52,454 nucleotides of DNA from an uncultured Candidatus Saccharibacteria bacterium (GTDB lineage Bacteria; Patescibacteriota; Minisyncoccia; Phycocordibacterales; UBA9973): positions 1-52,454 of the forward strand of contig CAYHBR010000005.1 of NCBI GenBank assembly GCA_964354985.1, given 5' to 3'. Below, one piece after another: positions 1 to 52,454 of this stretch. The notes under the pieces were generated by a model. The model did not search any database and had not been told where the DNA came from. It was given only the letters and a program-made list of their open reading frames with translations. The number at the start of each line of letters is the position of its first letter. The first letter of the stretch is position 1. Position numbers and translations under genes: made by a program.

Positions 1-412
1 GAATTTCAACTTTGGTAGCTTGTTCGGTAAATTCTGGAGCTTTGCGGTGGATAGGCAAGGTTTTTAGTTTCTGACCTGCTGTTGCAACCGGACTTGGTTT
101 GGCATCAATTGGCTCACCGAGGACGTTGAACATGCGACCGAGCGTGACTTCGCCGACTGGGATCGTGATCGGAGCACCTGTGTCAGTGACTTCGAGTCCG
201 CGCGAGAGGCCGTCTGTGGTGTCCATAGCAACGGTTCTCACGACATTGCCACCCATATGGAACTCTGTTTCTAGAATGACTTTTTTGTCCGCTCCATTTT
301 CACCACCACCTTTTACGGTGACCACAAGCGCATTATATACAGCAGGAATATTTCCGCCTTCAAATGCGACATCTACGACTGGTCCGATTATTTGTTGTAT
401 TTTTCCTTTCAT
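1..412 (-). CDS. atpD: F0F1 ATP synthase subunit beta (5' part, runs off the window)
   Basis: Not in the ORF track. Manual translation gives MKGKIQQIIGPVVDVAFEGG...VRTVAMDTTDGLSRG...GRMFNVLGEPID...PIHRKAPEFTEQATKVEI, open to base 1. An alternative in-frame ATG lies at 421. Confidence 0.97.
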   Translation of the reverse strand, partial: MKGKIQQIIGPVVDVAFEGGNIPAVYNALVVTVKGGGENGADKKVILETEFHMGGNVVRTVAMDTTDGLSRGLEVTDTGAPITIPVGEVTLGRMFNVLGEPIDAKPSPVATAGQKLKTLPIHRKAPEFTEQATKVEI

Positions 413-413
413 A

Positions 414-995
414 TTATTCATAAAATTCTTTATCTGTTTGTATTCTAGTAAATTCTTCCTCTTTACCTTCATTGTCTGGTTTAACTAATGAAACTGAGCC
501 AATTATCACTTTTTCTTCTAATGATTTTGTCTCTAAATACTTCATGCATTTTTCTAGTATTTCATCATCTACATCTCTAAAAGCAAGTGTAATGTGCGGA
601 TGGTAAGGCCACTTTTGATCATACCAACAGTTATATTTGTCGGTGACCGCTTTCAATTTTTCAGCAAATGTTACCAACTTTTCATTTTGCTTGATTTTAA
701 CATACACAACGTGACCGTTTTGACTTGTCCTTTTGATTGAATCAAAACCCTCGAGCTCTATTGCAATTGGCCCAATTTCTTTGCCAATATTCTTTATTGA
801 TTCAATTAAATTAATTACATCAGTTGCTGAGTACATGGTCGGACCGGAAGCAACAGTAATATGCGGTTCCCAAGTATCAAGTGCTACACTCACGCCAAAG
901 TTATCATGGAGCTCGTGTTGCAATGTGCGAATTTTGGCAGTTACGCTCTCGTCAAAAAAAGAAACTATTGAAAAATTGTGAAGAATCGGTTTCAT
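414..995 (-). CDS. 2H phosphoesterase (2'-5' RNA ligase/LigT-YjcG-like family)
   Basis: Two HxT motifs (EPHITVA, HPHITLA) about 90 aa apart in a 193-aa protein. Confidence 0.88.
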   Translation of the reverse strand: MKPILHNFSIVSFFDESVTAKIRTLQHELHDNFGVSVALDTWEPHITVASGPTMYSATDVINLIESIKNIGKEIGPIAIELEGFDSIKRTSQNGHVVYVKIKQNEKLVTFAEKLKAVTDKYNCWYDQKWPYHPHITLAFRDVDDEILEKCMKYLETKSLEEKVIIGSVSLVKPDNEGKEEEFTRIQTDKEFYE

Positions 996-997
996 GT

Positions 998-1966
998 TTA
1001 ACTCACACTCGCCATACCGGCGCTAATTTCTGATATTTCCTGCGTAATCGACGATTGGCGGGCTTTGTTGAAGACGAGCGTCAATTCATCTATAATCTCA
1101 CCTGCGGCGTCCGACGCATTCTTCATGGCAACCATTCGGGATGACTGTTCGCTCGCAATCGATTCGAGGAGCATTTGGTAGATGTGCATTTTGGAAAGTT
1201 CTTCGATCAAGTGTATCACGAGCGATTCATTGTTTGGTTCTAGCAGGTATTCGGTCGGAGCTAGTGTTTCAGTAGTCTTTGTATGAATATTTATCTCGGC
1301 TTCGTCGGCTGATATTTTTTCGACAGCACGCGAAATGTCTTTTTTTGAAACAGGAAGAATTTGGAGAACTTCGGGAGTCTGGCTGAGTGCTGAAATGTAG
1401 TTTGTGAAAATAACTTTGACGCGGTCGTATGTGCCTTTTTCGTATTCGGTAATTGCGATGTTGGCGATGGCTTGTGTATCGCGAAGGGTTGGCGCGTCTG
1501 GAAGGTCTGGAAATGAAGCGACTATCTTGAGATTTTGCTTTGGGTCTTGTTTGTGTTCTTTTTTTGCGTCATTTTTGACGGCAACGAGTCGGCGAAGCCA
1601 AGCCTCACCTTTTTTGCCGACAGCGATAAATGAATATTCACGGTCGGGTTTTGTTTTGAGTAAATCGAGCACGGCGCGGAACACCTGTGCATTGTACGCA
1701 CCACACAGGCCTTTGTTTGAGGTCACAACAACGACGAGGATTTTCTTGTGGCCTCGATCTGAGAGAAATGGATGTGTTGAATCTTTGATTGAGTTTGCAA
1801 CACGAGCCAAAACTTCTTGCGAATACTTTGCGTAGTGGCGAGATGAAAGCGTCTGCGTGACAGCTTTTTTCATCTTTGAGGCAGCAACAAGCTCCATCGC
1901 TTTCGTGATTTTCTTTGTGTTCTTGATGGACTTTATTCGTCGTTTGATTTCTTTTGTGCTGGCCAT
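998..1966 (-). CDS. atpG: ATP synthase F1 subunit gamma
   Basis: N-terminal IKRRIKSIKNTKKITKAMELVAASK, TSNKGLCGAYN, and C-terminal RMVAMKNASD...NKARQSSITQEISEI. Confidence 0.98.
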   Translation of the reverse strand: MASTKEIKRRIKSIKNTKKITKAMELVAASKMKKAVTQTLSSRHYAKYSQEVLARVANSIKDSTHPFLSDRGHKKILVVVVTSNKGLCGAYNAQVFRAVLDLLKTKPDREYSFIAVGKKGEAWLRRLVAVKNDAKKEHKQDPKQNLKIVASFPDLPDAPTLRDTQAIANIAITEYEKGTYDRVKVIFTNYISALSQTPEVLQILPVSKKDISRAVEKISADEAEINIHTKTTETLAPTEYLLEPNNESLVIHLIEELSKMHIYQMLLESIASEQSSRMVAMKNASDAAGEIIDELTLVFNKARQSSITQEISEISAGMASVS

Positions 1967-1973
1967 GTTTTTA

Positions 1974-2393
1974 CTACTTCAAATTATATTTATTCACAGC
2001 TGGATAACCCCAAACATTTTTTTCTGTAACAAATACTCGGGTGCAATTTTTAAAGTCAGACGGATTAAATTCGGGTGAGTTATTTCCATCTCCAGCACCA
2101 GTAAAACCACCACTTGAACCAATTTTTACGCCAGATTGATTATAGAAAAATGACATAGTGTCATATCCATTTCCGGCCGCCGTATAGAACATCATTCCAC
2201 GAGAAGGGCATTCCTCTATTGCGCCATTTTTACTGATATAACCATAAAGCTTTTCAATCACTTCATTTTGCTTTTGTGTTTCGGGAATAGGGCTGGTTGT
2301 CCTATTTATACTCTTTGCGATTTGCATAAAGGCAATAAAGACCACGATGACAAGGATAATAGCGAGAAGAATTGTGTTTGTTTTTGATTTCAT
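1974..2393 (-). CDS. hypothetical exported/membrane-anchored protein
   Basis: Basic N-terminus plus hydrophobic helix (ILLAIILVIVVFIAF), two Cys and a GGFTGAGDG motif. It resembles DUF6970-type proteins from memory only (unverified). Confidence 0.75.
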   Translation of the reverse strand: MKSKTNTILLAIILVIVVFIAFMQIAKSINRTTSPIPETQKQNEVIEKLYGYISKNGAIEECPSRGMMFYTAAGNGYDTMSFFYNQSGVKIGSSGGFTGAGDGNNSPEFNPSDFKNCTRVFVTEKNVWGYPAVNKYNLK

Positions 2394-2396
2394 AAT

Positions 2397-2660
2397 TTAA
2401 TTTCCAAATTTAATATAATTAGCAACATAGGTTATTAAGTAAAGACCAGTAATTACACAGACAGCTACAAAAGAAAAAGTAATACCCTGTTTTTTTCTTA
2501 TTAAATCTACGATTGAAATAATGACGATGATTGCAAAAAATAATGACACAAAGATCGAACCTGTTGATTGAACTGTAGTTAATGTCACTAAAACAAAAAT
2601 AAAAGATAATATTATCGAAAGAATACTATAGATATTTATTTTTTTATTTTCAGTTTCCAT
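2397..2660 (-). CDS. hypothetical small membrane protein (3 predicted TM helices)
   Basis: Start reassigned to ATG 2660 (METENKK), which removes the overlap with atpA. Three hydrophobic stretches. Confidence 0.7.
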   Translation of the reverse strand: METENKKINIYSILSIILSFIFVLVTLTTVQSTGSIFVSLFFAIIVIISIVDLIRKKQGITFSFVAVCVITGLYLITYVANYIKFGN

Positions 2661-2673
2661 ATAATTATATTTT

Positions 2674-4206
2674 TTATTTCTTAAACACCCCCTTATACTC
2701 CTCAATCACTTTCTTGATCTCCGCTTCACCATCATCGCTCCACATGCCTTTTTCGCGGATTTCGGAGAGGAATTTCTTAGCGTGGGTTTCGGCGTAGTCA
2801 GAAAGACCTGCTTCAAATTCTTGCATGCGGTCAGTTGCGATATCGTCAACGAGGCCACGAGTGAGTGCGTACAATGTAATGATCTGTTTCTCTACAACAA
2901 TCGGCGAATACTGCGGTTGCTTCAAAAGTTCAACTGCTCGTCGACCGCGTTCGAGTTGGCGTTTTGTGGCATCATCGAGGTCAGAACCGAACTGAGAAAA
3001 AGCTTCGAGTTCGCGGAACTGGGCAAGGTCGAGTTTGAGCGTGCCGGCAACTTTTTTCATGCCTTTGATCTGCGCTGATGAACCGACGCGAGAAACTGAG
3101 AAACCAACATTCACAGCAGGACGAATACCTTTGTAGAAAAGATCAGTTTCGAGGAATATCTGGCCGTCGGTAATTGAAATAACGTTTGTTGGAATATAAG
3201 CAGAAATGTCGCCAGCCTGTGTTTCAATAATCGGCAAAGCCGTGATAGAACCGCCACCATATTCAGAGTTACGTCGGCAGGCGCGTTCGAGCAAGCGTGA
3301 GTGCAAGTAGAAAACGTCTCCTGGATAGGCTTCGCGACCTGGTGGACGGCGAAGCAGAAGCGAGATTTCGCGGTATGCAACGGCGTGCTTTGAAAGGTCA
3401 TCATAGATAATGAGCACATCTTTGCCTTGATCCATAAAAAATTCAGCAATCGTGACGCCAGCATATGGCGCGATGTACTGAAGCGCAGCCGGATCTGAAG
3501 CCCCGGCATTGACGATAATAGTGTAGTCCATAGCGCCACCTTCGCGCAGACGAGTTTCGATTTTGCGAACTTTTGAATCTTTTTGACCGATTGAAACATA
3601 GACACAGATCATTTCTGCCTGACTGCCCTGCCCTCCGGGCAGCGCCCGCCCTTTTTGATTGAGAATAGTGTCGATGGCGATTGCTGTTTTACCTGTTTGG
3701 CGATCACCAATAATGAGCTCGCGTTGTCCGCGACCGATTGGAATGAGGGCATCAATAGCTTTGATGCCAGTTTGGACTGGCTGATCAACTGACTGACGAG
3801 TAATAACACCAGGAGCAACACGCTCGATCGGATATGACTTTGTGGTCTGAGCAACGCCGTGGCCGTCGATTGGCTGCGCAAGAGCGTTCACGACGCGACC
3901 AATGAGGCCTTCACCGACTTGGAGTTCAAGAATATTACCAGTTGATTTGACTTCGTCACCTTCGCGAATATTTAAATAGTCGCCGAGGACGATGACGCCG
4001 ACTGATTCTTCTTCGAGGTTGAGTGCTACGCCCTGGACGCCACTTGGAAATGTGACCATTTCTGAAGCTTTGAGATCTGAAAGTCCAGAGACACGAACGA
4101 CGCCGTCAAAGACTTCCATAACACTGCCGACTTTCTCGCGCTTGTTCTCGGCTTTGAAATTGCCGATTTGTTCTTTAAGTTGTTCTAGGATGTTGTTTTT
4201 TTGCAT
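2674..4206 (-). CDS. atpA: ATP synthase F1 subunit alpha
   Basis: [17 protein letters not shown] Walker [39 protein letters not shown]. Confidence 0.99.
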
Positions 4207-4233
4207 AAATTTAAAATTTTGATGCGTCTTAGA

Positions 4234-4662
4234 TTATTTTGAGAGCGCGAGTTTCATTTCCTGTAATCGACCTTTAAGTGTTCCGTCTAAAATTGTGTCC
4301 CCTACTTTTACTTTTATTCCGCCAAGCAATTTCTCGTCTATTGTGTGATTAATCTGAACACCGGTAGTTTTTATTACTGTCTTGCTCGTCTGACCGAATT
4401 CTTTTTCCACAAACTTCTTAATCTTTTCTTCAGCTTCTTTTGCTAGTGGTTGTGAGGAGGAAACTTCGGCTTCGATAATTCCAGCGGATGAAAGTTCTAG
4501 TTTTCTGTATGCTTCAACAACTTCATCACTTTTGCCCATCATTCTTTTTTTAACGAGTAGTGAGACAAACAATTTCACGGTTTGAGTAGCCTCAATAATA
4601 GACTGACCACTGGTGGCTTCGTGTAGTGCGTGGGCAAATTGTTTTGGGCTGAGTTTTTGCAT
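4234..4662 (-). CDS. atpH: ATP synthase F1 subunit delta (short form)
   Basis: C-terminal IDEKLLGGIKVKVGDTILDGTLKGRL OSCP/delta motif, and operon position. Confidence 0.93.
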   Translation of the reverse strand: MQKLSPKQFAHALHEATSGQSIIEATQTVKLFVSLLVKKRMMGKSDEVVEAYRKLELSSAGIIEAEVSSSQPLAKEAEEKIKKFVEKEFGQTSKTVIKTTGVQINHTIDEKLLGGIKVKVGDTILDGTLKGRLQEMKLALSK

Positions 4663-4665
4663 TGG

Positions 4666-5160
4666 TTATACATTCTCTACTGCTTCTTCGACAAGTTTTG
4701 TGTCGATAGCTTTGGTTAATGTTCCTCCTAAAACTTTTTCTGTAGCAGAAACGACGAGCCCAGCCAATTCTTTTTTGGCTTCAGTAATCATTTTATTTTT
4801 CTCGGCTGCTAAATCTTTTTGCGCTGATTTGGCAAGATTGGCGACTTCAGCTTCGGCTACGGCCAAAAGTTCGGCGCGTTTTGCCTCAGCATCTTTTTTG
4901 ACGCCTTTCATAATCTTGTCGGCTTCACTGCGGGCTTCGCCGAGGACTTTCTCATAATCATTTTTAGCAGAAACAAGAAGCTCGGCGTTTGTCTTGGCAT
5001 CAGCTAGACCTTTTTCGATTACAGTTTTCCGTTCGTCCAAGTTTTTATTGAGTGGTTTTATAGCAAAACGGTACAAAACAAAAACAACCACGCCAAAGTT
5101 TATCGCTTGGGCGACAATTATTTTCCAATCAAGATGAAATGTTGAGACGAATGAATCCAT
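4666..5160 (-). CDS. atpF: ATP synthase F0 subunit b
   Basis: AQAINFGVVVFVLYRFAIKPL TM segment followed by an Ala/Lys/Glu coiled coil. Confidence 0.96.
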   Translation of the reverse strand: MDSFVSTFHLDWKIIVAQAINFGVVVFVLYRFAIKPLNKNLDERKTVIEKGLADAKTNAELLVSAKNDYEKVLGEARSEADKIMKGVKKDAEAKRAELLAVAEAEVANLAKSAQKDLAAEKNKMITEAKKELAGLVVSATEKVLGGTLTKAIDTKLVEEAVENV

Positions 5161-5208
5161 GAGAACGAATAATTAATAATAATGATTCTAATTAATAGCC
5201 AAACAGAT

Positions 5209-5424
<216 letters not shown>

Positions 5425-5477
5425 TTATTAATCTTAATTATTAATTAAATTCGACTTTACCAAAAATTGATAAAAAA

Positions 5478-6323
5478 CTAATGTGCATCCTCGTGCTCTT
5501 CGTGATCTTGGGAAGCAATCGTAAAATAGACGAGCGTGAGCATCGAAAAGATGAGCGCTTGAATCAATCCTACGAACACTTCCAAAAACAAAAACGGTAC
5601 CGGCAAAACATACGCCAGTATCGCCGCCATCGCGCCGAGCAGTACTTCCCCAGCGAAGACATTGCCGAATAGTCGGAATGAAAGTGAGGCAACTTTTGCC
5701 ACTTCACCCACGAGCTCGAGAATGCCCACAAAAAATGTGATTGGTGCTGTCAAAAGAACCATAGGATCCTTTTTGACTTTCGTCACCATACCCCCAAGCG
5801 CTTTTAGATTAACATATTTATTGAAAGTTTTCCATGCACCGATTGACATAATTCCAAATATATTGGATCCAATAACTGCAATCACCGCGAGTGCAATAGT
5901 TGTATTTATGTCGGCCGTGCCAGAGCGCAAGAATGGTAAAAAGGCTGAATGCTCGCCACTTGTTTCAACAATTCCAAAACCACCGAGCGGTAGTATTCCG
6001 AGCCAGTTGTTGAACAAGACAAAAAAGAAAATAGCGATTGCGAGTGGAAATACTCTAGTAGTTATTTTTCTACTACCTGTAACTTGGTCACACAGGTCGT
6101 AGGCTGCGTCTAAAATAAGTTCAAACGCACTTTGTAATTTACCCGGAACTTTTTTTATTGAAAAACGAATGATAAGTGAAATAAGTACAATCAATCCAAC
6201 TGCAAGCCAACTCGTTAAAAGTGCATTGGTTATTGGGAAACTGCCAATATGACCTACCTGTTCGGCGTAGAGAGTTACCTCGTGTGATATTTCTGTATTT
6301 GTTTGTTGTACTGTTGTTTCCAT
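5478..6323 (-). CDS. atpB: ATP synthase F0 subunit a
   Basis: SLSFRLFGNVFAGE and FVGLIQALIFSML motifs. Start reassigned to ATG 6323 (METTVQQ), just after the atpZ/I stop. Confidence 0.97.
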   Translation of the reverse strand: METTVQQTNTEISHEVTLYAEQVGHIGSFPITNALLTSWLAVGLIVLISLIIRFSIKKVPGKLQSAFELILDAAYDLCDQVTGSRKITTRVFPLAIAIFFFVLFNNWLGILPLGGFGIVETSGEHSAFLPFLRSGTADINTTIALAVIAVIGSNIFGIMSIGAWKTFNKYVNLKALGGMVTKVKKDPMVLLTAPITFFVGILELVGEVAKVASLSFRLFGNVFAGEVLLGAMAAILAYVLPVPFLFLEVFVGLIQALIFSMLTLVYFTIASQDHEEHEDAH

Positions 6324-6324
6324 A

Positions 6325-6552
6325 TTACTTTTGCATTTCTTTGGCTGTAGTTTTATAAATACCGATGATTGAAAGTGTAAAGCTAATACCAATACAAGCT
6401 AAAAAAAGCCACGGTTTTGTGCCGAAATATTTATCAAGTGCCTTGCCCGCAAATAATGCAATAATTATAGGAAAGGCAATCCAAGATGAAACCTTAGTAA
6501 AAATAAGTATTGAATCTCTCCACCATGGTTTTTTAATGTCTTGATTGTCCAT
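6325..6552 (-). CDS. AtpZ/AtpI family protein
   Basis: Two TM helices with a GKALDKYFGTKPW loop; first gene of the atp operon. Confidence 0.88.
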   Translation of the reverse strand: MDNQDIKKPWWRDSILIFTKVSSWIAFPIIIALFAGKALDKYFGTKPWLFLACIGISFTLSIIGIYKTTAKEMQK

Positions 6553-6559
6553 TTATTTG

Positions 6560-6631
6560 TGCGTGTGGAAGGAATCGGACCTTCGACCTCTGTCTTATCA
6601 GGACAGCGTTCTACCACTGAACTACACACGC
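6560..6631 (-). tRNA. tRNA-Ile(GAT)
   Basis: GCGTGTG-TA-GTTCAGTGGTAGAAC-G-CTGTC-CTGATAA-GACAG-AGGTC-GAAGG-TCCGATT-CCTTC-CACACGC-A folds as a full cloverleaf. CCA is not encoded. Confidence 0.96.
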
Positions 6632-6652
6632 AAAGCCACAGTAACAGTCGAA

Positions 6653-6681
6653 TTTATACCAAAAAAAAGCACTTTTAGCAA
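6653..6681 (-). promoter_or_regulatory. sigma70-type promoter for tRNA-Ile and the atp operon
   Basis: TTGCTA-17 nt-TATAAA on the minus strand, about 20 nt upstream of the tRNA. Confidence 0.65.
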
Positions 6682-6694
6682 GGTAATAAATTGC

Positions 6695-6813
6695 CAAACA
6701 AAAATCCCAATCGGCCGATTGGGATTTTTGTCGTCTGTATTTTCTGATTTTTAAGAAAAAATATCGACATCTTTTCTAATACGCGATAGGAAGCGCAAAC
6801 CAAAAAATCGTAC
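6695..6813 (-). ncRNA. candidate ~120-nt small RNA of unknown family
   Basis: Bounded by a consensus promoter (6820-6848) and the 6698-6731 terminator, with no credible ORF between them. Confidence 0.45.
6698..6731. terminator. perfect 34-bp palindrome, likely intrinsic terminator
   Basis: ACAAAAATCCCAATCGG|CCGATTGGGATTTTTGT, with a T-tract on either strand. Confidence 0.8.
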
Positions 6814-6819
6814 AGGGAT

Positions 6820-6848
6820 ATTATATCAAGACTCTTTTTACTCTGCAA
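6820..6848 (-). promoter_or_regulatory. sigma70-type promoter
   Basis: TTGCAG-17 nt-TATAAT, with TG two bases upstream of the -10 (extended -10). Confidence 0.7.
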
Positions 6849-6897
6849 GAAGATTTTTCCCCTATATCCTGTGGATTACTATTTAGAAAAAATTAAT

Positions 6898-7896
6898 TTA
6901 TTCTTCATCCTCATCTGATCCTACTGCGCCAGACTCTAATGCTTCAAATATTTTATCCATATCTCCGAGCATGACTTTTGGTATATTTGACCATGACTGC
7001 CTTATGCGATGGTCAGTAATTCGGTCTTGCGGAAAGTTATATGTTCTTATTTTTTCGCTTCTATCCCCACTTCCAATCTGACTTTTTCTATCAGCCGCAT
7101 ATTTTTTCGCCTCCTCCTCCTCTTTTAGTTGTTGGAGTTTTGCTGTCAAAATAGACATAGCTTTTTCGCGGTTTCCTAGCTGGCTTCTCTCTGACGTAGA
7201 GCGAACATCTATACCAGTCGGTCGATGAATAAGACGAACAGCTGTTTCAACTTTGTTGACATTTTGTCCACCGGCACCACCCGAACGAGAATATTCCATA
7301 TCAAGATCCGCAGGATTAATCACAAATTTAATGTTTTTTTTGATTGGCAAAACAGCAACTGAGGCGGTTGAAGTATGAATTCTGCCTTGCTTCTCTGTTG
7401 CAGGAGTTCGCTGAACACGATGAACACCAGTTTCAAATCTCATTATGCGATAAACATCCTTGCCTTTTATTTCAATAAAAACTTCTTTGTATCCACCAAT
7501 TTCATTTTTAGATTCCTCGATGATTTTTGTTGTCCAATGTCGTTTCTCTGCAAATCGTGAATACATTTCTGCGAGTTCAAATGCAAAAAGCGAAGCTTCG
7601 TCACCACCTGCGCCAGCCCGAATTTCCATAATAATTTCGTTGGGAAATTCTTCTTCTTCTTTTTCACTTTCCAAAATTGCGCGAATTTGTTTTTCAACAT
7701 CTTCCTTTTGCGACTGAAGTGAAGCCAATTCATCTTTGGCCATGTTATAGAGTGAAGCATCCTCTGAATCACTGCCGGCATCATTAGTAAGTATATTTCG
7801 AATCCCTTCTTCTTCTTGCAATAACTTTTCAAAATGCCCAACTAGGTGGGAAACTTTGTAATTACTTTTTAATTCATCAATGTTTAGTCCTTCCAT
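6898..7896 (-). CDS. prfA: peptide chain release factor 1
   Basis: [21 protein letters not shown] (PxT, RF1-type), [25 protein letters not shown]. Confidence 0.97.
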
Positions 7897-7935
7897 GTTT
7901 GTTATAAATTCTATTATACAGTCATTTTTACAAGT

Positions 7936-7962
7936 AAAAAGCCCGATTGTGTCGGACTTTTT
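7936..7962 (-). terminator. possible terminator after rpmE
   Basis: AAAAAGCCCGA-TTGTG-TCGGACTTTTT hairpin. Confidence 0.5.
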
Positions 7963-7971
7963 AAAGTGAAG

Positions 7972-8205
7972 CTATTTCTTAGCTTTAGGAGCTTTCTCAA
8001 TTTTGACTGAAGTAGCGCGTTTCTTGAAGCGTTCAACTCGTCCAGCGGTGTCGAGAACTTTTTCATTACCAGTATAAAAAGGGTGGCAGTTGCTACAGAT
8101 TTCAACACGAAATGACTCCACCGTTGAACCAAGCTCAAATTTGCCCCCGCAGACACATTCTGCCTTGGCATTTGCGAAATATGTTGGATGGATTGCTTTC
8201 TTCAT
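7972..8205 (-). CDS. rpmE: 50S ribosomal protein L31 (Zn-binding type)
   Basis: MKKAIHPTY...CVCG...EICSNCHPFYTG...DTAGRVERF. Confidence 0.98.
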   Translation of the reverse strand: MKKAIHPTYFANAKAECVCGGKFELGSTVESFRVEICSNCHPFYTGNEKVLDTAGRVERFKKRATSVKIEKAPKAKK

Positions 8206-8285
8206 ATGTGGCCTATTATACAGGATTTTATTAGAAATGCAAGAAAATTTGGCTTAACTTTTCAATCTACAATTGGAATGTAGCC

Positions 8286-9704
8286 CTATCGTCTCGAGAC
8301 GCCATAAGCGTTCAAATAGTCAATATCTGCTTGGATTCCAATTTTAAATTTCATTACACTTCGTCCGTATGAGCAAGTAGACCCGCCTGTACCGTAATAT
8401 TTACAGGCTGCCCTAGTCTGGCTTGCAGCACTTTTACCGCTAGCACCAAGGTCAGATAAGTATATAGCAGAGGCCATAATGGCATCCTCCGGATCCCAAG
8501 GGTTTGAAACAGACACACCTCTAGCGTTTGCTATCCGACTATCTATAGACTTCCATGTAGAAGCAATAAACTGGGCTGGGCCCATAGCGCCTCCATACCC
8601 GCCAGCTCCAGCGATTGGACAAGAAACAGCGGTTTTATATGGATCAAAACCAAGAGCACTGGTAATAGCGAGATATGGTCCAACATCACGACTTGGTTTC
8701 ATAACATTTGAATATGTCTTACTAGAATTTACATTTATTCCAGCGCCAGTAGAACTGTTCGTTAAATAACACTTTCCTACATTTGAGCCTAGGTTACTTT
8801 CTTGGGTCAAAATAGCTAAAACAAAGGAAGGCTCGACTCCAGTCTTAGTGGAAGCCTCTTCGGCGTATTGCAAAGCCAAGTCAAAACGAATAGCTTTTGA
8901 ACCACCGGCAAATTGGAATAATCTGGCTTTGATTTTATTAACTTCAGCTGTTCGGTCGGCAATAACTGTACTAATTGTTTTTTCTTTACTTTTACTGACA
9001 TCAAGAAGTTTCTTTTGTTCCTTCTCGCTCAATTCAATAGTTTTCTTTACAGTTTCAAGCTCGTATTTAACATCAAGTTCTTGGTCGTGTTTTTTTTCCA
9101 AATCTTTTTTTTCAGTTTCAGTGTCAGTTTTTATTTCACGAACCTGATCAAGAGAAACTTTTACAGAACGCTTTAATGTCTCAAAGGAATCAAGGTCACG
9201 GTAAAATTCTGAGACAGAATTGTTACCAAGTGCAACATAAATAAATGGTGTCTCGTCTATTTGATGAGTCTGGCGGATCATTTGCCCTAGGGATTCACGC
9301 TCGTGATCGAGTTTGTTCTCAAGTGAATTGATAGTTACAGCCTTTTTTGAAATATCTTTAGAAAGTTTCGATATTACGAGACTTTTAGCCTGAATCTTGA
9401 GCTTTGCTTGGGAAATTTGAGTTGTAATTATTTTAATTTCACTAGTAATGGAGGCAGATTGGCCTTTTTGACTAGTAAGTTCCTTTTGTTTTGCAGCGAT
9501 TTCTGCTTCGAGCTGTGCCAATTGGGCCTCAAGTGCGGCTCGATCTGATTGGGCAGTAGTAAGCTCGGTGTCGCTAGTTGCATCTGGCGCAGTTTGACCG
9601 TTTGCAATTAAAATTAATTTACTACAAACAAAAAAAGCAAGGACAAGCGTCGCGGAAACGAGCGCAATGTACCCTGCTTTTTTTGTTTTTTTATTGTAAA
9701 ACAT
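8286..9704 (-). CDS. coiled-coil protein with C-terminal lytic murein transglycosylase (SLT-like) domain
   Basis: N-terminal TM/signal, long coiled coil, catalytic ILTQES, GAMGPAQF and NPWDPEDAI motifs. Start set at ATG 9704 to avoid overlapping rplY. Confidence 0.88.
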   Translation of the reverse strand: MFYNKKTKKAGYIALVSATLVLAFFVCSKLILIANGQTAPDATSDTELTTAQSDRAALEAQLAQLEAEIAAKQKELTSQKGQSASITSEIKIITTQISQAKLKIQAKSLVISKLSKDISKKAVTINSLENKLDHERESLGQMIRQTHQIDETPFIYVALGNNSVSEFYRDLDSFETLKRSVKVSLDQVREIKTDTETEKKDLEKKHDQELDVKYELETVKKTIELSEKEQKKLLDVSKSKEKTISTVIADRTAEVNKIKARLFQFAGGSKAIRFDLALQYAEEASTKTGVEPSFVLAILTQESNLGSNVGKCYLTNSSTGAGINVNSSKTYSNVMKPSRDVGPYLAITSALGFDPYKTAVSCPIAGAGGYGGAMGPAQFIASTWKSIDSRIANARGVSVSNPWDPEDAIMASAIYLSDLGASGKSAASQTRAACKYYGTGGSTCSYGRSVMKFKIGIQADIDYLNAYGVSRR

Positions 9705-9723
9705 TATCGAATTTGTTTGTGTA

Positions 9724-10368
9724 CTATTCTGCTTCTCCTGCTGGTTCACCCTCTTCTTCTTTCTTACCTTTCTTTTCTACTTCAATAGAAGCGAGGTCTA
9801 TTGGTACAGTTTCAGCAACTTCTTCTTTGATGGCTGAAACAAGGGCGACTACTTCATTTTCTTCTGCTTTAAATTCTACGCCACTTGGTAATTTGATGTC
9901 TTTAACATGAATCTGGTCTTCGAGAGTTGCGAGAGAGCTAATGTCAACTTCGATCTGGTGAGGGATGTCTTTTGGAAGACCTTTAACTTCGATTTCGTGC
10001 ATAACTTTTGTAAGCACACCTAGGTTTCCTTTGACTGCTGGTGAGACACCAACGAATTCGAGAGGAACAGCGACTTCTATAGGCTTCTTCATATCAACTA
10101 CTAGGAAATCAACATGCCTTGGGATGTGCTTGACAGGGTCAAGTTGTATGTCGTGGATAAGAACGTCTAACTCGCCTTCTGGTAGCGCCAGACGGATAGT
10201 ACTTGACTCACCTGCCTCCTTGAATACCTTGTCGAAAGCCATCATTGGGACGGTAATAGCTGTAGTTTCTTTGCCTGCGCCGTAAAAAACAGCAGGTAGG
10301 CTACCTGAATTCCTAAGTGCATCGAGATTTTCGCTCGTATTGCGGAATTGTGCTTGCAGTGTTGTCAT
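9724..10368 (-). CDS. rplY: 50S ribosomal protein L25/CTC
   Basis: LRNSGSLPAVFYG, IQLDPVKHIPRHVDF, plus the CTC C-terminal domain. ATG 10368 lies 8 nt after a TATACT box. Confidence 0.96.
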   Translation of the reverse strand: MTTLQAQFRNTSENLDALRNSGSLPAVFYGAGKETTAITVPMMAFDKVFKEAGESSTIRLALPEGELDVLIHDIQLDPVKHIPRHVDFLVVDMKKPIEVAVPLEFVGVSPAVKGNLGVLTKVMHEIEVKGLPKDIPHQIEVDISSLATLEDQIHVKDIKLPSGVEFKAEENEVVALVSAIKEEVAETVPIDLASIEVEKKGKKEEEGEPAGEAE

Positions 10369-10408
10369 AGGTTTCAAGTATACCTATTTAGACGCAAAAA
10401 TCAAGAGC

Positions 10409-12136
10409 CTAGGATGAGTGTTTGGTTTCGTGTTCAAGAGCTATATGACTTTTCATATATTCCATAGTGCCACCGACTTTTTTACCCGGATTGAATATAT
10501 TCTCTGGATCAAAGGCTTTCTTTGTTTCGCCAAAAAGACGAACTACCTCAGGTCCATATTGTTTTATTAAATATGGAGTACGGACAATACCATCATTGTG
10601 CTCAGCATCAATAGAACCTTGATATCTCAAAACCAAATCATATACCTTGTCAGAAAGCTCAGAAATAATGTCTGAAGTCTTGGGGTCTTTGAAATCCATC
10701 AGAGGGATTATGTGAAAATTACCATTTCCGGCATGACCTGCAATTGTGTATACAAGTTCAGGATATGCTTTTATCATTTCATTTATTTCAGGTAAAAATT
10801 TTGGTAAATGTTCTGGCGAAACAATAATATCGTCAATAAAAGGTGCGGTATGCTTGGTACCAGAATGCTTTCTGAGAAGAGAAAAAGAATCTCGCCTCAC
10901 ACTCCAATATTTTTCAACTTCTTTAGGGTCAATAATTTTACGAGTTTTAAGTCCGAATGGTTTTAATGATTCAATTACACTGTTGCATTTGGAATCCAAT
11001 TCATTTCCATCATTACCCTGGAATTCGATTAGCATTATTAGCTTTGGAACACCACCAGTTATCAGCATCCAAAACTCTGGCATAAATCGAAGTGCGTATT
11101 TGAAAGTTCCAAATATTCCTTTTTCTTTTACAAATTCGCTAAAATATCTAGCAGCTAGTCCAAAAGTTTTATCGTCGTATGACTCAATTGAAGTCGGATT
11201 AAATGGAAGAACAGAGTCAACTATTTCACCGAGGCGAGCAAGAGTTGGGAGCATTGCAACAACTAGTCTAGATTTTTCCGGCAAATCAACAAGGCGCAGA
11301 GTCATCTCTGTCACTATTCCGAGGGTTCCCTGACTGCCAATAATAACCTGAGCAAGATCAAATACTTCCTCGCCTTCTTCATTTTTACGCCAAATATTCC
11401 AAAGATAATAACCGGCAGAATTTTTATTTACATATGGACGAGCAGCTGAGATTGTTTTTTCATTATTTGAAACTATATCGAATATTTTTTTATATATTTC
11501 ACCTTCGCGAGTCGTCTCCGCCATTTTTGTGTACAACTCACGTCTGGTAAGTGGAGTCACTGTATATTCGTGACCATCAAAAAAAATAATTTTAACTTCT
11601 TTGACATAGTCCTCCATTTTTCCGTAGCGAAGAGTGAGTTCGCCACCAGAATTATTACCAATCATTCCACCAAGCGCATTTATTGATTTTGAAGCGGTAA
11701 AACAAGGCAAAAGTAAATTCGCAGATTGCAATTTGGTTTCAAGATCACGGTAGAAAACTCCAGGACCAACTTTTATTTCAGCTGAAATAGTGACATCATT
11801 ACTTTTTGGAAAATTGGGACGAATAATGTATGGCTGTACAGGACGAATACTGCCAATATTATTCATGTATTTCATCACATCAATAATTATTGACTCTCCA
11901 AGCGAGCCACCTGACATGCAGGTTCCTGCGGCTCGGACTGAAAGTGAAAGTTCTTTGTTGTTTGGCTTATTCTGCATTGCCCATTGAACAAGTTTCTCGA
12001 TATCTTTTGAATGCTTAGGGAAAACGACAATTTTTGGGATCACTTCAAAAATACTTGCATCACGAGAATATTTAGCTAAAGTCGAATAAGTATCATCGAT
12101 GTCACCTTCAAAGAATTTTTTTATTTCGTCTTTCAT
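10409..12136 (-). CDS. FAD-binding oxidoreductase (GlcD/D-lactate dehydrogenase-like, FAD-linked oxidase family)
   Basis: RAAGTCMSGGS, LGGMIGNNSGG, GSQGTLGIVTE, GHAGNGNFH, AEHNDG, FDPENIFNPGK. Confidence 0.9.
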   Translation of the reverse strand: MKDEIKKFFEGDIDDTYSTLAKYSRDASIFEVIPKIVVFPKHSKDIEKLVQWAMQNKPNNKELSLSVRAAGTCMSGGSLGESIIIDVMKYMNNIGSIRPVQPYIIRPNFPKSNDVTISAEIKVGPGVFYRDLETKLQSANLLLPCFTASKSINALGGMIGNNSGGELTLRYGKMEDYVKEVKIIFFDGHEYTVTPLTRRELYTKMAETTREGEIYKKIFDIVSNNEKTISAARPYVNKNSAGYYLWNIWRKNEEGEEVFDLAQVIIGSQGTLGIVTEMTLRLVDLPEKSRLVVAMLPTLARLGEIVDSVLPFNPTSIESYDDKTFGLAARYFSEFVKEKGIFGTFKYALRFMPEFWMLITGGVPKLIMLIEFQGNDGNELDSKCNSVIESLKPFGLKTRKIIDPKEVEKYWSVRRDSFSLLRKHSGTKHTAPFIDDIIVSPEHLPKFLPEINEMIKAYPELVYTIAGHAGNGNFHIIPLMDFKDPKTSDIISELSDKVYDLVLRYQGSIDAEHNDGIVRTPYLIKQYGPEVVRLFGETKKAFDPENIFNPGKKVGGTMEYMKSHIALEHETKHSS

Positions 12137-12165
12137 TTGTTATTTAACATTATAAACTAATTTTT

Positions 12166-13176
12166 TTATTTTCTACTAATTATATCTTTAATACTTTTTA
12201 GTAAAACTTTTTGGGCACCCAAAATATCTTTTGGATCTTTGGCGTAATGAGCGAGTGCTTCGTTTTGAAAAGCTCGACTAAATGAGAAAGTCATTGGAAA
12301 TGGAACTTGGTCAGAAAGACGCATTATGGCATCAAAGTTTTCATCGGCTTCGTCGTGGGATTGACCACCTGACAGGAAAATTACACCACCTATGTTGTTC
12401 GGTAGAGATTCTTTTAAGACCGAGATTGTTCTCTCAGCTACCTCCTCAGGTTTCGCCCTATTTTCGGCGTTTTTTCCCGAAAGTACCATTGAGGTTTTAA
12501 GGATAAGTCCCGGTAAATAAGCACCTGAAGCCTTAAGTTCATTCATAAGTGGGATAAGGACTGTTTGGAGAGTTTCTTCGCAGTCAACAATGCTATGGTT
12601 TCCATCAATTAAAACCTCCGGTTCTACTATTGGAACAATATTATTTTCCTGGCAAATTTCCGCATACTGACACATCCGACTAATATTTTCTGCCAAAGCC
12701 TCTTTAGTCGGGATACCATGATTAACTCCAAAAACTGCACGCCATTTTGCGAAAGCAGCTCCAAAATTTTTATAATCAACCATCCTTTTTTCTAAACCAT
12801 CGATTCCATTAGTTACAAATTCGATATCATTTTCGTTTCGGTAGCCAACCACTCCGGTATCGACTTTAATGCCAGGTTTAATTCCTTTCTCAAATAAAAT
12901 ATGAGCAAACAATTTTCCTTCTTTGTTTGCCTGCCGGATAGTTTCGTCAGTTAAAATAATACCAGATAGAACTTCTTCGTTTTCTGGCGCAGTAATTATC
13001 ATTTCGCGAAAGGCTCTGCGCGATTCATCTGTGCATTCGAGCAGAACTCCGTCAAATCGTTTACAGCAAGTCTTGGCGCTTTCGTCGGCAGCCAAAATTC
13101 CTTTTGGAGGATTTACCAGGTACGAAGCAGTGTCTTTAAGTAATTCAATATCGATAATACTTTCTGGATTGTTCAT
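12166..13176 (-). CDS. fructose-bisphosphate aldolase class I
   Basis: KGILAADES, GIKVDTG, FAKWRAV, VPIVEPEV, Schiff-base Lys in ILKTSMV, FLSGGQS, TFSFSRA. Confidence 0.96.
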   Translation of the reverse strand: MNNPESIIDIELLKDTASYLVNPPKGILAADESAKTCCKRFDGVLLECTDESRRAFREMIITAPENEEVLSGIILTDETIRQANKEGKLFAHILFEKGIKPGIKVDTGVVGYRNENDIEFVTNGIDGLEKRMVDYKNFGAAFAKWRAVFGVNHGIPTKEALAENISRMCQYAEICQENNIVPIVEPEVLIDGNHSIVDCEETLQTVLIPLMNELKASGAYLPGLILKTSMVLSGKNAENRAKPEEVAERTISVLKESLPNNIGGVIFLSGGQSHDEADENFDAIMRLSDQVPFPMTFSFSRAFQNEALAHYAKDPKDILGAQKVLLKSIKDIISRK

Positions 13177-13257
13177 TTAATAATAATAACATAATGTTTT
13201 GTTTTTTAATCCACTAGTAATTTTTCCGTAATATTTATTTCAGTATATAATTCTAAT

Positions 13258-14250
13258 ATGAACGAAGAACAAATAGACATACTCGCTATTGGCGATATTG
13301 TTACTGATGCTTTTATTAAAATAAAAGATGCAACCGTAAATTGCGAAATAGACAATACTGCCTGCAAGCTTTGCATGTCTTTTGGCGACAAGGTTCCGTA
13401 TGAATCAGTGGAAGAAATCCGTGCTGTAGGCAACAGTGCAAATGCTACTGTTTGTGCAGCTCGTCTAGGCCTTCATTCAGCTTTAATAGCAGGAGTTGGA
13501 GATGACTCAAATGGCAGAAACTGTCTCGAAGTTCTTGCTAAAGAGAAAGTTGAAACTGGATATATTTCTATTTCAAAAGAACACCCAACTAACTATCACT
13601 ATGTGCTTTGGTATGATGTTGATCGAACAATTTTAGTTAAGCACGCACCTTTTATTTATAAAATTCCCGAACTTTCCCATAAACCAAAATGGCTTTACCT
13701 TTCTTCTCTCGGCGAATCTGCGAAAGATTTTCATACTGAGATTCTTGACTATCTCCATCTAAATCCATCTATTAAACTCGCTTTTCAGCCAGGAACATTC
13801 CAAATGAAACTTGGCATCGATGGTCTTCGTGGTATTTACGAACGAACTGATTTTTTATGCTTAAATAAAGAAGAGGCGGAAAGAATCTTGAAATTACCAA
13901 CAACAGAACCGAAAGAAATACTAAAACATTTAGTAGAACTTGGTCCAAAAATTGTAATTCTCACCGATGGTTTCAATGGAGCTTATGCATATGATCACGG
14001 CCAAATGTATTTTATGCCAATTTATCCACACACTCCGTTTGAAAGGACAGGTGCAGGCGATGCTTTTTCTTCGACTGTTGTTTCGGCTCTAGTAATGGGA
14101 AAGACCATTGAAGAAGCACTGACATGGGCGCCTATAAATGCAATGTCAGTGGTACAATGTGTAGGAGCACAAAGAGGACTACTTACACAAACACAATTAC
14201 TTGCTTTTCTTACAAAAGCTCCTTCAGATTATTTATTAAGAAAAATCTAA
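13258..14250 (+). CDS. PfkB/ribokinase family carbohydrate kinase
   Basis: GNSANAT...ARLG, VGDDSNG, NKEEA, and the RTGAGDAF anion-hole motif. Confidence 0.94.
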   Translation: MNEEQIDILAIGDIVTDAFIKIKDATVNCEIDNTACKLCMSFGDKVPYESVEEIRAVGNSANATVCAARLGLHSALIAGVGDDSNGRNCLEVLAKEKVETGYISISKEHPTNYHYVLWYDVDRTILVKHAPFIYKIPELSHKPKWLYLSSLGESAKDFHTEILDYLHLNPSIKLAFQPGTFQMKLGIDGLRGIYERTDFLCLNKEEAERILKLPTTEPKEILKHLVELGPKIVILTDGFNGAYAYDHGQMYFMPIYPHTPFERTGAGDAFSSTVVSALVMGKTIEEALTWAPINAMSVVQCVGAQRGLLTQTQLLAFLTKAPSDYLLRKI

Positions 14251-14493
14251 ATGAAAGAAGAATTCCCTACACAACTACCACCAATTGAGTCAGGAAAAGA
14301 TCCGGTACAAAATTCCGAACCTGACGACAACTACCCTTCTGATCAGGGATATTTCGAGAGTAATTTAAAAGGAAATTTACCTGAATTACTAAAAAATTAC
14401 AGAGACAAGCAGGAAAACAATCCAAGTGAGGATACAAAGGAGGATATTAAGAGAATTAATGAATTATTAGATGATATGCTAAATAGTAAATAA
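14251..14493 (+). CDS. hypothetical acidic protein
   Basis: ATG directly follows the pfkB stop; 80 aa with no recognised motif. Confidence 0.65.
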   Translation: MKEEFPTQLPPIESGKDPVQNSEPDDNYPSDQGYFESNLKGNLPELLKNYRDKQENNPSEDTKEDIKRINELLDDMLNSK

Positions 14494-14497
14494 ATTT

Positions 14498-15112
14498 ATG
14501 GAAGGAAAACCAAATTTTGAAAATATTGACGGAAATCTTTGTAAAAAAGGTATCTCGGCTGATGATAAAAAATTAGTGGAAAATTTTTCTTTTACTGAAG
14601 ATGCTGATAGTCCTTATATCGAGCATGGATACGATGAGGATGGCCAAATCAAAGTTATAAAAGAAGTAGTTGATACAAAATTGGAGAGTAGATATTCTGA
14701 AAGTGATTTTATTTCCCAAGACAAAATAAAAGAAACAATCGTTACTATTGTCGATAAGATTGATGCTCTTGAACTACAACTAAATTATCACGAAGAACAG
14801 CTAGGCTTAATCGCTACGGAAATCAGAAGACTCGAAGAAGAAGAGCGATTATTAAGTGATAAAACCATAACATTAAGAGGTCACGAAAGTGAAGACCATG
14901 CAAACCTTGTTCAAGAAATGAATAAAGTTGGTGAAGACCTAAATAACTTAAATTTAAAATATGAAATGATGTCAGAAATTTCAGATCGTAATTGTGCCAA
15001 AATTGAATCTATTTTAAGTAGACTGAATGCAGTTATGTCATATTCATACGAAACTGAAAGAAGTTCTGACACAGAAAATCCTGAGAAAGTACGAACTTTT
15101 CTAAAAAATTAA
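14498..15112 (+). CDS. hypothetical acidic coiled-coil protein
   Basis: 204-aa ORF, 4 nt after the previous gene, with heptad-like Leu/Ile periodicity in the C-terminal half. Confidence 0.75.
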   Translation: MEGKPNFENIDGNLCKKGISADDKKLVENFSFTEDADSPYIEHGYDEDGQIKVIKEVVDTKLESRYSESDFISQDKIKETIVTIVDKIDALELQLNYHEEQLGLIATEIRRLEEEERLLSDKTITLRGHESEDHANLVQEMNKVGEDLNNLNLKYEMMSEISDRNCAKIESILSRLNAVMSYSYETERSSDTENPEKVRTFLKN

Positions 15113-15124
15113 TAAAGATCTTAA

Positions 15125-16153
15125 TTAAATCTTCCTCTCAATGACCTTTTTAGCTGCCTCAAAAATATCTTCGGTTGTCATTTTATAATGCTTTATTAAT
15201 TCTTCCGGTTTTCCCGACTGACCAAATAGGTCGTGAACACCAATAAATTCTGTCGGAACTGGGTAATTCCCTGCCAGTGTTTCGGCGACAGCGCCACCTA
15301 GTCCGCCGGCAATTTGATGCTCTTCGACGGTGACAACAGCCTTTGTTTCTCTTGCCATTTTAATAATTGCTTCTGTATCAAGTGGTTTTATTGTGTGGAT
15401 ATTCATCACAACAGCCCTAATTCCATTTTTCTCAAGTTTCTTTGCAGCCAAAAGCGCTCTGTGAACAAGCGCGCCAGTTGCAATGATTCCAACATGAGCC
15501 AAGCCTTCTGGTCGGTAGAAAACAGCTGCTTTTCCAATTTCAAATGGTGTCTCGGCGGTCGTCATAACAGGAGTTTTTTCTCGCATCAAACGCAAATATG
15601 CTGGTTTCCCTTTTACCTCGCTACTAACACTTGTGCCAGCAGCTTGAATTGCAAGCGCAATAGTCGCCTTGCGCGCCTCAATAGCGTCACACGGCGAAAT
15701 CACCATCATATTTGGCATAACGCGCATAAGAGCAATATCTTCGATTGCTTGATGAGTTCCACCGTCTGGTCCAACAGAGATACCAGCATGACTGCCGACG
15801 ATTATCACCGGACGGTCATTATATGCAATAGTTGTGCGAATTTGTTCCCAATTTCTGCCGGGAGAAAACATTGCGTATGAAGAAACAAAAGGAATTTTCC
15901 CGACGGCAGACATGCCACTGGCAACAGTTACAAGATTTTGTTCGGCAACACCTATCTCAACAAATCTTTCCGGAAATGCTTTTTTAAATGCCTCCATCTG
16001 AGTACTTTCTGTGAGGTCAGCACAAAGAGCGACAACATTTTTATCTGTCTCACCTGCCACAACCAAGCCCTCACCAAAACCTTTGCGAATAGGAATTTGC
16101 TCGACATCGTCGTTCCAGAGTTTTGTATTTAGTTTTAAATCTTTATTAAGCAT
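15125..16153 (-). CDS. transketolase, C-terminal (pyrimidine-binding) subunit
   Basis: ADLTEST, EIGVAEQN, GPDGGTHQ, IKPLD, VTVEEHQIAGGLG. Confidence 0.96.
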   Translation of the reverse strand: MLNKDLKLNTKLWNDDVEQIPIRKGFGEGLVVAGETDKNVVALCADLTESTQMEAFKKAFPERFVEIGVAEQNLVTVASGMSAVGKIPFVSSYAMFSPGRNWEQIRTTIAYNDRPVIIVGSHAGISVGPDGGTHQAIEDIALMRVMPNMMVISPCDAIEARKATIALAIQAAGTSVSSEVKGKPAYLRLMREKTPVMTTAETPFEIGKAAVFYRPEGLAHVGIIATGALVHRALLAAKKLEKNGIRAVVMNIHTIKPLDTEAIIKMARETKAVVTVEEHQIAGGLGGAVAETLAGNYPVPTEFIGVHDLFGQSGKPEELIKHYKMTTEDIFEAAKKVIERKI

Positions 16154-16195
16154 TTTGTAAATTTACCTTATACATTATTCCGTCTATGACCCTGT

Positions 16196-17089
16196 TTAGT
16201 TATGCTCACCTTTAATCCTTCCGCCCAGTGTCCGCAACTCATTCATCGCCATCTTGGCTTCATCTGCGCTTGGTGGTTTGCCGTGCCAGTGGAAGTCTCG
16301 TTCAAATTCTTTGACACCTTTGCCTGGGATAGTATGAGCTATGATGACTGTAGGCTTTTCAAAAATAGTTTTCGCACGAGCGATAGCATCGGCGATTTCT
16401 TCAAAGTTGTGTCCATTGATTTCTTCAACATGCCAGTTAAAGGCGCGCCATTTATCAGCCAATGGCTCGAGTGGCATAATATCTTCGGTGTTGCCATCAA
16501 TCTGAATATTGTTGCGGTCAACTATTGCAATCAAGTTACGGAGTTTGTTTTTCCCGGCAAACATAATTCCCTCCCAACTATTTCCTTCTTCAAGCTCGCC
16601 GTCTGACATCATGCAATATACATATTGGTCAGTTGACTCACCTTTATCCATAATTATAGCCTTCGCCATACCAGCAGCCTGAGACAGACCAGAGCCAAGC
16701 GGTCCCGAGCTGGTTTCAAGAATATCTAGATATTCGCGATGCGGATGACCTTGTAGTCGTGACCCGAATTTGCGCAATGTCAGAAGTTCTTCTTTTGGAA
16801 AATATCCAGAGTGAGCTAGTGTCGCATAGTAGACAGGACAAATATGTCCGTTAGACAAAACAAGTCTGTCGCGTTCTAGCCAAAAAGGATCACTGGGATT
16901 GTGGCGGAGAATTCCTACCTGTTTATTTTCATTTAGAATATTTTCAGATTGTGGCGCAAAATATAGTGCAGTGAAAATGTCGGCCATACCAAGTGGACCA
17001 GCGGTATGACCACTTCCTGCAGCGAGTAGCATTTCAATAATTGATTCGCGGATTTCATTGGCTTGCAGTGCAAGCTGATGTTCATTCAT
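16196..17089 (-). CDS. transketolase, N-terminal (ThDP-binding) subunit
   Basis: AGSGH, RDRLVLSNGH, LQGHP, SSGPLGSG, ThDP motif SDGELEEG...DRNN, HWHGK. Confidence 0.96.
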   Translation of the reverse strand: MNEHQLALQANEIRESIIEMLLAAGSGHTAGPLGMADIFTALYFAPQSENILNENKQVGILRHNPSDPFWLERDRLVLSNGHICPVYYATLAHSGYFPKEELLTLRKFGSRLQGHPHREYLDILETSSGPLGSGLSQAAGMAKAIIMDKGESTDQYVYCMMSDGELEEGNSWEGIMFAGKNKLRNLIAIVDRNNIQIDGNTEDIMPLEPLADKWRAFNWHVEEINGHNFEEIADAIARAKTIFEKPTVIIAHTIPGKGVKEFERDFHWHGKPPSADEAKMAMNELRTLGGRIKGEHN

Positions 17090-17117
17090 TGCTTCTATTA
17101 TACTCGCGCAAGTGAAA

Positions 17118-17155
17118 AATAAAAAACACCTGATGTGTATATGGGTGTTTTTATT
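17118..17155 (-). terminator. terminator after rpe
   Basis: AATAAAAAACACC...GGTGTTTTTATT inverted repeat. Confidence 0.55.
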
Positions 17156-17163
17156 GAATACTT

Positions 17164-17886
17164 TTATTCGGCTTTCATTTTACTCTCTGCTTGATGGGCG
17201 ATTTCTTTAAATTCCCTTAGTGTCTCAAGTGGTGAATCACTTTTCCAAATTGCCGACCCGACAATTAGCCTGGTAGCGCCAACGGCGATTAGGTTTTCGG
17301 CATTATCGAGACCAACGCCGCCGTCGACGGCAATGGGCAAACCAGGGAATGCATCTGCGACTTTTTTAATCTGGCTGTATACTCGCTCGTCAAATTCTTG
17401 ACCCTGCATTCCAATTTCAGCAATACCCATGCACTGCACAAAATCCACCTCTTTGAGGATGTGCCGGTATGCATCGATGTCAGAATCTAGATTAAAGGCA
17501 ACGCCAATTTCGGTATTATCACGGATGTATGGATCAATAGCTTCAACAAAGTTAGCGAAATCTTCCTCGTCACCCTCGGCTTCGGCGTGGAGAACAATGC
17601 GAGCTGGACCGAATTTGTAGAAATAGTCGAGGTGGTCGTGGGCATTTTTAACCATGAGGTCAAGCTCAAAATTCATTTCTTCCCAATATGGCATTCCTTC
17701 TTTTTCAGCTTCGAGTGCTTCGATAAACGAAGTATCTTCACCGTTGTATGGCCAAGTGGCATTTGGTGCAAATACACCATCGACCATATCTATTTGAACA
17801 AAACGGGTCTTGCCTAAAACAGCCGCGACTTGATTGCGGATATTTGCGACATGCTCTGGTAATATTGCAGGGACTATTTCTATCAT
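17164..17886 (-). CDS. rpe: ribulose-phosphate 3-epimerase
   Basis: IVPAIL, QIDMVDGVF, DLMV, GMQGQEF, IAVDGGV, IVGSAIW. Confidence 0.92.
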   Translation of the reverse strand: MIEIVPAILPEHVANIRNQVAAVLGKTRFVQIDMVDGVFAPNATWPYNGEDTSFIEALEAEKEGMPYWEEMNFELDLMVKNAHDHLDYFYKFGPARIVLHAEAEGDEEDFANFVEAIDPYIRDNTEIGVAFNLDSDIDAYRHILKEVDFVQCMGIAEIGMQGQEFDERVYSQIKKVADAFPGLPIAVDGGVGLDNAENLIAVGATRLIVGSAIWKSDSPLETLREFKEIAHQAESKMKAE

Positions 17887-17922
17887 ATTAATCTGAAATT
17901 TTCGTTAATTAAAAATAAATAA

Positions 17923-18405
17923 TTAAAACTTTGCTAGTCTATTTTTATGTCTTTGTTCTTTTGAAAAAGCCGTCTCGACAAAGATTTTTACAGCACTTTT
18001 TGCCTCATTTTCTGTGACAAAACGTGCACCGATTGAAAGAATATTTGCGTCATTATGAATTCTCGCTAGACGAACAACTGAATATGGATCACTACTGAGT
18101 TCACCACTTACATCTATGGCTTGTTTTGGTGCAACTGGACCATAAAATACAGCTGCGCGAATACCGGCTACCCTATTTCCAACCATTGCCTCTCCTTGAC
18201 CTGACCCACCGAAGATAATTCCCATACTTGAGTTGTCACCTGCTACTGCTTCTGCTGCCTGAAATATATAATCCGGATAATCATCGCCCGGGATAAATTC
18301 AAATGCACCAAAATCAATAACTTCGTGACCAAGAGCCACAAGCTCACTTGCTATAATTTTTTTTAATTCAAATCCAGCATGATCACCAGCAAGGAAAATC
18401 TTCAT
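17923..18405 (-). CDS. rpiB: ribose-5-phosphate isomerase B
   Basis: GDHAGFELK, DDYPD, GGSGQGE, RIHNDANILSIGAR, RHKNRL. Confidence 0.95.
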   Translation of the reverse strand: MKIFLAGDHAGFELKKIIASELVALGHEVIDFGAFEFIPGDDYPDYIFQAAEAVAGDNSSMGIIFGGSGQGEAMVGNRVAGIRAAVFYGPVAPKQAIDVSGELSSDPYSVVRLARIHNDANILSIGARFVTENEAKSAVKIFVETAFSKEQRHKNRLAKF

Positions 18406-18417
18406 ATAAATTTTATA

Positions 18418-18696
18418 CTAAGCAGCCATTTCCATGTCGTCTTCTATTTCAACATGTATGTTATTTTTTTTAACAAAGTCCTCCAGCTGAGATTTCAACC
18501 AATCCTTTCGGGAAAAATCTTGCTCTCGGTCAACAATTTCCTTCATTCTCAAATATTCCATTTGCATCGAATCCATGTCTTCCTTTTTTTTCTGCTCGTC
18601 TGACATGGTGACGACCTTGCTGTTATCCACCAAATTTTCTACTAAATCTTGAGCAGTCTTGGCTTCCTTTTTTTGAATATATTCTTCAATTCCCAT
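18418..18696 (-). CDS. hypothetical protein
   Basis: 92-aa charged ORF packed co-directionally inside the gap-rpe run. Confidence 0.7.
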   Translation of the reverse strand: MGIEEYIQKKEAKTAQDLVENLVDNSKVVTMSDEQKKKEDMDSMQMEYLRMKEIVDREQDFSRKDWLKSQLEDFVKKNNIHVEIEDDMEMAA

Positions 18697-18711
18697 AAAT
18701 ATTTGCGATTA

Positions 18712-19017
18712 TTACTGATAATTTCCTTTTAAAATAATCCTCTGATCAAAACCTCCTCGTTCTTTCTTTTTCTTTTCTCGAATTGTTTCAACCTCTAAAT
18801 ATTCAGGAAGTTGTTTTAATGCTTCAATCACCTCAATAACATCGGCTAACTCCTCAACACTGCCAACTTCTAAAAATTCTTTTGCTTCTTCATTGAGCTT
18901 TTTTATTAATTCAATTTTGTATTCTTCTGGAGTCGCAACCCGCTTTTCATAAATAACATTTTTTGCATCAAGAATTTCTGGGATTTTGTCTCGAACTAAT
19001 TTGTTATAATTTTCCAT
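18712..19017 (-). CDS. MazG-like nucleoside triphosphate pyrophosphohydrolase
   Basis: YNKLVRDKIPEI, KLNEEAKEF, EELADVIEV, KKERGGF (all-alpha NTP-PPase pattern). Confidence 0.88.
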   Translation of the reverse strand: MENYNKLVRDKIPEILDAKNVIYEKRVATPEEYKIELIKKLNEEAKEFLEVGSVEELADVIEVIEALKQLPEYLEVETIREKKKKERGGFDQRIILKGNYQ

Positions 19018-19021
19018 AATA

Positions 19022-20083
19022 TTATTTATTAACTATACCTGACTTTATAACATGCTCAACCAGTGTATGCGTATACCCCATCTCATTGTCATACCATGCC
19101 ATAACTTTGACCAAATTACCACCGACGACGCGTGTCATAGCTAGGTCAGCGATAGATGCATAAGCAGAACCGAGAATATCACTTGAAACAAGTGGCTCGT
19201 CAGTAACAGTGAAAATACCCTGCCAATGTTCGTCCGCCGCCGCTTGCTTTAAAATTTCATTTACTTCTTCGGCTGTTGTCTCACGCTTTGCGATAAATGT
19301 AACATCAACAATAGAGCCGGCAGGGACAGGTACACGAATAGAGATGCCGTCGAAAAGTCCCTCAAGTACAGGGAAAGCTTTGGCAACAGCAATAGCAGCC
19401 CCAGTTGAGCTTGGCACAATGTTTTGCGCCGCAGCGCGACCTTCGCGAAGGTCTTTCTTTGAAGGCCCGTCAACTAGCGCCTGCGAAGCGGTATATCCGT
19501 GCACGGTATTTAAAATTGCTTTCTCGATACCAATAGCTTCGTGAAGAATAGCAATAAGTGGACTCGCAGCGTTTGTCGTACAAGACGCGTTTGAGGTAAT
19601 TGGGCAAGTGCCGAATTTTTCTTCGTTTACTCCTATTAAAATAGTCGGTGTCTGGATCGCCGCACTACCGTCGGCATTTTCGAGTACGTCTTTGGCAGGA
19701 GCAGAAATAACAACATGCTTAGCACCTTGATTGAGATGGAATTTTGATCCTTCGTATGAGGTGAAAAGTCCAGTTGATTCAACGACAACATCAATGTCGA
19801 GCGCAGCCCAAGGCAGTTTCGTTCCGTCTTTTTCAGAAACATAAAGCACTTCTTTGCCGTCGATGTTAAACGAAGTTTTAGTGTGTGAAATATTGTGGTT
19901 CCATTTTCGATAAACAGTGTCGTATTTGAGAAGATATGCAAGGCTTTCTATAGAACCTAGATCGTTGACTGCTACGATTTCTATTTCTGAACGCTCCCAA
20001 GCCAACTTGAGAAATGCCCGACCAATACGACCAAAGCCGTTGATCGCGACGCGAATTTTGTCAGGTGTTGGTTTCATCATCAT
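19022..20083 (-). CDS. gap: glyceraldehyde-3-phosphate dehydrogenase type I
   Basis: INGFGRIGR, SNASCTTN catalytic Cys, PSSTGAA, WYDNEMGY. Confidence 0.98.
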   Translation of the reverse strand: MMMKPTPDKIRVAINGFGRIGRAFLKLAWERSEIEIVAVNDLGSIESLAYLLKYDTVYRKWNHNISHTKTSFNIDGKEVLYVSEKDGTKLPWAALDIDVVVESTGLFTSYEGSKFHLNQGAKHVVISAPAKDVLENADGSAAIQTPTILIGVNEEKFGTCPITSNASCTTNAASPLIAILHEAIGIEKAILNTVHGYTASQALVDGPSKKDLREGRAAAQNIVPSSTGAAIAVAKAFPVLEGLFDGISIRVPVPAGSIVDVTFIAKRETTAEEVNEILKQAAADEHWQGIFTVTDEPLVSSDILGSAYASIADLAMTRVVGGNLVKVMAWYDNEMGYTHTLVEHVIKSGIVNK

Positions 20084-20149
20084 TGTGTTTATTATAGCAG
20101 ATATTTTTTATAATATTTATTTTTTATAAAATTTAAATAGAATTCTGAT

Positions 20150-21703
20150 CTACAAGAGTTCTTTGAGAATTTTCTGAACAAGTTGTGGATTCGCACTGCC
20201 CTTGGTTTCTTTCATTATGATACCGACGAGTGACATAAGCGCGTTTTCTTTGCCAGCTTTATAAGTTGCGACAATATTTGGATTATCTGTAATAATTTTT
20301 GAAGCAATTTCTCTAAGTGCCCCTTCGTCGTTTTTTTGAAGCAAACCTTCTGCTTCTGCAATTTGCATTGGGGATAGAATTGCCAGTTGTGGTATACCGC
20401 TTGTATTTTCTTCATTTGTGTTTCTCACGGTAATTTTTGCCAAAATATCTTTGGCTGCACGCGAAGAAATTTTCCCATCTGTCACCAGTTCAATTAATTC
20501 TGCAAAATGACTAGCGTTTGGCATTTTTGTCTCAGGATTATTTTTCTTAATTCCTATAAAGTCAGTAGTTATGTAATTTGAAGCAATTTTGATTTTATCA
20601 GGTGACTTTAAAATGCCAGAAACTTGTTCAAACCAAGAACCGAGTACAGTATCATTTACATAAACTTCAATATCTTCATCCTTAATGCCAAAATCAGTGC
20701 GATAGCGAGTGCGTTTAGACTCAGGGAGCTCCGGCAATTCGGCTTTCATTTCGCCAGTCATAATTCCGGGAAACATTTCGTGCAGTTTCATTTTTGGTAA
20801 ATCAGGATCTGGAAAATAACGGTAGTCTTGGGCTTCTTCTTTTGATCGCTGGGAAAAAGTCGCTTGTTTGTTTTCGTCCCAACCACGAGTTTCTTGAGTA
20901 ATTTTGTCACCCTCGCCTTTTTCTAAAAGTTCAATCATGCGGGCGGCTTCGTATTTGATAGCACGCTCTGCACTGCGAACAGAGTTCAAGTTTTTAACTT
21001 CAACTTTTGTGCCGTATGCTTTGGGATTATTTTCTGGAGAATCAGTAAGGGCAGCGGCATCTGTCGTAACTGAAATATTGGCTTCGACGCGCATTTCTCC
21101 TTTTTCCATATTGGCTTCAGACGCACCGAGATACCAAAGTACAAGCTGGTATTCCCGAGCAAACTTTGCCGCAGCAGCGCCTGCAAGTTCGGCTGAACTC
21201 ATAGTTGTGGTCGCGCCATTTTCACCAGCAATAGTTGATGCGAATGTATGGGCATCTGTTACAAGCTCCATAAGTGGCACACCAGCGCGATTGAAATCAA
21301 CAAGCGAGAAATCGCCACGGTCGTGTTTCGAATTTGCGGTGTCTTCTTCTAGATGAATACGAGTTAGCGCAAAATCGCCAAGTTTTCCGCCAGAAACTAT
21401 TGGATATTTATACTGTGAAATTTGGTAGCCTTTTGGAATGTCAGGGTAAAAGTAACTCTTGCGGTCAAATTCACTAAAATCGGCAATAGTACCATCTACG
21501 GCAAGTCCGACTCGAATAACCTGTTTGACGGCTTCTTTATTCGCCACAGGCAATGCCCCAGGGTGGGCCATACAAACTGGGCAGATATTTACATTGGGAC
21601 GGGTCTCATCCGGGTCGTTTTTGCAAGCGCAAAACATCTTGGTTTTAGTCTTAAGCTCGGCGTGAACTTCAAGACCAATAGTCACATAGTAGTTATTCGG
21701 CAT
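20150..21703 (-). CDS. gatB: Asp-tRNA(Asn)/Glu-tRNA(Gln) amidotransferase subunit B
   Basis: IGLEVHAEL, FDRKSYFYPDIPKGYQISQ, HLEED, DFNRAGVPLME, YRYFPDPDL. Start at ATG 21703, 6 nt after TATACT. Confidence 0.98.
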   Translation of the reverse strand: MPNNYYVTIGLEVHAELKTKTKMFCACKNDPDETRPNVNICPVCMAHPGALPVANKEAVKQVIRVGLAVDGTIADFSEFDRKSYFYPDIPKGYQISQYKYPIVSGGKLGDFALTRIHLEEDTANSKHDRGDFSLVDFNRAGVPLMELVTDAHTFASTIAGENGATTTMSSAELAGAAAAKFAREYQLVLWYLGASEANMEKGEMRVEANISVTTDAAALTDSPENNPKAYGTKVEVKNLNSVRSAERAIKYEAARMIELLEKGEGDKITQETRGWDENKQATFSQRSKEEAQDYRYFPDPDLPKMKLHEMFPGIMTGEMKAELPELPESKRTRYRTDFGIKDEDIEVYVNDTVLGSWFEQVSGILKSPDKIKIASNYITTDFIGIKKNNPETKMPNASHFAELIELVTDGKISSRAAKDILAKITVRNTNEENTSGIPQLAILSPMQIAEAEGLLQKNDEGALREIASKIITDNPNIVATYKAGKENALMSLVGIIMKETKGSANPQLVQKILKELL

Positions 21704-21825
21704 GGGACAAGTATACCTATTAAACCAAAAGATTTCCACTTTTAATAATTAGATATATGTAAATATAATTGTTACGATTAAATTAATAATTCTTCATAAA
21801 TTTAACATAATCTAAACTAAATAGC

Positions 21826-22296
21826 ATGTTAGCAAACAAAACCAAGCCCTCGGGTATATTTCTCTTTTTATCTACAAAAGGAGAATTACTAAAAACCCCA
21901 TCAAATGATGACTACCAATTTATCATTACTGTTGATGTTCTCAGTCGTTTTCTAAAATCAAGCGAGTATAAGTCTGATGAATATTTAGCAAATTCTTTTG
22001 TAGTTGCTCGTGATGCCATTGTAGTTTGTATTTCTGTTTCAGAAAAGCTAAAGGATCTCCATCTTGATGAATTTATCTACAAGAGTTGGATTATTTCCTC
22101 AGGGAGTATTCCTGGAGTTGAACTACCGGAGGATTACTGCAGTGAGAGGTATCTTGGTGAAATTATTGTTAAGGAATATTTCAGCAAGCTAAAAGACAAG
22201 CTATTTTACAGAAATTCTACAAAGGAAATTATTGACGACTTGCATTTGATTAAAAAACTAATCAAAGACAGTATAGGCAACTATGCAGCAGATTAA
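21826..22296 (+). CDS. hypothetical protein
   Basis: 156-aa AT-rich ORF on the strand opposite its neighbours, followed by a bidirectional terminator. Confidence 0.65.
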   Translation: MLANKTKPSGIFLFLSTKGELLKTPSNDDYQFIITVDVLSRFLKSSEYKSDEYLANSFVVARDAIVVCISVSEKLKDLHLDEFIYKSWIISSGSIPGVELPEDYCSERYLGEIIVKEYFSKLKDKLFYRNSTKEIIDDLHLIKKLIKDSIGNYAAD

Positions 22297-22312
22297 TTTT
22301 TAAAAACCTAGC

Positions 22313-22343
22313 AAAAAACCCCGCATCAGATGCGGGGTTTTTT
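22313..22343. terminator. bidirectional intrinsic terminator
   Basis: AAAAAACCCCGCATC-A-GATGCGGGGTTTTTT between convergent genes. Confidence 0.88.
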
Positions 22344-22352
22344 AAATAAGGT

Positions 22353-22766
22353 TTAGCGCTTACTCCACTGTGGAGCCTTTCGAGCCTTTTTGAGACCGAA
22401 TTTACGGCGTTCTTTGGCACGAGGGTCTCTCTTTAGGAAACCGAGCTTCTTGAGCTCACCACGAAGTTCTGCGTCTATTTCAACTAGTGCACGAGCAATA
22501 CCGTGTCTGACAGCTTCCGCTTGGGAGTGAATACCGCCACCAATAACATGAGCTGAAACTTCGTAATGCTCTTCGCTCTTTATACCTGCGAATGCATCGT
22601 GTATAACATGCTTGAGTTCTGCTGTAGGAAAATATTCATGGCCTTCTTTGTCATTTATAAGAAAAGTATTTTTTGAAGCTGGTGTAAGTCGAACACGAGC
22701 AGTTGCTGTTTTTCGGCGACCAACTGTTTCCGTGTATTTTTTAGTTTTTGTTTTGGTTTCTGACAT
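22353..22766 (-). CDS. rpsI: 30S ribosomal protein S9
   Basis: VGRRKTATARV, GGGIHSQAEAVRHGIARAL, KARKAPQWSKR. Confidence 0.99.
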   Translation of the reverse strand: MSETKTKTKKYTETVGRRKTATARVRLTPASKNTFLINDKEGHEYFPTAELKHVIHDAFAGIKSEEHYEVSAHVIGGGIHSQAEAVRHGIARALVEIDAELRGELKKLGFLKRDPRAKERRKFGLKKARKAPQWSKR

Positions 22767-22767
22767 A

Positions 22768-23112
22768 TTATTCTGTAACTACCAAGTGTTTTAGGATTTC
22801 TTTCTTGAGCTTGTTGTTTGGGATCATTCCACCAACTGCTCGCTCGATGATATCTCTTACTCCTTTCTTTGCAATAACATCGTTCATTTTTTCTTCGGTA
22901 AATCCTCCTGGATAACCACTGTAGCGAGTGTATGTAGTCTCTTCCTGCTTTTTTTCACTTACAACTGCTTTTCCTGCGTTTACGATTCGAACTCGATTTG
23001 ATGATGCAATATTCTTTTCAAAAGTTGGGCTATTTTTACCCATAAGAATATGCGCCGCTTCAGTAGCGATTCGTCCAACCATTTTTCCTTGTGCGTCAAT
23101 TGTAAATTCCAT
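22768..23112 (-). CDS. rplM: 50S ribosomal protein L13 (short C-terminus)
   Basis: IDAQGKMVGRIAT, GKNSPTF, YSGYPGG, AVGGMIP. ATG at 23112; a TTG start at 23136 is possible. Confidence 0.96.
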   Translation of the reverse strand: MEFTIDAQGKMVGRIATEAAHILMGKNSPTFEKNIASSNRVRIVNAGKAVVSEKKQEETTYTRYSGYPGGFTEEKMNDVIAKKGVRDIIERAVGGMIPNNKLKKEILKHLVVTE

Positions 23113-23162
23113 TTTGTTGTTCTTATCTTTTACCAAATAATCTGTCTTAAGTCAACCGTTCC

Positions 23163-23516
23163 TTACACAAACTCGATTACTGCCATCTTGGCACTATCTG
23201 AGATACGAGGTGGCAACTTTGTAATTCGCAGATACCCACCAGCTCGGCCGACATATTTTGGTGCAATTTCTTCGAATAGTTTCTTTGTAATTGTTTTCTT
23301 TCCCATTAGTCTGTCGGAAACCAAGCGTCTCTTGGCAAGTGTGTCAGTCTTTGCGTGAGTAACGAGCTTTTCAACATATGGTCGTATTTCCTTTGCTTTA
23401 GCCTCAGTCGTCATTATGCGACCCTTGTTCAGCAAGTTAAAAGCCAGGCCGTGCAAAAGTGCAGCGCGTCCTTTTCTTTCTAGTCCAAATTTTCTCTTGT
23501 TGTCGTGGTGTCTCAT
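23163..23516 (-). CDS. rplQ: 50S ribosomal protein L17
   Basis: MRH...TTEAKAKE...RAGGYLRITK...DSAKMAVIEFV. Confidence 0.99.
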   Translation of the reverse strand: MRHHDNKRKFGLERKGRAALLHGLAFNLLNKGRIMTTEAKAKEIRPYVEKLVTHAKTDTLAKRRLVSDRLMGKKTITKKLFEEIAPKYVGRAGGYLRITKLPPRISDSAKMAVIEFV

Positions 23517-23540
23517 AAAAGTTCTGATTAATCTGATTAA

Positions 23541-24521
23541 TTATTCTTTAAGTGTGATATTGAAATTGCTAAGAGCCTTCTTGATTTCCTGTATTCCCTT
23601 TTCGCCGATTCCTTCGATATCGAGCAAGTCCTCCTTTCGCTTTCTGGCAATTCCGCCAACTGTACGGATGTTTGCTGTCTGGAGAGCGTTTAGAGTGCGT
23701 GTTGAGATGTCTAGGGTGTCAATGCGAGTCTTTAGAGTCTCTGCTATTTCTTCACTGCCTTCCTCACTTGAGTCATCTTCATCTTTTGATGCCTCAGCGA
23801 CAACTATTTCAGGTTCATCTTCTTTGATTTCAGCAATAGACTTAAGCTGACTGATCATTGTTTTTATTGAAGAAAGTAATGCTTCTCGTGGTGAGATAGA
23901 ACCGTCAGTTTCAATAGAAATGCGAAGACGATTGAAGTTTGTTCTGTCACCAACACGCATATCTGAGACTTCGTAAGAAACACGACGGATTGGTGAAAAT
24001 GTTGCATCAAGTGCAATAGTTCCTATATCCATCTTGTCTTTATGAAGATCTTCCTTTGAAACAAAGCCGAGTCCACGGGAAATACCGAGCTCAATGTTGA
24101 GCTTAGCACTTTTATCAGTTAATTCACAAATATACTGCTCTGGATTTAAAATTTCAACCTGACCACTTACTTGTATATTAGCGCCAGTAATAACACCAAC
24201 ACCTTTTGTAGAAATACTAACTATTTGAGGCTCATCTGTTGTGAGCTTAAAACGTACGAGCTTCAAATGAAGCAAAATAGTGATAACGTCCTCTTTGACG
24301 CCATCTAATGTAGAAAACTCGTGGCTTGCGCCATCGATTTTTACTGTCGTAACTGCTGCACCTGGGAGAGATGAAAGAATTATCCGGCGGAGACTGGAGC
24401 CAAGTGTCTGGCCATAACCAGGATTGAGGGCATCTATTTCAAAGATACCTGTCATCCCTTCTTCTTTTACTACTTTCGGCTTCGATGGAAGCACGATATG
24501 CATATCCGACATGTGTTGCAT
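23541..24521 (-). CDS. rpoA: DNA-directed RNA polymerase subunit alpha
   Basis: PGYGQTLGSSLRRIILSSLPGAAV, HEFSTLDGVKED, DATFSPIRRV, and an alphaCTD. Confidence 0.99.
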   Translation of the reverse strand: MQHMSDMHIVLPSKPKVVKEEGMTGIFEIDALNPGYGQTLGSSLRRIILSSLPGAAVTTVKIDGASHEFSTLDGVKEDVITILLHLKLVRFKLTTDEPQIVSISTKGVGVITGANIQVSGQVEILNPEQYICELTDKSAKLNIELGISRGLGFVSKEDLHKDKMDIGTIALDATFSPIRRVSYEVSDMRVGDRTNFNRLRISIETDGSISPREALLSSIKTMISQLKSIAEIKEDEPEIVVAEASKDEDDSSEEGSEEIAETLKTRIDTLDISTRTLNALQTANIRTVGGIARKRKEDLLDIEGIGEKGIQEIKKALSNFNITLKE

Positions 24522-24569
24522 TATAAAAAATTAATAAATTTCGACTACTACTATTGGTAACAAAATTAT

Positions 24570-25175
24570 TTAACGACTGTAAAACTCAATCACAGCGTTA
24601 AAGTCGAGGTATGATTCTGGGTCTTTCGGAAGGCCCTTCACTTCGGCGGTTGCTTTACTGACATCAAATGAAAGCCATTTTGGTGCAGTGTAATTTTTAA
24701 GCTTTGCTTCTAAATCTCGGAAAAGGCCTTTTGCTCGTGAACCCTCTCTGATTGCGATAATATCTCCGACAGAGACATTGTAAGAAGGGACAGTCACGCG
24801 CTTGCCATTTACTGTAAGATGTCCATGGGCAACCATCTGGCGAGCAAGTGGTCGACTGTTTGTTAGTCCAAGACGATAAGCGACATTGTCTAGGCGACGC
24901 TCGAGTGATTCTGAAAGTTTGCCTGTTGGTGAACCTTTCTTTGTGTCAATTGCCTTTTTAACGTAATTGTAGAATTGCTTTTCTGTCACACCGTATGACA
25001 TACGCATTTTTTGTTTCTCAAGAAGCTGAATAGCGTAAGTCGTAGCAGCTTTTCCACCACGCTTACTTTTTCCACCCTTTTTTACGTCACGCAAAACAAA
25101 CTTAGGAGTTTGACATTTTTCAAACACCTGAGCTCCCAAACGACGACAAATTTTATATCTTGGACCAATTTTCAT
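24570..25175 (-). CDS. rpsD: 30S ribosomal protein S4
   Basis: QLLEKQK, LERRLDNVAYRLG, ARQMVAHGH, VIEFYSR. Confidence 0.99.
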   Translation of the reverse strand: MKIGPRYKICRRLGAQVFEKCQTPKFVLRDVKKGGKSKRGGKAATTYAIQLLEKQKMRMSYGVTEKQFYNYVKKAIDTKKGSPTGKLSESLERRLDNVAYRLGLTNSRPLARQMVAHGHLTVNGKRVTVPSYNVSVGDIIAIREGSRAKGLFRDLEAKLKNYTAPKWLSFDVSKATAEVKGLPKDPESYLDFNAVIEFYSR

Positions 25176-25198
25176 AAATATATTTTCGTATTAAAATT

Positions 25199-25639
25199 TT
25201 ATACTCGGCGAGGTTTCTTTTGCTTTGGACCATTGTGCGGTACTGGTGTCGCATCCTTGATCTCGGTAATTTCCATACCGTGAGCCATAAATGCACGCAC
25301 TGTTGGTTCGCGACCTGAACCTACGCCAACGATAATAACATCTGCTTCTTTGATACCAAGAGTCTGTGCTTTTTCACCTATAACATCTCCAACTTTTGAA
25401 GCAGCAAAAGGAGTTCCTTTCTTGGCGCCCTTGAAACCTAGGCTTCCGGCTGATGACCAAAAGAGAGCATTTCCCTGTTTGTCTGAAAAAACAACCTTTG
25501 TATTATTGAAAGTAGCCTCAACGTGGAGAGTTCCAGCGATGATTTTTTTCTTTGGAGCCTTTAAAGAAGCGCGAGCTGAGCTTTCAGCGACAACACTTCC
25601 TTCGACTCCTTCAGTTGTAATAATGCGTTTTTTTCCCAT
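25199..25639 (-). CDS. rpsK: 30S ribosomal protein S11
   Basis: ATFNNT, GFKGAKKGTPFAA, DATPVPHNG. Confidence 0.99.
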   Translation of the reverse strand: MGKKRIITTEGVEGSVVAESSARASLKAPKKKIIAGTLHVEATFNNTKVVFSDKQGNALFWSSAGSLGFKGAKKGTPFAASKVGDVIGEKAQTLGIKEADVIIVGVGSGREPTVRAFMAHGMEITEIKDATPVPHNGPKQKKPRRV

Positions 25640-25646
25640 ATAATTA

Positions 25647-26027
25647 TTAGGTCTTTGATTCTTTTCTTCGTCCTGAAGCCATTGTCTTTCTTACGTTTCC
25701 TCGGACAGTTCGAGAGTTCGTCTTTGTTCTTTGTCCTCGTACTGGTAGGCGCTTCATATGACGAGTTCCGCGGTGAGATTTGATATCTTTAAGGCGTTTG
25801 ATGTTTGCTGAGACTTCGCGCTTGAGGTTTCCCTCGATTTTACCTTCTTCTACTATTTTGCGGATCTTGTTTTCGTCTGCTTCTGGAAGGTCTTTAGCCT
25901 TTGTGCCACGGTCAATACCTAGATCATCTAGGATCTTTCGTGCGCGGGAAATACCGACACCGTAAATAGCGGTTAAGGAGATTTCTAGTCTTTTTTCATC
26001 TGGAATTGTTATGCCGGCGATACGCAT
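25647..26027 (-). CDS. rpsM: 30S ribosomal protein S13
   Basis: MRIAGI, LTAIYGVG, LPVRGQRTKTNSRT. Confidence 0.99.
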   Translation of the reverse strand: MRIAGITIPDEKRLEISLTAIYGVGISRARKILDDLGIDRGTKAKDLPEADENKIRKIVEEGKIEGNLKREVSANIKRLKDIKSHRGTRHMKRLPVRGQRTKTNSRTVRGNVRKTMASGRRKESKT

Positions 26028-26032
26028 GAGAA

Positions 26033-26143
26033 TTATTGTTTTTGTTTATGCTTCGGGTTGTCGCAAATAACTCGCAAGTGTCCCTTTCTGCGGACAATCT
26101 TGCACTTTGCGCATATTTTTTTCACCGATGCTTTTACTTTCAT
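26033..26143 (-). CDS. rpmJ: 50S ribosomal protein L36
   Basis: Below the ORF-track cutoff. Manual translation: [36 protein letters not shown]. Confidence 0.98.
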
Positions 26144-26215
26144 ATAAAAAACGCGAGATAGAGGATTTTGGCCTGTAAAACAGAACACAAAAGCACCCAA
26201 CTAATGCGTTACGCT

Positions 26216-26244
26216 ATAGTAGCAAGAATAGCTAAATAGCGCAA
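26216..26244 (-). promoter_or_regulatory. promoter of the rpmJ-alpha operon
   Basis: TTGCGC-17 nt-TACTAT with extended -10 TG. Confidence 0.6.
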
Positions 26245-26263
26245 GCTTTTTTAGTGAATTGTC

Positions 26264-26485
26264 TTATAATCGTCTGGTTATTCTACCTCTTCCGCCGTAT
26301 GGATCAAGTAATACCTCCACTTTATCACCCACAAGTACCTTGATTCGGTGCATTCTCATCTTGCCTGCCAGGTAAGCAATGATATTTTTCCCGTCTGCCA
26401 TTTCTACTCTAAACATCGTATTCGGCAAAGCTTCCGTTATAATACCAGGTGTCTTGTCATTTTGAGTTGTTTTTGTTTCTTCCAT
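26264..26485 (-). CDS. infA: translation initiation factor IF-1
   Basis: EALPNTMFRVE, YLAGKMRMHRIKVLVGDKV, GRITRR. Confidence 0.98.
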   Translation of the reverse strand: MEETKTTQNDKTPGIITEALPNTMFRVEMADGKNIIAYLAGKMRMHRIKVLVGDKVEVLLDPYGGRGRITRRL

Positions 26486-26511
26486 TACGTAAGAGAATTC
26501 TATATTGCAAT

Positions 26512-27795
26512 CTAGCTTTGGTCAACAACAATTAACTTTACAGATTTTTCCTTGCTAGGTAATTTCATACTCCAAGGTGGGAACATATCTACTGTTACGT
26601 TTTCAATACTTTCAAACGAAGACAGGCTGGTTGCAATATTTTTCTTTTTTGCGCCCAGTAATTTCTTTAAAATTTCTGACTTTGGAATCTGCCAGACAAC
26701 TTTTGCTTGTCCTGAAACAGAGAAAGAAATATTTGAAGTTGTGTCTGATATCGTCTCTTTATTTTTTAAATCAATGGTTAGAGACGAGATTTTTGGAATA
26801 AAAATATCAGCACCATCATATTGACCAATTGAGGTTTCGGCGATCTTTTTAGAAAACTCGGCTTCGTTAAATAAAATGCCGTACATTGAGCCTTTTACTA
26901 TCATTACATTTTTACCAGAAACAGTTTGTCCAGAATCAGAATCTTCTCGGATAACATAGGAACCGGTTAGTAAAACTGATGACTCTGGCAAGCTTGCTTT
27001 TGCTTCGGCTACAAGCTTATCTCGTAATATCCCAAGGGCTGCTTCGTGGGCTACTCTAGCGTCGGCCTCAGAAAGAGCGATTCCTTGTCCTGAAGCTCCA
27101 CCAGACATAATGGTTTTTGAACGGGCATACATCTTGTCATATTTAGGTGTTCCCTTGAAACCGAGAATATTGAAGTCAGACAAGGCGATATTGTATGTAG
27201 AACCTGGTTGGTCTGCGTGAACGGATGCTTCTATTTGACCAGGGGTTACTTTTCCTCCGACTATTTTTGTACCTGGGACAGTTAGGGCTGTGTCTGTTTT
27301 AAAAATTTTACCATCAGTTGTATTTAAACGGGTTTCAATCGCCAATTTCTGAGGAGCTGTGCTGAAGTTGTTATAAATGACAACTTTGCCAGTAGCTTTT
27401 GTGAGAACAGTGGTTGGGGTGCCGCCAGTTACAACTTTTTCAGAACTTCCTGATATTTTTATAATTTTGAAAGAAATTGTTTTAGAATCACCTGCCAAAC
27501 TTGCACTAAAGTCTGTTTTATCTAAACTTACGTCTTCACTTTTAGGTGTAATAGTAATGCTTGCTGAAGAAAATATATTCATTACAACAACTGTGCCGAT
27601 AACTATTACCAAAGCGGCAATTGTCCAGATTAATTTCCTAGGTTTTTGATGATAATCGGAAGAAAAATTTTTTTCTCTAAAGCGAGGCGGAAGCTGAACT
27701 GTTCTTGTTGATTCAAGTAAAGGTTCACTGTCAATTCGCTCACGCTTTTCGGCGTGGCCTGCTGGACGAATATCATTTAAAAAATTTTTTGCCAT
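26512..27795 (-). CDS. single-pass membrane protein with a baseplate-J/gp47-like extracellular segment
   Basis: One TM helix (LIWTIAALVIVIGTVVVM), then KATGKVVIYN...TRL...DGKIFKT...VPG...VHADQPGSTYNI...SGG, which resembles the baseplate-J beta segment. The family call is tentative. Confidence 0.7.
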   Translation of the reverse strand: MAKNFLNDIRPAGHAEKRERIDSEPLLESTRTVQLPPRFREKNFSSDYHQKPRKLIWTIAALVIVIGTVVVMNIFSSASITITPKSEDVSLDKTDFSASLAGDSKTISFKIIKISGSSEKVVTGGTPTTVLTKATGKVVIYNNFSTAPQKLAIETRLNTTDGKIFKTDTALTVPGTKIVGGKVTPGQIEASVHADQPGSTYNIALSDFNILGFKGTPKYDKMYARSKTIMSGGASGQGIALSEADARVAHEAALGILRDKLVAEAKASLPESSVLLTGSYVIREDSDSGQTVSGKNVMIVKGSMYGILFNEAEFSKKIAETSIGQYDGADIFIPKISSLTIDLKNKETISDTTSNISFSVSGQAKVVWQIPKSEILKKLLGAKKKNIATSLSSFESIENVTVDMFPPWSMKLPSKEKSVKLIVVDQS

Positions 27796-27806
27796 ATTAA
27801 TATTTA

Positions 27807-28976
27807 TTATACATCAATACCGTAAATGTACAGACAGTCTGCGAGGATTAGTGGTGAAAGAGGTTTTGAAGGGCTACTGTTTTTGAAAAAATCAGTTGCT
27901 ATTATTCCTCCCCACTCTTTCGAGTTGATAGGTGTTTCGAGTATTCCCTTTGTTAAATGCTCATTTGCAATCATTTTTTTAAACCAAGGCAAGGTATCAG
28001 GCGCACCAATAACAAGGACTGGGATGTCCGAGTGGGCGGGTCCAACTACATCTAAAACTCCACCTCTGAGATGCTTTCGCCATGACTTTTCCACAGATCC
28101 GACGATAGTTTCAACTTTATTTTGAATATTTTCATGTGCTCGGCCTGAACTGCACATATTTAGCATAGAAAAAATTTCAAGTGGATTTTGTTTCAATTCT
28201 GAACCCAGAGTTCTTATTAAAAAATTTCTGCCCGAGGGGAAGGTTCCGGCATTTATAAGAATTCCATTTTCTAAATATAAAAGCTCAGTAACCTCACCGC
28301 CTATTGAGATAGTTAGAAGTTTTTTGTAACGTGGAAGTGTCATATACAATGCCCCAGCAAGCGATGCTGATGAAGAAAAAAATCTTATTTTGCCTCGCAC
28401 TATTTTTTCAAGCTCAAGGCAAATATTATCTACAAAGAATTTTGGAGAAAGGCTAGCATAATAAGAAATACTTACTTCTCTCGCTTTTTTATTATATGGC
28501 TCATCTATCTGGTAGCCATTTAGCTTTGTTGCAATAACGGATTTATCAAGCACAGAAAGTGGTTCTCCGAAAACCTCTTCTGCCTCAGTTTTATATCTAT
28601 TAAAATCCTCTTCTATCAGATTGTTGGCAATTTTTTCAGTAAAAGCAAATAATTCTTTTTTTGAATAATATAGGGTTCTGGTTTGGCCTGTAAACCAAGG
28701 TGATTCCAGGGAAATATAGACATGTTCAGGTGTAAAATGGCCACTTCGAAGGAGTGAGTCTGCTACATTTACAGCTGCTCCAATAAAAAGCTTCATAAAT
28801 TTAATCTCATCGTCGTGTATATCCAATTTAATTATTTTTTCTGAGACTTCAATAATATGTGGCCGATCTTTATCAGAAAAAATACCTAAAGCACCAGTGA
28901 CTCTGTCTGAGCCAACATGGAGAATTAAACTTTTCTTTATTTGTTCATTTTTTTTACTTCTCAAAACAAGTGCCAT
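27807..28976 (-). CDS. divergent FtsA/PilM-like actin-fold protein
   Basis: LILHVGSDRV (phosphate-1-like, DIG changed to HVG), ISIGGEVTEL (phosphate-2-like), FPSGRNFLIR, VIGAP. Confidence 0.7.
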   Translation of the reverse strand: MALVLRSKKNEQIKKSLILHVGSDRVTGALGIFSDKDRPHIIEVSEKIIKLDIHDDEIKFMKLFIGAAVNVADSLLRSGHFTPEHVYISLESPWFTGQTRTLYYSKKELFAFTEKIANNLIEEDFNRYKTEAEEVFGEPLSVLDKSVIATKLNGYQIDEPYNKKAREVSISYYASLSPKFFVDNICLELEKIVRGKIRFFSSSASLAGALYMTLPRYKKLLTISIGGEVTELLYLENGILINAGTFPSGRNFLIRTLGSELKQNPLEIFSMLNMCSSGRAHENIQNKVETIVGSVEKSWRKHLRGGVLDVVGPAHSDIPVLVIGAPDTLPWFKKMIANEHLTKGILETPINSKEWGGIIATDFFKNSSPSKPLSPLILADCLYIYGIDV

Positions 28977-29035
28977 TACACTTGAAGTATACTATATGTT
29001 TGAAATTTTTTTATACAAACAGTGGGAAAAAGTAA

Positions 29036-30874
29036 TTAGATAAGTATTGCCTTTATTCTGCGAACACCCTGCGACGAAGCTTCTTCTTTTTGAATTTTAA
29101 AATTGCCCAGTATCCCTGTGTGTTCGACATGGGGACCACCACAAAATTCTTTTGAAATATTCATACCTTTTTCATCTTCGATAAAGTAGACACTTACCGT
29201 CTCGCCATACTTTGCGCCAAACTCCATTTCAGCACCGAGTTTTTCAGCTTCGGCAAGTGGCATTTCGCGACGTACAACTTTATAGTCGTGCTTGATTGCA
29301 CTATTAACAATTTCTTCAACTTTTTGTTTCTCGTCTTCAGTCATTTTACGGTCAAAAGCAAAGTCTATGCGGAGGCGTTCCTCTGTAATATTACTTCCCT
29401 TTTGCTTAACCGACTTACCCAGAACTTCTTGGAGGGCTGCTAGGAGCAGGTGGTGAGCCGTGTGCAATTTTATCGTGGCTTCATTTGTATTTGCTAGCCC
29501 ACCTTTGAACTTTTGTTCAAAACCAACGCGTGATTGTTCCTTGTGTCTTTCAATAAGCATATTGAAATCATTCAAAGCCCCTAGTGAAAGCGGAATATTT
29601 TTTTCTTTGGCTAATTCTAGAGACAATTCTATTGGAAAACCGTGGACGGTGAATAGCTCAAAAAGACGAGCACCGCTTAATTCGTGTAAAATCTTGTAGA
29701 TATCCTTATTCCCTTCCGTAATTGATTTCCCTTTTTCTTTATTAAAGAAAATTTTCATACCACGCTCGAGAGTCTGGCGAAATTTACTCTCTTCACCATC
29801 AATTTCTTTCTTAATATTTTCGCGTTCAGTTGTAAGGTTTGGATTAAACTCGGAAAACTTCGCAATAACTGCTTTCGAAATTGAGAAAAGCGAACCGTGT
29901 GCAAATCCGAGAATATCGGCATAGCGAACAGCACGGCGAAGCAAGCGACGCAAAACGTAGCCGCGGTCTGTGTTCGATGGAATAACGCCATCAGCTATCA
30001 TAAATGTCGCTGTGCGAATATGGTCAGCAACAATACGCTTTGCTTTTTCATCTTTGTTTATAGAAAGCTCATCAATCTTGGCGAAAATTGATTCAAAAAT
30101 ATCAGTATCATACACACTTTCTTTACCTTGTATGACAACCGAGACACGCTCAAGTCCGGCACCAGTATCGACATTCTTGCTTGCAAGTTTGCCGACTACT
30201 TTGCCGTCTTTCTTTTCATATTCCATGAAAACATTGTTCCAGATTTCGATGACTTCCTTGTGATCAGTTGCAACTATATATTCTTCTTTGCTCAAATCGC
30301 CGAGCTTGCCAGTGACATCGTAGAACATTTCAGTGTCGGGTCCGCACGGGCCATTATCGCCTGGACTCCACCAGTTATCAGCAGCACCCATAAAGTAAAT
30401 CCGATGTTCCGGCACACCGAGTAACATCCAGAGTTTTGCGGTTTCTTCATCACGCGGCGCATTTTCGTCGCCTTTAAAACAAGTGAAATAAAGTCGACTC
30501 AATTCAAGTCCAAGACCAGCATCGCCGAGCGGCGCATCTGTTGGGTTCGTCAAAAATTCGAAACTCCACTTGATTGCATCTTCTTTAAAATAATCACCAA
30601 GAGACCAGTTGCCCATCATTTCAAAAAATGAAAGGTGGGTGTTGTCGCCAACATCTTCGAGGTCGCCAGTACGAACGCATTTCTGAATGTTGGCGATGCG
30701 TTTGCCTGCTGGATGAGGTTGCCCGAGCAAGTACGGAACAAGTGGTTGCATGCCTGCAGTGTTAAAGAGTACAGAAGGATCATTCGCTGGCACAAGCGAA
30801 GCTGAAGGCACAATAGTGTGACCCCGTTTCTCAAAAAATGCCAGAAACTTTTGTCTGATTTCGGATGATTGCAT
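29036..30874 (-). CDS. alaS: alanine--tRNA ligase (lacks the C-Ala domain)
   Basis: FNTAGMQP, QKCVR, FFEMMGNWS, GPCGP, DTGAGLER; editing motifs HTAHH and CGGPH; ends at GVRRIKA. Confidence 0.98.
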   Translation of the reverse strand: MQSSEIRQKFLAFFEKRGHTIVPSASLVPANDPSVLFNTAGMQPLVPYLLGQPHPAGKRIANIQKCVRTGDLEDVGDNTHLSFFEMMGNWSLGDYFKEDAIKWSFEFLTNPTDAPLGDAGLGLELSRLYFTCFKGDENAPRDEETAKLWMLLGVPEHRIYFMGAADNWWSPGDNGPCGPDTEMFYDVTGKLGDLSKEEYIVATDHKEVIEIWNNVFMEYEKKDGKVVGKLASKNVDTGAGLERVSVVIQGKESVYDTDIFESIFAKIDELSINKDEKAKRIVADHIRTATFMIADGVIPSNTDRGYVLRRLLRRAVRYADILGFAHGSLFSISKAVIAKFSEFNPNLTTERENIKKEIDGEESKFRQTLERGMKIFFNKEKGKSITEGNKDIYKILHELSGARLFELFTVHGFPIELSLELAKEKNIPLSLGALNDFNMLIERHKEQSRVGFEQKFKGGLANTNEATIKLHTAHHLLLAALQEVLGKSVKQKGSNITEERLRIDFAFDRKMTEDEKQKVEEIVNSAIKHDYKVVRREMPLAEAEKLGAEMEFGAKYGETVSVYFIEDEKGMNISKEFCGGPHVEHTGILGNFKIQKEEASSQGVRRIKAILI

Positions 30875-30875
30875 G

Positions 30876-32642
30876 TTAGTGTTTGATTTTTGTTTTCCTT
30901 ATTAATTTTTCTAGTTTAATAATATCCTGTTTAATACTTTCAAGGCCTGCTTCAAAAAAAGCTGGTTTGCTTGTATCTATTCCTATGGCTTTAAAGATGT
31001 CCTCTGGGCTTTTACTTTCACCAGCCTTAAGAAAGAGCTCAATTTTGCGCATATAATTAGGATCTTCCTGATATTTTTTATAAAGTGCCTTTGAAATAAT
31101 TTGCCCGTATGCATAGGCGTATACATAAAAGAAATTGCGAATGTGTGACCAACTGACAAAATTATAACCGTCTACATCTGACATTTCAAACAATGGCCCG
31201 AGATAAGATTTCATGTGCTTATTCATCATCGTCGCAATTTCCTCTTTTGACATTGAACCTTTTTCACGAATAGTTTTGTGCATTTCTACTTCAAAATTAA
31301 AAAGAGCAATTTGCCTAAATATGGTTTGAACATCATCGAGAATATGATCGTGGAGAGCTATTATTTTTTCCTCTTCAGAAAGTGATTTAAATACTTCTTC
31401 GAACACAAAATTTTCAAATAAAGTACTTGCGACTTCTGCTACAGAAATAGTATGTCCTTGGTAAATAACACTTTGCCCCTTAGATAGTTCACCGTGAATT
31501 GCGTGACCCATTTCATGAGCCAGAGTAGAGATTGATGACAAATCCTCTGTATAATTCATAAGCACATATGTTGGTAAATTTACATTTGTCCAGCAATAAG
31601 CACCGCTCTTTTTCCCTACTTTTGGAAAAACATCAATCTGTCCATTTAAAAGATATTTATCTAATATTGAGGCATATTCATTTCCCAATTTTGAAAATGC
31701 ACTTCTGATGATACTAACTCCTTCATTAAAAGGTATTTTTTTTGAATTTTTACCAACTACAGCTGACCTATCTGCATAAGCTAACTTGGGTAGATTGTGC
31801 ATTTGACTTTTTAGCTTGTAGAAACGATGCGCAACTGAAAATTGCTTTGTCGTTGTCGCAACTAGTAACTCAATCTCTTTTTCAACATTTTGATAGTTTA
31901 AGATGGTAGCGCTATATGGTTTTTCATAGCCACGAAGCTCATCATTGATTTTTTTATCAATAACAACAGCGTTCATTTCACTTTCAGCAAAATCACTAAC
32001 TGATTTATACTTTTCCATAATCTGATTGTGGAGTATTTGTCTTTCTTTGGTTGGCAAATGTTTTACCTTTCCAACTGCTTCAGAAATTGGAATCTCTTTA
32101 CCTGCGAAATTTATTAATAGTTTGCCAAGAATATTTTCCTGACCTGAAATCCACAATTCGCGAGAAGTAAGGTTCTTAAGACTAAGTATCTTTTCTTCAT
32201 TTTCTGATAAGTAATGTTTACTGCGTTTAAAAATATTTTCTAAAAAATATCGGTAGTTTGAAAGTTTATTGTCATTAAGAAATTTTTTTTGTTGACTTTT
32301 AGGAATTTTTGCAATAGATAACTTAAAAAAAAGGATCTTATTCCCCGCCTGTGTTAACCTTAGACTGATTCTATTTTTTGCAGCTTCAGCTATTTTATTG
32401 CCACCGACAACATCTAAGTATAAGTAAAAATATGCTAATGGGTATGGTAAAGCATCGATTTTTTCGTATTCATTTAGCGCAATAAGTAGTTGAGAAGGAT
32501 TATTTAGATATTTACTATTTTTTGAATATTTCTTGCAAAATACCTCGATAGTTGTTTCAAGTATTTTTACATCTTTTTCAATTTTCGGATCACTTGGGGA
32601 CGAATACATCAATCCCAAATTCCAATCAGTTTTATGCTTCAT
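30876..32642 (-). CDS. pepF: M3B oligoendopeptidase F
   Basis: GKKSGAYC, TLAHEMGHAIH, AEVAS, HIRNFFYVYAYA. Start at ATG 32642. Confidence 0.93.
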   Translation of the reverse strand: MKHKTDWNLGLMYSSPSDPKIEKDVKILETTIEVFCKKYSKNSKYLNNPSQLLIALNEYEKIDALPYPLAYFYLYLDVVGGNKIAEAAKNRISLRLTQAGNKILFFKLSIAKIPKSQQKKFLNDNKLSNYRYFLENIFKRSKHYLSENEEKILSLKNLTSRELWISGQENILGKLLINFAGKEIPISEAVGKVKHLPTKERQILHNQIMEKYKSVSDFAESEMNAVVIDKKINDELRGYEKPYSATILNYQNVEKEIELLVATTTKQFSVAHRFYKLKSQMHNLPKLAYADRSAVVGKNSKKIPFNEGVSIIRSAFSKLGNEYASILDKYLLNGQIDVFPKVGKKSGAYCWTNVNLPTYVLMNYTEDLSSISTLAHEMGHAIHGELSKGQSVIYQGHTISVAEVASTLFENFVFEEVFKSLSEEEKIIALHDHILDDVQTIFRQIALFNFEVEMHKTIREKGSMSKEEIATMMNKHMKSYLGPLFEMSDVDGYNFVSWSHIRNFFYVYAYAYGQIISKALYKKYQEDPNYMRKIELFLKAGESKSPEDIFKAIGIDTSKPAFFEAGLESIKQDIIKLEKLIRKTKIKH

Positions 32643-32684
32643 ACAGGAAAAACTATAGCACACTCGCCCTAATCATGAAATATG

Positions 32685-33167
32685 CTACTTATTTGAATTT
32701 TTAGAGCTTTCGTCTATATCCTCAAAAGTCTTTCTAAATCTCTGTTCTACTATCCATATGACAATAAATATGAACAAAGAGATAATTGTCGTCATAATAG
32801 CTAGTCCGTGAAGTCCAAATCCAGCTGCCATACCTATTCCTGCGCAAACCCAGAGACCACTGGCGGTAGTTATTCCGGAAAGCTTGTCGTCCTTAAAAAT
32901 TATTAGTCCTGAACCCAGAAAACCGACTCCGACAACTATCTGGCTAGCGATACGAAGTGGATCAAAAGTGGCATTACCTAAATACAACTGAGAGACAACT
33001 TGAGAAATTATTACAAAAAGAGCTGACCCCATAGAAACCATTGCGTATGTACGCATACCAGCTGACTTGTGTGCATATATTCTTTCGGCTCCAAGAGCAA
33101 GGCCGAGAAGCATGGCGACTGTAAGTCTGAGAAAAATTTCGTATGAAAAAGTTGATGTAATATCCAT
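32685..33167 (-). CDS. MgtC/SapB family membrane protein
   Basis: GAER...AGMRTY, DPLRIASQIVVGVGFLGSG, GITTASGLW. Confidence 0.95.
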   Translation of the reverse strand: MDITSTFSYEIFLRLTVAMLLGLALGAERIYAHKSAGMRTYAMVSMGSALFVIISQVVSQLYLGNATFDPLRIASQIVVGVGFLGSGLIIFKDDKLSGITTASGLWVCAGIGMAAGFGLHGLAIMTTIISLFIFIVIWIVEQRFRKTFEDIDESSKNSNK

Positions 33168-33234
33168 ACGAATATTATACCCTAGTCAAACCAAATCAAG
33201 ATTAAGAAAATGTTAATTAAAAATTTATTTATAA

Positions 33235-34371
33235 TTAAACAATAATTCCTCCGCCTACACATATATTTTTATCATAAACAACTAGTGACTGACCGGAAAT
33301 AATTGGGCCGGGCGATGAGACCAATATGGCTTCCGCAGTGTTACCTGACATTTGGCGAATCATAGCAGAACCTTTTTCCCCGTGATATCGTGACTCGACT
33401 GTGTATATTTTTTTGGGATCTATAAAAGTTCTAAAATTTGTGTCTGTTAAGAAAAACTTATTATTTTTAGCAGAAATTTGCTTTTGTTTCTCAAAAGGAT
33501 TTTCATGTGAGACTGTAATTGTATTCTTTTCAATATTCTTTTCGGTTATATAATAAGCACCGTTATTTGGCGTATGGTTTAATACTGTAAAACCGTGCCT
33601 TTCACCAATAGTATAAAAAGTGGAGCCATCATGTTCACCAATCATTTCACCTTTTATGTTTAAGACTTCACCTTTTTCAACTTCTATATAATTATGAAGG
33701 AAATCTTTCATATTAATATTTCCAATAAAACAAATCCCCTGACTGTCTTTCTTTTCGGCTGTCGGTAGGCCGATTTTAGATGCTAGTTTCCTAACTTCTG
33801 TCTTTTTCATGTCGGCTAGCGGAAAGAGTGTTTTAGATAGTTCATCCTCAGATAACATCCATAGAAAATAAGCCTGATCTTTTGCGGGATCCTTTCCACG
33901 AGAAAGATAGTGGCTACCTTTTGTTTTGTTTGTTTTTTCTTCAGACACTTTGGCATAATGGCCAGTCGCAATAAAATCTGCACCGTGCTTTAGTGCGTGC
34001 TTTAGGAAAACACCAAATTTAATATCGCGATTACACAAAACATCAGGATTTGGAGTCCGTCCGGCTTTGTATTCAGAAATCATCTTTTTCGCAACCAAAT
34101 TCTCATATTCATGGGAAACATCTAAGAATACAAACGGAATGCCTAAATTGACAGCCACACGCATTGCATCGCGTTTTTCATCCCTCCATGTACATTCAAT
34201 AAAGTCCGGTTGCCATGTGCGCATATATACACCCACAACTTTATAGCCTTCTTTTTTAAGTAAATAAGCAGAAACAGAAGAATCAACACCACCTGAAAGG
34301 CCGACGAAGACTAAAGTTTCATTTTTGGGTTTAGGTTTTGGAAGCGCTTTATTCACGTCTGCATTCTGCAT
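33235..34371 (-). CDS. mnmA: tRNA 2-thiouridine(34) synthase
   Basis: SGGVDSS, TPNPDVLCN, ATGHYA, KDQAYFL, DSQGICF, GQSLVVY. Confidence 0.98.
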   Translation of the reverse strand: MQNADVNKALPKPKPKNETLVFVGLSGGVDSSVSAYLLKKEGYKVVGVYMRTWQPDFIECTWRDEKRDAMRVAVNLGIPFVFLDVSHEYENLVAKKMISEYKAGRTPNPDVLCNRDIKFGVFLKHALKHGADFIATGHYAKVSEEKTNKTKGSHYLSRGKDPAKDQAYFLWMLSEDELSKTLFPLADMKKTEVRKLASKIGLPTAEKKDSQGICFIGNINMKDFLHNYIEVEKGEVLNIKGEMIGEHDGSTFYTIGERHGFTVLNHTPNNGAYYITEKNIEKNTITVSHENPFEKQKQISAKNNKFFLTDTNFRTFIDPKKIYTVESRYHGEKGSAMIRQMSGNTAEAILVSSPGPIISGQSLVVYDKNICVGGGIIV

Positions 34372-34392
34372 TATTTTTTTGAGTCTGTAAAG

Positions 34393-35400
34393 TTACTTTA
34401 GGAATTCCGCAATATTCCGCTGATGTTCTGAATATGTTCTCGCGTAGTGAACCAGCCCATCTCTGTCGTGAACATAAAAAAGATAGTCAGTCTTTGTTGG
34501 GCGAAGAGCAGCGGTGATTGAGCGTAAACCTGGGTTTGAAATAGGACCAGGAGGTAAGCCATCATTTTTGTAAGTATTATAAAGAGAGACATCGTCTTTT
34601 ACATTTTGGGTAGTGAAACCAGCTTTTGTTCCTTCGTTTACATATAAAAAAGTAGCATCAACCTGTAGCCTCATATGACGCTTTAGGCGATTCCATAAAA
34701 TACCCGATATCATTTCCTGGTCATCTCGACCATTTGATTCTTTTTCAATAATGGAGGCCATAATTATAATTTCTTTTTCGGTGTGTCCTGAATTTGCGAT
34801 CTCTTCCAAATGTGGTTCGACTTTGTTTTGGAATTCATTAGTCAGCATATCTACAACTTCTTGCGCTGTTGCTGTTTCAAAAAAATAATATGTTTCAGGA
34901 AATAAATAGCCTTCATTTTTTTTACCAAGTTCAAGAAATGCATTTTTATCTAAACGAGGCAATGCTGAACTCAAAATATCAGCCATTTCCATAGAATTTG
35001 TGCCTTCAGGTAATGTTATTTTTGAACGACTAATTCCGTATTTACCAAATGATAATTTTTCTGCAATAGTAATTACTGATTGTGGTGTGTCGAAAAGATA
35101 AAAACCCGAACGCACTCCACGATCACCCGAGAAAATAATCACAAGGGTTTGAAACATAACTGCCGATTTAACTATATGCATTTCTTCCAGCATTTTTCCG
35201 GTTTTCATTATGCTAGTGCCGTGCGGTATTTCAACCAACTTATCAGAAGGAAAATTTTTGGGAGGCAATGAATAAACGATTAGGAAAATTGCAAAAACTA
35301 CAAACAAGACGAAGACAGCAAAAAAATAGCGGATTAATCTTTTTCCTACTCGAGGCACAGTAATTGTAATTGTTTGCTCAGGTATTTCGTCTGGTAACAT
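34393..35400 (-). CDS. mltG: endolytic transglycosylase MltG
   Basis: N-terminal TM, EGYLFPETY, MASIIEKE, LQVDAT, YNTY...GLPPGPISNPG. Confidence 0.96.
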   Translation of the reverse strand: MLPDEIPEQTITITVPRVGKRLIRYFFAVFVLFVVFAIFLIVYSLPPKNFPSDKLVEIPHGTSIMKTGKMLEEMHIVKSAVMFQTLVIIFSGDRGVRSGFYLFDTPQSVITIAEKLSFGKYGISRSKITLPEGTNSMEMADILSSALPRLDKNAFLELGKKNEGYLFPETYYFFETATAQEVVDMLTNEFQNKVEPHLEEIANSGHTEKEIIIMASIIEKESNGRDDQEMISGILWNRLKRHMRLQVDATFLYVNEGTKAGFTTQNVKDDVSLYNTYKNDGLPPGPISNPGLRSITAALRPTKTDYLFYVHDRDGLVHYARTYSEHQRNIAEFLK

Positions 35401-35413
35401 AAAATATATTCTA

Positions 35414-36676
35414 CTACATCGGCAAATTTGCAGGTGGCTCGGTCTTTTTTGATTCTATGCGTTTGAATGTCGGCGTCTCGAGAACGCGTCCAGGGAAATG
35501 GAAAATAGTAGCGAGCTCTTCCGTATTTAAAACGAAAGGTTTGCGACTTATTTTAGTATTTGCCACTCGTGAATATTTCCAAGGGGCATGAAAATAACCA
35601 CGGTTGCGATACGCTTCAAGTATTTCGGACTTGAGTCTAGCTGCCCGCGTACCAGTCATGTCCTGCCACGGATAATCATAACCGGTTAAATTTGCGGGCT
35701 TAAAGGCATTCATATTTCCGGTATTAAAATGTTTCCAAAGACCAAGTAGACCTGTAATATGGATTGGTTTGAAGGTATCTTTGTGGGCTAAATATACTGC
35801 TCTTATCCCAGTATCAAAACCATACTTCGTAATACTGCGCTCTATAGCTGACACAAGATCGTTATCACCTTTTGTTGGATGAGACGGGAATTCACTTCCG
35901 GCTAATGGTTTCTGAAAATCTGCTTTAAGTTTTTTTACGATACCTTTTCCTAAATCTTGCCATTTAATTTTTTTGAAAAAATGCTCTGGGTCTGGATATC
36001 GTCCCCAATTGGCGGCTTGGATAATTATCTGGAGCCACATTTGTTCACCTTTTCCAAGTGAGCCCATATATTCAAGTATTGGAACAATAGGGTCAATCTT
36101 TTCTTCTTCCTCGAGTGACCCAGTGGCTTTATCGAGCCCAAAATCTACATATGTTTTTATCGGATACGGATCTTCTTTTGTTAACACAAAGTCACTGCCG
36201 TACATATTCCAGTCAGCACTTTTGTTGTACGGTGGAATCATATCAGTATAATCTTCCGACTCTGCGACTTCTGCCTGTGGAAATTGAGCATAGAGTTGAG
36301 CCTCTATAATTGGGCGAAACTTTTCCTGTGTCCAAATGAAAAAGAAAACCCTACCTTCGATAGAAACAATTTCTAAAGAAAAATATGCCGGCAAGTTGCC
36401 TAGCCAATATTTTTGTACCCAAGTACCTACACCCCCCGATTGATAAAGCGCATTTTGAAGAAAAATCTCCATAGCTGCTGGTGACTTGAAAACATCTTGT
36501 GGAATCTTGATCTGAAGCAGTGTCCACTTTAGTCCGGCAATATGAACCTTGTGAATATATTTAAGCCAAAGTTTCCAGGCTATCACCGCAAATAAAAATG
36601 GAAGTATGTATGACAGCATTCCGCCAATCATACTAAAGCTATCGCTGAAAATAGTTGTATAAAAATCACCAAGCAT
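35414..36676 (-). CDS. conserved hypothetical membrane-anchored protein
   Basis: 420 aa with an N-terminal TM and FSLEIVS, QLYAQFP, YPIKTY, LNTEELATIFHFP motifs. Confidence 0.8.
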   Translation of the reverse strand: MLGDFYTTIFSDSFSMIGGMLSYILPFLFAVIAWKLWLKYIHKVHIAGLKWTLLQIKIPQDVFKSPAAMEIFLQNALYQSGGVGTWVQKYWLGNLPAYFSLEIVSIEGRVFFFIWTQEKFRPIIEAQLYAQFPQAEVAESEDYTDMIPPYNKSADWNMYGSDFVLTKEDPYPIKTYVDFGLDKATGSLEEEEKIDPIVPILEYMGSLGKGEQMWLQIIIQAANWGRYPDPEHFFKKIKWQDLGKGIVKKLKADFQKPLAGSEFPSHPTKGDNDLVSAIERSITKYGFDTGIRAVYLAHKDTFKPIHITGLLGLWKHFNTGNMNAFKPANLTGYDYPWQDMTGTRAARLKSEILEAYRNRGYFHAPWKYSRVANTKISRKPFVLNTEELATIFHFPGRVLETPTFKRIESKKTEPPANLPM

Positions 36677-36699
36677 ATGATATATAAAATTGTATCATA

Positions 36700-36747
36700 C
36701 TTAAATAAAAAAAGAGTATGTTTTTGCATACTCTTTTTTTATTTAAG
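36700..36747 (-). terminator. long hairpin terminator overlapping the upstream stop codon
   Basis: CTTAAATAAAAAAAGAGTATG-TTTTTG-CATACTCTTTTTTTATTTAAG, 21-bp arms. Confidence 0.8.
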
Positions 36748-37771
36748 CTAATGTATATAGACCCTGTTTATTTTTCTTGAAGTATTTACTATTTTGTAAA
36801 TTTACAAGGATTGTATTTTTCTTTAAAAATCTTTCTTTAAGAACCTTCTCAACAATATCTTCTTTGGTCATTGGACCGTTCTTTTTTAGTATTTCTTTTA
36901 TAACATCTTTGACTACGCCCGGTTTGTAACCCCATTCAGACAATCCGTATGTACCGCGTCCAACTAAAACGAAACGGGAATCTTTGATAAGTTCATTGTG
37001 AGTTGTCGCAACGTGAGTCTTTTTTCCAAAAGTTGACTCGATAGCTTTTGCAACTTCGCGGAAGTGCATTGGGTTGCCATGTTTACGCATTATTAAATAT
37101 GCATAGTCTTTTATTCCACGAGTTTTAACATTTGGAGAACCTGCTACACCCCATTCATTAAGTGGGTTTGACTTTATGTTCTTTGACATCCCGAGCCAAC
37201 GACGAGCTATTTCTTCATTTAAATATGATTGATTTATGTTCTTAAGTTCTTCTATAAAGCGAGAAATTATTTCAGACTCTGGAACAAGATCATCGTTTGA
37301 AAGACTTGTATAAAGTTTTTTGAGGGCATTGTGAACTTCTGTGCTCATCAATTCGTCAACACTCCATCGGGTGTGAAATTCATCATCTTCGGCATGCTTT
37401 TTAAATTCATCTCCCAATACTAAGTAAAAATGAAAATGATTTTTTAGTTCACTATCTTTAGCGAGACTTGAAAGGAGTTCGTCTTCGGCAACAATAGTAC
37501 CAAGTGAAAGTAGGGCATTTTTTAGTTCAGTAAAGGCTTCTTTTTCAGCGCCAAACATGTCAGATTTTCGGATAGTAGCTAGGGCTGCATTTTCAATCTG
37601 GCGAACGCGTTCACGGGTGATACCGTACTTTTTTCCGATTGCCTCTAGGGTCTTGCGTTCAGCATCTGGAGTGAGACCGAAACGAGAAACAACCACGTCA
37701 TGAGCGCGGTCTTGTAACACTGAAAGTATCCTTTTGCTCACCTGTTTTGGTTTTATGTTTACTGTTGCCAT
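36743..37771 (-). CDS. sigma70 region-4 plus HARE-HTH (RNAP delta-like) domain protein
   Basis: N-terminal RFGL...TLEAIGKKYGITRERVRQIE (sigma4). C-terminal PMHFREVA...HNELIKDSRFVLVGRGTYGLSEWG followed by a second wHTH. No sigma region 2. Confidence 0.85.
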   Translation of the reverse strand: MATVNIKPKQVSKRILSVLQDRAHDVVVSRFGLTPDAERKTLEAIGKKYGITRERVRQIENAALATIRKSDMFGAEKEAFTELKNALLSLGTIVAEDELLSSLAKDSELKNHFHFYLVLGDEFKKHAEDDEFHTRWSVDELMSTEVHNALKKLYTSLSNDDLVPESEIISRFIEELKNINQSYLNEEIARRWLGMSKNIKSNPLNEWGVAGSPNVKTRGIKDYAYLIMRKHGNPMHFREVAKAIESTFGKKTHVATTHNELIKDSRFVLVGRGTYGLSEWGYKPGVVKDVIKEILKKNGPMTKEDIVEKVLKERFLKKNTILVNLQNSKYFKKNKQGLYTLA

Positions 37772-37855
37772 AGATGATTTAATGTCTTATTAATTTCTTA
37801 GTAATCCCAATATATCATTCTTACCAATAAAGTCAACACCTATTGACATAAGCCC

Positions 37856-39676
37856 TTATCCATTCTTTCTTGTGGCACGAATACGATCTAGATCAGTTAA
37901 ATACTTTTTACGCAAACGAGTCGATTTTGGGGTGATTTCAAGATATTCATCATCTGACATAACCTCAAGTCCCCTTTCAATTGTAAGGGTAAATGCAGGT
38001 TTTAGGACAATTGCATCATCAGATCCTGAGGCACGCATGTTTGTGAGTTGCTTACCTTTGATAGGGTTTACGGTCATTTCCTCGCCTTTTATAACGTTTC
38101 CAATAACCATACCTTCAAACACTTCAGCTCCGTGTTCAATATAGAGTAAACCTCTTTCTTGAAGGTTCGCCAAGGCAAAAGCTACAGCTTTTCCGGCAAT
38201 CATACTGGTCATTGAACCAACTTCTCGTTGCTTAATTTCACCGGCATATGGCTTGAAGCCAATAACGCGTGATGACATTATTCCTTCACCTTTTGTATCA
38301 ACAACAAACTGACTTCGGTAACCGAGTAAACCACGAGTAGGGATCTCGAAAGCCAAACGTACGATGCCGTTTTTTTCTTGCATATGGGTCATCATCCCGC
38401 GACGCTTTGTAATCTTTTCGATAACAGCACCGGAAGATATTTCAGGAACATCAATAATCAATTCTTCGTATGGTTCTGTTTTTACACCACCATCTTCGTG
38501 AATAATAACGTGAGGTTGAGAAACCTGAAGTTCATAACCTTCTCGGCGCATATTTTCGAGAAGAACAGCGATGTGAAGTTCTCCGCGTCCGTAAACTTTA
38601 TAACTACTTGGGCCTGAAGTGTTGGCAGCTTCAAGGTTATCAAAATCAACTTTGAGTCCAACATTTATTTCAAGCTCTTTTTCAAGACGCTCGCGGATCT
38701 GTCTGCCTGTTACAAATTTACCCTCTCTTCCTGCAAAAGGAGAATCATTAACCAAAAAATCCAGCGAAATAGTTGGTTCATCAATAGCAATAGCTGGGAG
38801 TGATAGTGTATCTTCTGAGATAGCGAAAGTTTCACCGATGAAAACATCCGATATACCCGCGACAATAGCGATATCACCTGTTTCAATCTGCATTGCGTCC
38901 TTTCTCATTATTCCTTCAAATGTGAACATCTTTGTAATTTTAGCTTTACGAGTTTCGCCATCAGCTTTTTTAACTAATATCTGATCACCTGAATTTATTT
39001 TTCCGCCGTAAACACGAACGATAGCCAAGCGGCCAAGGAAATTGTCGTAACCGAGATTAAAAACTTGTGCCACAAAAGGAGAATCGCTGTGACCTGATGC
39101 AACCGGAACTTCTTCTAAAATAAGATCAAGAAGTGGTTCTAGATTTTTACGTTCATCGTCGAGTTTCCTGACTGCCACACCTTCACGTCCTATTGCATAA
39201 ATAGTTTTGAAATCGAGTTGAGCATCACTTGCACCAAGCTCAATAAAAAGTTCCAGGACTTCGTCGTGGACACGAGCTGGATCTGCGGCCGGTTTATCTA
39301 TTTTATTTATAACAACAATAGGGATAAGTCCGAGTTCGAGTGACTTTTTTAGCACAAAACGAGTTTGTGGCATTGGGCCTTCTTGTGCATCCACAAGCAA
39401 GAGAACAGAATCAATAGCCCTAAGTACTCGTTCTACTTCTGAACCAAAGTCAGCGTGTCCTGGTGTATCAACGATATTTATTTTTGTACCTTTGTAATTT
39501 ACAGAAGTATTTTTTGAGTAAATAGTAATACCTCGCTCGAGTTCAAGCGCGTTTGAGTCCATCGTCGAACCTTCGGCCGACATTCCACATTCCTGCATAA
39601 GTGCATCTGTGAGAGTTGTCTTTCCATGGTCAACGTGGGCGATAATTGCGATATTTCTGATTTCTATTGGTTGCAT
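37856..39676 (-). CDS. typA: translational GTPase TypA/BipA
   Basis: [45 protein letters not shown]. Confidence 0.99.
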
Positions 39677-39717
39677 TGTTGTAATAAAAAAATGCCTTTC
39701 GGCTTAGTTGAGCCAAT

Positions 39718-39746
39718 ACTATACCACTAGAAACATAGTTTTGCAA
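39718..39746 (-). promoter_or_regulatory. typA promoter
   Basis: TTGCAA-17 nt-TATAGT with extended -10 TG. Confidence 0.65.
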
Positions 39747-39751
39747 TTAAA

Positions 39752-40846
39752 CTAGAAAAGCTTAGTAATATCTTTATAAGTTACAAAAAGCATTAACAAA
39801 AGAAGTAAGCCGAAACCAGTAGTATTTATCCACCCAACTATTTTGGGATTCATTTTTCTGCGTGTAATAGCTTCAATTGCGATAAATAAAAGTCTTCCTC
39901 CGTCGAGAGCTGGGAAAGGGATAAGATTCATCACTGCAAGGTTTGCTGAGATAACCGCAATAAAGGAAAGCAAGTAGATAAAACCCATATTAAAAGCTTG
40001 AGTAGCGAGACCAGCAATACCTACTGGACCTGCAACATCATTTCCTGACACACCACTAGCTGAACCAAAAACACCACCAATAAAATTGACAAAGAAAAGT
40101 AATATTTGCCAAACAGTTCTACCTGCAGTCGCAAAACCTTCAACTAATGCTTTAAAAAAAGGCAACCTGATTTCACCTACGAGATCGAGTCCGACACCAA
40201 TACCGACTTGACCTGTGCCAACCCCACCGAGTTTTGGTGTGACAGAAACAGTTTTGATTTCATTATTTAATTTATAGGAGACATCTACGGCTTTATTTTC
40301 ATGTTCGCGCACATATTTTTGCATTTCTGAAACACTTGAGACTGCCGAAGTATTGCTGTCAAGCGATACAAGTACAATATTTTCGGGTAAACCTGCCAAA
40401 TCTGCAGGAGAACCTTTTTGAACAACTGAAACAACTAGTCTCTTGTTTACAGCGGTTGTGTTATTTGAATCTACGGAAACAGGCATACCAGACATAAAAC
40501 CAATTGAAAAAAGTACACCGGCCAAAAGAAAATTCATAGCTACTCCAGCTAATAGCACGATAGCCTGTTGCCATTTTGGTTTTGAATTCAAATTACTATT
40601 TTGGTCTGCGCCTTCTACATTTAAATCATCAGGATTCTCACCGAAAAGTTTTACAAAACCACCAAATGGAATCCAGTTTAAAGTGAACAGGGTGCCTTTG
40701 TAAGTAAATAGTTTTTTAGCGCGAGGCGGAAAACCAAAACCAAATTCCTCTACTTTTACACCAAATTTTTTAGCAGCAAAATAATGGCCAAATTCATGAA
40801 CCACAACGACAACGCCTAAAATTATAACTAGTAGAATAAATCCCAT
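39752..40846 (-). CDS. rseP: RIP metalloprotease RseP (M50, one PDZ domain)
   Basis: HEFGH, GGFVKL, AGVAMN, GPVGI, NLIPFPALDGG. Confidence 0.96.
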   Translation of the reverse strand: MGFILLVIILGVVVVVHEFGHYFAAKKFGVKVEEFGFGFPPRAKKLFTYKGTLFTLNWIPFGGFVKLFGENPDDLNVEGADQNSNLNSKPKWQQAIVLLAGVAMNFLLAGVLFSIGFMSGMPVSVDSNNTTAVNKRLVVSVVQKGSPADLAGLPENIVLVSLDSNTSAVSSVSEMQKYVREHENKAVDVSYKLNNEIKTVSVTPKLGGVGTGQVGIGVGLDLVGEIRLPFFKALVEGFATAGRTVWQILLFFVNFIGGVFGSASGVSGNDVAGPVGIAGLATQAFNMGFIYLLSFIAVISANLAVMNLIPFPALDGGRLLFIAIEAITRRKMNPKIVGWINTTGFGLLLLLMLFVTYKDITKLF

Positions 40847-40851
40847 ATTTT

Positions 40852-41406
40852 TTAGCCTTCCAAAACTTCTTTTTCTTTTTTCTCAAACATTTCTTCAAGC
40901 TTATTGTTTGCGGTATCCACGTGTTTTTGTAAATCTTCTTTTGCTCGGAACTTATCATCCTCACTCATACTTCCTTCTTTTTCACTTTCTTGAATATTTT
41001 CCCAGACACTTTCTCGAGCTCGACGAATAGCAATACGCGATTCTTCAAGGCGTTCTTTGAGTGTCTTTACTGTTCTTAGTCTAGTTTCTGTGGTGAGTTG
41101 TGGAAAAATAACTCGGAGCCCAGCTTCATCTGTGGCAAGTGACAAACCAAGGTTTGCTGAAGTAATACCCTTTTCAATTTCTTTTATCAAACTTGCATCC
41201 CAGGGAGCTATTCTGAGTGTTTTCGGATCCTCAATAGAAATAGAAGCGACGTTTTTGATCGGCATCCGTGAGCCATAAGATTCTACTTGAACTAGGTCAA
41301 GAACAAGAGGACTGGCGCGACCAGTGTTTAGTGATGCAAATTCAAGAGAAAGTCTTTCTTCTATTGATTTAAAATCTTTTAACAATTCTGTAAATTGATA
41401 TGCCAT
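40852..41406 (-). CDS. frr: ribosome recycling factor
   Basis: TGRASP, VESYG, PWD, PQLTTETR, SEDD, KEKEVL. Confidence 0.98.
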   Translation of the reverse strand: MAYQFTELLKDFKSIEERLSLEFASLNTGRASPLVLDLVQVESYGSRMPIKNVASISIEDPKTLRIAPWDASLIKEIEKGITSANLGLSLATDEAGLRVIFPQLTTETRLRTVKTLKERLEESRIAIRRARESVWENIQESEKEGSMSEDDKFRAKEDLQKHVDTANNKLEEMFEKKEKEVLEG

Positions 41407-41442
41407 ATACGAAAGTATACCAAATGTATAATTTATATTGTC

Positions 41443-41472
41443 ATTGACTTAGTCAATTTTAAGTTATATAGT
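41443..41472 (+). promoter_or_regulatory. promoter with a palindrome over the -35 box
   Basis: TTGACT(41444-41449)-17 nt-TATAGT(41467-41472). ATTGACT-T-AGTCAAT (41443-41457) is a perfect inverted repeat. Confidence 0.7.
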
Positions 41473-41495
41473 GCTAAAAATTAAAAACTAAAACC

Positions 41496-42518
41496 ATGGA
41501 AAAAGCTAATCCTACTATTTTGACTGAATCAATTACGATTGACGAGTTCAAAAAAATCTTCGGATTTAGATCCGATAACACTGTTCACTCATTGATTAAA
41601 AAAATCAAAGTAAATATTGTAAAAGACGGTGGCACTAGTTTCCTCGATCTAAAAGCAATAAAAAAAGCTATCAGGATCAAAGAACTGCCTGAAAAATTTC
41701 TTTCACTCGAAGAAGTTTCTATTTTACTCGACATTAATCAGAATAAAGTTATGTCATTGGTAAAACTGGGTTTTATTCCCTATTACAAATATTCTGGAAG
41801 TCGGGGTGCCAAATATCTCTTTGTTGAAAAAGAAATTATTGAAGCAAGAAATAAATTATTTGAAGCTGATGTTAAATTAACTTCAAATATTCTTTATTCT
41901 GTGACTATAAGGAAGTATTTAGACTACCAAATATTTTTCAAAGATTTGCTTACGGAACTGAAGTTGTCGGGCGATTTCTTTAGCCAGAAAGAGATATTAG
42001 TATTTTCTGGTTTATGGTTTGGAAACGAGTCACTTGAAAATCTTGCAAAAGAATTAAATTTGGGCAATGAAAGAGTCCGGCAAATCTTTGAAAAGTCAAA
42101 ACGGAAACTTTTTTTTGGAATGAAACAAATGGGTAGATATTTTGTTCAAAATAATACTCATAGATCACAAGTTGAGTTATTGACCAAACAAAACAGTGAT
42201 CATATGTTTTCTATTTCAAAATTATTATCTGTTATTTCAGATTTGCAAGAGAAAATAGTGGAACGCAATCCGAACTATTTACCACCAACAGATCTTGAAA
42301 TAATAAAAACCAAGCTCCTTAAAATGCCTGTCACGGACCTGGATATAGGTGTTAGAGCACAAAATGCCCTCAGATCTGCCGAAATATTTACAGTTGGAGA
42401 TATTTTAGACAAAGAAAAAAATGACTTGTGTGGGCTCAGGTCAGTTGGCATCAAAACGATCCGCGAGATTAATGACGCAATTGTCGGCCTAGGGCTGGAT
42501 TGGAAAGTAAGAAGGTGA
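41496..42518 (+). CDS. multidomain transcription-related protein: HTH(s) + sigma70 region 4 + RNAP alphaCTD-like domain
   Basis: FLSLEEVSILLDI...GFIPYYK...YLF (excisionase/HTH_17-like); SLENLAKELNLGNERVRQI (sigma4); PVTDLDIGVRAQNALRSAEIFTVGD...VGIKTIREI (alphaCTD, aligns by eye to RpoA in this window). Confidence 0.85.
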   Translation: MEKANPTILTESITIDEFKKIFGFRSDNTVHSLIKKIKVNIVKDGGTSFLDLKAIKKAIRIKELPEKFLSLEEVSILLDINQNKVMSLVKLGFIPYYKYSGSRGAKYLFVEKEIIEARNKLFEADVKLTSNILYSVTIRKYLDYQIFFKDLLTELKLSGDFFSQKEILVFSGLWFGNESLENLAKELNLGNERVRQIFEKSKRKLFFGMKQMGRYFVQNNTHRSQVELLTKQNSDHMFSISKLLSVISDLQEKIVERNPNYLPPTDLEIIKTKLLKMPVTDLDIGVRAQNALRSAEIFTVGDILDKEKNDLCGLRSVGIKTIREINDAIVGLGLDWKVRR

Positions 42519-42520
42519 GT

Positions 42521-42549
42521 AAAATGGAGAAATATTATTTCTCCATTTT
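42521..42549. terminator. bidirectional terminator
   Basis: AAAATGGAGAAATA-T-TATTTCTCCATTTT between convergent genes. Confidence 0.82.
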
Positions 42550-42574
42550 TTATTTTATTTTTTTATTAAATAAC

Positions 42575-43255
42575 TTAATGATCTGTCAATTGCATCGCCA
42601 TTGTTTCTAAAAGTTGTTTGGCGGAAGAACCGCGGTCGTTTAAGTAATTTCGGAGTTCCAAAATTCTTTCAAGCTGTTCCCTTTCAGTTGAAGTTGTGTT
42701 GGCTCCAATTTTTTTTCTTAACACATCTATTACAGTATCAAAAATTTCTAGGGCTACATCCCGAAAAGCAGTCGGATTATCTTTTTTAAATTTCTTAGAT
42801 ACATTTTCAATATATTCAAATCTGTCAGCCAAAGTAATAGCTAAAAAATCTGGGTGACTGCTACTGCTTTTTGAAACTTCTGTTTTTGAAATTAAAATAC
42901 AACGGGAACGAATTGTTGGCAAAAGGATTTCTGGGTTATCAACAAAAATAAGAAAATGCATTCCGGCTCTTGGCTCTTCGACTGTTTTGAGTAAAGCATG
43001 CTGTGCTTCGTGACCTATTGATCTAGATGATATTACAATGAAGGTTTCACCTTCGGACAACAGATTACTCATTTCAGAAATAGCTCTACTGTCATCAATA
43101 CTAAAATTTTCGGCCTTATATAAAATTGCATTTTGGTTTGATCCAAACTTTATACTAAATAGATTTTCAATTTTAGGAATTACTATGCCGTAGTCACTCC
43201 CTGAAAAAATGTAGGAGTGAGAAATTATTCCTGAAAAAAGTTTTTCAATATCCAT
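42575..43255 (-). CDS. holB: DNA polymerase III delta'-like protein (short, degenerate)
   Basis: HSYIFSG, SIDDSR, EAQHALLKTVEEP, LLPTIRSRC (SRC motif). Confidence 0.85.
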   Translation of the reverse strand: MDIEKLFSGIISHSYIFSGSDYGIVIPKIENLFSIKFGSNQNAILYKAENFSIDDSRAISEMSNLLSEGETFIVISSRSIGHEAQHALLKTVEEPRAGMHFLIFVDNPEILLPTIRSRCILISKTEVSKSSSSHPDFLAITLADRFEYIENVSKKFKKDNPTAFRDVALEIFDTVIDVLRKKIGANTTSTEREQLERILELRNYLNDRGSSAKQLLETMAMQLTDH

Positions 43256-43291
43256 ATATAAAATAAATTTAAAAATTTATTAAAAAAAAGA

Positions 43292-44305
43292 CTAACGTTT
43301 ACTTAAAATACTTTTCTTATATGTATCCAAATGCTCAAGAGCAACACCCGTACCTTTTACAACACAAAGAAGCGGTTCGTCTGCAAGCTGCGCTTTGACT
43401 CCAGTTTTTCGGTAAACGAGATCGGGAAAACCGCGGAGCTGTGAAGTCCCACCGGTCATCGTAATTCCAGAATCAATAATATCAGCCGCAAGCTCGGGTG
43501 GTGTTTCCTGTAAGACATCCTTAATGGCTTTAATCATAAGTTTTAACTCGCCATCGATAGCTCTGACAATTTCATTTGTTGAAATAGAGGCAGTGCGAGG
43601 TAGGCCTTGAACATAATCCCGACCCTTGATAGTAACAGTCAGTTCTTCTTCAAGTGAAATAGCTGCTCCAATTTTTACTTTGACCATCTCGGCCGTCTTG
43701 TCCCCAATAGCAAGGTTGAAAGTTTTTTTAATATAGTCAGTAATAGCGGCATCTATTTTGTTGCCTGCACATTTTACAGAAGTTGCAGCAACTATTCCAC
43801 CGAGGGAAATCACGGCGACATCTGTTGTGCCACCACCGATGTCCACAATCATGTGTCCACGAGACTCATAAATAGGAATACCGGCGCCAATAGCAGCTAA
43901 AATTGGCTCTTTCACTATATAGGCATTTTTTGCTCCGGCACGAATCGTGGCTTCAACAACGGCGCGTCTTTCGGTAGAAGTAATTCCCGCCGGAACAGAT
44001 ACCATAACGTCTGGTTTGAAAACAGAAAAAGGACCGAGTGCTTTTCTTATAAAATACCTGAGCATGGCCTCTGTAACACGATAATCGGCAATAACACCAT
44101 CTTTCAGTGGCCTATATGCAACGATTGATTCAGGAGTGCGACCAATCATTTCTTTGGCCTCACGACCTATTGAAAGTATTTTATTATCTTGTTCAGAAAT
44201 AGCGACAACAGACGGTTCAGCGAGCACAATCCCTTTACCCGGCACAAAAACCAACGTATTTGCGGTGCCCAAATCTATACCAATTTTTCGAGAGAAAATA
44301 CTCAT
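43292..44305 (-). CDS. mreB: rod shape-determining protein MreB/Mbl
   Basis: IGIDLGTANTL, PLKDGVIAD, VDIGGGTTD, TGGTSQL. Start at ATG 44305. Confidence 0.97.
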   Translation of the reverse strand: MSIFSRKIGIDLGTANTLVFVPGKGIVLAEPSVVAISEQDNKILSIGREAKEMIGRTPESIVAYRPLKDGVIADYRVTEAMLRYFIRKALGPFSVFKPDVMVSVPAGITSTERRAVVEATIRAGAKNAYIVKEPILAAIGAGIPIYESRGHMIVDIGGGTTDVAVISLGGIVAATSVKCAGNKIDAAITDYIKKTFNLAIGDKTAEMVKVKIGAAISLEEELTVTIKGRDYVQGLPRTASISTNEIVRAIDGELKLMIKAIKDVLQETPPELAADIIDSGITMTGGTSQLRGFPDLVYRKTGVKAQLADEPLLCVVKGTGVALEHLDTYKKSILSKR

Positions 44306-44350
44306 ATTTGTGACGAGAGTATAGCATAAAATGTGTGATAGTCTTAAGGG

Positions 44351-46237
44351 GTGAAAGCTGTACACATATTTCCTATTGGAGGCGGACCTGACAAGGGTTC
44401 TCTTTCATATTTTACCGCAAAAGAAGTATTTGTTGGAGACACTGTAAGCATAACCATCCGCGGACGAAAAGTTTTGGGTATTGTTGATGAAGTAGATGAT
44501 ATCGAAGAAGACCGAACCAGTATAAAGCAATCAGCCTTTAAATTAAAAAAAATTGATGCGGTTCTCGGCCAGACTATTCACGGCGGAGTTCTATACAAAA
44601 CTGCCAAAATTTTAGCTCGATATTATATTTCCCACCCAGGACACATTCTTTCAGCCATCACACCCGTAATCTTTTCTGATCCAATCCTCAAAGATATTCG
44701 TCGAATAAATAAAATCACTGATACAGAAAAATCTTCAAGATTGTTACCGTTATTAATACAGACCTCAAAAGTCGATCGGGTAATTTATTTTAAAAAACTT
44801 ATTCGCGAGTACTTTGCAAAAAAAGAATCTGTGGCAATAATTTTACCGACTATTTCTGAGGCCAAGGAGTGGCGCGAGTTGTTGTCTAAAGGCATAACCG
44901 AGCACACTATTTTTTTTACCGGCGAAGAAAATAAAAAAAACCAAAAAGAGATGGTCCGAAAGGCATCGGATTCAGCACACTCACTTTTATTGATTGGAAC
45001 ATTATCAGCTGCTATCCTACCTGTGAAAAAACTTGGTGCCATAATAGTCGAACACGAATCTTCTGGCTTATATAATACAAGGAAGAAACCTTTTATTGAT
45101 AAAAGAATTGTAGCTGAAGTTTTCGCCCATATCTGCAATATACCGTGTTATTTTTCTGATTCTTTACTCGAACTTAAGACAAGTGGCCGTATACAACTTG
45201 GAACCGCGACCGCAGTGGAGAAATTAAATTTTCGAATCCCGGGAAAATCTTCCGAAATAATTGACCTGACTATAAAAAAGACCGATGGTGAAATTTTTAG
45301 AGCTATTTCAAAGCCTGCATTAAAAGAGATAAGGGAAAGTATTGAGAATAATGAGCAAATTTTTATTTTTTCATTCCGTAAAAATTATGCCTCTAACACT
45401 GTCTGTAAAGACTGTGGCGAGGGAGTAACTTGCTTAAAATGTGAACATGCGCTTGCTCTACTTTCACAAAACGAACGCACTTTTTATTGCTCACACTGCA
45501 ACGAAAACAAGAGAACGAATATTGTTTGTGGTAGGTGTAATAGCTGGAATTTGGTCCCGCTTGGTGTTGGGATCGATCGAGTAAAAGAAGAATTGGATGA
45601 AGCCGGTCTTGGAGATAATATTATTCAAATAGATGGCCGTCAAAAAGATTCTGAAATAGAAATGGGTGCCAAACAATTTGTAGATCGTAAAAAAAATATC
45701 CTAATTGGAACAGAAGCAGCCATAAGCAGATTACCTGACGGAGTTGATCTAGTTGTTGTGGCTTCGATTGATAGTCTTTTCGCAATGCCGATATACACAG
45801 CACCTGAGCGAGCCGCACATTTACTTATGAGACTAGCCGAAATATCAAAAAAAACAATTATTCAAACAAGATACACTCACGAAACAATTTTAGAAAATAT
45901 TAAGCGTGGAACATTTAGTGAATTTTCAGAAACCGAATTCTCAACTAGAAAATCTCTTGGCTATCCGCCTTTTGTTCGACTTATCAATCTATCATTTACC
46001 GGACAACAAGCATCAGTCGAAAAAGCCACGAAAAAGCTTGAGGGAATGTTCGAAGAATACAAACCGGAATTTTTTGAAGCGACAGACTTTAAAGGACACA
46101 CAAATGTTCGAATGCAGATCAAACTTGAGCCAGAACTTTGGCCGATTGTTCCTAAAAATGAAAACGATACTACGGAGGAAGATTTATATTCCAAGCTTGC
46201 TAGTCTACCAAAAGCGATAAAAATTAATATAGAATAA
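44351..46237 (+). CDS. priA: primosomal protein N' (PriA) with degenerate helicase motifs
   Basis: N-terminal LSY...VG..V.I.I.GRK..GIV, four CxxC pairs, LGVGIDRV, IIQTR, LGYPPF. GTG start. Confidence 0.88.
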   Translation: MKAVHIFPIGGGPDKGSLSYFTAKEVFVGDTVSITIRGRKVLGIVDEVDDIEEDRTSIKQSAFKLKKIDAVLGQTIHGGVLYKTAKILARYYISHPGHILSAITPVIFSDPILKDIRRINKITDTEKSSRLLPLLIQTSKVDRVIYFKKLIREYFAKKESVAIILPTISEAKEWRELLSKGITEHTIFFTGEENKKNQKEMVRKASDSAHSLLLIGTLSAAILPVKKLGAIIVEHESSGLYNTRKKPFIDKRIVAEVFAHICNIPCYFSDSLLELKTSGRIQLGTATAVEKLNFRIPGKSSEIIDLTIKKTDGEIFRAISKPALKEIRESIENNEQIFIFSFRKNYASNTVCKDCGEGVTCLKCEHALALLSQNERTFYCSHCNENKRTNIVCGRCNSWNLVPLGVGIDRVKEELDEAGLGDNIIQIDGRQKDSEIEMGAKQFVDRKKNILIGTEAAISRLPDGVDLVVVASIDSLFAMPIYTAPERAAHLLMRLAEISKKTIIQTRYTHETILENIKRGTFSEFSETEFSTRKSLGYPPFVRLINLSFTGQQASVEKATKKLEGMFEEYKPEFFEATDFKGHTNVRMQIKLEPELWPIVPKNENDTTEEDLYSKLASLPKAIKINIE

Positions 46238-46265
46238 AAAAAGAGTCATCATAAACTGATGACTC
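46236..46265. terminator. terminator between convergent priA and hypothetical gene
   Basis: A-tract plus GAGTCATCA-TAAAC-TGATGACTC. Confidence 0.7.
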
Positions 46266-46271
46266 CCACTG

Positions 46272-46706
46272 CTATTCCAATTCTCCTTTTCTTAATTTTT
46301 TTGCATCTATATGCACTATGAAATTTATTTTTTTATCCGGCCCAAATTTGCAAATCTTTATTTGATCTGTAAAACCTTTTTTAACTTCAATAGTTGATTC
46401 AGCATAAGCCGGAATAACAATTTTAAATAAAGGATTTATGTCATTTTGAGTGGGCTCTGATAAATGATATCCCAAAATTATTTTTTGTTCATCATTGGTA
46501 TTCACAAATTTGTAATATTCTTTTTCATTTACGATATTTTTTATAAATATACCGTATTCTTCTGTGGAGTATACTTTTGTAGATCTAGAAAAATATATTC
46601 CAATAGTCAATACAAGTAATAATATTATAAATAAGGCTTTGCCGAATATGTTAACTTTTTTAAACATTTCGGGTGACTTATAAAGTGAGGGGGAGATTCT
46701 CTTCAT
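46272..46706 (-). CDS. hypothetical membrane-anchored protein
   Basis: Very AT-rich 144-aa ORF with one N-terminal TM helix (ALFIILLLVLTIGIYF). Confidence 0.65.
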   Translation of the reverse strand: MKRISPSLYKSPEMFKKVNIFGKALFIILLLVLTIGIYFSRSTKVYSTEEYGIFIKNIVNEKEYYKFVNTNDEQKIILGYHLSEPTQNDINPLFKIVIPAYAESTIEVKKGFTDQIKICKFGPDKKINFIVHIDAKKLRKGELE

Positions 46707-46843
46707 ATTTTTTTGTTTAATGACTTGTGTAAATTGTATATTGCCACAGATACCATGACTCTGTCAATGTGCCGTAATGTGTCATGAGCTTGTGCCTGCC
46801 AAAGCACTTGCCTACTTGTAAAATGCGTGCTATCTTTTAAGGC

Positions 46844-47071
46844 ATGTCAGCATACCAAGTTGAAGTTAAAAAGAATACCAACGAAAACAACGTAAGTCTC
46901 TTGCGCCGTTTTTCCCGTAAAATAATGGATACTCATATTATCCAAAACGTTAAGGGCAATCGCTACAACGAGAGAGCTCCCTCAAAACTAGCCACTAAAA
47001 ATGGTGCAATCCGAAAACTCAAGCGACGAGCAGAATACGAAAAGCTCAAGAAACTCGGAAAAGTCCAATAA
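46844..47071 (+). CDS. rpsU: 30S ribosomal protein S21 (divergent)
   Basis: VEVKKNTNEN..SLLRRFSRK...RYNERAPSK...basic helix, matching the bS21 pattern; lies upstream of ybeY. Confidence 0.8.
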   Translation: MSAYQVEVKKNTNENNVSLLRRFSRKIMDTHIIQNVKGNRYNERAPSKLATKNGAIRKLKRRAEYEKLKKLGKVQ

Positions 47072-47088
47072 TTGCATACTAAAACGCA

Positions 47089-47472
47089 ATGAAAGACGAG
47101 ACACTCGAAATTACGAATGAAACAAAAGGCAAGCTCCCGAGCTTGCCTTTTCTCGTTATTAAAAACACTATTTTGGGTAAAAAGTACGACTTGTCTATTG
47201 TTTACCTAAATCCTGCTAAAGCAAAAAAACTAAATGCCTCGTTTCGACAGAAAGATTACGCGACAGATATTTTGTCATTTCCGCTCTCAAAAATAAGTGG
47301 CGAAATTTTCCTTTGCCCCAAAATAATCTCAAAAAAGGCCGCGGAATTTGGAATGACTGAGAAAATATACAATAAATTTATAGTTATACACGGAATGCTT
47401 CATTTGAAAGGATACGAACATAGTAGTAGAATGGAACAAGCGGAAAAAAAATTCTTGAAACTTTTCTCGTAA
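47089..47472 (+). CDS. ybeY: rRNA maturation RNase YbeY
   Basis: LNASFRQKDYATDILSF, GEIFLC, IHGMLHLKGYEH. Confidence 0.96.
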   Translation: MKDETLEITNETKGKLPSLPFLVIKNTILGKKYDLSIVYLNPAKAKKLNASFRQKDYATDILSFPLSKISGEIFLCPKIISKKAAEFGMTEKIYNKFIVIHGMLHLKGYEHSSRMEQAEKKFLKLFS

Positions 47473-47521
47473 TCATTTTTTTGATTACAAATTTCAGTAG
47501 TTTTGTGCCGTCCCTTTTTAC

Positions 47522-48685
47522 ATGAACAGAAATATTACAGTTGGAATTGATGTCGGTACTTATGCAACTCGTGTTGCAGTTGCTGAACATATCAAAGGTG
47601 AACGCGCTCCGCGCATCATTGGTACAGGTACTACCCCTACTCGAGGTTTGCGCCACGGTTACATTACCAACATTGAACAAGCTACGAAAACTATTGAGAA
47701 AGCCCTTCACGAAGCCGAGAAAAATTCTGGTATAAAAATCAAGCGTGTTTTTGCAACAGTTGGTGGAATAGGTCTTGAGTCAGCAACTTCTTTAGGTAGT
47801 GCTGTTATTTCTAAAGCTGACGGCGAAGTTACTCAACTCGATATTCAAAAAGCTATTCAAACCGCCGAAGATAATCTTGAAATAAAAAATCGCCGTATTC
47901 TCCACCGCTTGCCTATTGGTTTTAAACTAGACGGGAAAAATCTACCTGGCCGACCTGAGCGAATCAAGGGCATGAAACTGGAAGTAAAAGTTCTATTTAT
48001 AACTTGTTTTGAACAACACCTTGAAGACTTACTAACTGCGATTTCTGATGCAGGTGTTGAAGTTATCGATGTGGTCGCAAGTCCTATTACTGCCGGGGAA
48101 GTTGCACTCACTGATAGAGATCGAAACATGGGATGTCTTCTTGTCGATATTGGTTCTGAAACTGTAACGATGGCAGTTTTTGAAGAAGGCTCTGTTGTTG
48201 CGCTGCGTGTTTTTGCGACCGGTTCTACTTATATTACAAACGATATCGCTCTTGGCATGAAGGTCTCTCTTGAAGAAGCTGAAGGTCTAAAGATTGGCTC
48301 AGTTATCGGAGCATATTCAAAAAAGAAATTGGATGAGATTATCGAAGCTCGTATAAAAGATATTTATTGGATTATTGATTCTTATCTTAAAAAAATAAAA
48401 CGCAGTGGACTCCTTCCAGCTGGTGTTGTTATTCTCGGTGGCGGTTCACACCTCAGCGTCATAGAGGAACTCGGCAAAGACGAACTCCGTTTGCCTTGTC
48501 GCATTGGTACGCCAGAAGCTTTTGCAAATACAAAAAATAAAATCCGAGATACGAGTTGGTTCCCAGTTCTAGGTCTTGTTATTCTTGGTAAAAACACACC
48601 GTTTCAATCCGGTGGTAATGTTAGCGATTTTTTCATTCGTCTAAAGAAATCTATCGGTAATTTACTAAAGCAGTTGATGCCGTAG
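47522..48685 (+). CDS. ftsA: cell division protein FtsA
   Basis: GIDVGT, GLRHGYI, VDIGSET, ITNDIA...AEGLK, LGGGS, and a C-terminal amphipathic helix; lies upstream of ftsZ. Confidence 0.96.
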   Translation: MNRNITVGIDVGTYATRVAVAEHIKGERAPRIIGTGTTPTRGLRHGYITNIEQATKTIEKALHEAEKNSGIKIKRVFATVGGIGLESATSLGSAVISKADGEVTQLDIQKAIQTAEDNLEIKNRRILHRLPIGFKLDGKNLPGRPERIKGMKLEVKVLFITCFEQHLEDLLTAISDAGVEVIDVVASPITAGEVALTDRDRNMGCLLVDIGSETVTMAVFEEGSVVALRVFATGSTYITNDIALGMKVSLEEAEGLKIGSVIGAYSKKKLDEIIEARIKDIYWIIDSYLKKIKRSGLLPAGVVILGGGSHLSVIEELGKDELRLPCRIGTPEAFANTKNKIRDTSWFPVLGLVILGKNTPFQSGGNVSDFFIRLKKSIGNLLKQLMP

Positions 48686-48875
48686 TAGACTTCCCTTTTT
48701 CTATGCGTCTGCTATGATACCTTTATACCCGCTCTCGGCGAGCATTTAACAGCAAGAATATGTCCTTTATTTATAAGCCTTTTGCAAGGTAATGCCATTG
48801 TCACGCCTGCATTATTTTTTTTACCAAGCAAATACCAAACTAAGTAAAAGACATTTTTAACACATTTATAAACAT

Positions 48876-50132
48876 ATGGCAAAAATCAACCCAGACATCG
48901 AAACATTCGCACGCATTAAGGTTATTGGTCTTGGTGGTTCAGGAAAAAACGCAATCAACCATATGATCAACAGCAAAGTCAAAGGTGTTGAGTTCATCGT
49001 TATGAACACTGATACACAAGACTTACACAATTCCCTTGCTGAAAAGAAAATTCACATAGGAAAAAATCTGACGAAAGGTCTTGGTGCCGGAATGAATCCA
49101 GATGTTGGAAAGCGCGCTGCCGAAGAAACTAAATCTGAAATACAAGATGTCATAAAAGGTTCTGATATGGTTTTCATTGCTTGTGGTCTTGGTGGTGGAA
49201 CAGGAACTGGTTCCGCTCCTATTGTTGCTCGCGCCGCAAAAGAGCAAGGAGTACTCACTGTTGGTGTAGTCACCAAGCCATTCTTTTTTGAAGGTGCGCA
49301 ACGAATGCGACTTGCGGAACAAGGTCTCGCCGAGCTTGAAAAAGAAGTTGATGCTATTATTGTTATCCCAAACGACCGCCTGCTCGCTATTGCCGGAAAA
49401 GATATGGGCTTCAAAGATGCCTTTATGCTCTGTGATGATGTTCTTCGTCAAGCAGTTGAAGGTATTTCCGAACTCATCACTCGCCCAGGTGAAGTCAATG
49501 TCGACTTTGCCGATATCAAAACTATCATGCATGACACTGGCACTGCTCTCATGGGTCTTGGTCGCGCTTCTGGCGACAATCGCGCTGAGCAAGCGGCAAT
49601 GCAGGCTATCAACTCGCCTCTCCTTGATGTTTCGATCAACGGTGCCAAGGGCGTGCTTTTTGCAATCTCTGGTGGCGACGATATTACATTCAACGAAGTC
49701 CAACGCGCTGCGACTATTGTCACTGAATCTATTGACAAAGAAGCTCGCGTTATCTGGGGTATGGTTCCAGACGATCGCCTCAAGAAAGGCGAAATGCAAG
49801 TTACTGTTATCGCTACTGGTTTTCCAAATGCCGAAGGAACAGTCAAGAAGTCACTTTTTATGAATCAGCCTATTTCAACCATGCAGCAACCTGTTGCTGA
49901 TAAAAAGACATCGACAATAGAAGAAAAGCGCGAAGATAAACGCGAAGATAAAAAGGACGATAAACGCGAAATCAATCACGCTCCACTCACTGCCAATAGT
50001 GGCGAATATGTTAAGAAAATTGAGCGTACAGAAAAGCCTGAAATCATCGACGAAACAGACGCTGAAAGCTTCGACGACGACCTCGATGAATGGAATGCGA
50101 TTCCGGCTTTCCTACGAAGAAAGAAGCAATAG
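48876..50132 (+). CDS. ftsZ: cell division protein FtsZ
   Basis: GLGGGTGTG tubulin signature, NTDTQ, VNVDFADIK, C-terminal IPAFLRRK. Confidence 0.99.
   Translation: MAKINPDIETFARIKVIGLGGSGKNAINHMINSKVKGVEFIVMNTDTQDLHNSLAEKKIHIGKNLTKGLGAGMNPDVGKRAAEETKSEIQDVIKGSDMVFIACGLGGGTGTGSAPIVARAAKEQGVLTVGVVTKPFFFEGAQRMRLAEQGLAELEKEVDAIIVIPNDRLLAIAGKDMGFKDAFMLCDDVLRQAVEGISELITRPGEVNVDFADIKTIMHDTGTALMGLGRASGDNRAEQAAMQAINSPLLDVSINGAKGVLFAISGGDDITFNEVQRAATIVTESIDKEARVIWGMVPDDRLKKGEMQVTVIATGFPNAEGTVKKSLFMNQPISTMQQPVADKKTSTIEEKREDKREDKKDDKREINHAPLTANSGEYVKKIERTEKPEIIDETDAESFDDDLDEWNAIPAFLRRKKQ
49926..49970 (+). repeat. imperfect 12-nt tandem repeat in the FtsZ linker (KRED KRED KKDD KRE)
   Basis: AAGCGCGAAGAT AAACGCGAAGAT AAAAAGGACGAT AAACGCGAA. 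Confidence 0.75.
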
Positions 50133-50165
50133 ACTAGAAAAATTAAAAATTTTCACGAAACCATT

Positions 50166-50198
50166 AGAAATTCCGCCACAATTGGCGGATTTCTTTTT
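50166..50198 (+). terminator. terminator after ftsZ
   Basis: TCCGCCA-CAAT-TGGCGGA followed by TTTCTTTTT. Confidence 0.8.
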
Positions 50199-50226
50199 AT
50201 TTACCTGAGATGCTAAAATATAACTT

Positions 50227-51177
50227 ATGTACGACTTAATTATCATCGGAGGAGGCCCTGGCGGTGTCGCAGCAGCAGTGTATGCGGCTCGCAAAAAACT
50301 TAACACACTTATCATAGCCAAAGAGTTTGGTGGTCAGTCAAACGTTTCTGAAAATATTGAAAACTGGATCGGTACCCCTTCTATTTCTGGCATGAAGCTT
50401 GCCGAAGACCTTCGCAACCACGCTTTTGCTTACAGCGGCAAGTCACTTACAATTTTAGAAGGCGAAAAAGTTGCGCATGTTGAACGCAAGGGTTCTGATT
50501 TTGCCGTGACCGTTGGAAGTCCCGACACTGACATAAGCACAGCTAATAATATTGTGTACAATACTAAAACTATTCTCGTTACTTCTGGCTCATACAGACG
50601 CAAACTCGAAGCCAAAGGCGCTGATCTATTCGAGAACAAAGGCATCACCTACTGCGCATCATGTGACGGCCCGATGTTTTCCGACCAAGATGTTGTAGTT
50701 ATAGGTGGTGGCAATGCCGCATTTGAGAGCGCTGCTCAGCTACTCGCCTACTGCAAATCTGTCACTCTCCTTTACCGAAGTGCGCAGTTTCGTGCCGACC
50801 AAGTTACAGTCGAAAAAGTTCTCGCCAACCCAAAGATGAAAAGCTTCACTAATGTAGAAATCGAAGAAGTCAAAGGCGACAAATTTGTTTCGAGTATTGT
50901 TTTCAAAAACAAAATTGACGGCACCGTTACCGAACTTCCGACAACTGGTGTTTTTGTTGAAATCGGTCAGTTGCCAAACACCTCTTTTATCAAAGACTTG
51001 CTGCCTATCAACGAAAGCAGCCACATCATCGTTGACCCCAAGACCCAACGAGCCGGTGTTCCAGGTGCCTGGGCCGCTGGCGACTGCACAGACGGTCTCT
51101 ACCACCAGAACAACATTGCGGTTGGTGACGCGGTCAAGGCAATCGAGGATCTCTATATTTATCTGCATAAACGGTAA
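50227..51177 (+). CDS. trxB: thioredoxin reductase / AhpF-like disulfide reductase
   Basis: IIGGGPGG, YCASCDG redox CxxC, VIGGGNAA, AAGDC. Confidence 0.93.
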   Translation: MYDLIIIGGGPGGVAAAVYAARKKLNTLIIAKEFGGQSNVSENIENWIGTPSISGMKLAEDLRNHAFAYSGKSLTILEGEKVAHVERKGSDFAVTVGSPDTDISTANNIVYNTKTILVTSGSYRRKLEAKGADLFENKGITYCASCDGPMFSDQDVVVIGGGNAAFESAAQLLAYCKSVTLLYRSAQFRADQVTVEKVLANPKMKSFTNVEIEEVKGDKFVSSIVFKNKIDGTVTELPTTGVFVEIGQLPNTSFIKDLLPINESSHIIVDPKTQRAGVPGAWAAGDCTDGLYHQNNIAVGDAVKAIEDLYIYLHKR

Positions 51178-51246
51178 ATTTTATCGCTCAGGTTGATTTT
51201 TTACATGGTATAATTGTATCCAAACTCGTTCCTAAACAATCAGACC

Positions 51247-52350
51247 ATGCCGATAAAATTCAACTCACCAAACAAGTCTTTTCAGGAAGACTTGCGAATA
51301 CTCTATGCCAATTTTTTCGAAAGAAAAAAGATCCGACCAACAGGTAATCGTGAATTGTATAAAAAAGCGATTATTTTTGGTATTTCTTGGATTGTGATTT
51401 ATACAGCCCTCGTACTTATTCCAACCAACAATTCGCCTACAATTTTCCTGTCAATTCTACTTTCAGTACTACTTGGCTGCACCAATGCCGGTATTGGTTT
51501 CAATATCATGCACGACGGTAACCACCGCAGTTTCAGTTCACAAAAATGGGTAAACAATCTCATGGGATTTACACTCAACTTTCTTGGTGGCAACGCAGCC
51601 CTCTGGAATATTAAGCATAATGTTGTTCACCACACCGCGACCAATGTCGCCGGTCACGATGACGACATTGCCGCTGGTCCGATTGCTCGTTTTCACCCAG
51701 ACCAAAAATGGAGACCGCATCATCGATTTCAATTTTTGTATGTGCCACTTATTGTATATCCGATACAATATTTACTTTGGATATATTTTCTGGATTTCGG
51801 AAAATATTTTAAAGGTGAAATATGTGGGGTGAAAATCAATTTTCACAAGCGAGAACGGTTAGTATTCTGGTTGAGTAAAATTATGCATATTGTGGTTTTT
51901 ATTTGTGTGCCACTACTTAATCATTCTTTGTATACTGTACTTATTGGATATGCGATTGTACTCGGCACAACAGGACTTCTCATTAGCACAATCTTCCAAC
52001 TTGCTCATGTTGTAACCCAGACCGCAATGGTGTCAGCTGTGAGAGACGTTCATGGCAACGACATCGTCGGAGAGAACAATAAAATTCACCAAGTCAGAAC
52101 GACTGCCAATTTTGCTACTCACAGTCAATTTTGGACATGGTTTAGTGGTGGTCTCAATTTCCAAGTTGAGCATCATTTATTCCCAGGAGTCTCGCATGTT
52201 CACTATCCCAAACTCCAACCATTTATTGTTGATTTATGTCGTAAGCACAACCTGCCTTACAATGAAAATCCAACATTTCTTTCGGCAGTCTGGAGTCACA
52301 TTGTGACACTTTGGTATTTTGGTAAAAAAAGATATAGCATCATTCATTAA
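51247..52350 (+). CDS. membrane fatty acid (acyl-CoA/acyl-lipid) desaturase, front-end type, no cytochrome b5 fusion
   Basis: Three His boxes (HDGNH, HNVVHH, QVEHH), GGLNFQ and several TM helices. ATG 51247 is preferred over TTG 51214. Confidence 0.94.
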   Translation: MPIKFNSPNKSFQEDLRILYANFFERKKIRPTGNRELYKKAIIFGISWIVIYTALVLIPTNNSPTIFLSILLSVLLGCTNAGIGFNIMHDGNHRSFSSQKWVNNLMGFTLNFLGGNAALWNIKHNVVHHTATNVAGHDDDIAAGPIARFHPDQKWRPHHRFQFLYVPLIVYPIQYLLWIYFLDFGKYFKGEICGVKINFHKRERLVFWLSKIMHIVVFICVPLLNHSLYTVLIGYAIVLGTTGLLISTIFQLAHVVTQTAMVSAVRDVHGNDIVGENNKIHQVRTTANFATHSQFWTWFSGGLNFQVEHHLFPGVSHVHYPKLQPFIVDLCRKHNLPYNENPTFLSAVWSHIVTLWYFGKKRYSIIH

Positions 52351-52357
52351 AGTCAGA

Positions 52358-52387
52358 AGCTCAGACATTTATTCTGGGCTTTTTTTA
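52358..52387 (+). terminator. terminator after the desaturase
   Basis: AGCTCAGA...TCTGGGCT hairpin (one G-U pair) plus a T-tract. Confidence 0.6.
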
Positions 52388-52454
52388 TTTATGTGTTACT
52401 GTGAATGTTTGACAAAAGTGTATTTTAAGTTATTGTATAAGAAACTACATTACA

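Follow-up and report, generated by a model that had tools for sequence, protein, structure and literature searches.

A tiny freshwater bacterium carries a stand-alone gene for a 340-aa protein in which two winged helix-turn-helix (wHTH) domains, a sigma region 4-like HTH, a long helix and an alphaCTD follow one another in a single chain. The protein is neither a sigma factor nor an RpoA paralogue. To judge from sequence comparisons, it belongs to an uncurated HTH_17-sigma4-helix-alphaCTD family that is common to tailed phages and ultra-small (CPR-like) bacteria. The domain reading had been proposed in a first-pass annotation of the same DNA, and it holds: Pfam profiles, relatives and a confident AF2 model agree. 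In the Pfam scan and structure prediction, the alphaCTD exceeded its cut-off, and the sigma4 domain, and less clearly the HTH_17 domain, were recognised through relatives and fold. The features in the window, that is, the whole stretch of 52,454 nucleotides that was analysed, are as follows.

23541..24521, minus strand: gene for the resident RpoA, with its own alphaCTD (Pfam, 58.8 bits at residues 255-317)
40852..41406, minus strand: frr, the neighbour upstream of the ORF
41444..41472, plus strand: sigma-70-type promoter-like site TTGACT-17-TATAGT, with 10/12 consensus matches, 24 bases 5' of the ATG
41496..42518, plus strand: ORF of 340 aa with ATG start, encoding wHTH, wHTH (HTH_17), sigma4-like HTH, long helix and alphaCTD (Pfam, family profile, AF2 model)
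41529..41672, plus strand: winged HTH 1 (residues 12-59), with the AF2 secondary-structure order of HTH_17
41691..41864, plus strand: winged HTH 2 (residues 66-123), of HTH_17 or MerR-Xis type (Pfam, relatives, fold)
41883..42125, plus strand: sigma-70 region 4-like domain (residues 130-210), recognition helix NERVRQIF (Pfam, A1 profile, fold)
42111..42266, plus strand: long helix (residues 206-257) extending the last sigma4 helix, a putative coiled-coil dimerisation element (AF2, periodicity)
42291..42506, plus strand: alphaCTD (residues 266-337; Pfam 46.6 bits, fold Z 13.1, PDB phmmer)
42521..42559, plus strand: terminator-like hairpin at 42521..42549, a 13-pair stem weak in G+C with only 3 G-C pairs, followed by a T run
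42575..43255, minus strand: DNA_pol3_delta2 (holB-like) gene, the neighbour 3' of the ORF

The Pfam gathering cut-offs were used for the domain calls. At the C-terminal end, RNA_pol_A_CTD (PF03118) was matched over residues 272-328 (46.6 bits against a cut-off of 23.8, E 2.8e-12), and the same match was found in 48/48 full-length relatives. The PDB phmmer search matched 43 distinct sequences, 42 of which were RpoA (best E 2e-9). The double helix-hairpin-helix fold of the AF2 model is that of the B. subtilis alphaCTD 1z3e_B (Z 13.1, rmsd 0.9 Å, 67/67 residues), with a Foldseek TM of 0.94. The likeness to the resident RpoA that had been noticed earlier was borne out, with 40% identity over residues 273-334. 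The '265 determinant' of the E. coli alphaCTD is described in a passage of PMC1874639 as acting in DNA binding. Its R265, N268, G296, K298 and S299 align with R287, N290, G318, K320 and T321 of the target; the sole changed position is C269, which is A291 in the target, as in the resident RpoA. These positions are also kept in the 48 relatives: R265 is R in 45, N268 is N in 40, G296 is G in all 48, K298 is K in 39 (and R in 4), and S299 is S or T in 41. A weak match on contig C2, considered as a third alphaCTD paralogue in the genome, proved to be the helix-hairpin-helix region of an NAD-dependent DNA ligase.

The sigma region 4-like domain scored just below the Pfam cut-off in the target alone (Sigma70_r4, PF04545, residues 167-205, 21.1 bits against 24.1), and 38/48 relatives matched the same profile at E ≤ 0.01 (best 3.5e-13). 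The family profile A1, searched against the PDB, matched SigA region 4 at E 6e-8. The model also matched sigma region 4 structures, including 8jzt_A (Z 9.5, rmsd 1.5 Å, 57 residues) and, over residues 134-210, Taq SigA 4xln_F (Z 8.1, 23% identity). The recognition helix reads NERVRQ in the target and RERIRQ in E. coli sigma70. The equivalents of sigma70 E585, R586, R588 and Q589, which contact DNA in E. coli, are kept in the target; among the 48 relatives, E585 is E in 32, R586 is R in 32, R588 is R in 30, and Q589 is Q in 34. At the position of R584, however, the target has N, and only 20/48 relatives have R.

The earlier count of one or two excisionase/HTH_17-like repeats would come to two, the first by its AF2 fold order. 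Its elements (E12-14, H15-22, H27-37, E41-44, E47-51 and H52-59, pLDDT > 90) follow the HTH_17 order, and the Pfam scan gave no match for residues 12-59. The second was matched by HTH_17 (PF12728) over residues 68-116 with 25.1 bits against a cut-off of 27 in the target alone, and by 46/48 relatives at E ≤ 0.01. The fold of residues 66-129 resembles 6hn7_A (Z 8.3), the MerR-type CvkR (Z 7.7), BmrR (Z 7.6) and the Pukovnik Xis (Z 7.4), a Z range that is common. Compared with the MerR and Xis proteins, which match this fold at Z 7.4-7.7, the target has no MerR effector domain and no partner integrase, and its HTH is duplicated in tandem.

Residues 191-257 form one 67-residue helix in the AF2 model. 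It corresponds to the coiled coil of the first-pass annotation. The hydrophobic period peaks at 3.3-3.8 in 30/48 relatives (z > 2 in 24/48), but the period of 3.45 in the target itself is not significant (z 1.4). The long helix of the model and this periodicity suggest that the protein is probably dimeric.

Several parts of the polymerase machinery are missing from the chain. Neither RNA_pol_L nor RNA_pol_A_bac, the alpha N-terminal dimerisation and insert domains, was found in the protein by Pfam, and the NCBIfam RpoA equivalogs matched residues 240-337 only (45.6 bits against cut-offs of 227-523). Sigma70_r2 gave no Pfam match at E ≤ 10, and the NCBIfam sigma equivalogs matched about 30 residues, far under their cut-offs. 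The protein is without sigma region 2 and therefore cannot melt a promoter. It shares the region 4 fold and the ERVRQ recognition helix with sigma-70 factors and with the 'domain-4-only' proteins; however, the lack of region 2 sets it apart from the sigma-70 factors.

The family was recovered by exhaustive HMMER searches of metagenome protein libraries, which matched 1615 proteins at E ≤ 1e-3 and 72 at E ≤ 1e-10. Word-index searches performed poorly, as the single sequence returned itself alone and the profile returned 5 proteins. Forty-eight relatives were chosen as full-length (at least 48 exist) and make up alignment A1; they align end to end with the target at 20-33% identity and have the same domain order. 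In hmmsearch with A1, the target scored 280 bits, G523 285 bits, G790 284 bits and the phage protein L053 117 bits. With these full-length relatives, and with others on phage contigs, the protein is not an orphan. Database and literature searches returned no already characterised family of this architecture: PHROG gave 0 matches for the target, and no curated family was recovered for it. Full-text literature searches gave no account of a sigma4-alphaCTD or HTH_17-sigma4-alphaCTD protein; a review by Iyer and Aravind (2012, J Struct Biol), which lay outside those searches, could treat alphaCTD fusions.

The viral contigs of IMG/VR were scanned with an 8-row alignment, smaller than the 48-row A1, and gave 30 loci. 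Sigma70_r4 and RNA_pol_A_CTD were both above the Pfam cut-offs in 8/11 of the IMG/VR proteins scanned. The A1 profile (317 positions) covers the phage proteins L053 (63-315, E 1e-36), L057 (47-311) and L050 (64-316). The domain order is the same in L050-L057, L061-L065 and the ESM Atlas clusters (53-573 members), A1 aligning over 47-316 of its 317 positions. The contigs of these relatives carry phage genes, for example those for terminase and portal (L053), for RecT, DnaD/DnaC loaders and RusA (L052), and for endolysin and SSB (L057). The relatives adjoin replication and recombination genes, and lie upstream of packaging genes where those were seen. The phage-borne sigma4-alphaCTD relatives are 223-343 aa long, and differ from the target in that most contain a single winged HTH, none at all, or an HTH of Cro/C1 type in its place; whereas they sit in replication modules, the target gene stands alone on the chromosome, flanked by frr and holB. 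In the ESM Atlas, the clusters closest to the target share its three Pfam families and mostly bear the label Viruses. These labels rest on few members, and the tie to viruses that they offer is a lead only.

We are moderately confident that the protein is an accessory, phage-family DNA-binding transcription regulator with several heads, which would read promoter-like DNA. This reading builds on the domain make-up, fold, contact-residue conservation, family, phage presence and patchiness, and from them we infer DNA binding, a target motif, dimerisation and a sign of regulation. The long helix would join two chains into a dimer, and each chain would bring as many as four heads that read DNA. A -35-like hexamer would be read from the major groove by the sigma4-type HTH, and the A/T-rich minor groove next to it by the alphaCTD, whose '265 determinant' is intact and would serve this contact; the two MerR/Xis-type winged HTHs might add site specificity. 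The suggestion of the first-pass annotation that promoter-like upstream DNA is the target fits the kept alphaCTD contacts and the NERVRQ helix. On such DNA, and without core polymerase, the protein could block the holoenzyme, or might recruit and stabilise it at particular promoters. The position of the phage relatives is one that middle or late gene regulators occupy.

Among the closest known arrangements is the holoenzyme, in which the alphaCTD at the UP element and sigma region 4 at the -35 (e.g. PDB 3n97) have the same folds, and the E. coli DNA-contact residues of these are kept in the target. The target differs in that a helix of about 60 residues joins both modules in one chain; the alpha N-terminal domain, sigma regions 2 and 3 and the core polymerase are all missing, and two N-terminal winged HTHs are added. 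A bolder form of the accessory-regulator reading is possible, though we consider it doubtful: the family may by itself make up the 'upstream half of a promoter complex', with tied and dimerised sigma4 and alphaCTD heads that read -35/UP-like DNA alone and either compete with the host holoenzyme or mark promoters for it in advance. It would then be a phage device for host takeover or gene timing, retained in some ultra-small bacteria as a lone chromosomal regulator that changes rapidly. If true, this would be a transcription-factor class derived wholesale from the promoter-recognition modules of the polymerase itself. The gene leads to a sizeable family that has no name and is carried largely by phages, and in which two upstream-promoter-reading polymerase modules were copied into a separate protein; if the family binds promoter-like DNA alone, a phage or a cell would have a simple means of blocking the host polymerase or aiming it elsewhere. 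Since very few transcription factors can be recognised in ultra-small bacteria, each one matters for their regulation. The target gene itself would be an optional, fast-changing accessory regulator outside the core transcription machinery.

The same modules might act on the polymerase instead of on free DNA. The phage T4 proteins gp33 and AsiA/MotA act on RNA polymerase in such a way. As an adaptor, and thus a specificity factor bound to polymerase, the protein would place its sigma4-like domain on the beta-flap of the core or holoenzyme, replacing or standing beside the resident sigma region 4, and the winged HTHs and alphaCTD would redirect the polymerase to a new class of promoters. The sigma4 fold spans the equivalents of regions 4.1-4.2 (model residues 130-210), and the phage relatives are placed where late or middle regulators usually sit, which are both in favour of an adaptor. 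In addition, 'domain-4-only' sigma-like proteins are reported as numerous in phages and bacteria in a preprint (10.64898/2026.10.08.757525); 'alpha' and 'CTD' have 0 occurrences each in its main text, and no fusion to an alpha subunit or CTD is mentioned there. However, the DNA-reading residues are kept in both modules and would also be needed by a free DNA binder, and the genome encodes a complete sigma factor of its own as well as an RpoA whose alphaCTD is intact. We regard an adaptor as rather unlikely.

The distribution of the gene bears on its role. Full-length copies were found in 11/401 genomes of the bacterial family to which the host belongs, and the chromosomal site differs in each genus examined; outside the genus, the surroundings of 8 copies were scanned, and there the neighbours differ every time and are all housekeeping genes. 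Among the congeners, the slot between frr and holB can contain a full copy, a truncated or minimal one, or none: it is empty in congener G002, and the copies in G005 and G007 are cut down. The target protein shares only 24-28% identity with its congeners, against 73-82% for Frr, 92-95% for MreB, 64-73% for RseP and 50-71% for HolB. The recognition helices also differ, being ARGQIAII in G004 and NARVQQIV in G005. The sigma4 recognition helix is thus not kept in the congeners, and there is no single target motif common to them. The gene is an accessory, dispensable and fast-evolving one, present as a solitary chromosomal copy.

These data weigh against the proposal of the first-pass annotation that the protein is a global repressor or decoy, which would coat whole upstream promoter regions (-35 and UP element) genome-wide without core RNAP. 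The conserved -35-reading and minor-groove-reading residues are consistent with this proposal, and so is the strong-looking promoter of the gene itself. A global housekeeping role is nevertheless hard to square with a patchy gene whose copies are absent or truncated and whose recognition helix has diverged; the proposal was not supported, and we consider it quite improbable.

The annotation had also suggested horizontal acquisition. The family is shared with phages and its site differs in each genus examined, which agree with that suggestion; but the target copy keeps its synteny in three congeners and does not stand out in composition (GC 0.332 vs 0.396 ± 0.043, GC3 0.302 vs 0.319 ± 0.061). 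Recent horizontal transfer is thus unsupported by composition, and the synteny together with the composition indicates that the target copy is not a recent arrival.

The fast evolution and the presence/absence variation are also typical of conflict genes, and the protein might be a phage-defence decoy or sensor, in which a free copy of sigma4 and alphaCTD, the modules most attacked by phage take-over proteins, titrates or senses these proteins. The analogy would be to the BREX kinase PglW, inside which there is an alphaCTD-like domain. The alphaCTD has a local match to the models of the BREX kinase PglW (NCBIfam E 1.2e-4, 19.9 bits against a cut-off of 990; PADLOC E 1.2e-6, 24.7 bits), with residues 262-330 matching positions 790-857 of 1403 in the PADLOC profile. 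However, the match is limited to this alphaCTD-like stretch; the target has no kinase, and no BREX genes or other defence component are present. The neighbours are housekeeping genes, and the family is carried by phages themselves, a point in favour of a regulator over a host decoy. A defence role is very unlikely.

An excisionase, or recombination directionality factor of a mobile element, is suggested by the HTH_17 and excisionase-type profile matches, and by the PHROG excisionase families that match the N-termini of the phage relatives L051 and L052. It is highly improbable, as no integrase or other mobile-element gene was found among 19 neighbouring ORFs (33235..52350, 23541..25639), no attachment sites were seen to flank it, and the protein is about five times as long as Xis, with two further DNA-binding modules. 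The idea that it is a detached polymerase part, which makes up for an alphaCTD missing from the alpha subunit of the polymerase, has almost no probability and is refuted for this genome, as the resident RpoA keeps its alphaCTD (58.8 bits) and the target has no alpha N-terminal domains.

The accessory regulator appears to form its own transcription unit. As described earlier, the ORF lies on the plus strand between frr and holB, which are both on the minus strand. Its putative promoter and terminator were also recovered, as the promoter-like site 5' and the terminator-like hairpin 3' of the ORF; such promoter-like sites are not enriched in the examined stretch (7 vs 6.1 ± 2.5 in shuffles). In G005 and G007, the syntenic genes are preceded by the same TTGAC-17-TATAGT layout. 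The promoter holds a 7-1-7 palindrome, ATTGACT-T-AGTCAAT (41443-41457), that is, two -35-like hexamers. With up to 2 mismatches, this pattern occurs at 6 sites in the window, against 3.6 ± 2.1 in shuffles. None of the 11 relatives examined, those with an ERVRQ helix among them, has the palindrome upstream, and across the genome TTGACNNNGTCAA shows no enrichment (4 sites vs 3 for the control pattern). Seen in this genome only, the TTGACT palindrome was rejected as a family operator, and no candidate operator was found in the window, the genome or the upstream regions of the 11 relatives.

Two of three metatranscriptome runs gave one RNA-library contig each inside the ORF, for which contaminating DNA is a possible source. 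None was seen on frr or holB in the 2.5 kb examined, and such counts cannot rank genes. The two contigs, X6 (41762-41993) and X7 (42148-42399), give a weak hint that the gene is transcribed.

The target gene, which encodes a protein of 340 aa, lies between frr and a holB-like gene on the strand opposite to both, and farther out come RseP and BipA on one flank and MreB on the opposite flank. The features of the locus are as follows:

40852..41406, minus strand: frr (Pfam RRF, E 5.5e-49)
41444..41472, plus strand: sigma-70-type promoter-like site upstream of the target gene, TTGACT-17-TATAGT
41496..42518, plus strand: target ORF, ATG start, 340 codons
42521..42549, plus strand: terminator-like hairpin and then a T run, 3' of the target gene
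42575..43255, minus strand: holB-like gene (DNA_pol3_delta2)

The first-pass annotation credited the gene with its own promoter and terminator. Both types of signal are present by sequence. Taken as a class, promoter-like sites show no enrichment in this stretch over shuffles (7 versus 6.1 ± 2.5). The TTGAC-17-TATAGT layout was also found upstream of the syntenic genes in two congeners (G005 and G007). Expression was checked in three metatranscriptome runs, from samples also containing the DNA. RNA-library contigs of at least 99% identity fall within the ORF at 41762-41993 and 42148-42399, one each in two of the three runs. They give a weak hint of transcription, since DNA carry-over is possible and contigs cannot reveal ends or strand.

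The target is a member of a sizeable, unnamed protein family. A word-index homology search returned the target itself as the single match; an exhaustive HMMER search of 1.84 billion representatives gave 1615 matches at E <= 1e-3, 72 at E <= 1e-10 and 3 at E <= 1e-30. From the best 150 matches, 48 relatives with a single matched stretch spanning nearly the whole query were taken into an alignment (A1), and these align end to end with 20-33% identity to the target. Most of the other matches listed belong to proteins in which alphaCTD occurs, once or repeatedly, in different contexts. Tandem alphaCTD arrays occur in two library proteins: P0003 (1031 aa) has 9 separate alphaCTD-like stretches and P0017 (736 aa) has 7.

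Pfam analysis of the target showed RNA_pol_A_CTD at residues 272-328 (46.6 bits, cut-off 23.8), and below the cut-offs HTH_17 at residues 68-116 (25.1 bits, cut-off 27) and Sigma70_r4 at residues 167-205 (21.1 bits, cut-off 24.1). Among the A1 relatives the same families matched in 48, 46 and 38 of the 48, respectively, which strengthens the two weak calls. A phmmer search of PDB sequences (E <= 10) gave 43 distinct matches, 42 of them RpoA (best E 2e-9), the sole other being a designed repeat protein (E 0.18). The A1 profile matched RpoA C-terminal domains (E 8.6e-30) and SigA region 4 (E 6e-8) in the PDB.

The AF2 model built on A1 is confident (mean pLDDT 92.3), and its pTM of 0.52 is expected of a beads-on-a-string architecture. 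It contains two winged-HTH units (residues 12-59 and 66-123) with the same secondary-structure order, a helical sigma4-like unit (130-210) whose last helix extends unbroken to residue 257, and an alphaCTD (266-331). The alphaCTD matched the fold of 1z3e_B (Z 13.1, rmsd 0.9 Å over 67 residues), and the sigma4-like unit those of 8jzt_A (Z 9.5) and Taq SigA 4xln_F (Z 8.1, 23% identity). The winged HTHs matched MerR/Xis-type folds at Z 7.4-8.3, a range commonly obtained, which backs the assignment only jointly with the profile matches. Profiles and the model support the HTH (one or two repeats), sigma4 and alphaCTD reading first made from the sequence. The short coiled coil also proposed there is the least secure part of the reading: the model has a single long helix, but its hydrophobic period in the target is 3.45 with z of only 1.4 against shuffles. 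Across A1 the period peaks at 3.3-3.8 in 30 of the 48 relatives, and z exceeds 2 in 24.

The domains were aligned with E. coli RpoA and RpoD (NC_000913.3). Residues R287, N290, A291, G318, K320 and T321 of the target fall on R265, N268, C269, G296, K298 and S299 of the E. coli alphaCTD. Among the 48 relatives, the R265 position is R in 45, N268 is N in 40, G296 is G in 48, K298 is K in 39 (plus R in 4) and S299 is S or T in 41; the 287 position showed no conservation across them. PMC1874639 places the DNA-binding determinant at residue 265 and the residues around it, and assigns contact with sigma region 4 to the 261 determinant and contact with CRP to the 287 determinant. The recognition helix of the sigma4-like unit reads NERVRQIF (RERIRQIE in E. 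coli sigma70), and the E585, R586, R588 and Q589 positions keep E in 32, R in 32, R in 30 and Q in 34 relatives. These four positions we take to be -35 element readers, as in the structure of Taq sigma region 4 with -35 DNA (1ku7). That the contact residues are kept while identity per column across the family is otherwise about 23% is the chief reason to think that the modules still bind DNA. The helix has diverged in the congeners (ARGQIAII in G004, NARVQQIV in G005), so the targets bound probably vary from species to species.

The protein is probably an accessory DNA-binding transcription regulator. Its long helix would probably make it a dimer, as judged from the model; the sigma4-type head may read a -35-like hexamer of promoter-like DNA, the alphaCTD head the adjoining A/T-rich minor groove, and the two MerR/Xis-type winged HTHs could add specificity. 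The effect on polymerase might be either to block or to help. An operator was not found in the target's own promoter region, in the upstream regions of relatives or by a genome-wide pattern count. One candidate lies between frr and the target gene, a perfect 7-1-7 palindrome (ATTGACT-T-AGTCAAT, 41443..41457) built from a divergent pair of -35-like hexamers. It was rejected as a family operator: it is unique to the target's genome (G000), relatives do not share it, and a genome-wide count shows no enrichment of it. It is conceivable but doubtful that the protein is instead an adaptor bound to polymerase, with the sigma4-like domain as the docking part.

Relatives also occur in phages. The nearest ESM Atlas clusters share all three Pfam families, and their labels are for the most part Viruses/Uroviricota (virus share 58% in a cluster of 573 members, 100% in those of 88 and 53, 71% in one of 61 and 75% in one of 56), although few members stand behind these labels and this is a lead only. 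No PHROGs family matched the target. Scanning IMG/VR with an 8-row sub-alignment of the family gave 59 pattern-matching stretches, 32 of them confirmed, at 30 loci; Sigma70_r4 and RNA_pol_A_CTD both exceeded the cut-offs in 8 of 11 scanned proteins. The A1 profile covered positions 63-315 in L053 (E 1e-36), 47-311 in L057 and 64-316 in L050. By Pfam, the L051 protein has alphaCTD, HTH_17 and a Mor-type match, that of L053 alphaCTD with sub-threshold Sigma70_r4 and HTH_17, and that of L057 alphaCTD alone. Three of the contigs are phages: L053 (terminase large subunit, portal, replication initiator, exonuclease, Holliday-junction resolvase), L052 (RecT, DnaD- and DnaC-like loaders, RusA, methyltransferase) and L057 (endolysin, exonuclease, SSB). 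In all three the family gene lies inside or just after the replication/recombination module, and in L053 upstream of the packaging genes.

The distribution among cells is patchy. Across 401 genomes sampled evenly from the phylum (up to 5 candidates scored per genome), the only full-length match among those listed, 45 weaker ones aside, was in G000. Two chromosomal proteins, of 423 aa (L021 in G309, 784..2055) and 348 aa (L022 in G195, 1450..2496), have N-termini unrelated to the target's and then Sigma70_r4 and alphaCTD, both over the cut-offs; the sigma4-helix-alphaCTD core thus combines with various heads. The remaining matches listed are RpoA tails. Within the taxonomic family of the target, 20 of 401 genomes had a match at E <= 1e-22. 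Near-whole-profile copies occur in 11 (G000, G004, G026, G033, G460, G466, G523, G527, G622, G643 and G790); in G005, G487 and G516 only the N-terminal two-thirds matched, the G487 match being possibly cut by a contig end.

The eight scanned copies outside the genus have different housekeeping neighbours each time: Hsp20/PrsW, ATP synthase epsilon and a methylase, PGK/HIT/DHH, rpoD directly upstream, TspO and a Dam-type methylase, or DnaJ/DnaK; two have neighbours without a family match. No phage genes were found within ~1.5 kb of these eight. In the single rpoD case (L094 in G466, 122..2484) the homologue comes directly after this primary sigma gene, 100 bases away and in the same orientation. 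C-terminal alphaCTD frames of ~460-477 aa also recur in relatives (L009 in G014, 409..1788; G004:C1; G018:C2; G555:C21). The 459-aa ORF of G014 has a Pfam alphaCTD (58.2 bits) and no other recognised domain, and these frames look like a separate alphaCTD-bearing family.

Within the genus, the frr-holB slot forms a small hot spot whose content varies:

G000: 340-aa target gene
G004: 343-aa copy, 28% identical to the target
G005 (L006): 259-aa copy without alphaCTD, 24% identical
G007 (L017): 161-aa protein, alphaCTD only (26.5 bits)
G002 (L019): no gene, holB-frr gap of 64 bases
G006 (L016): 382-aa ORF adjoining frr, unrelated to the target, weak DUF5568 match
G001: contig end
G003: no frr located (genome completeness 74%)

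In the same genomes the neighbours are far better conserved (Frr 73-82%, RseP 64-73%, HolB 50-71%, MreB 92-95% identity). Taken with the slot contents, this indicates that the target gene is dispensable and evolves far faster than they do. The gene occupied the slot before these species split. The horizontal acquisition suggested at first pass is compatible with the phage relatives; the gene's composition, however, is unremarkable and its occupancy of the slot predates the split. The same annotation proposed a global repressor or decoy that coats promoters, which is unlikely for a patchily distributed, dispensable gene. A role as a defence decoy is very improbable, and one as an excisionase scarcely credible.

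The target is not a polymerase subunit; profile scans found neither sigma region 2 nor an alpha N-terminal domain in it. That it is a detached polymerase part, supplying an alphaCTD missing from the alpha subunit, is ruled out for G000, since the resident RpoA keeps an intact alphaCTD (58.8 bits, residues 255-317) and a full primary-type sigma factor is also encoded. At 706,546 bases (23 contigs, estimated completeness 100%), the genome falls in the size class of ultra-small (CPR-like) bacteria. Besides RpoA and the target, the one alphaCTD-like match in it proved to be the helix-hairpin-helix region of DNA ligase.

HTH transcription regulators are a known kind of protein; what seems to be new here is the assembly from the polymerase's own promoter-reading modules. 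A full-text literature search found no description of this architecture, the likeliest review for alphaCTD fusions (Iyer and Aravind 2012) being outside its reach; automatic database names already reveal the domains. Domain-only sigma-like proteins are the subject of a 2026 preprint (10.64898/2026.10.08.757525); it counted many that have domain 4 alone, both phage and bacterial, and its main text makes no mention of alpha or CTD.

The window encodes a second protein with polymerase parts, a 341-aa ORF at 36743..37771 (minus strand) that combines Sigma70_r4 (residues 15-68, 47.8 bits) and HARE-HTH (residues 219-279, 55.1 bits). The recognition helix, TRERVRQIE, closely resembles the one in the resident sigma factor, and PADLOC gave a local MzaA match (E 1.6e-8) to the sigma4 part only. 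Three sizeable ORFs have no Pfam match at E <= 1e-5: 35414..36676 (minus strand, 420 aa), 46272..46706 (minus strand, 144 aa) and 44351..46237 (plus strand, 628 aa). In the second half of the last, CxxC motifs are seen by eye to cluster in what looks like a zinc-binding region.
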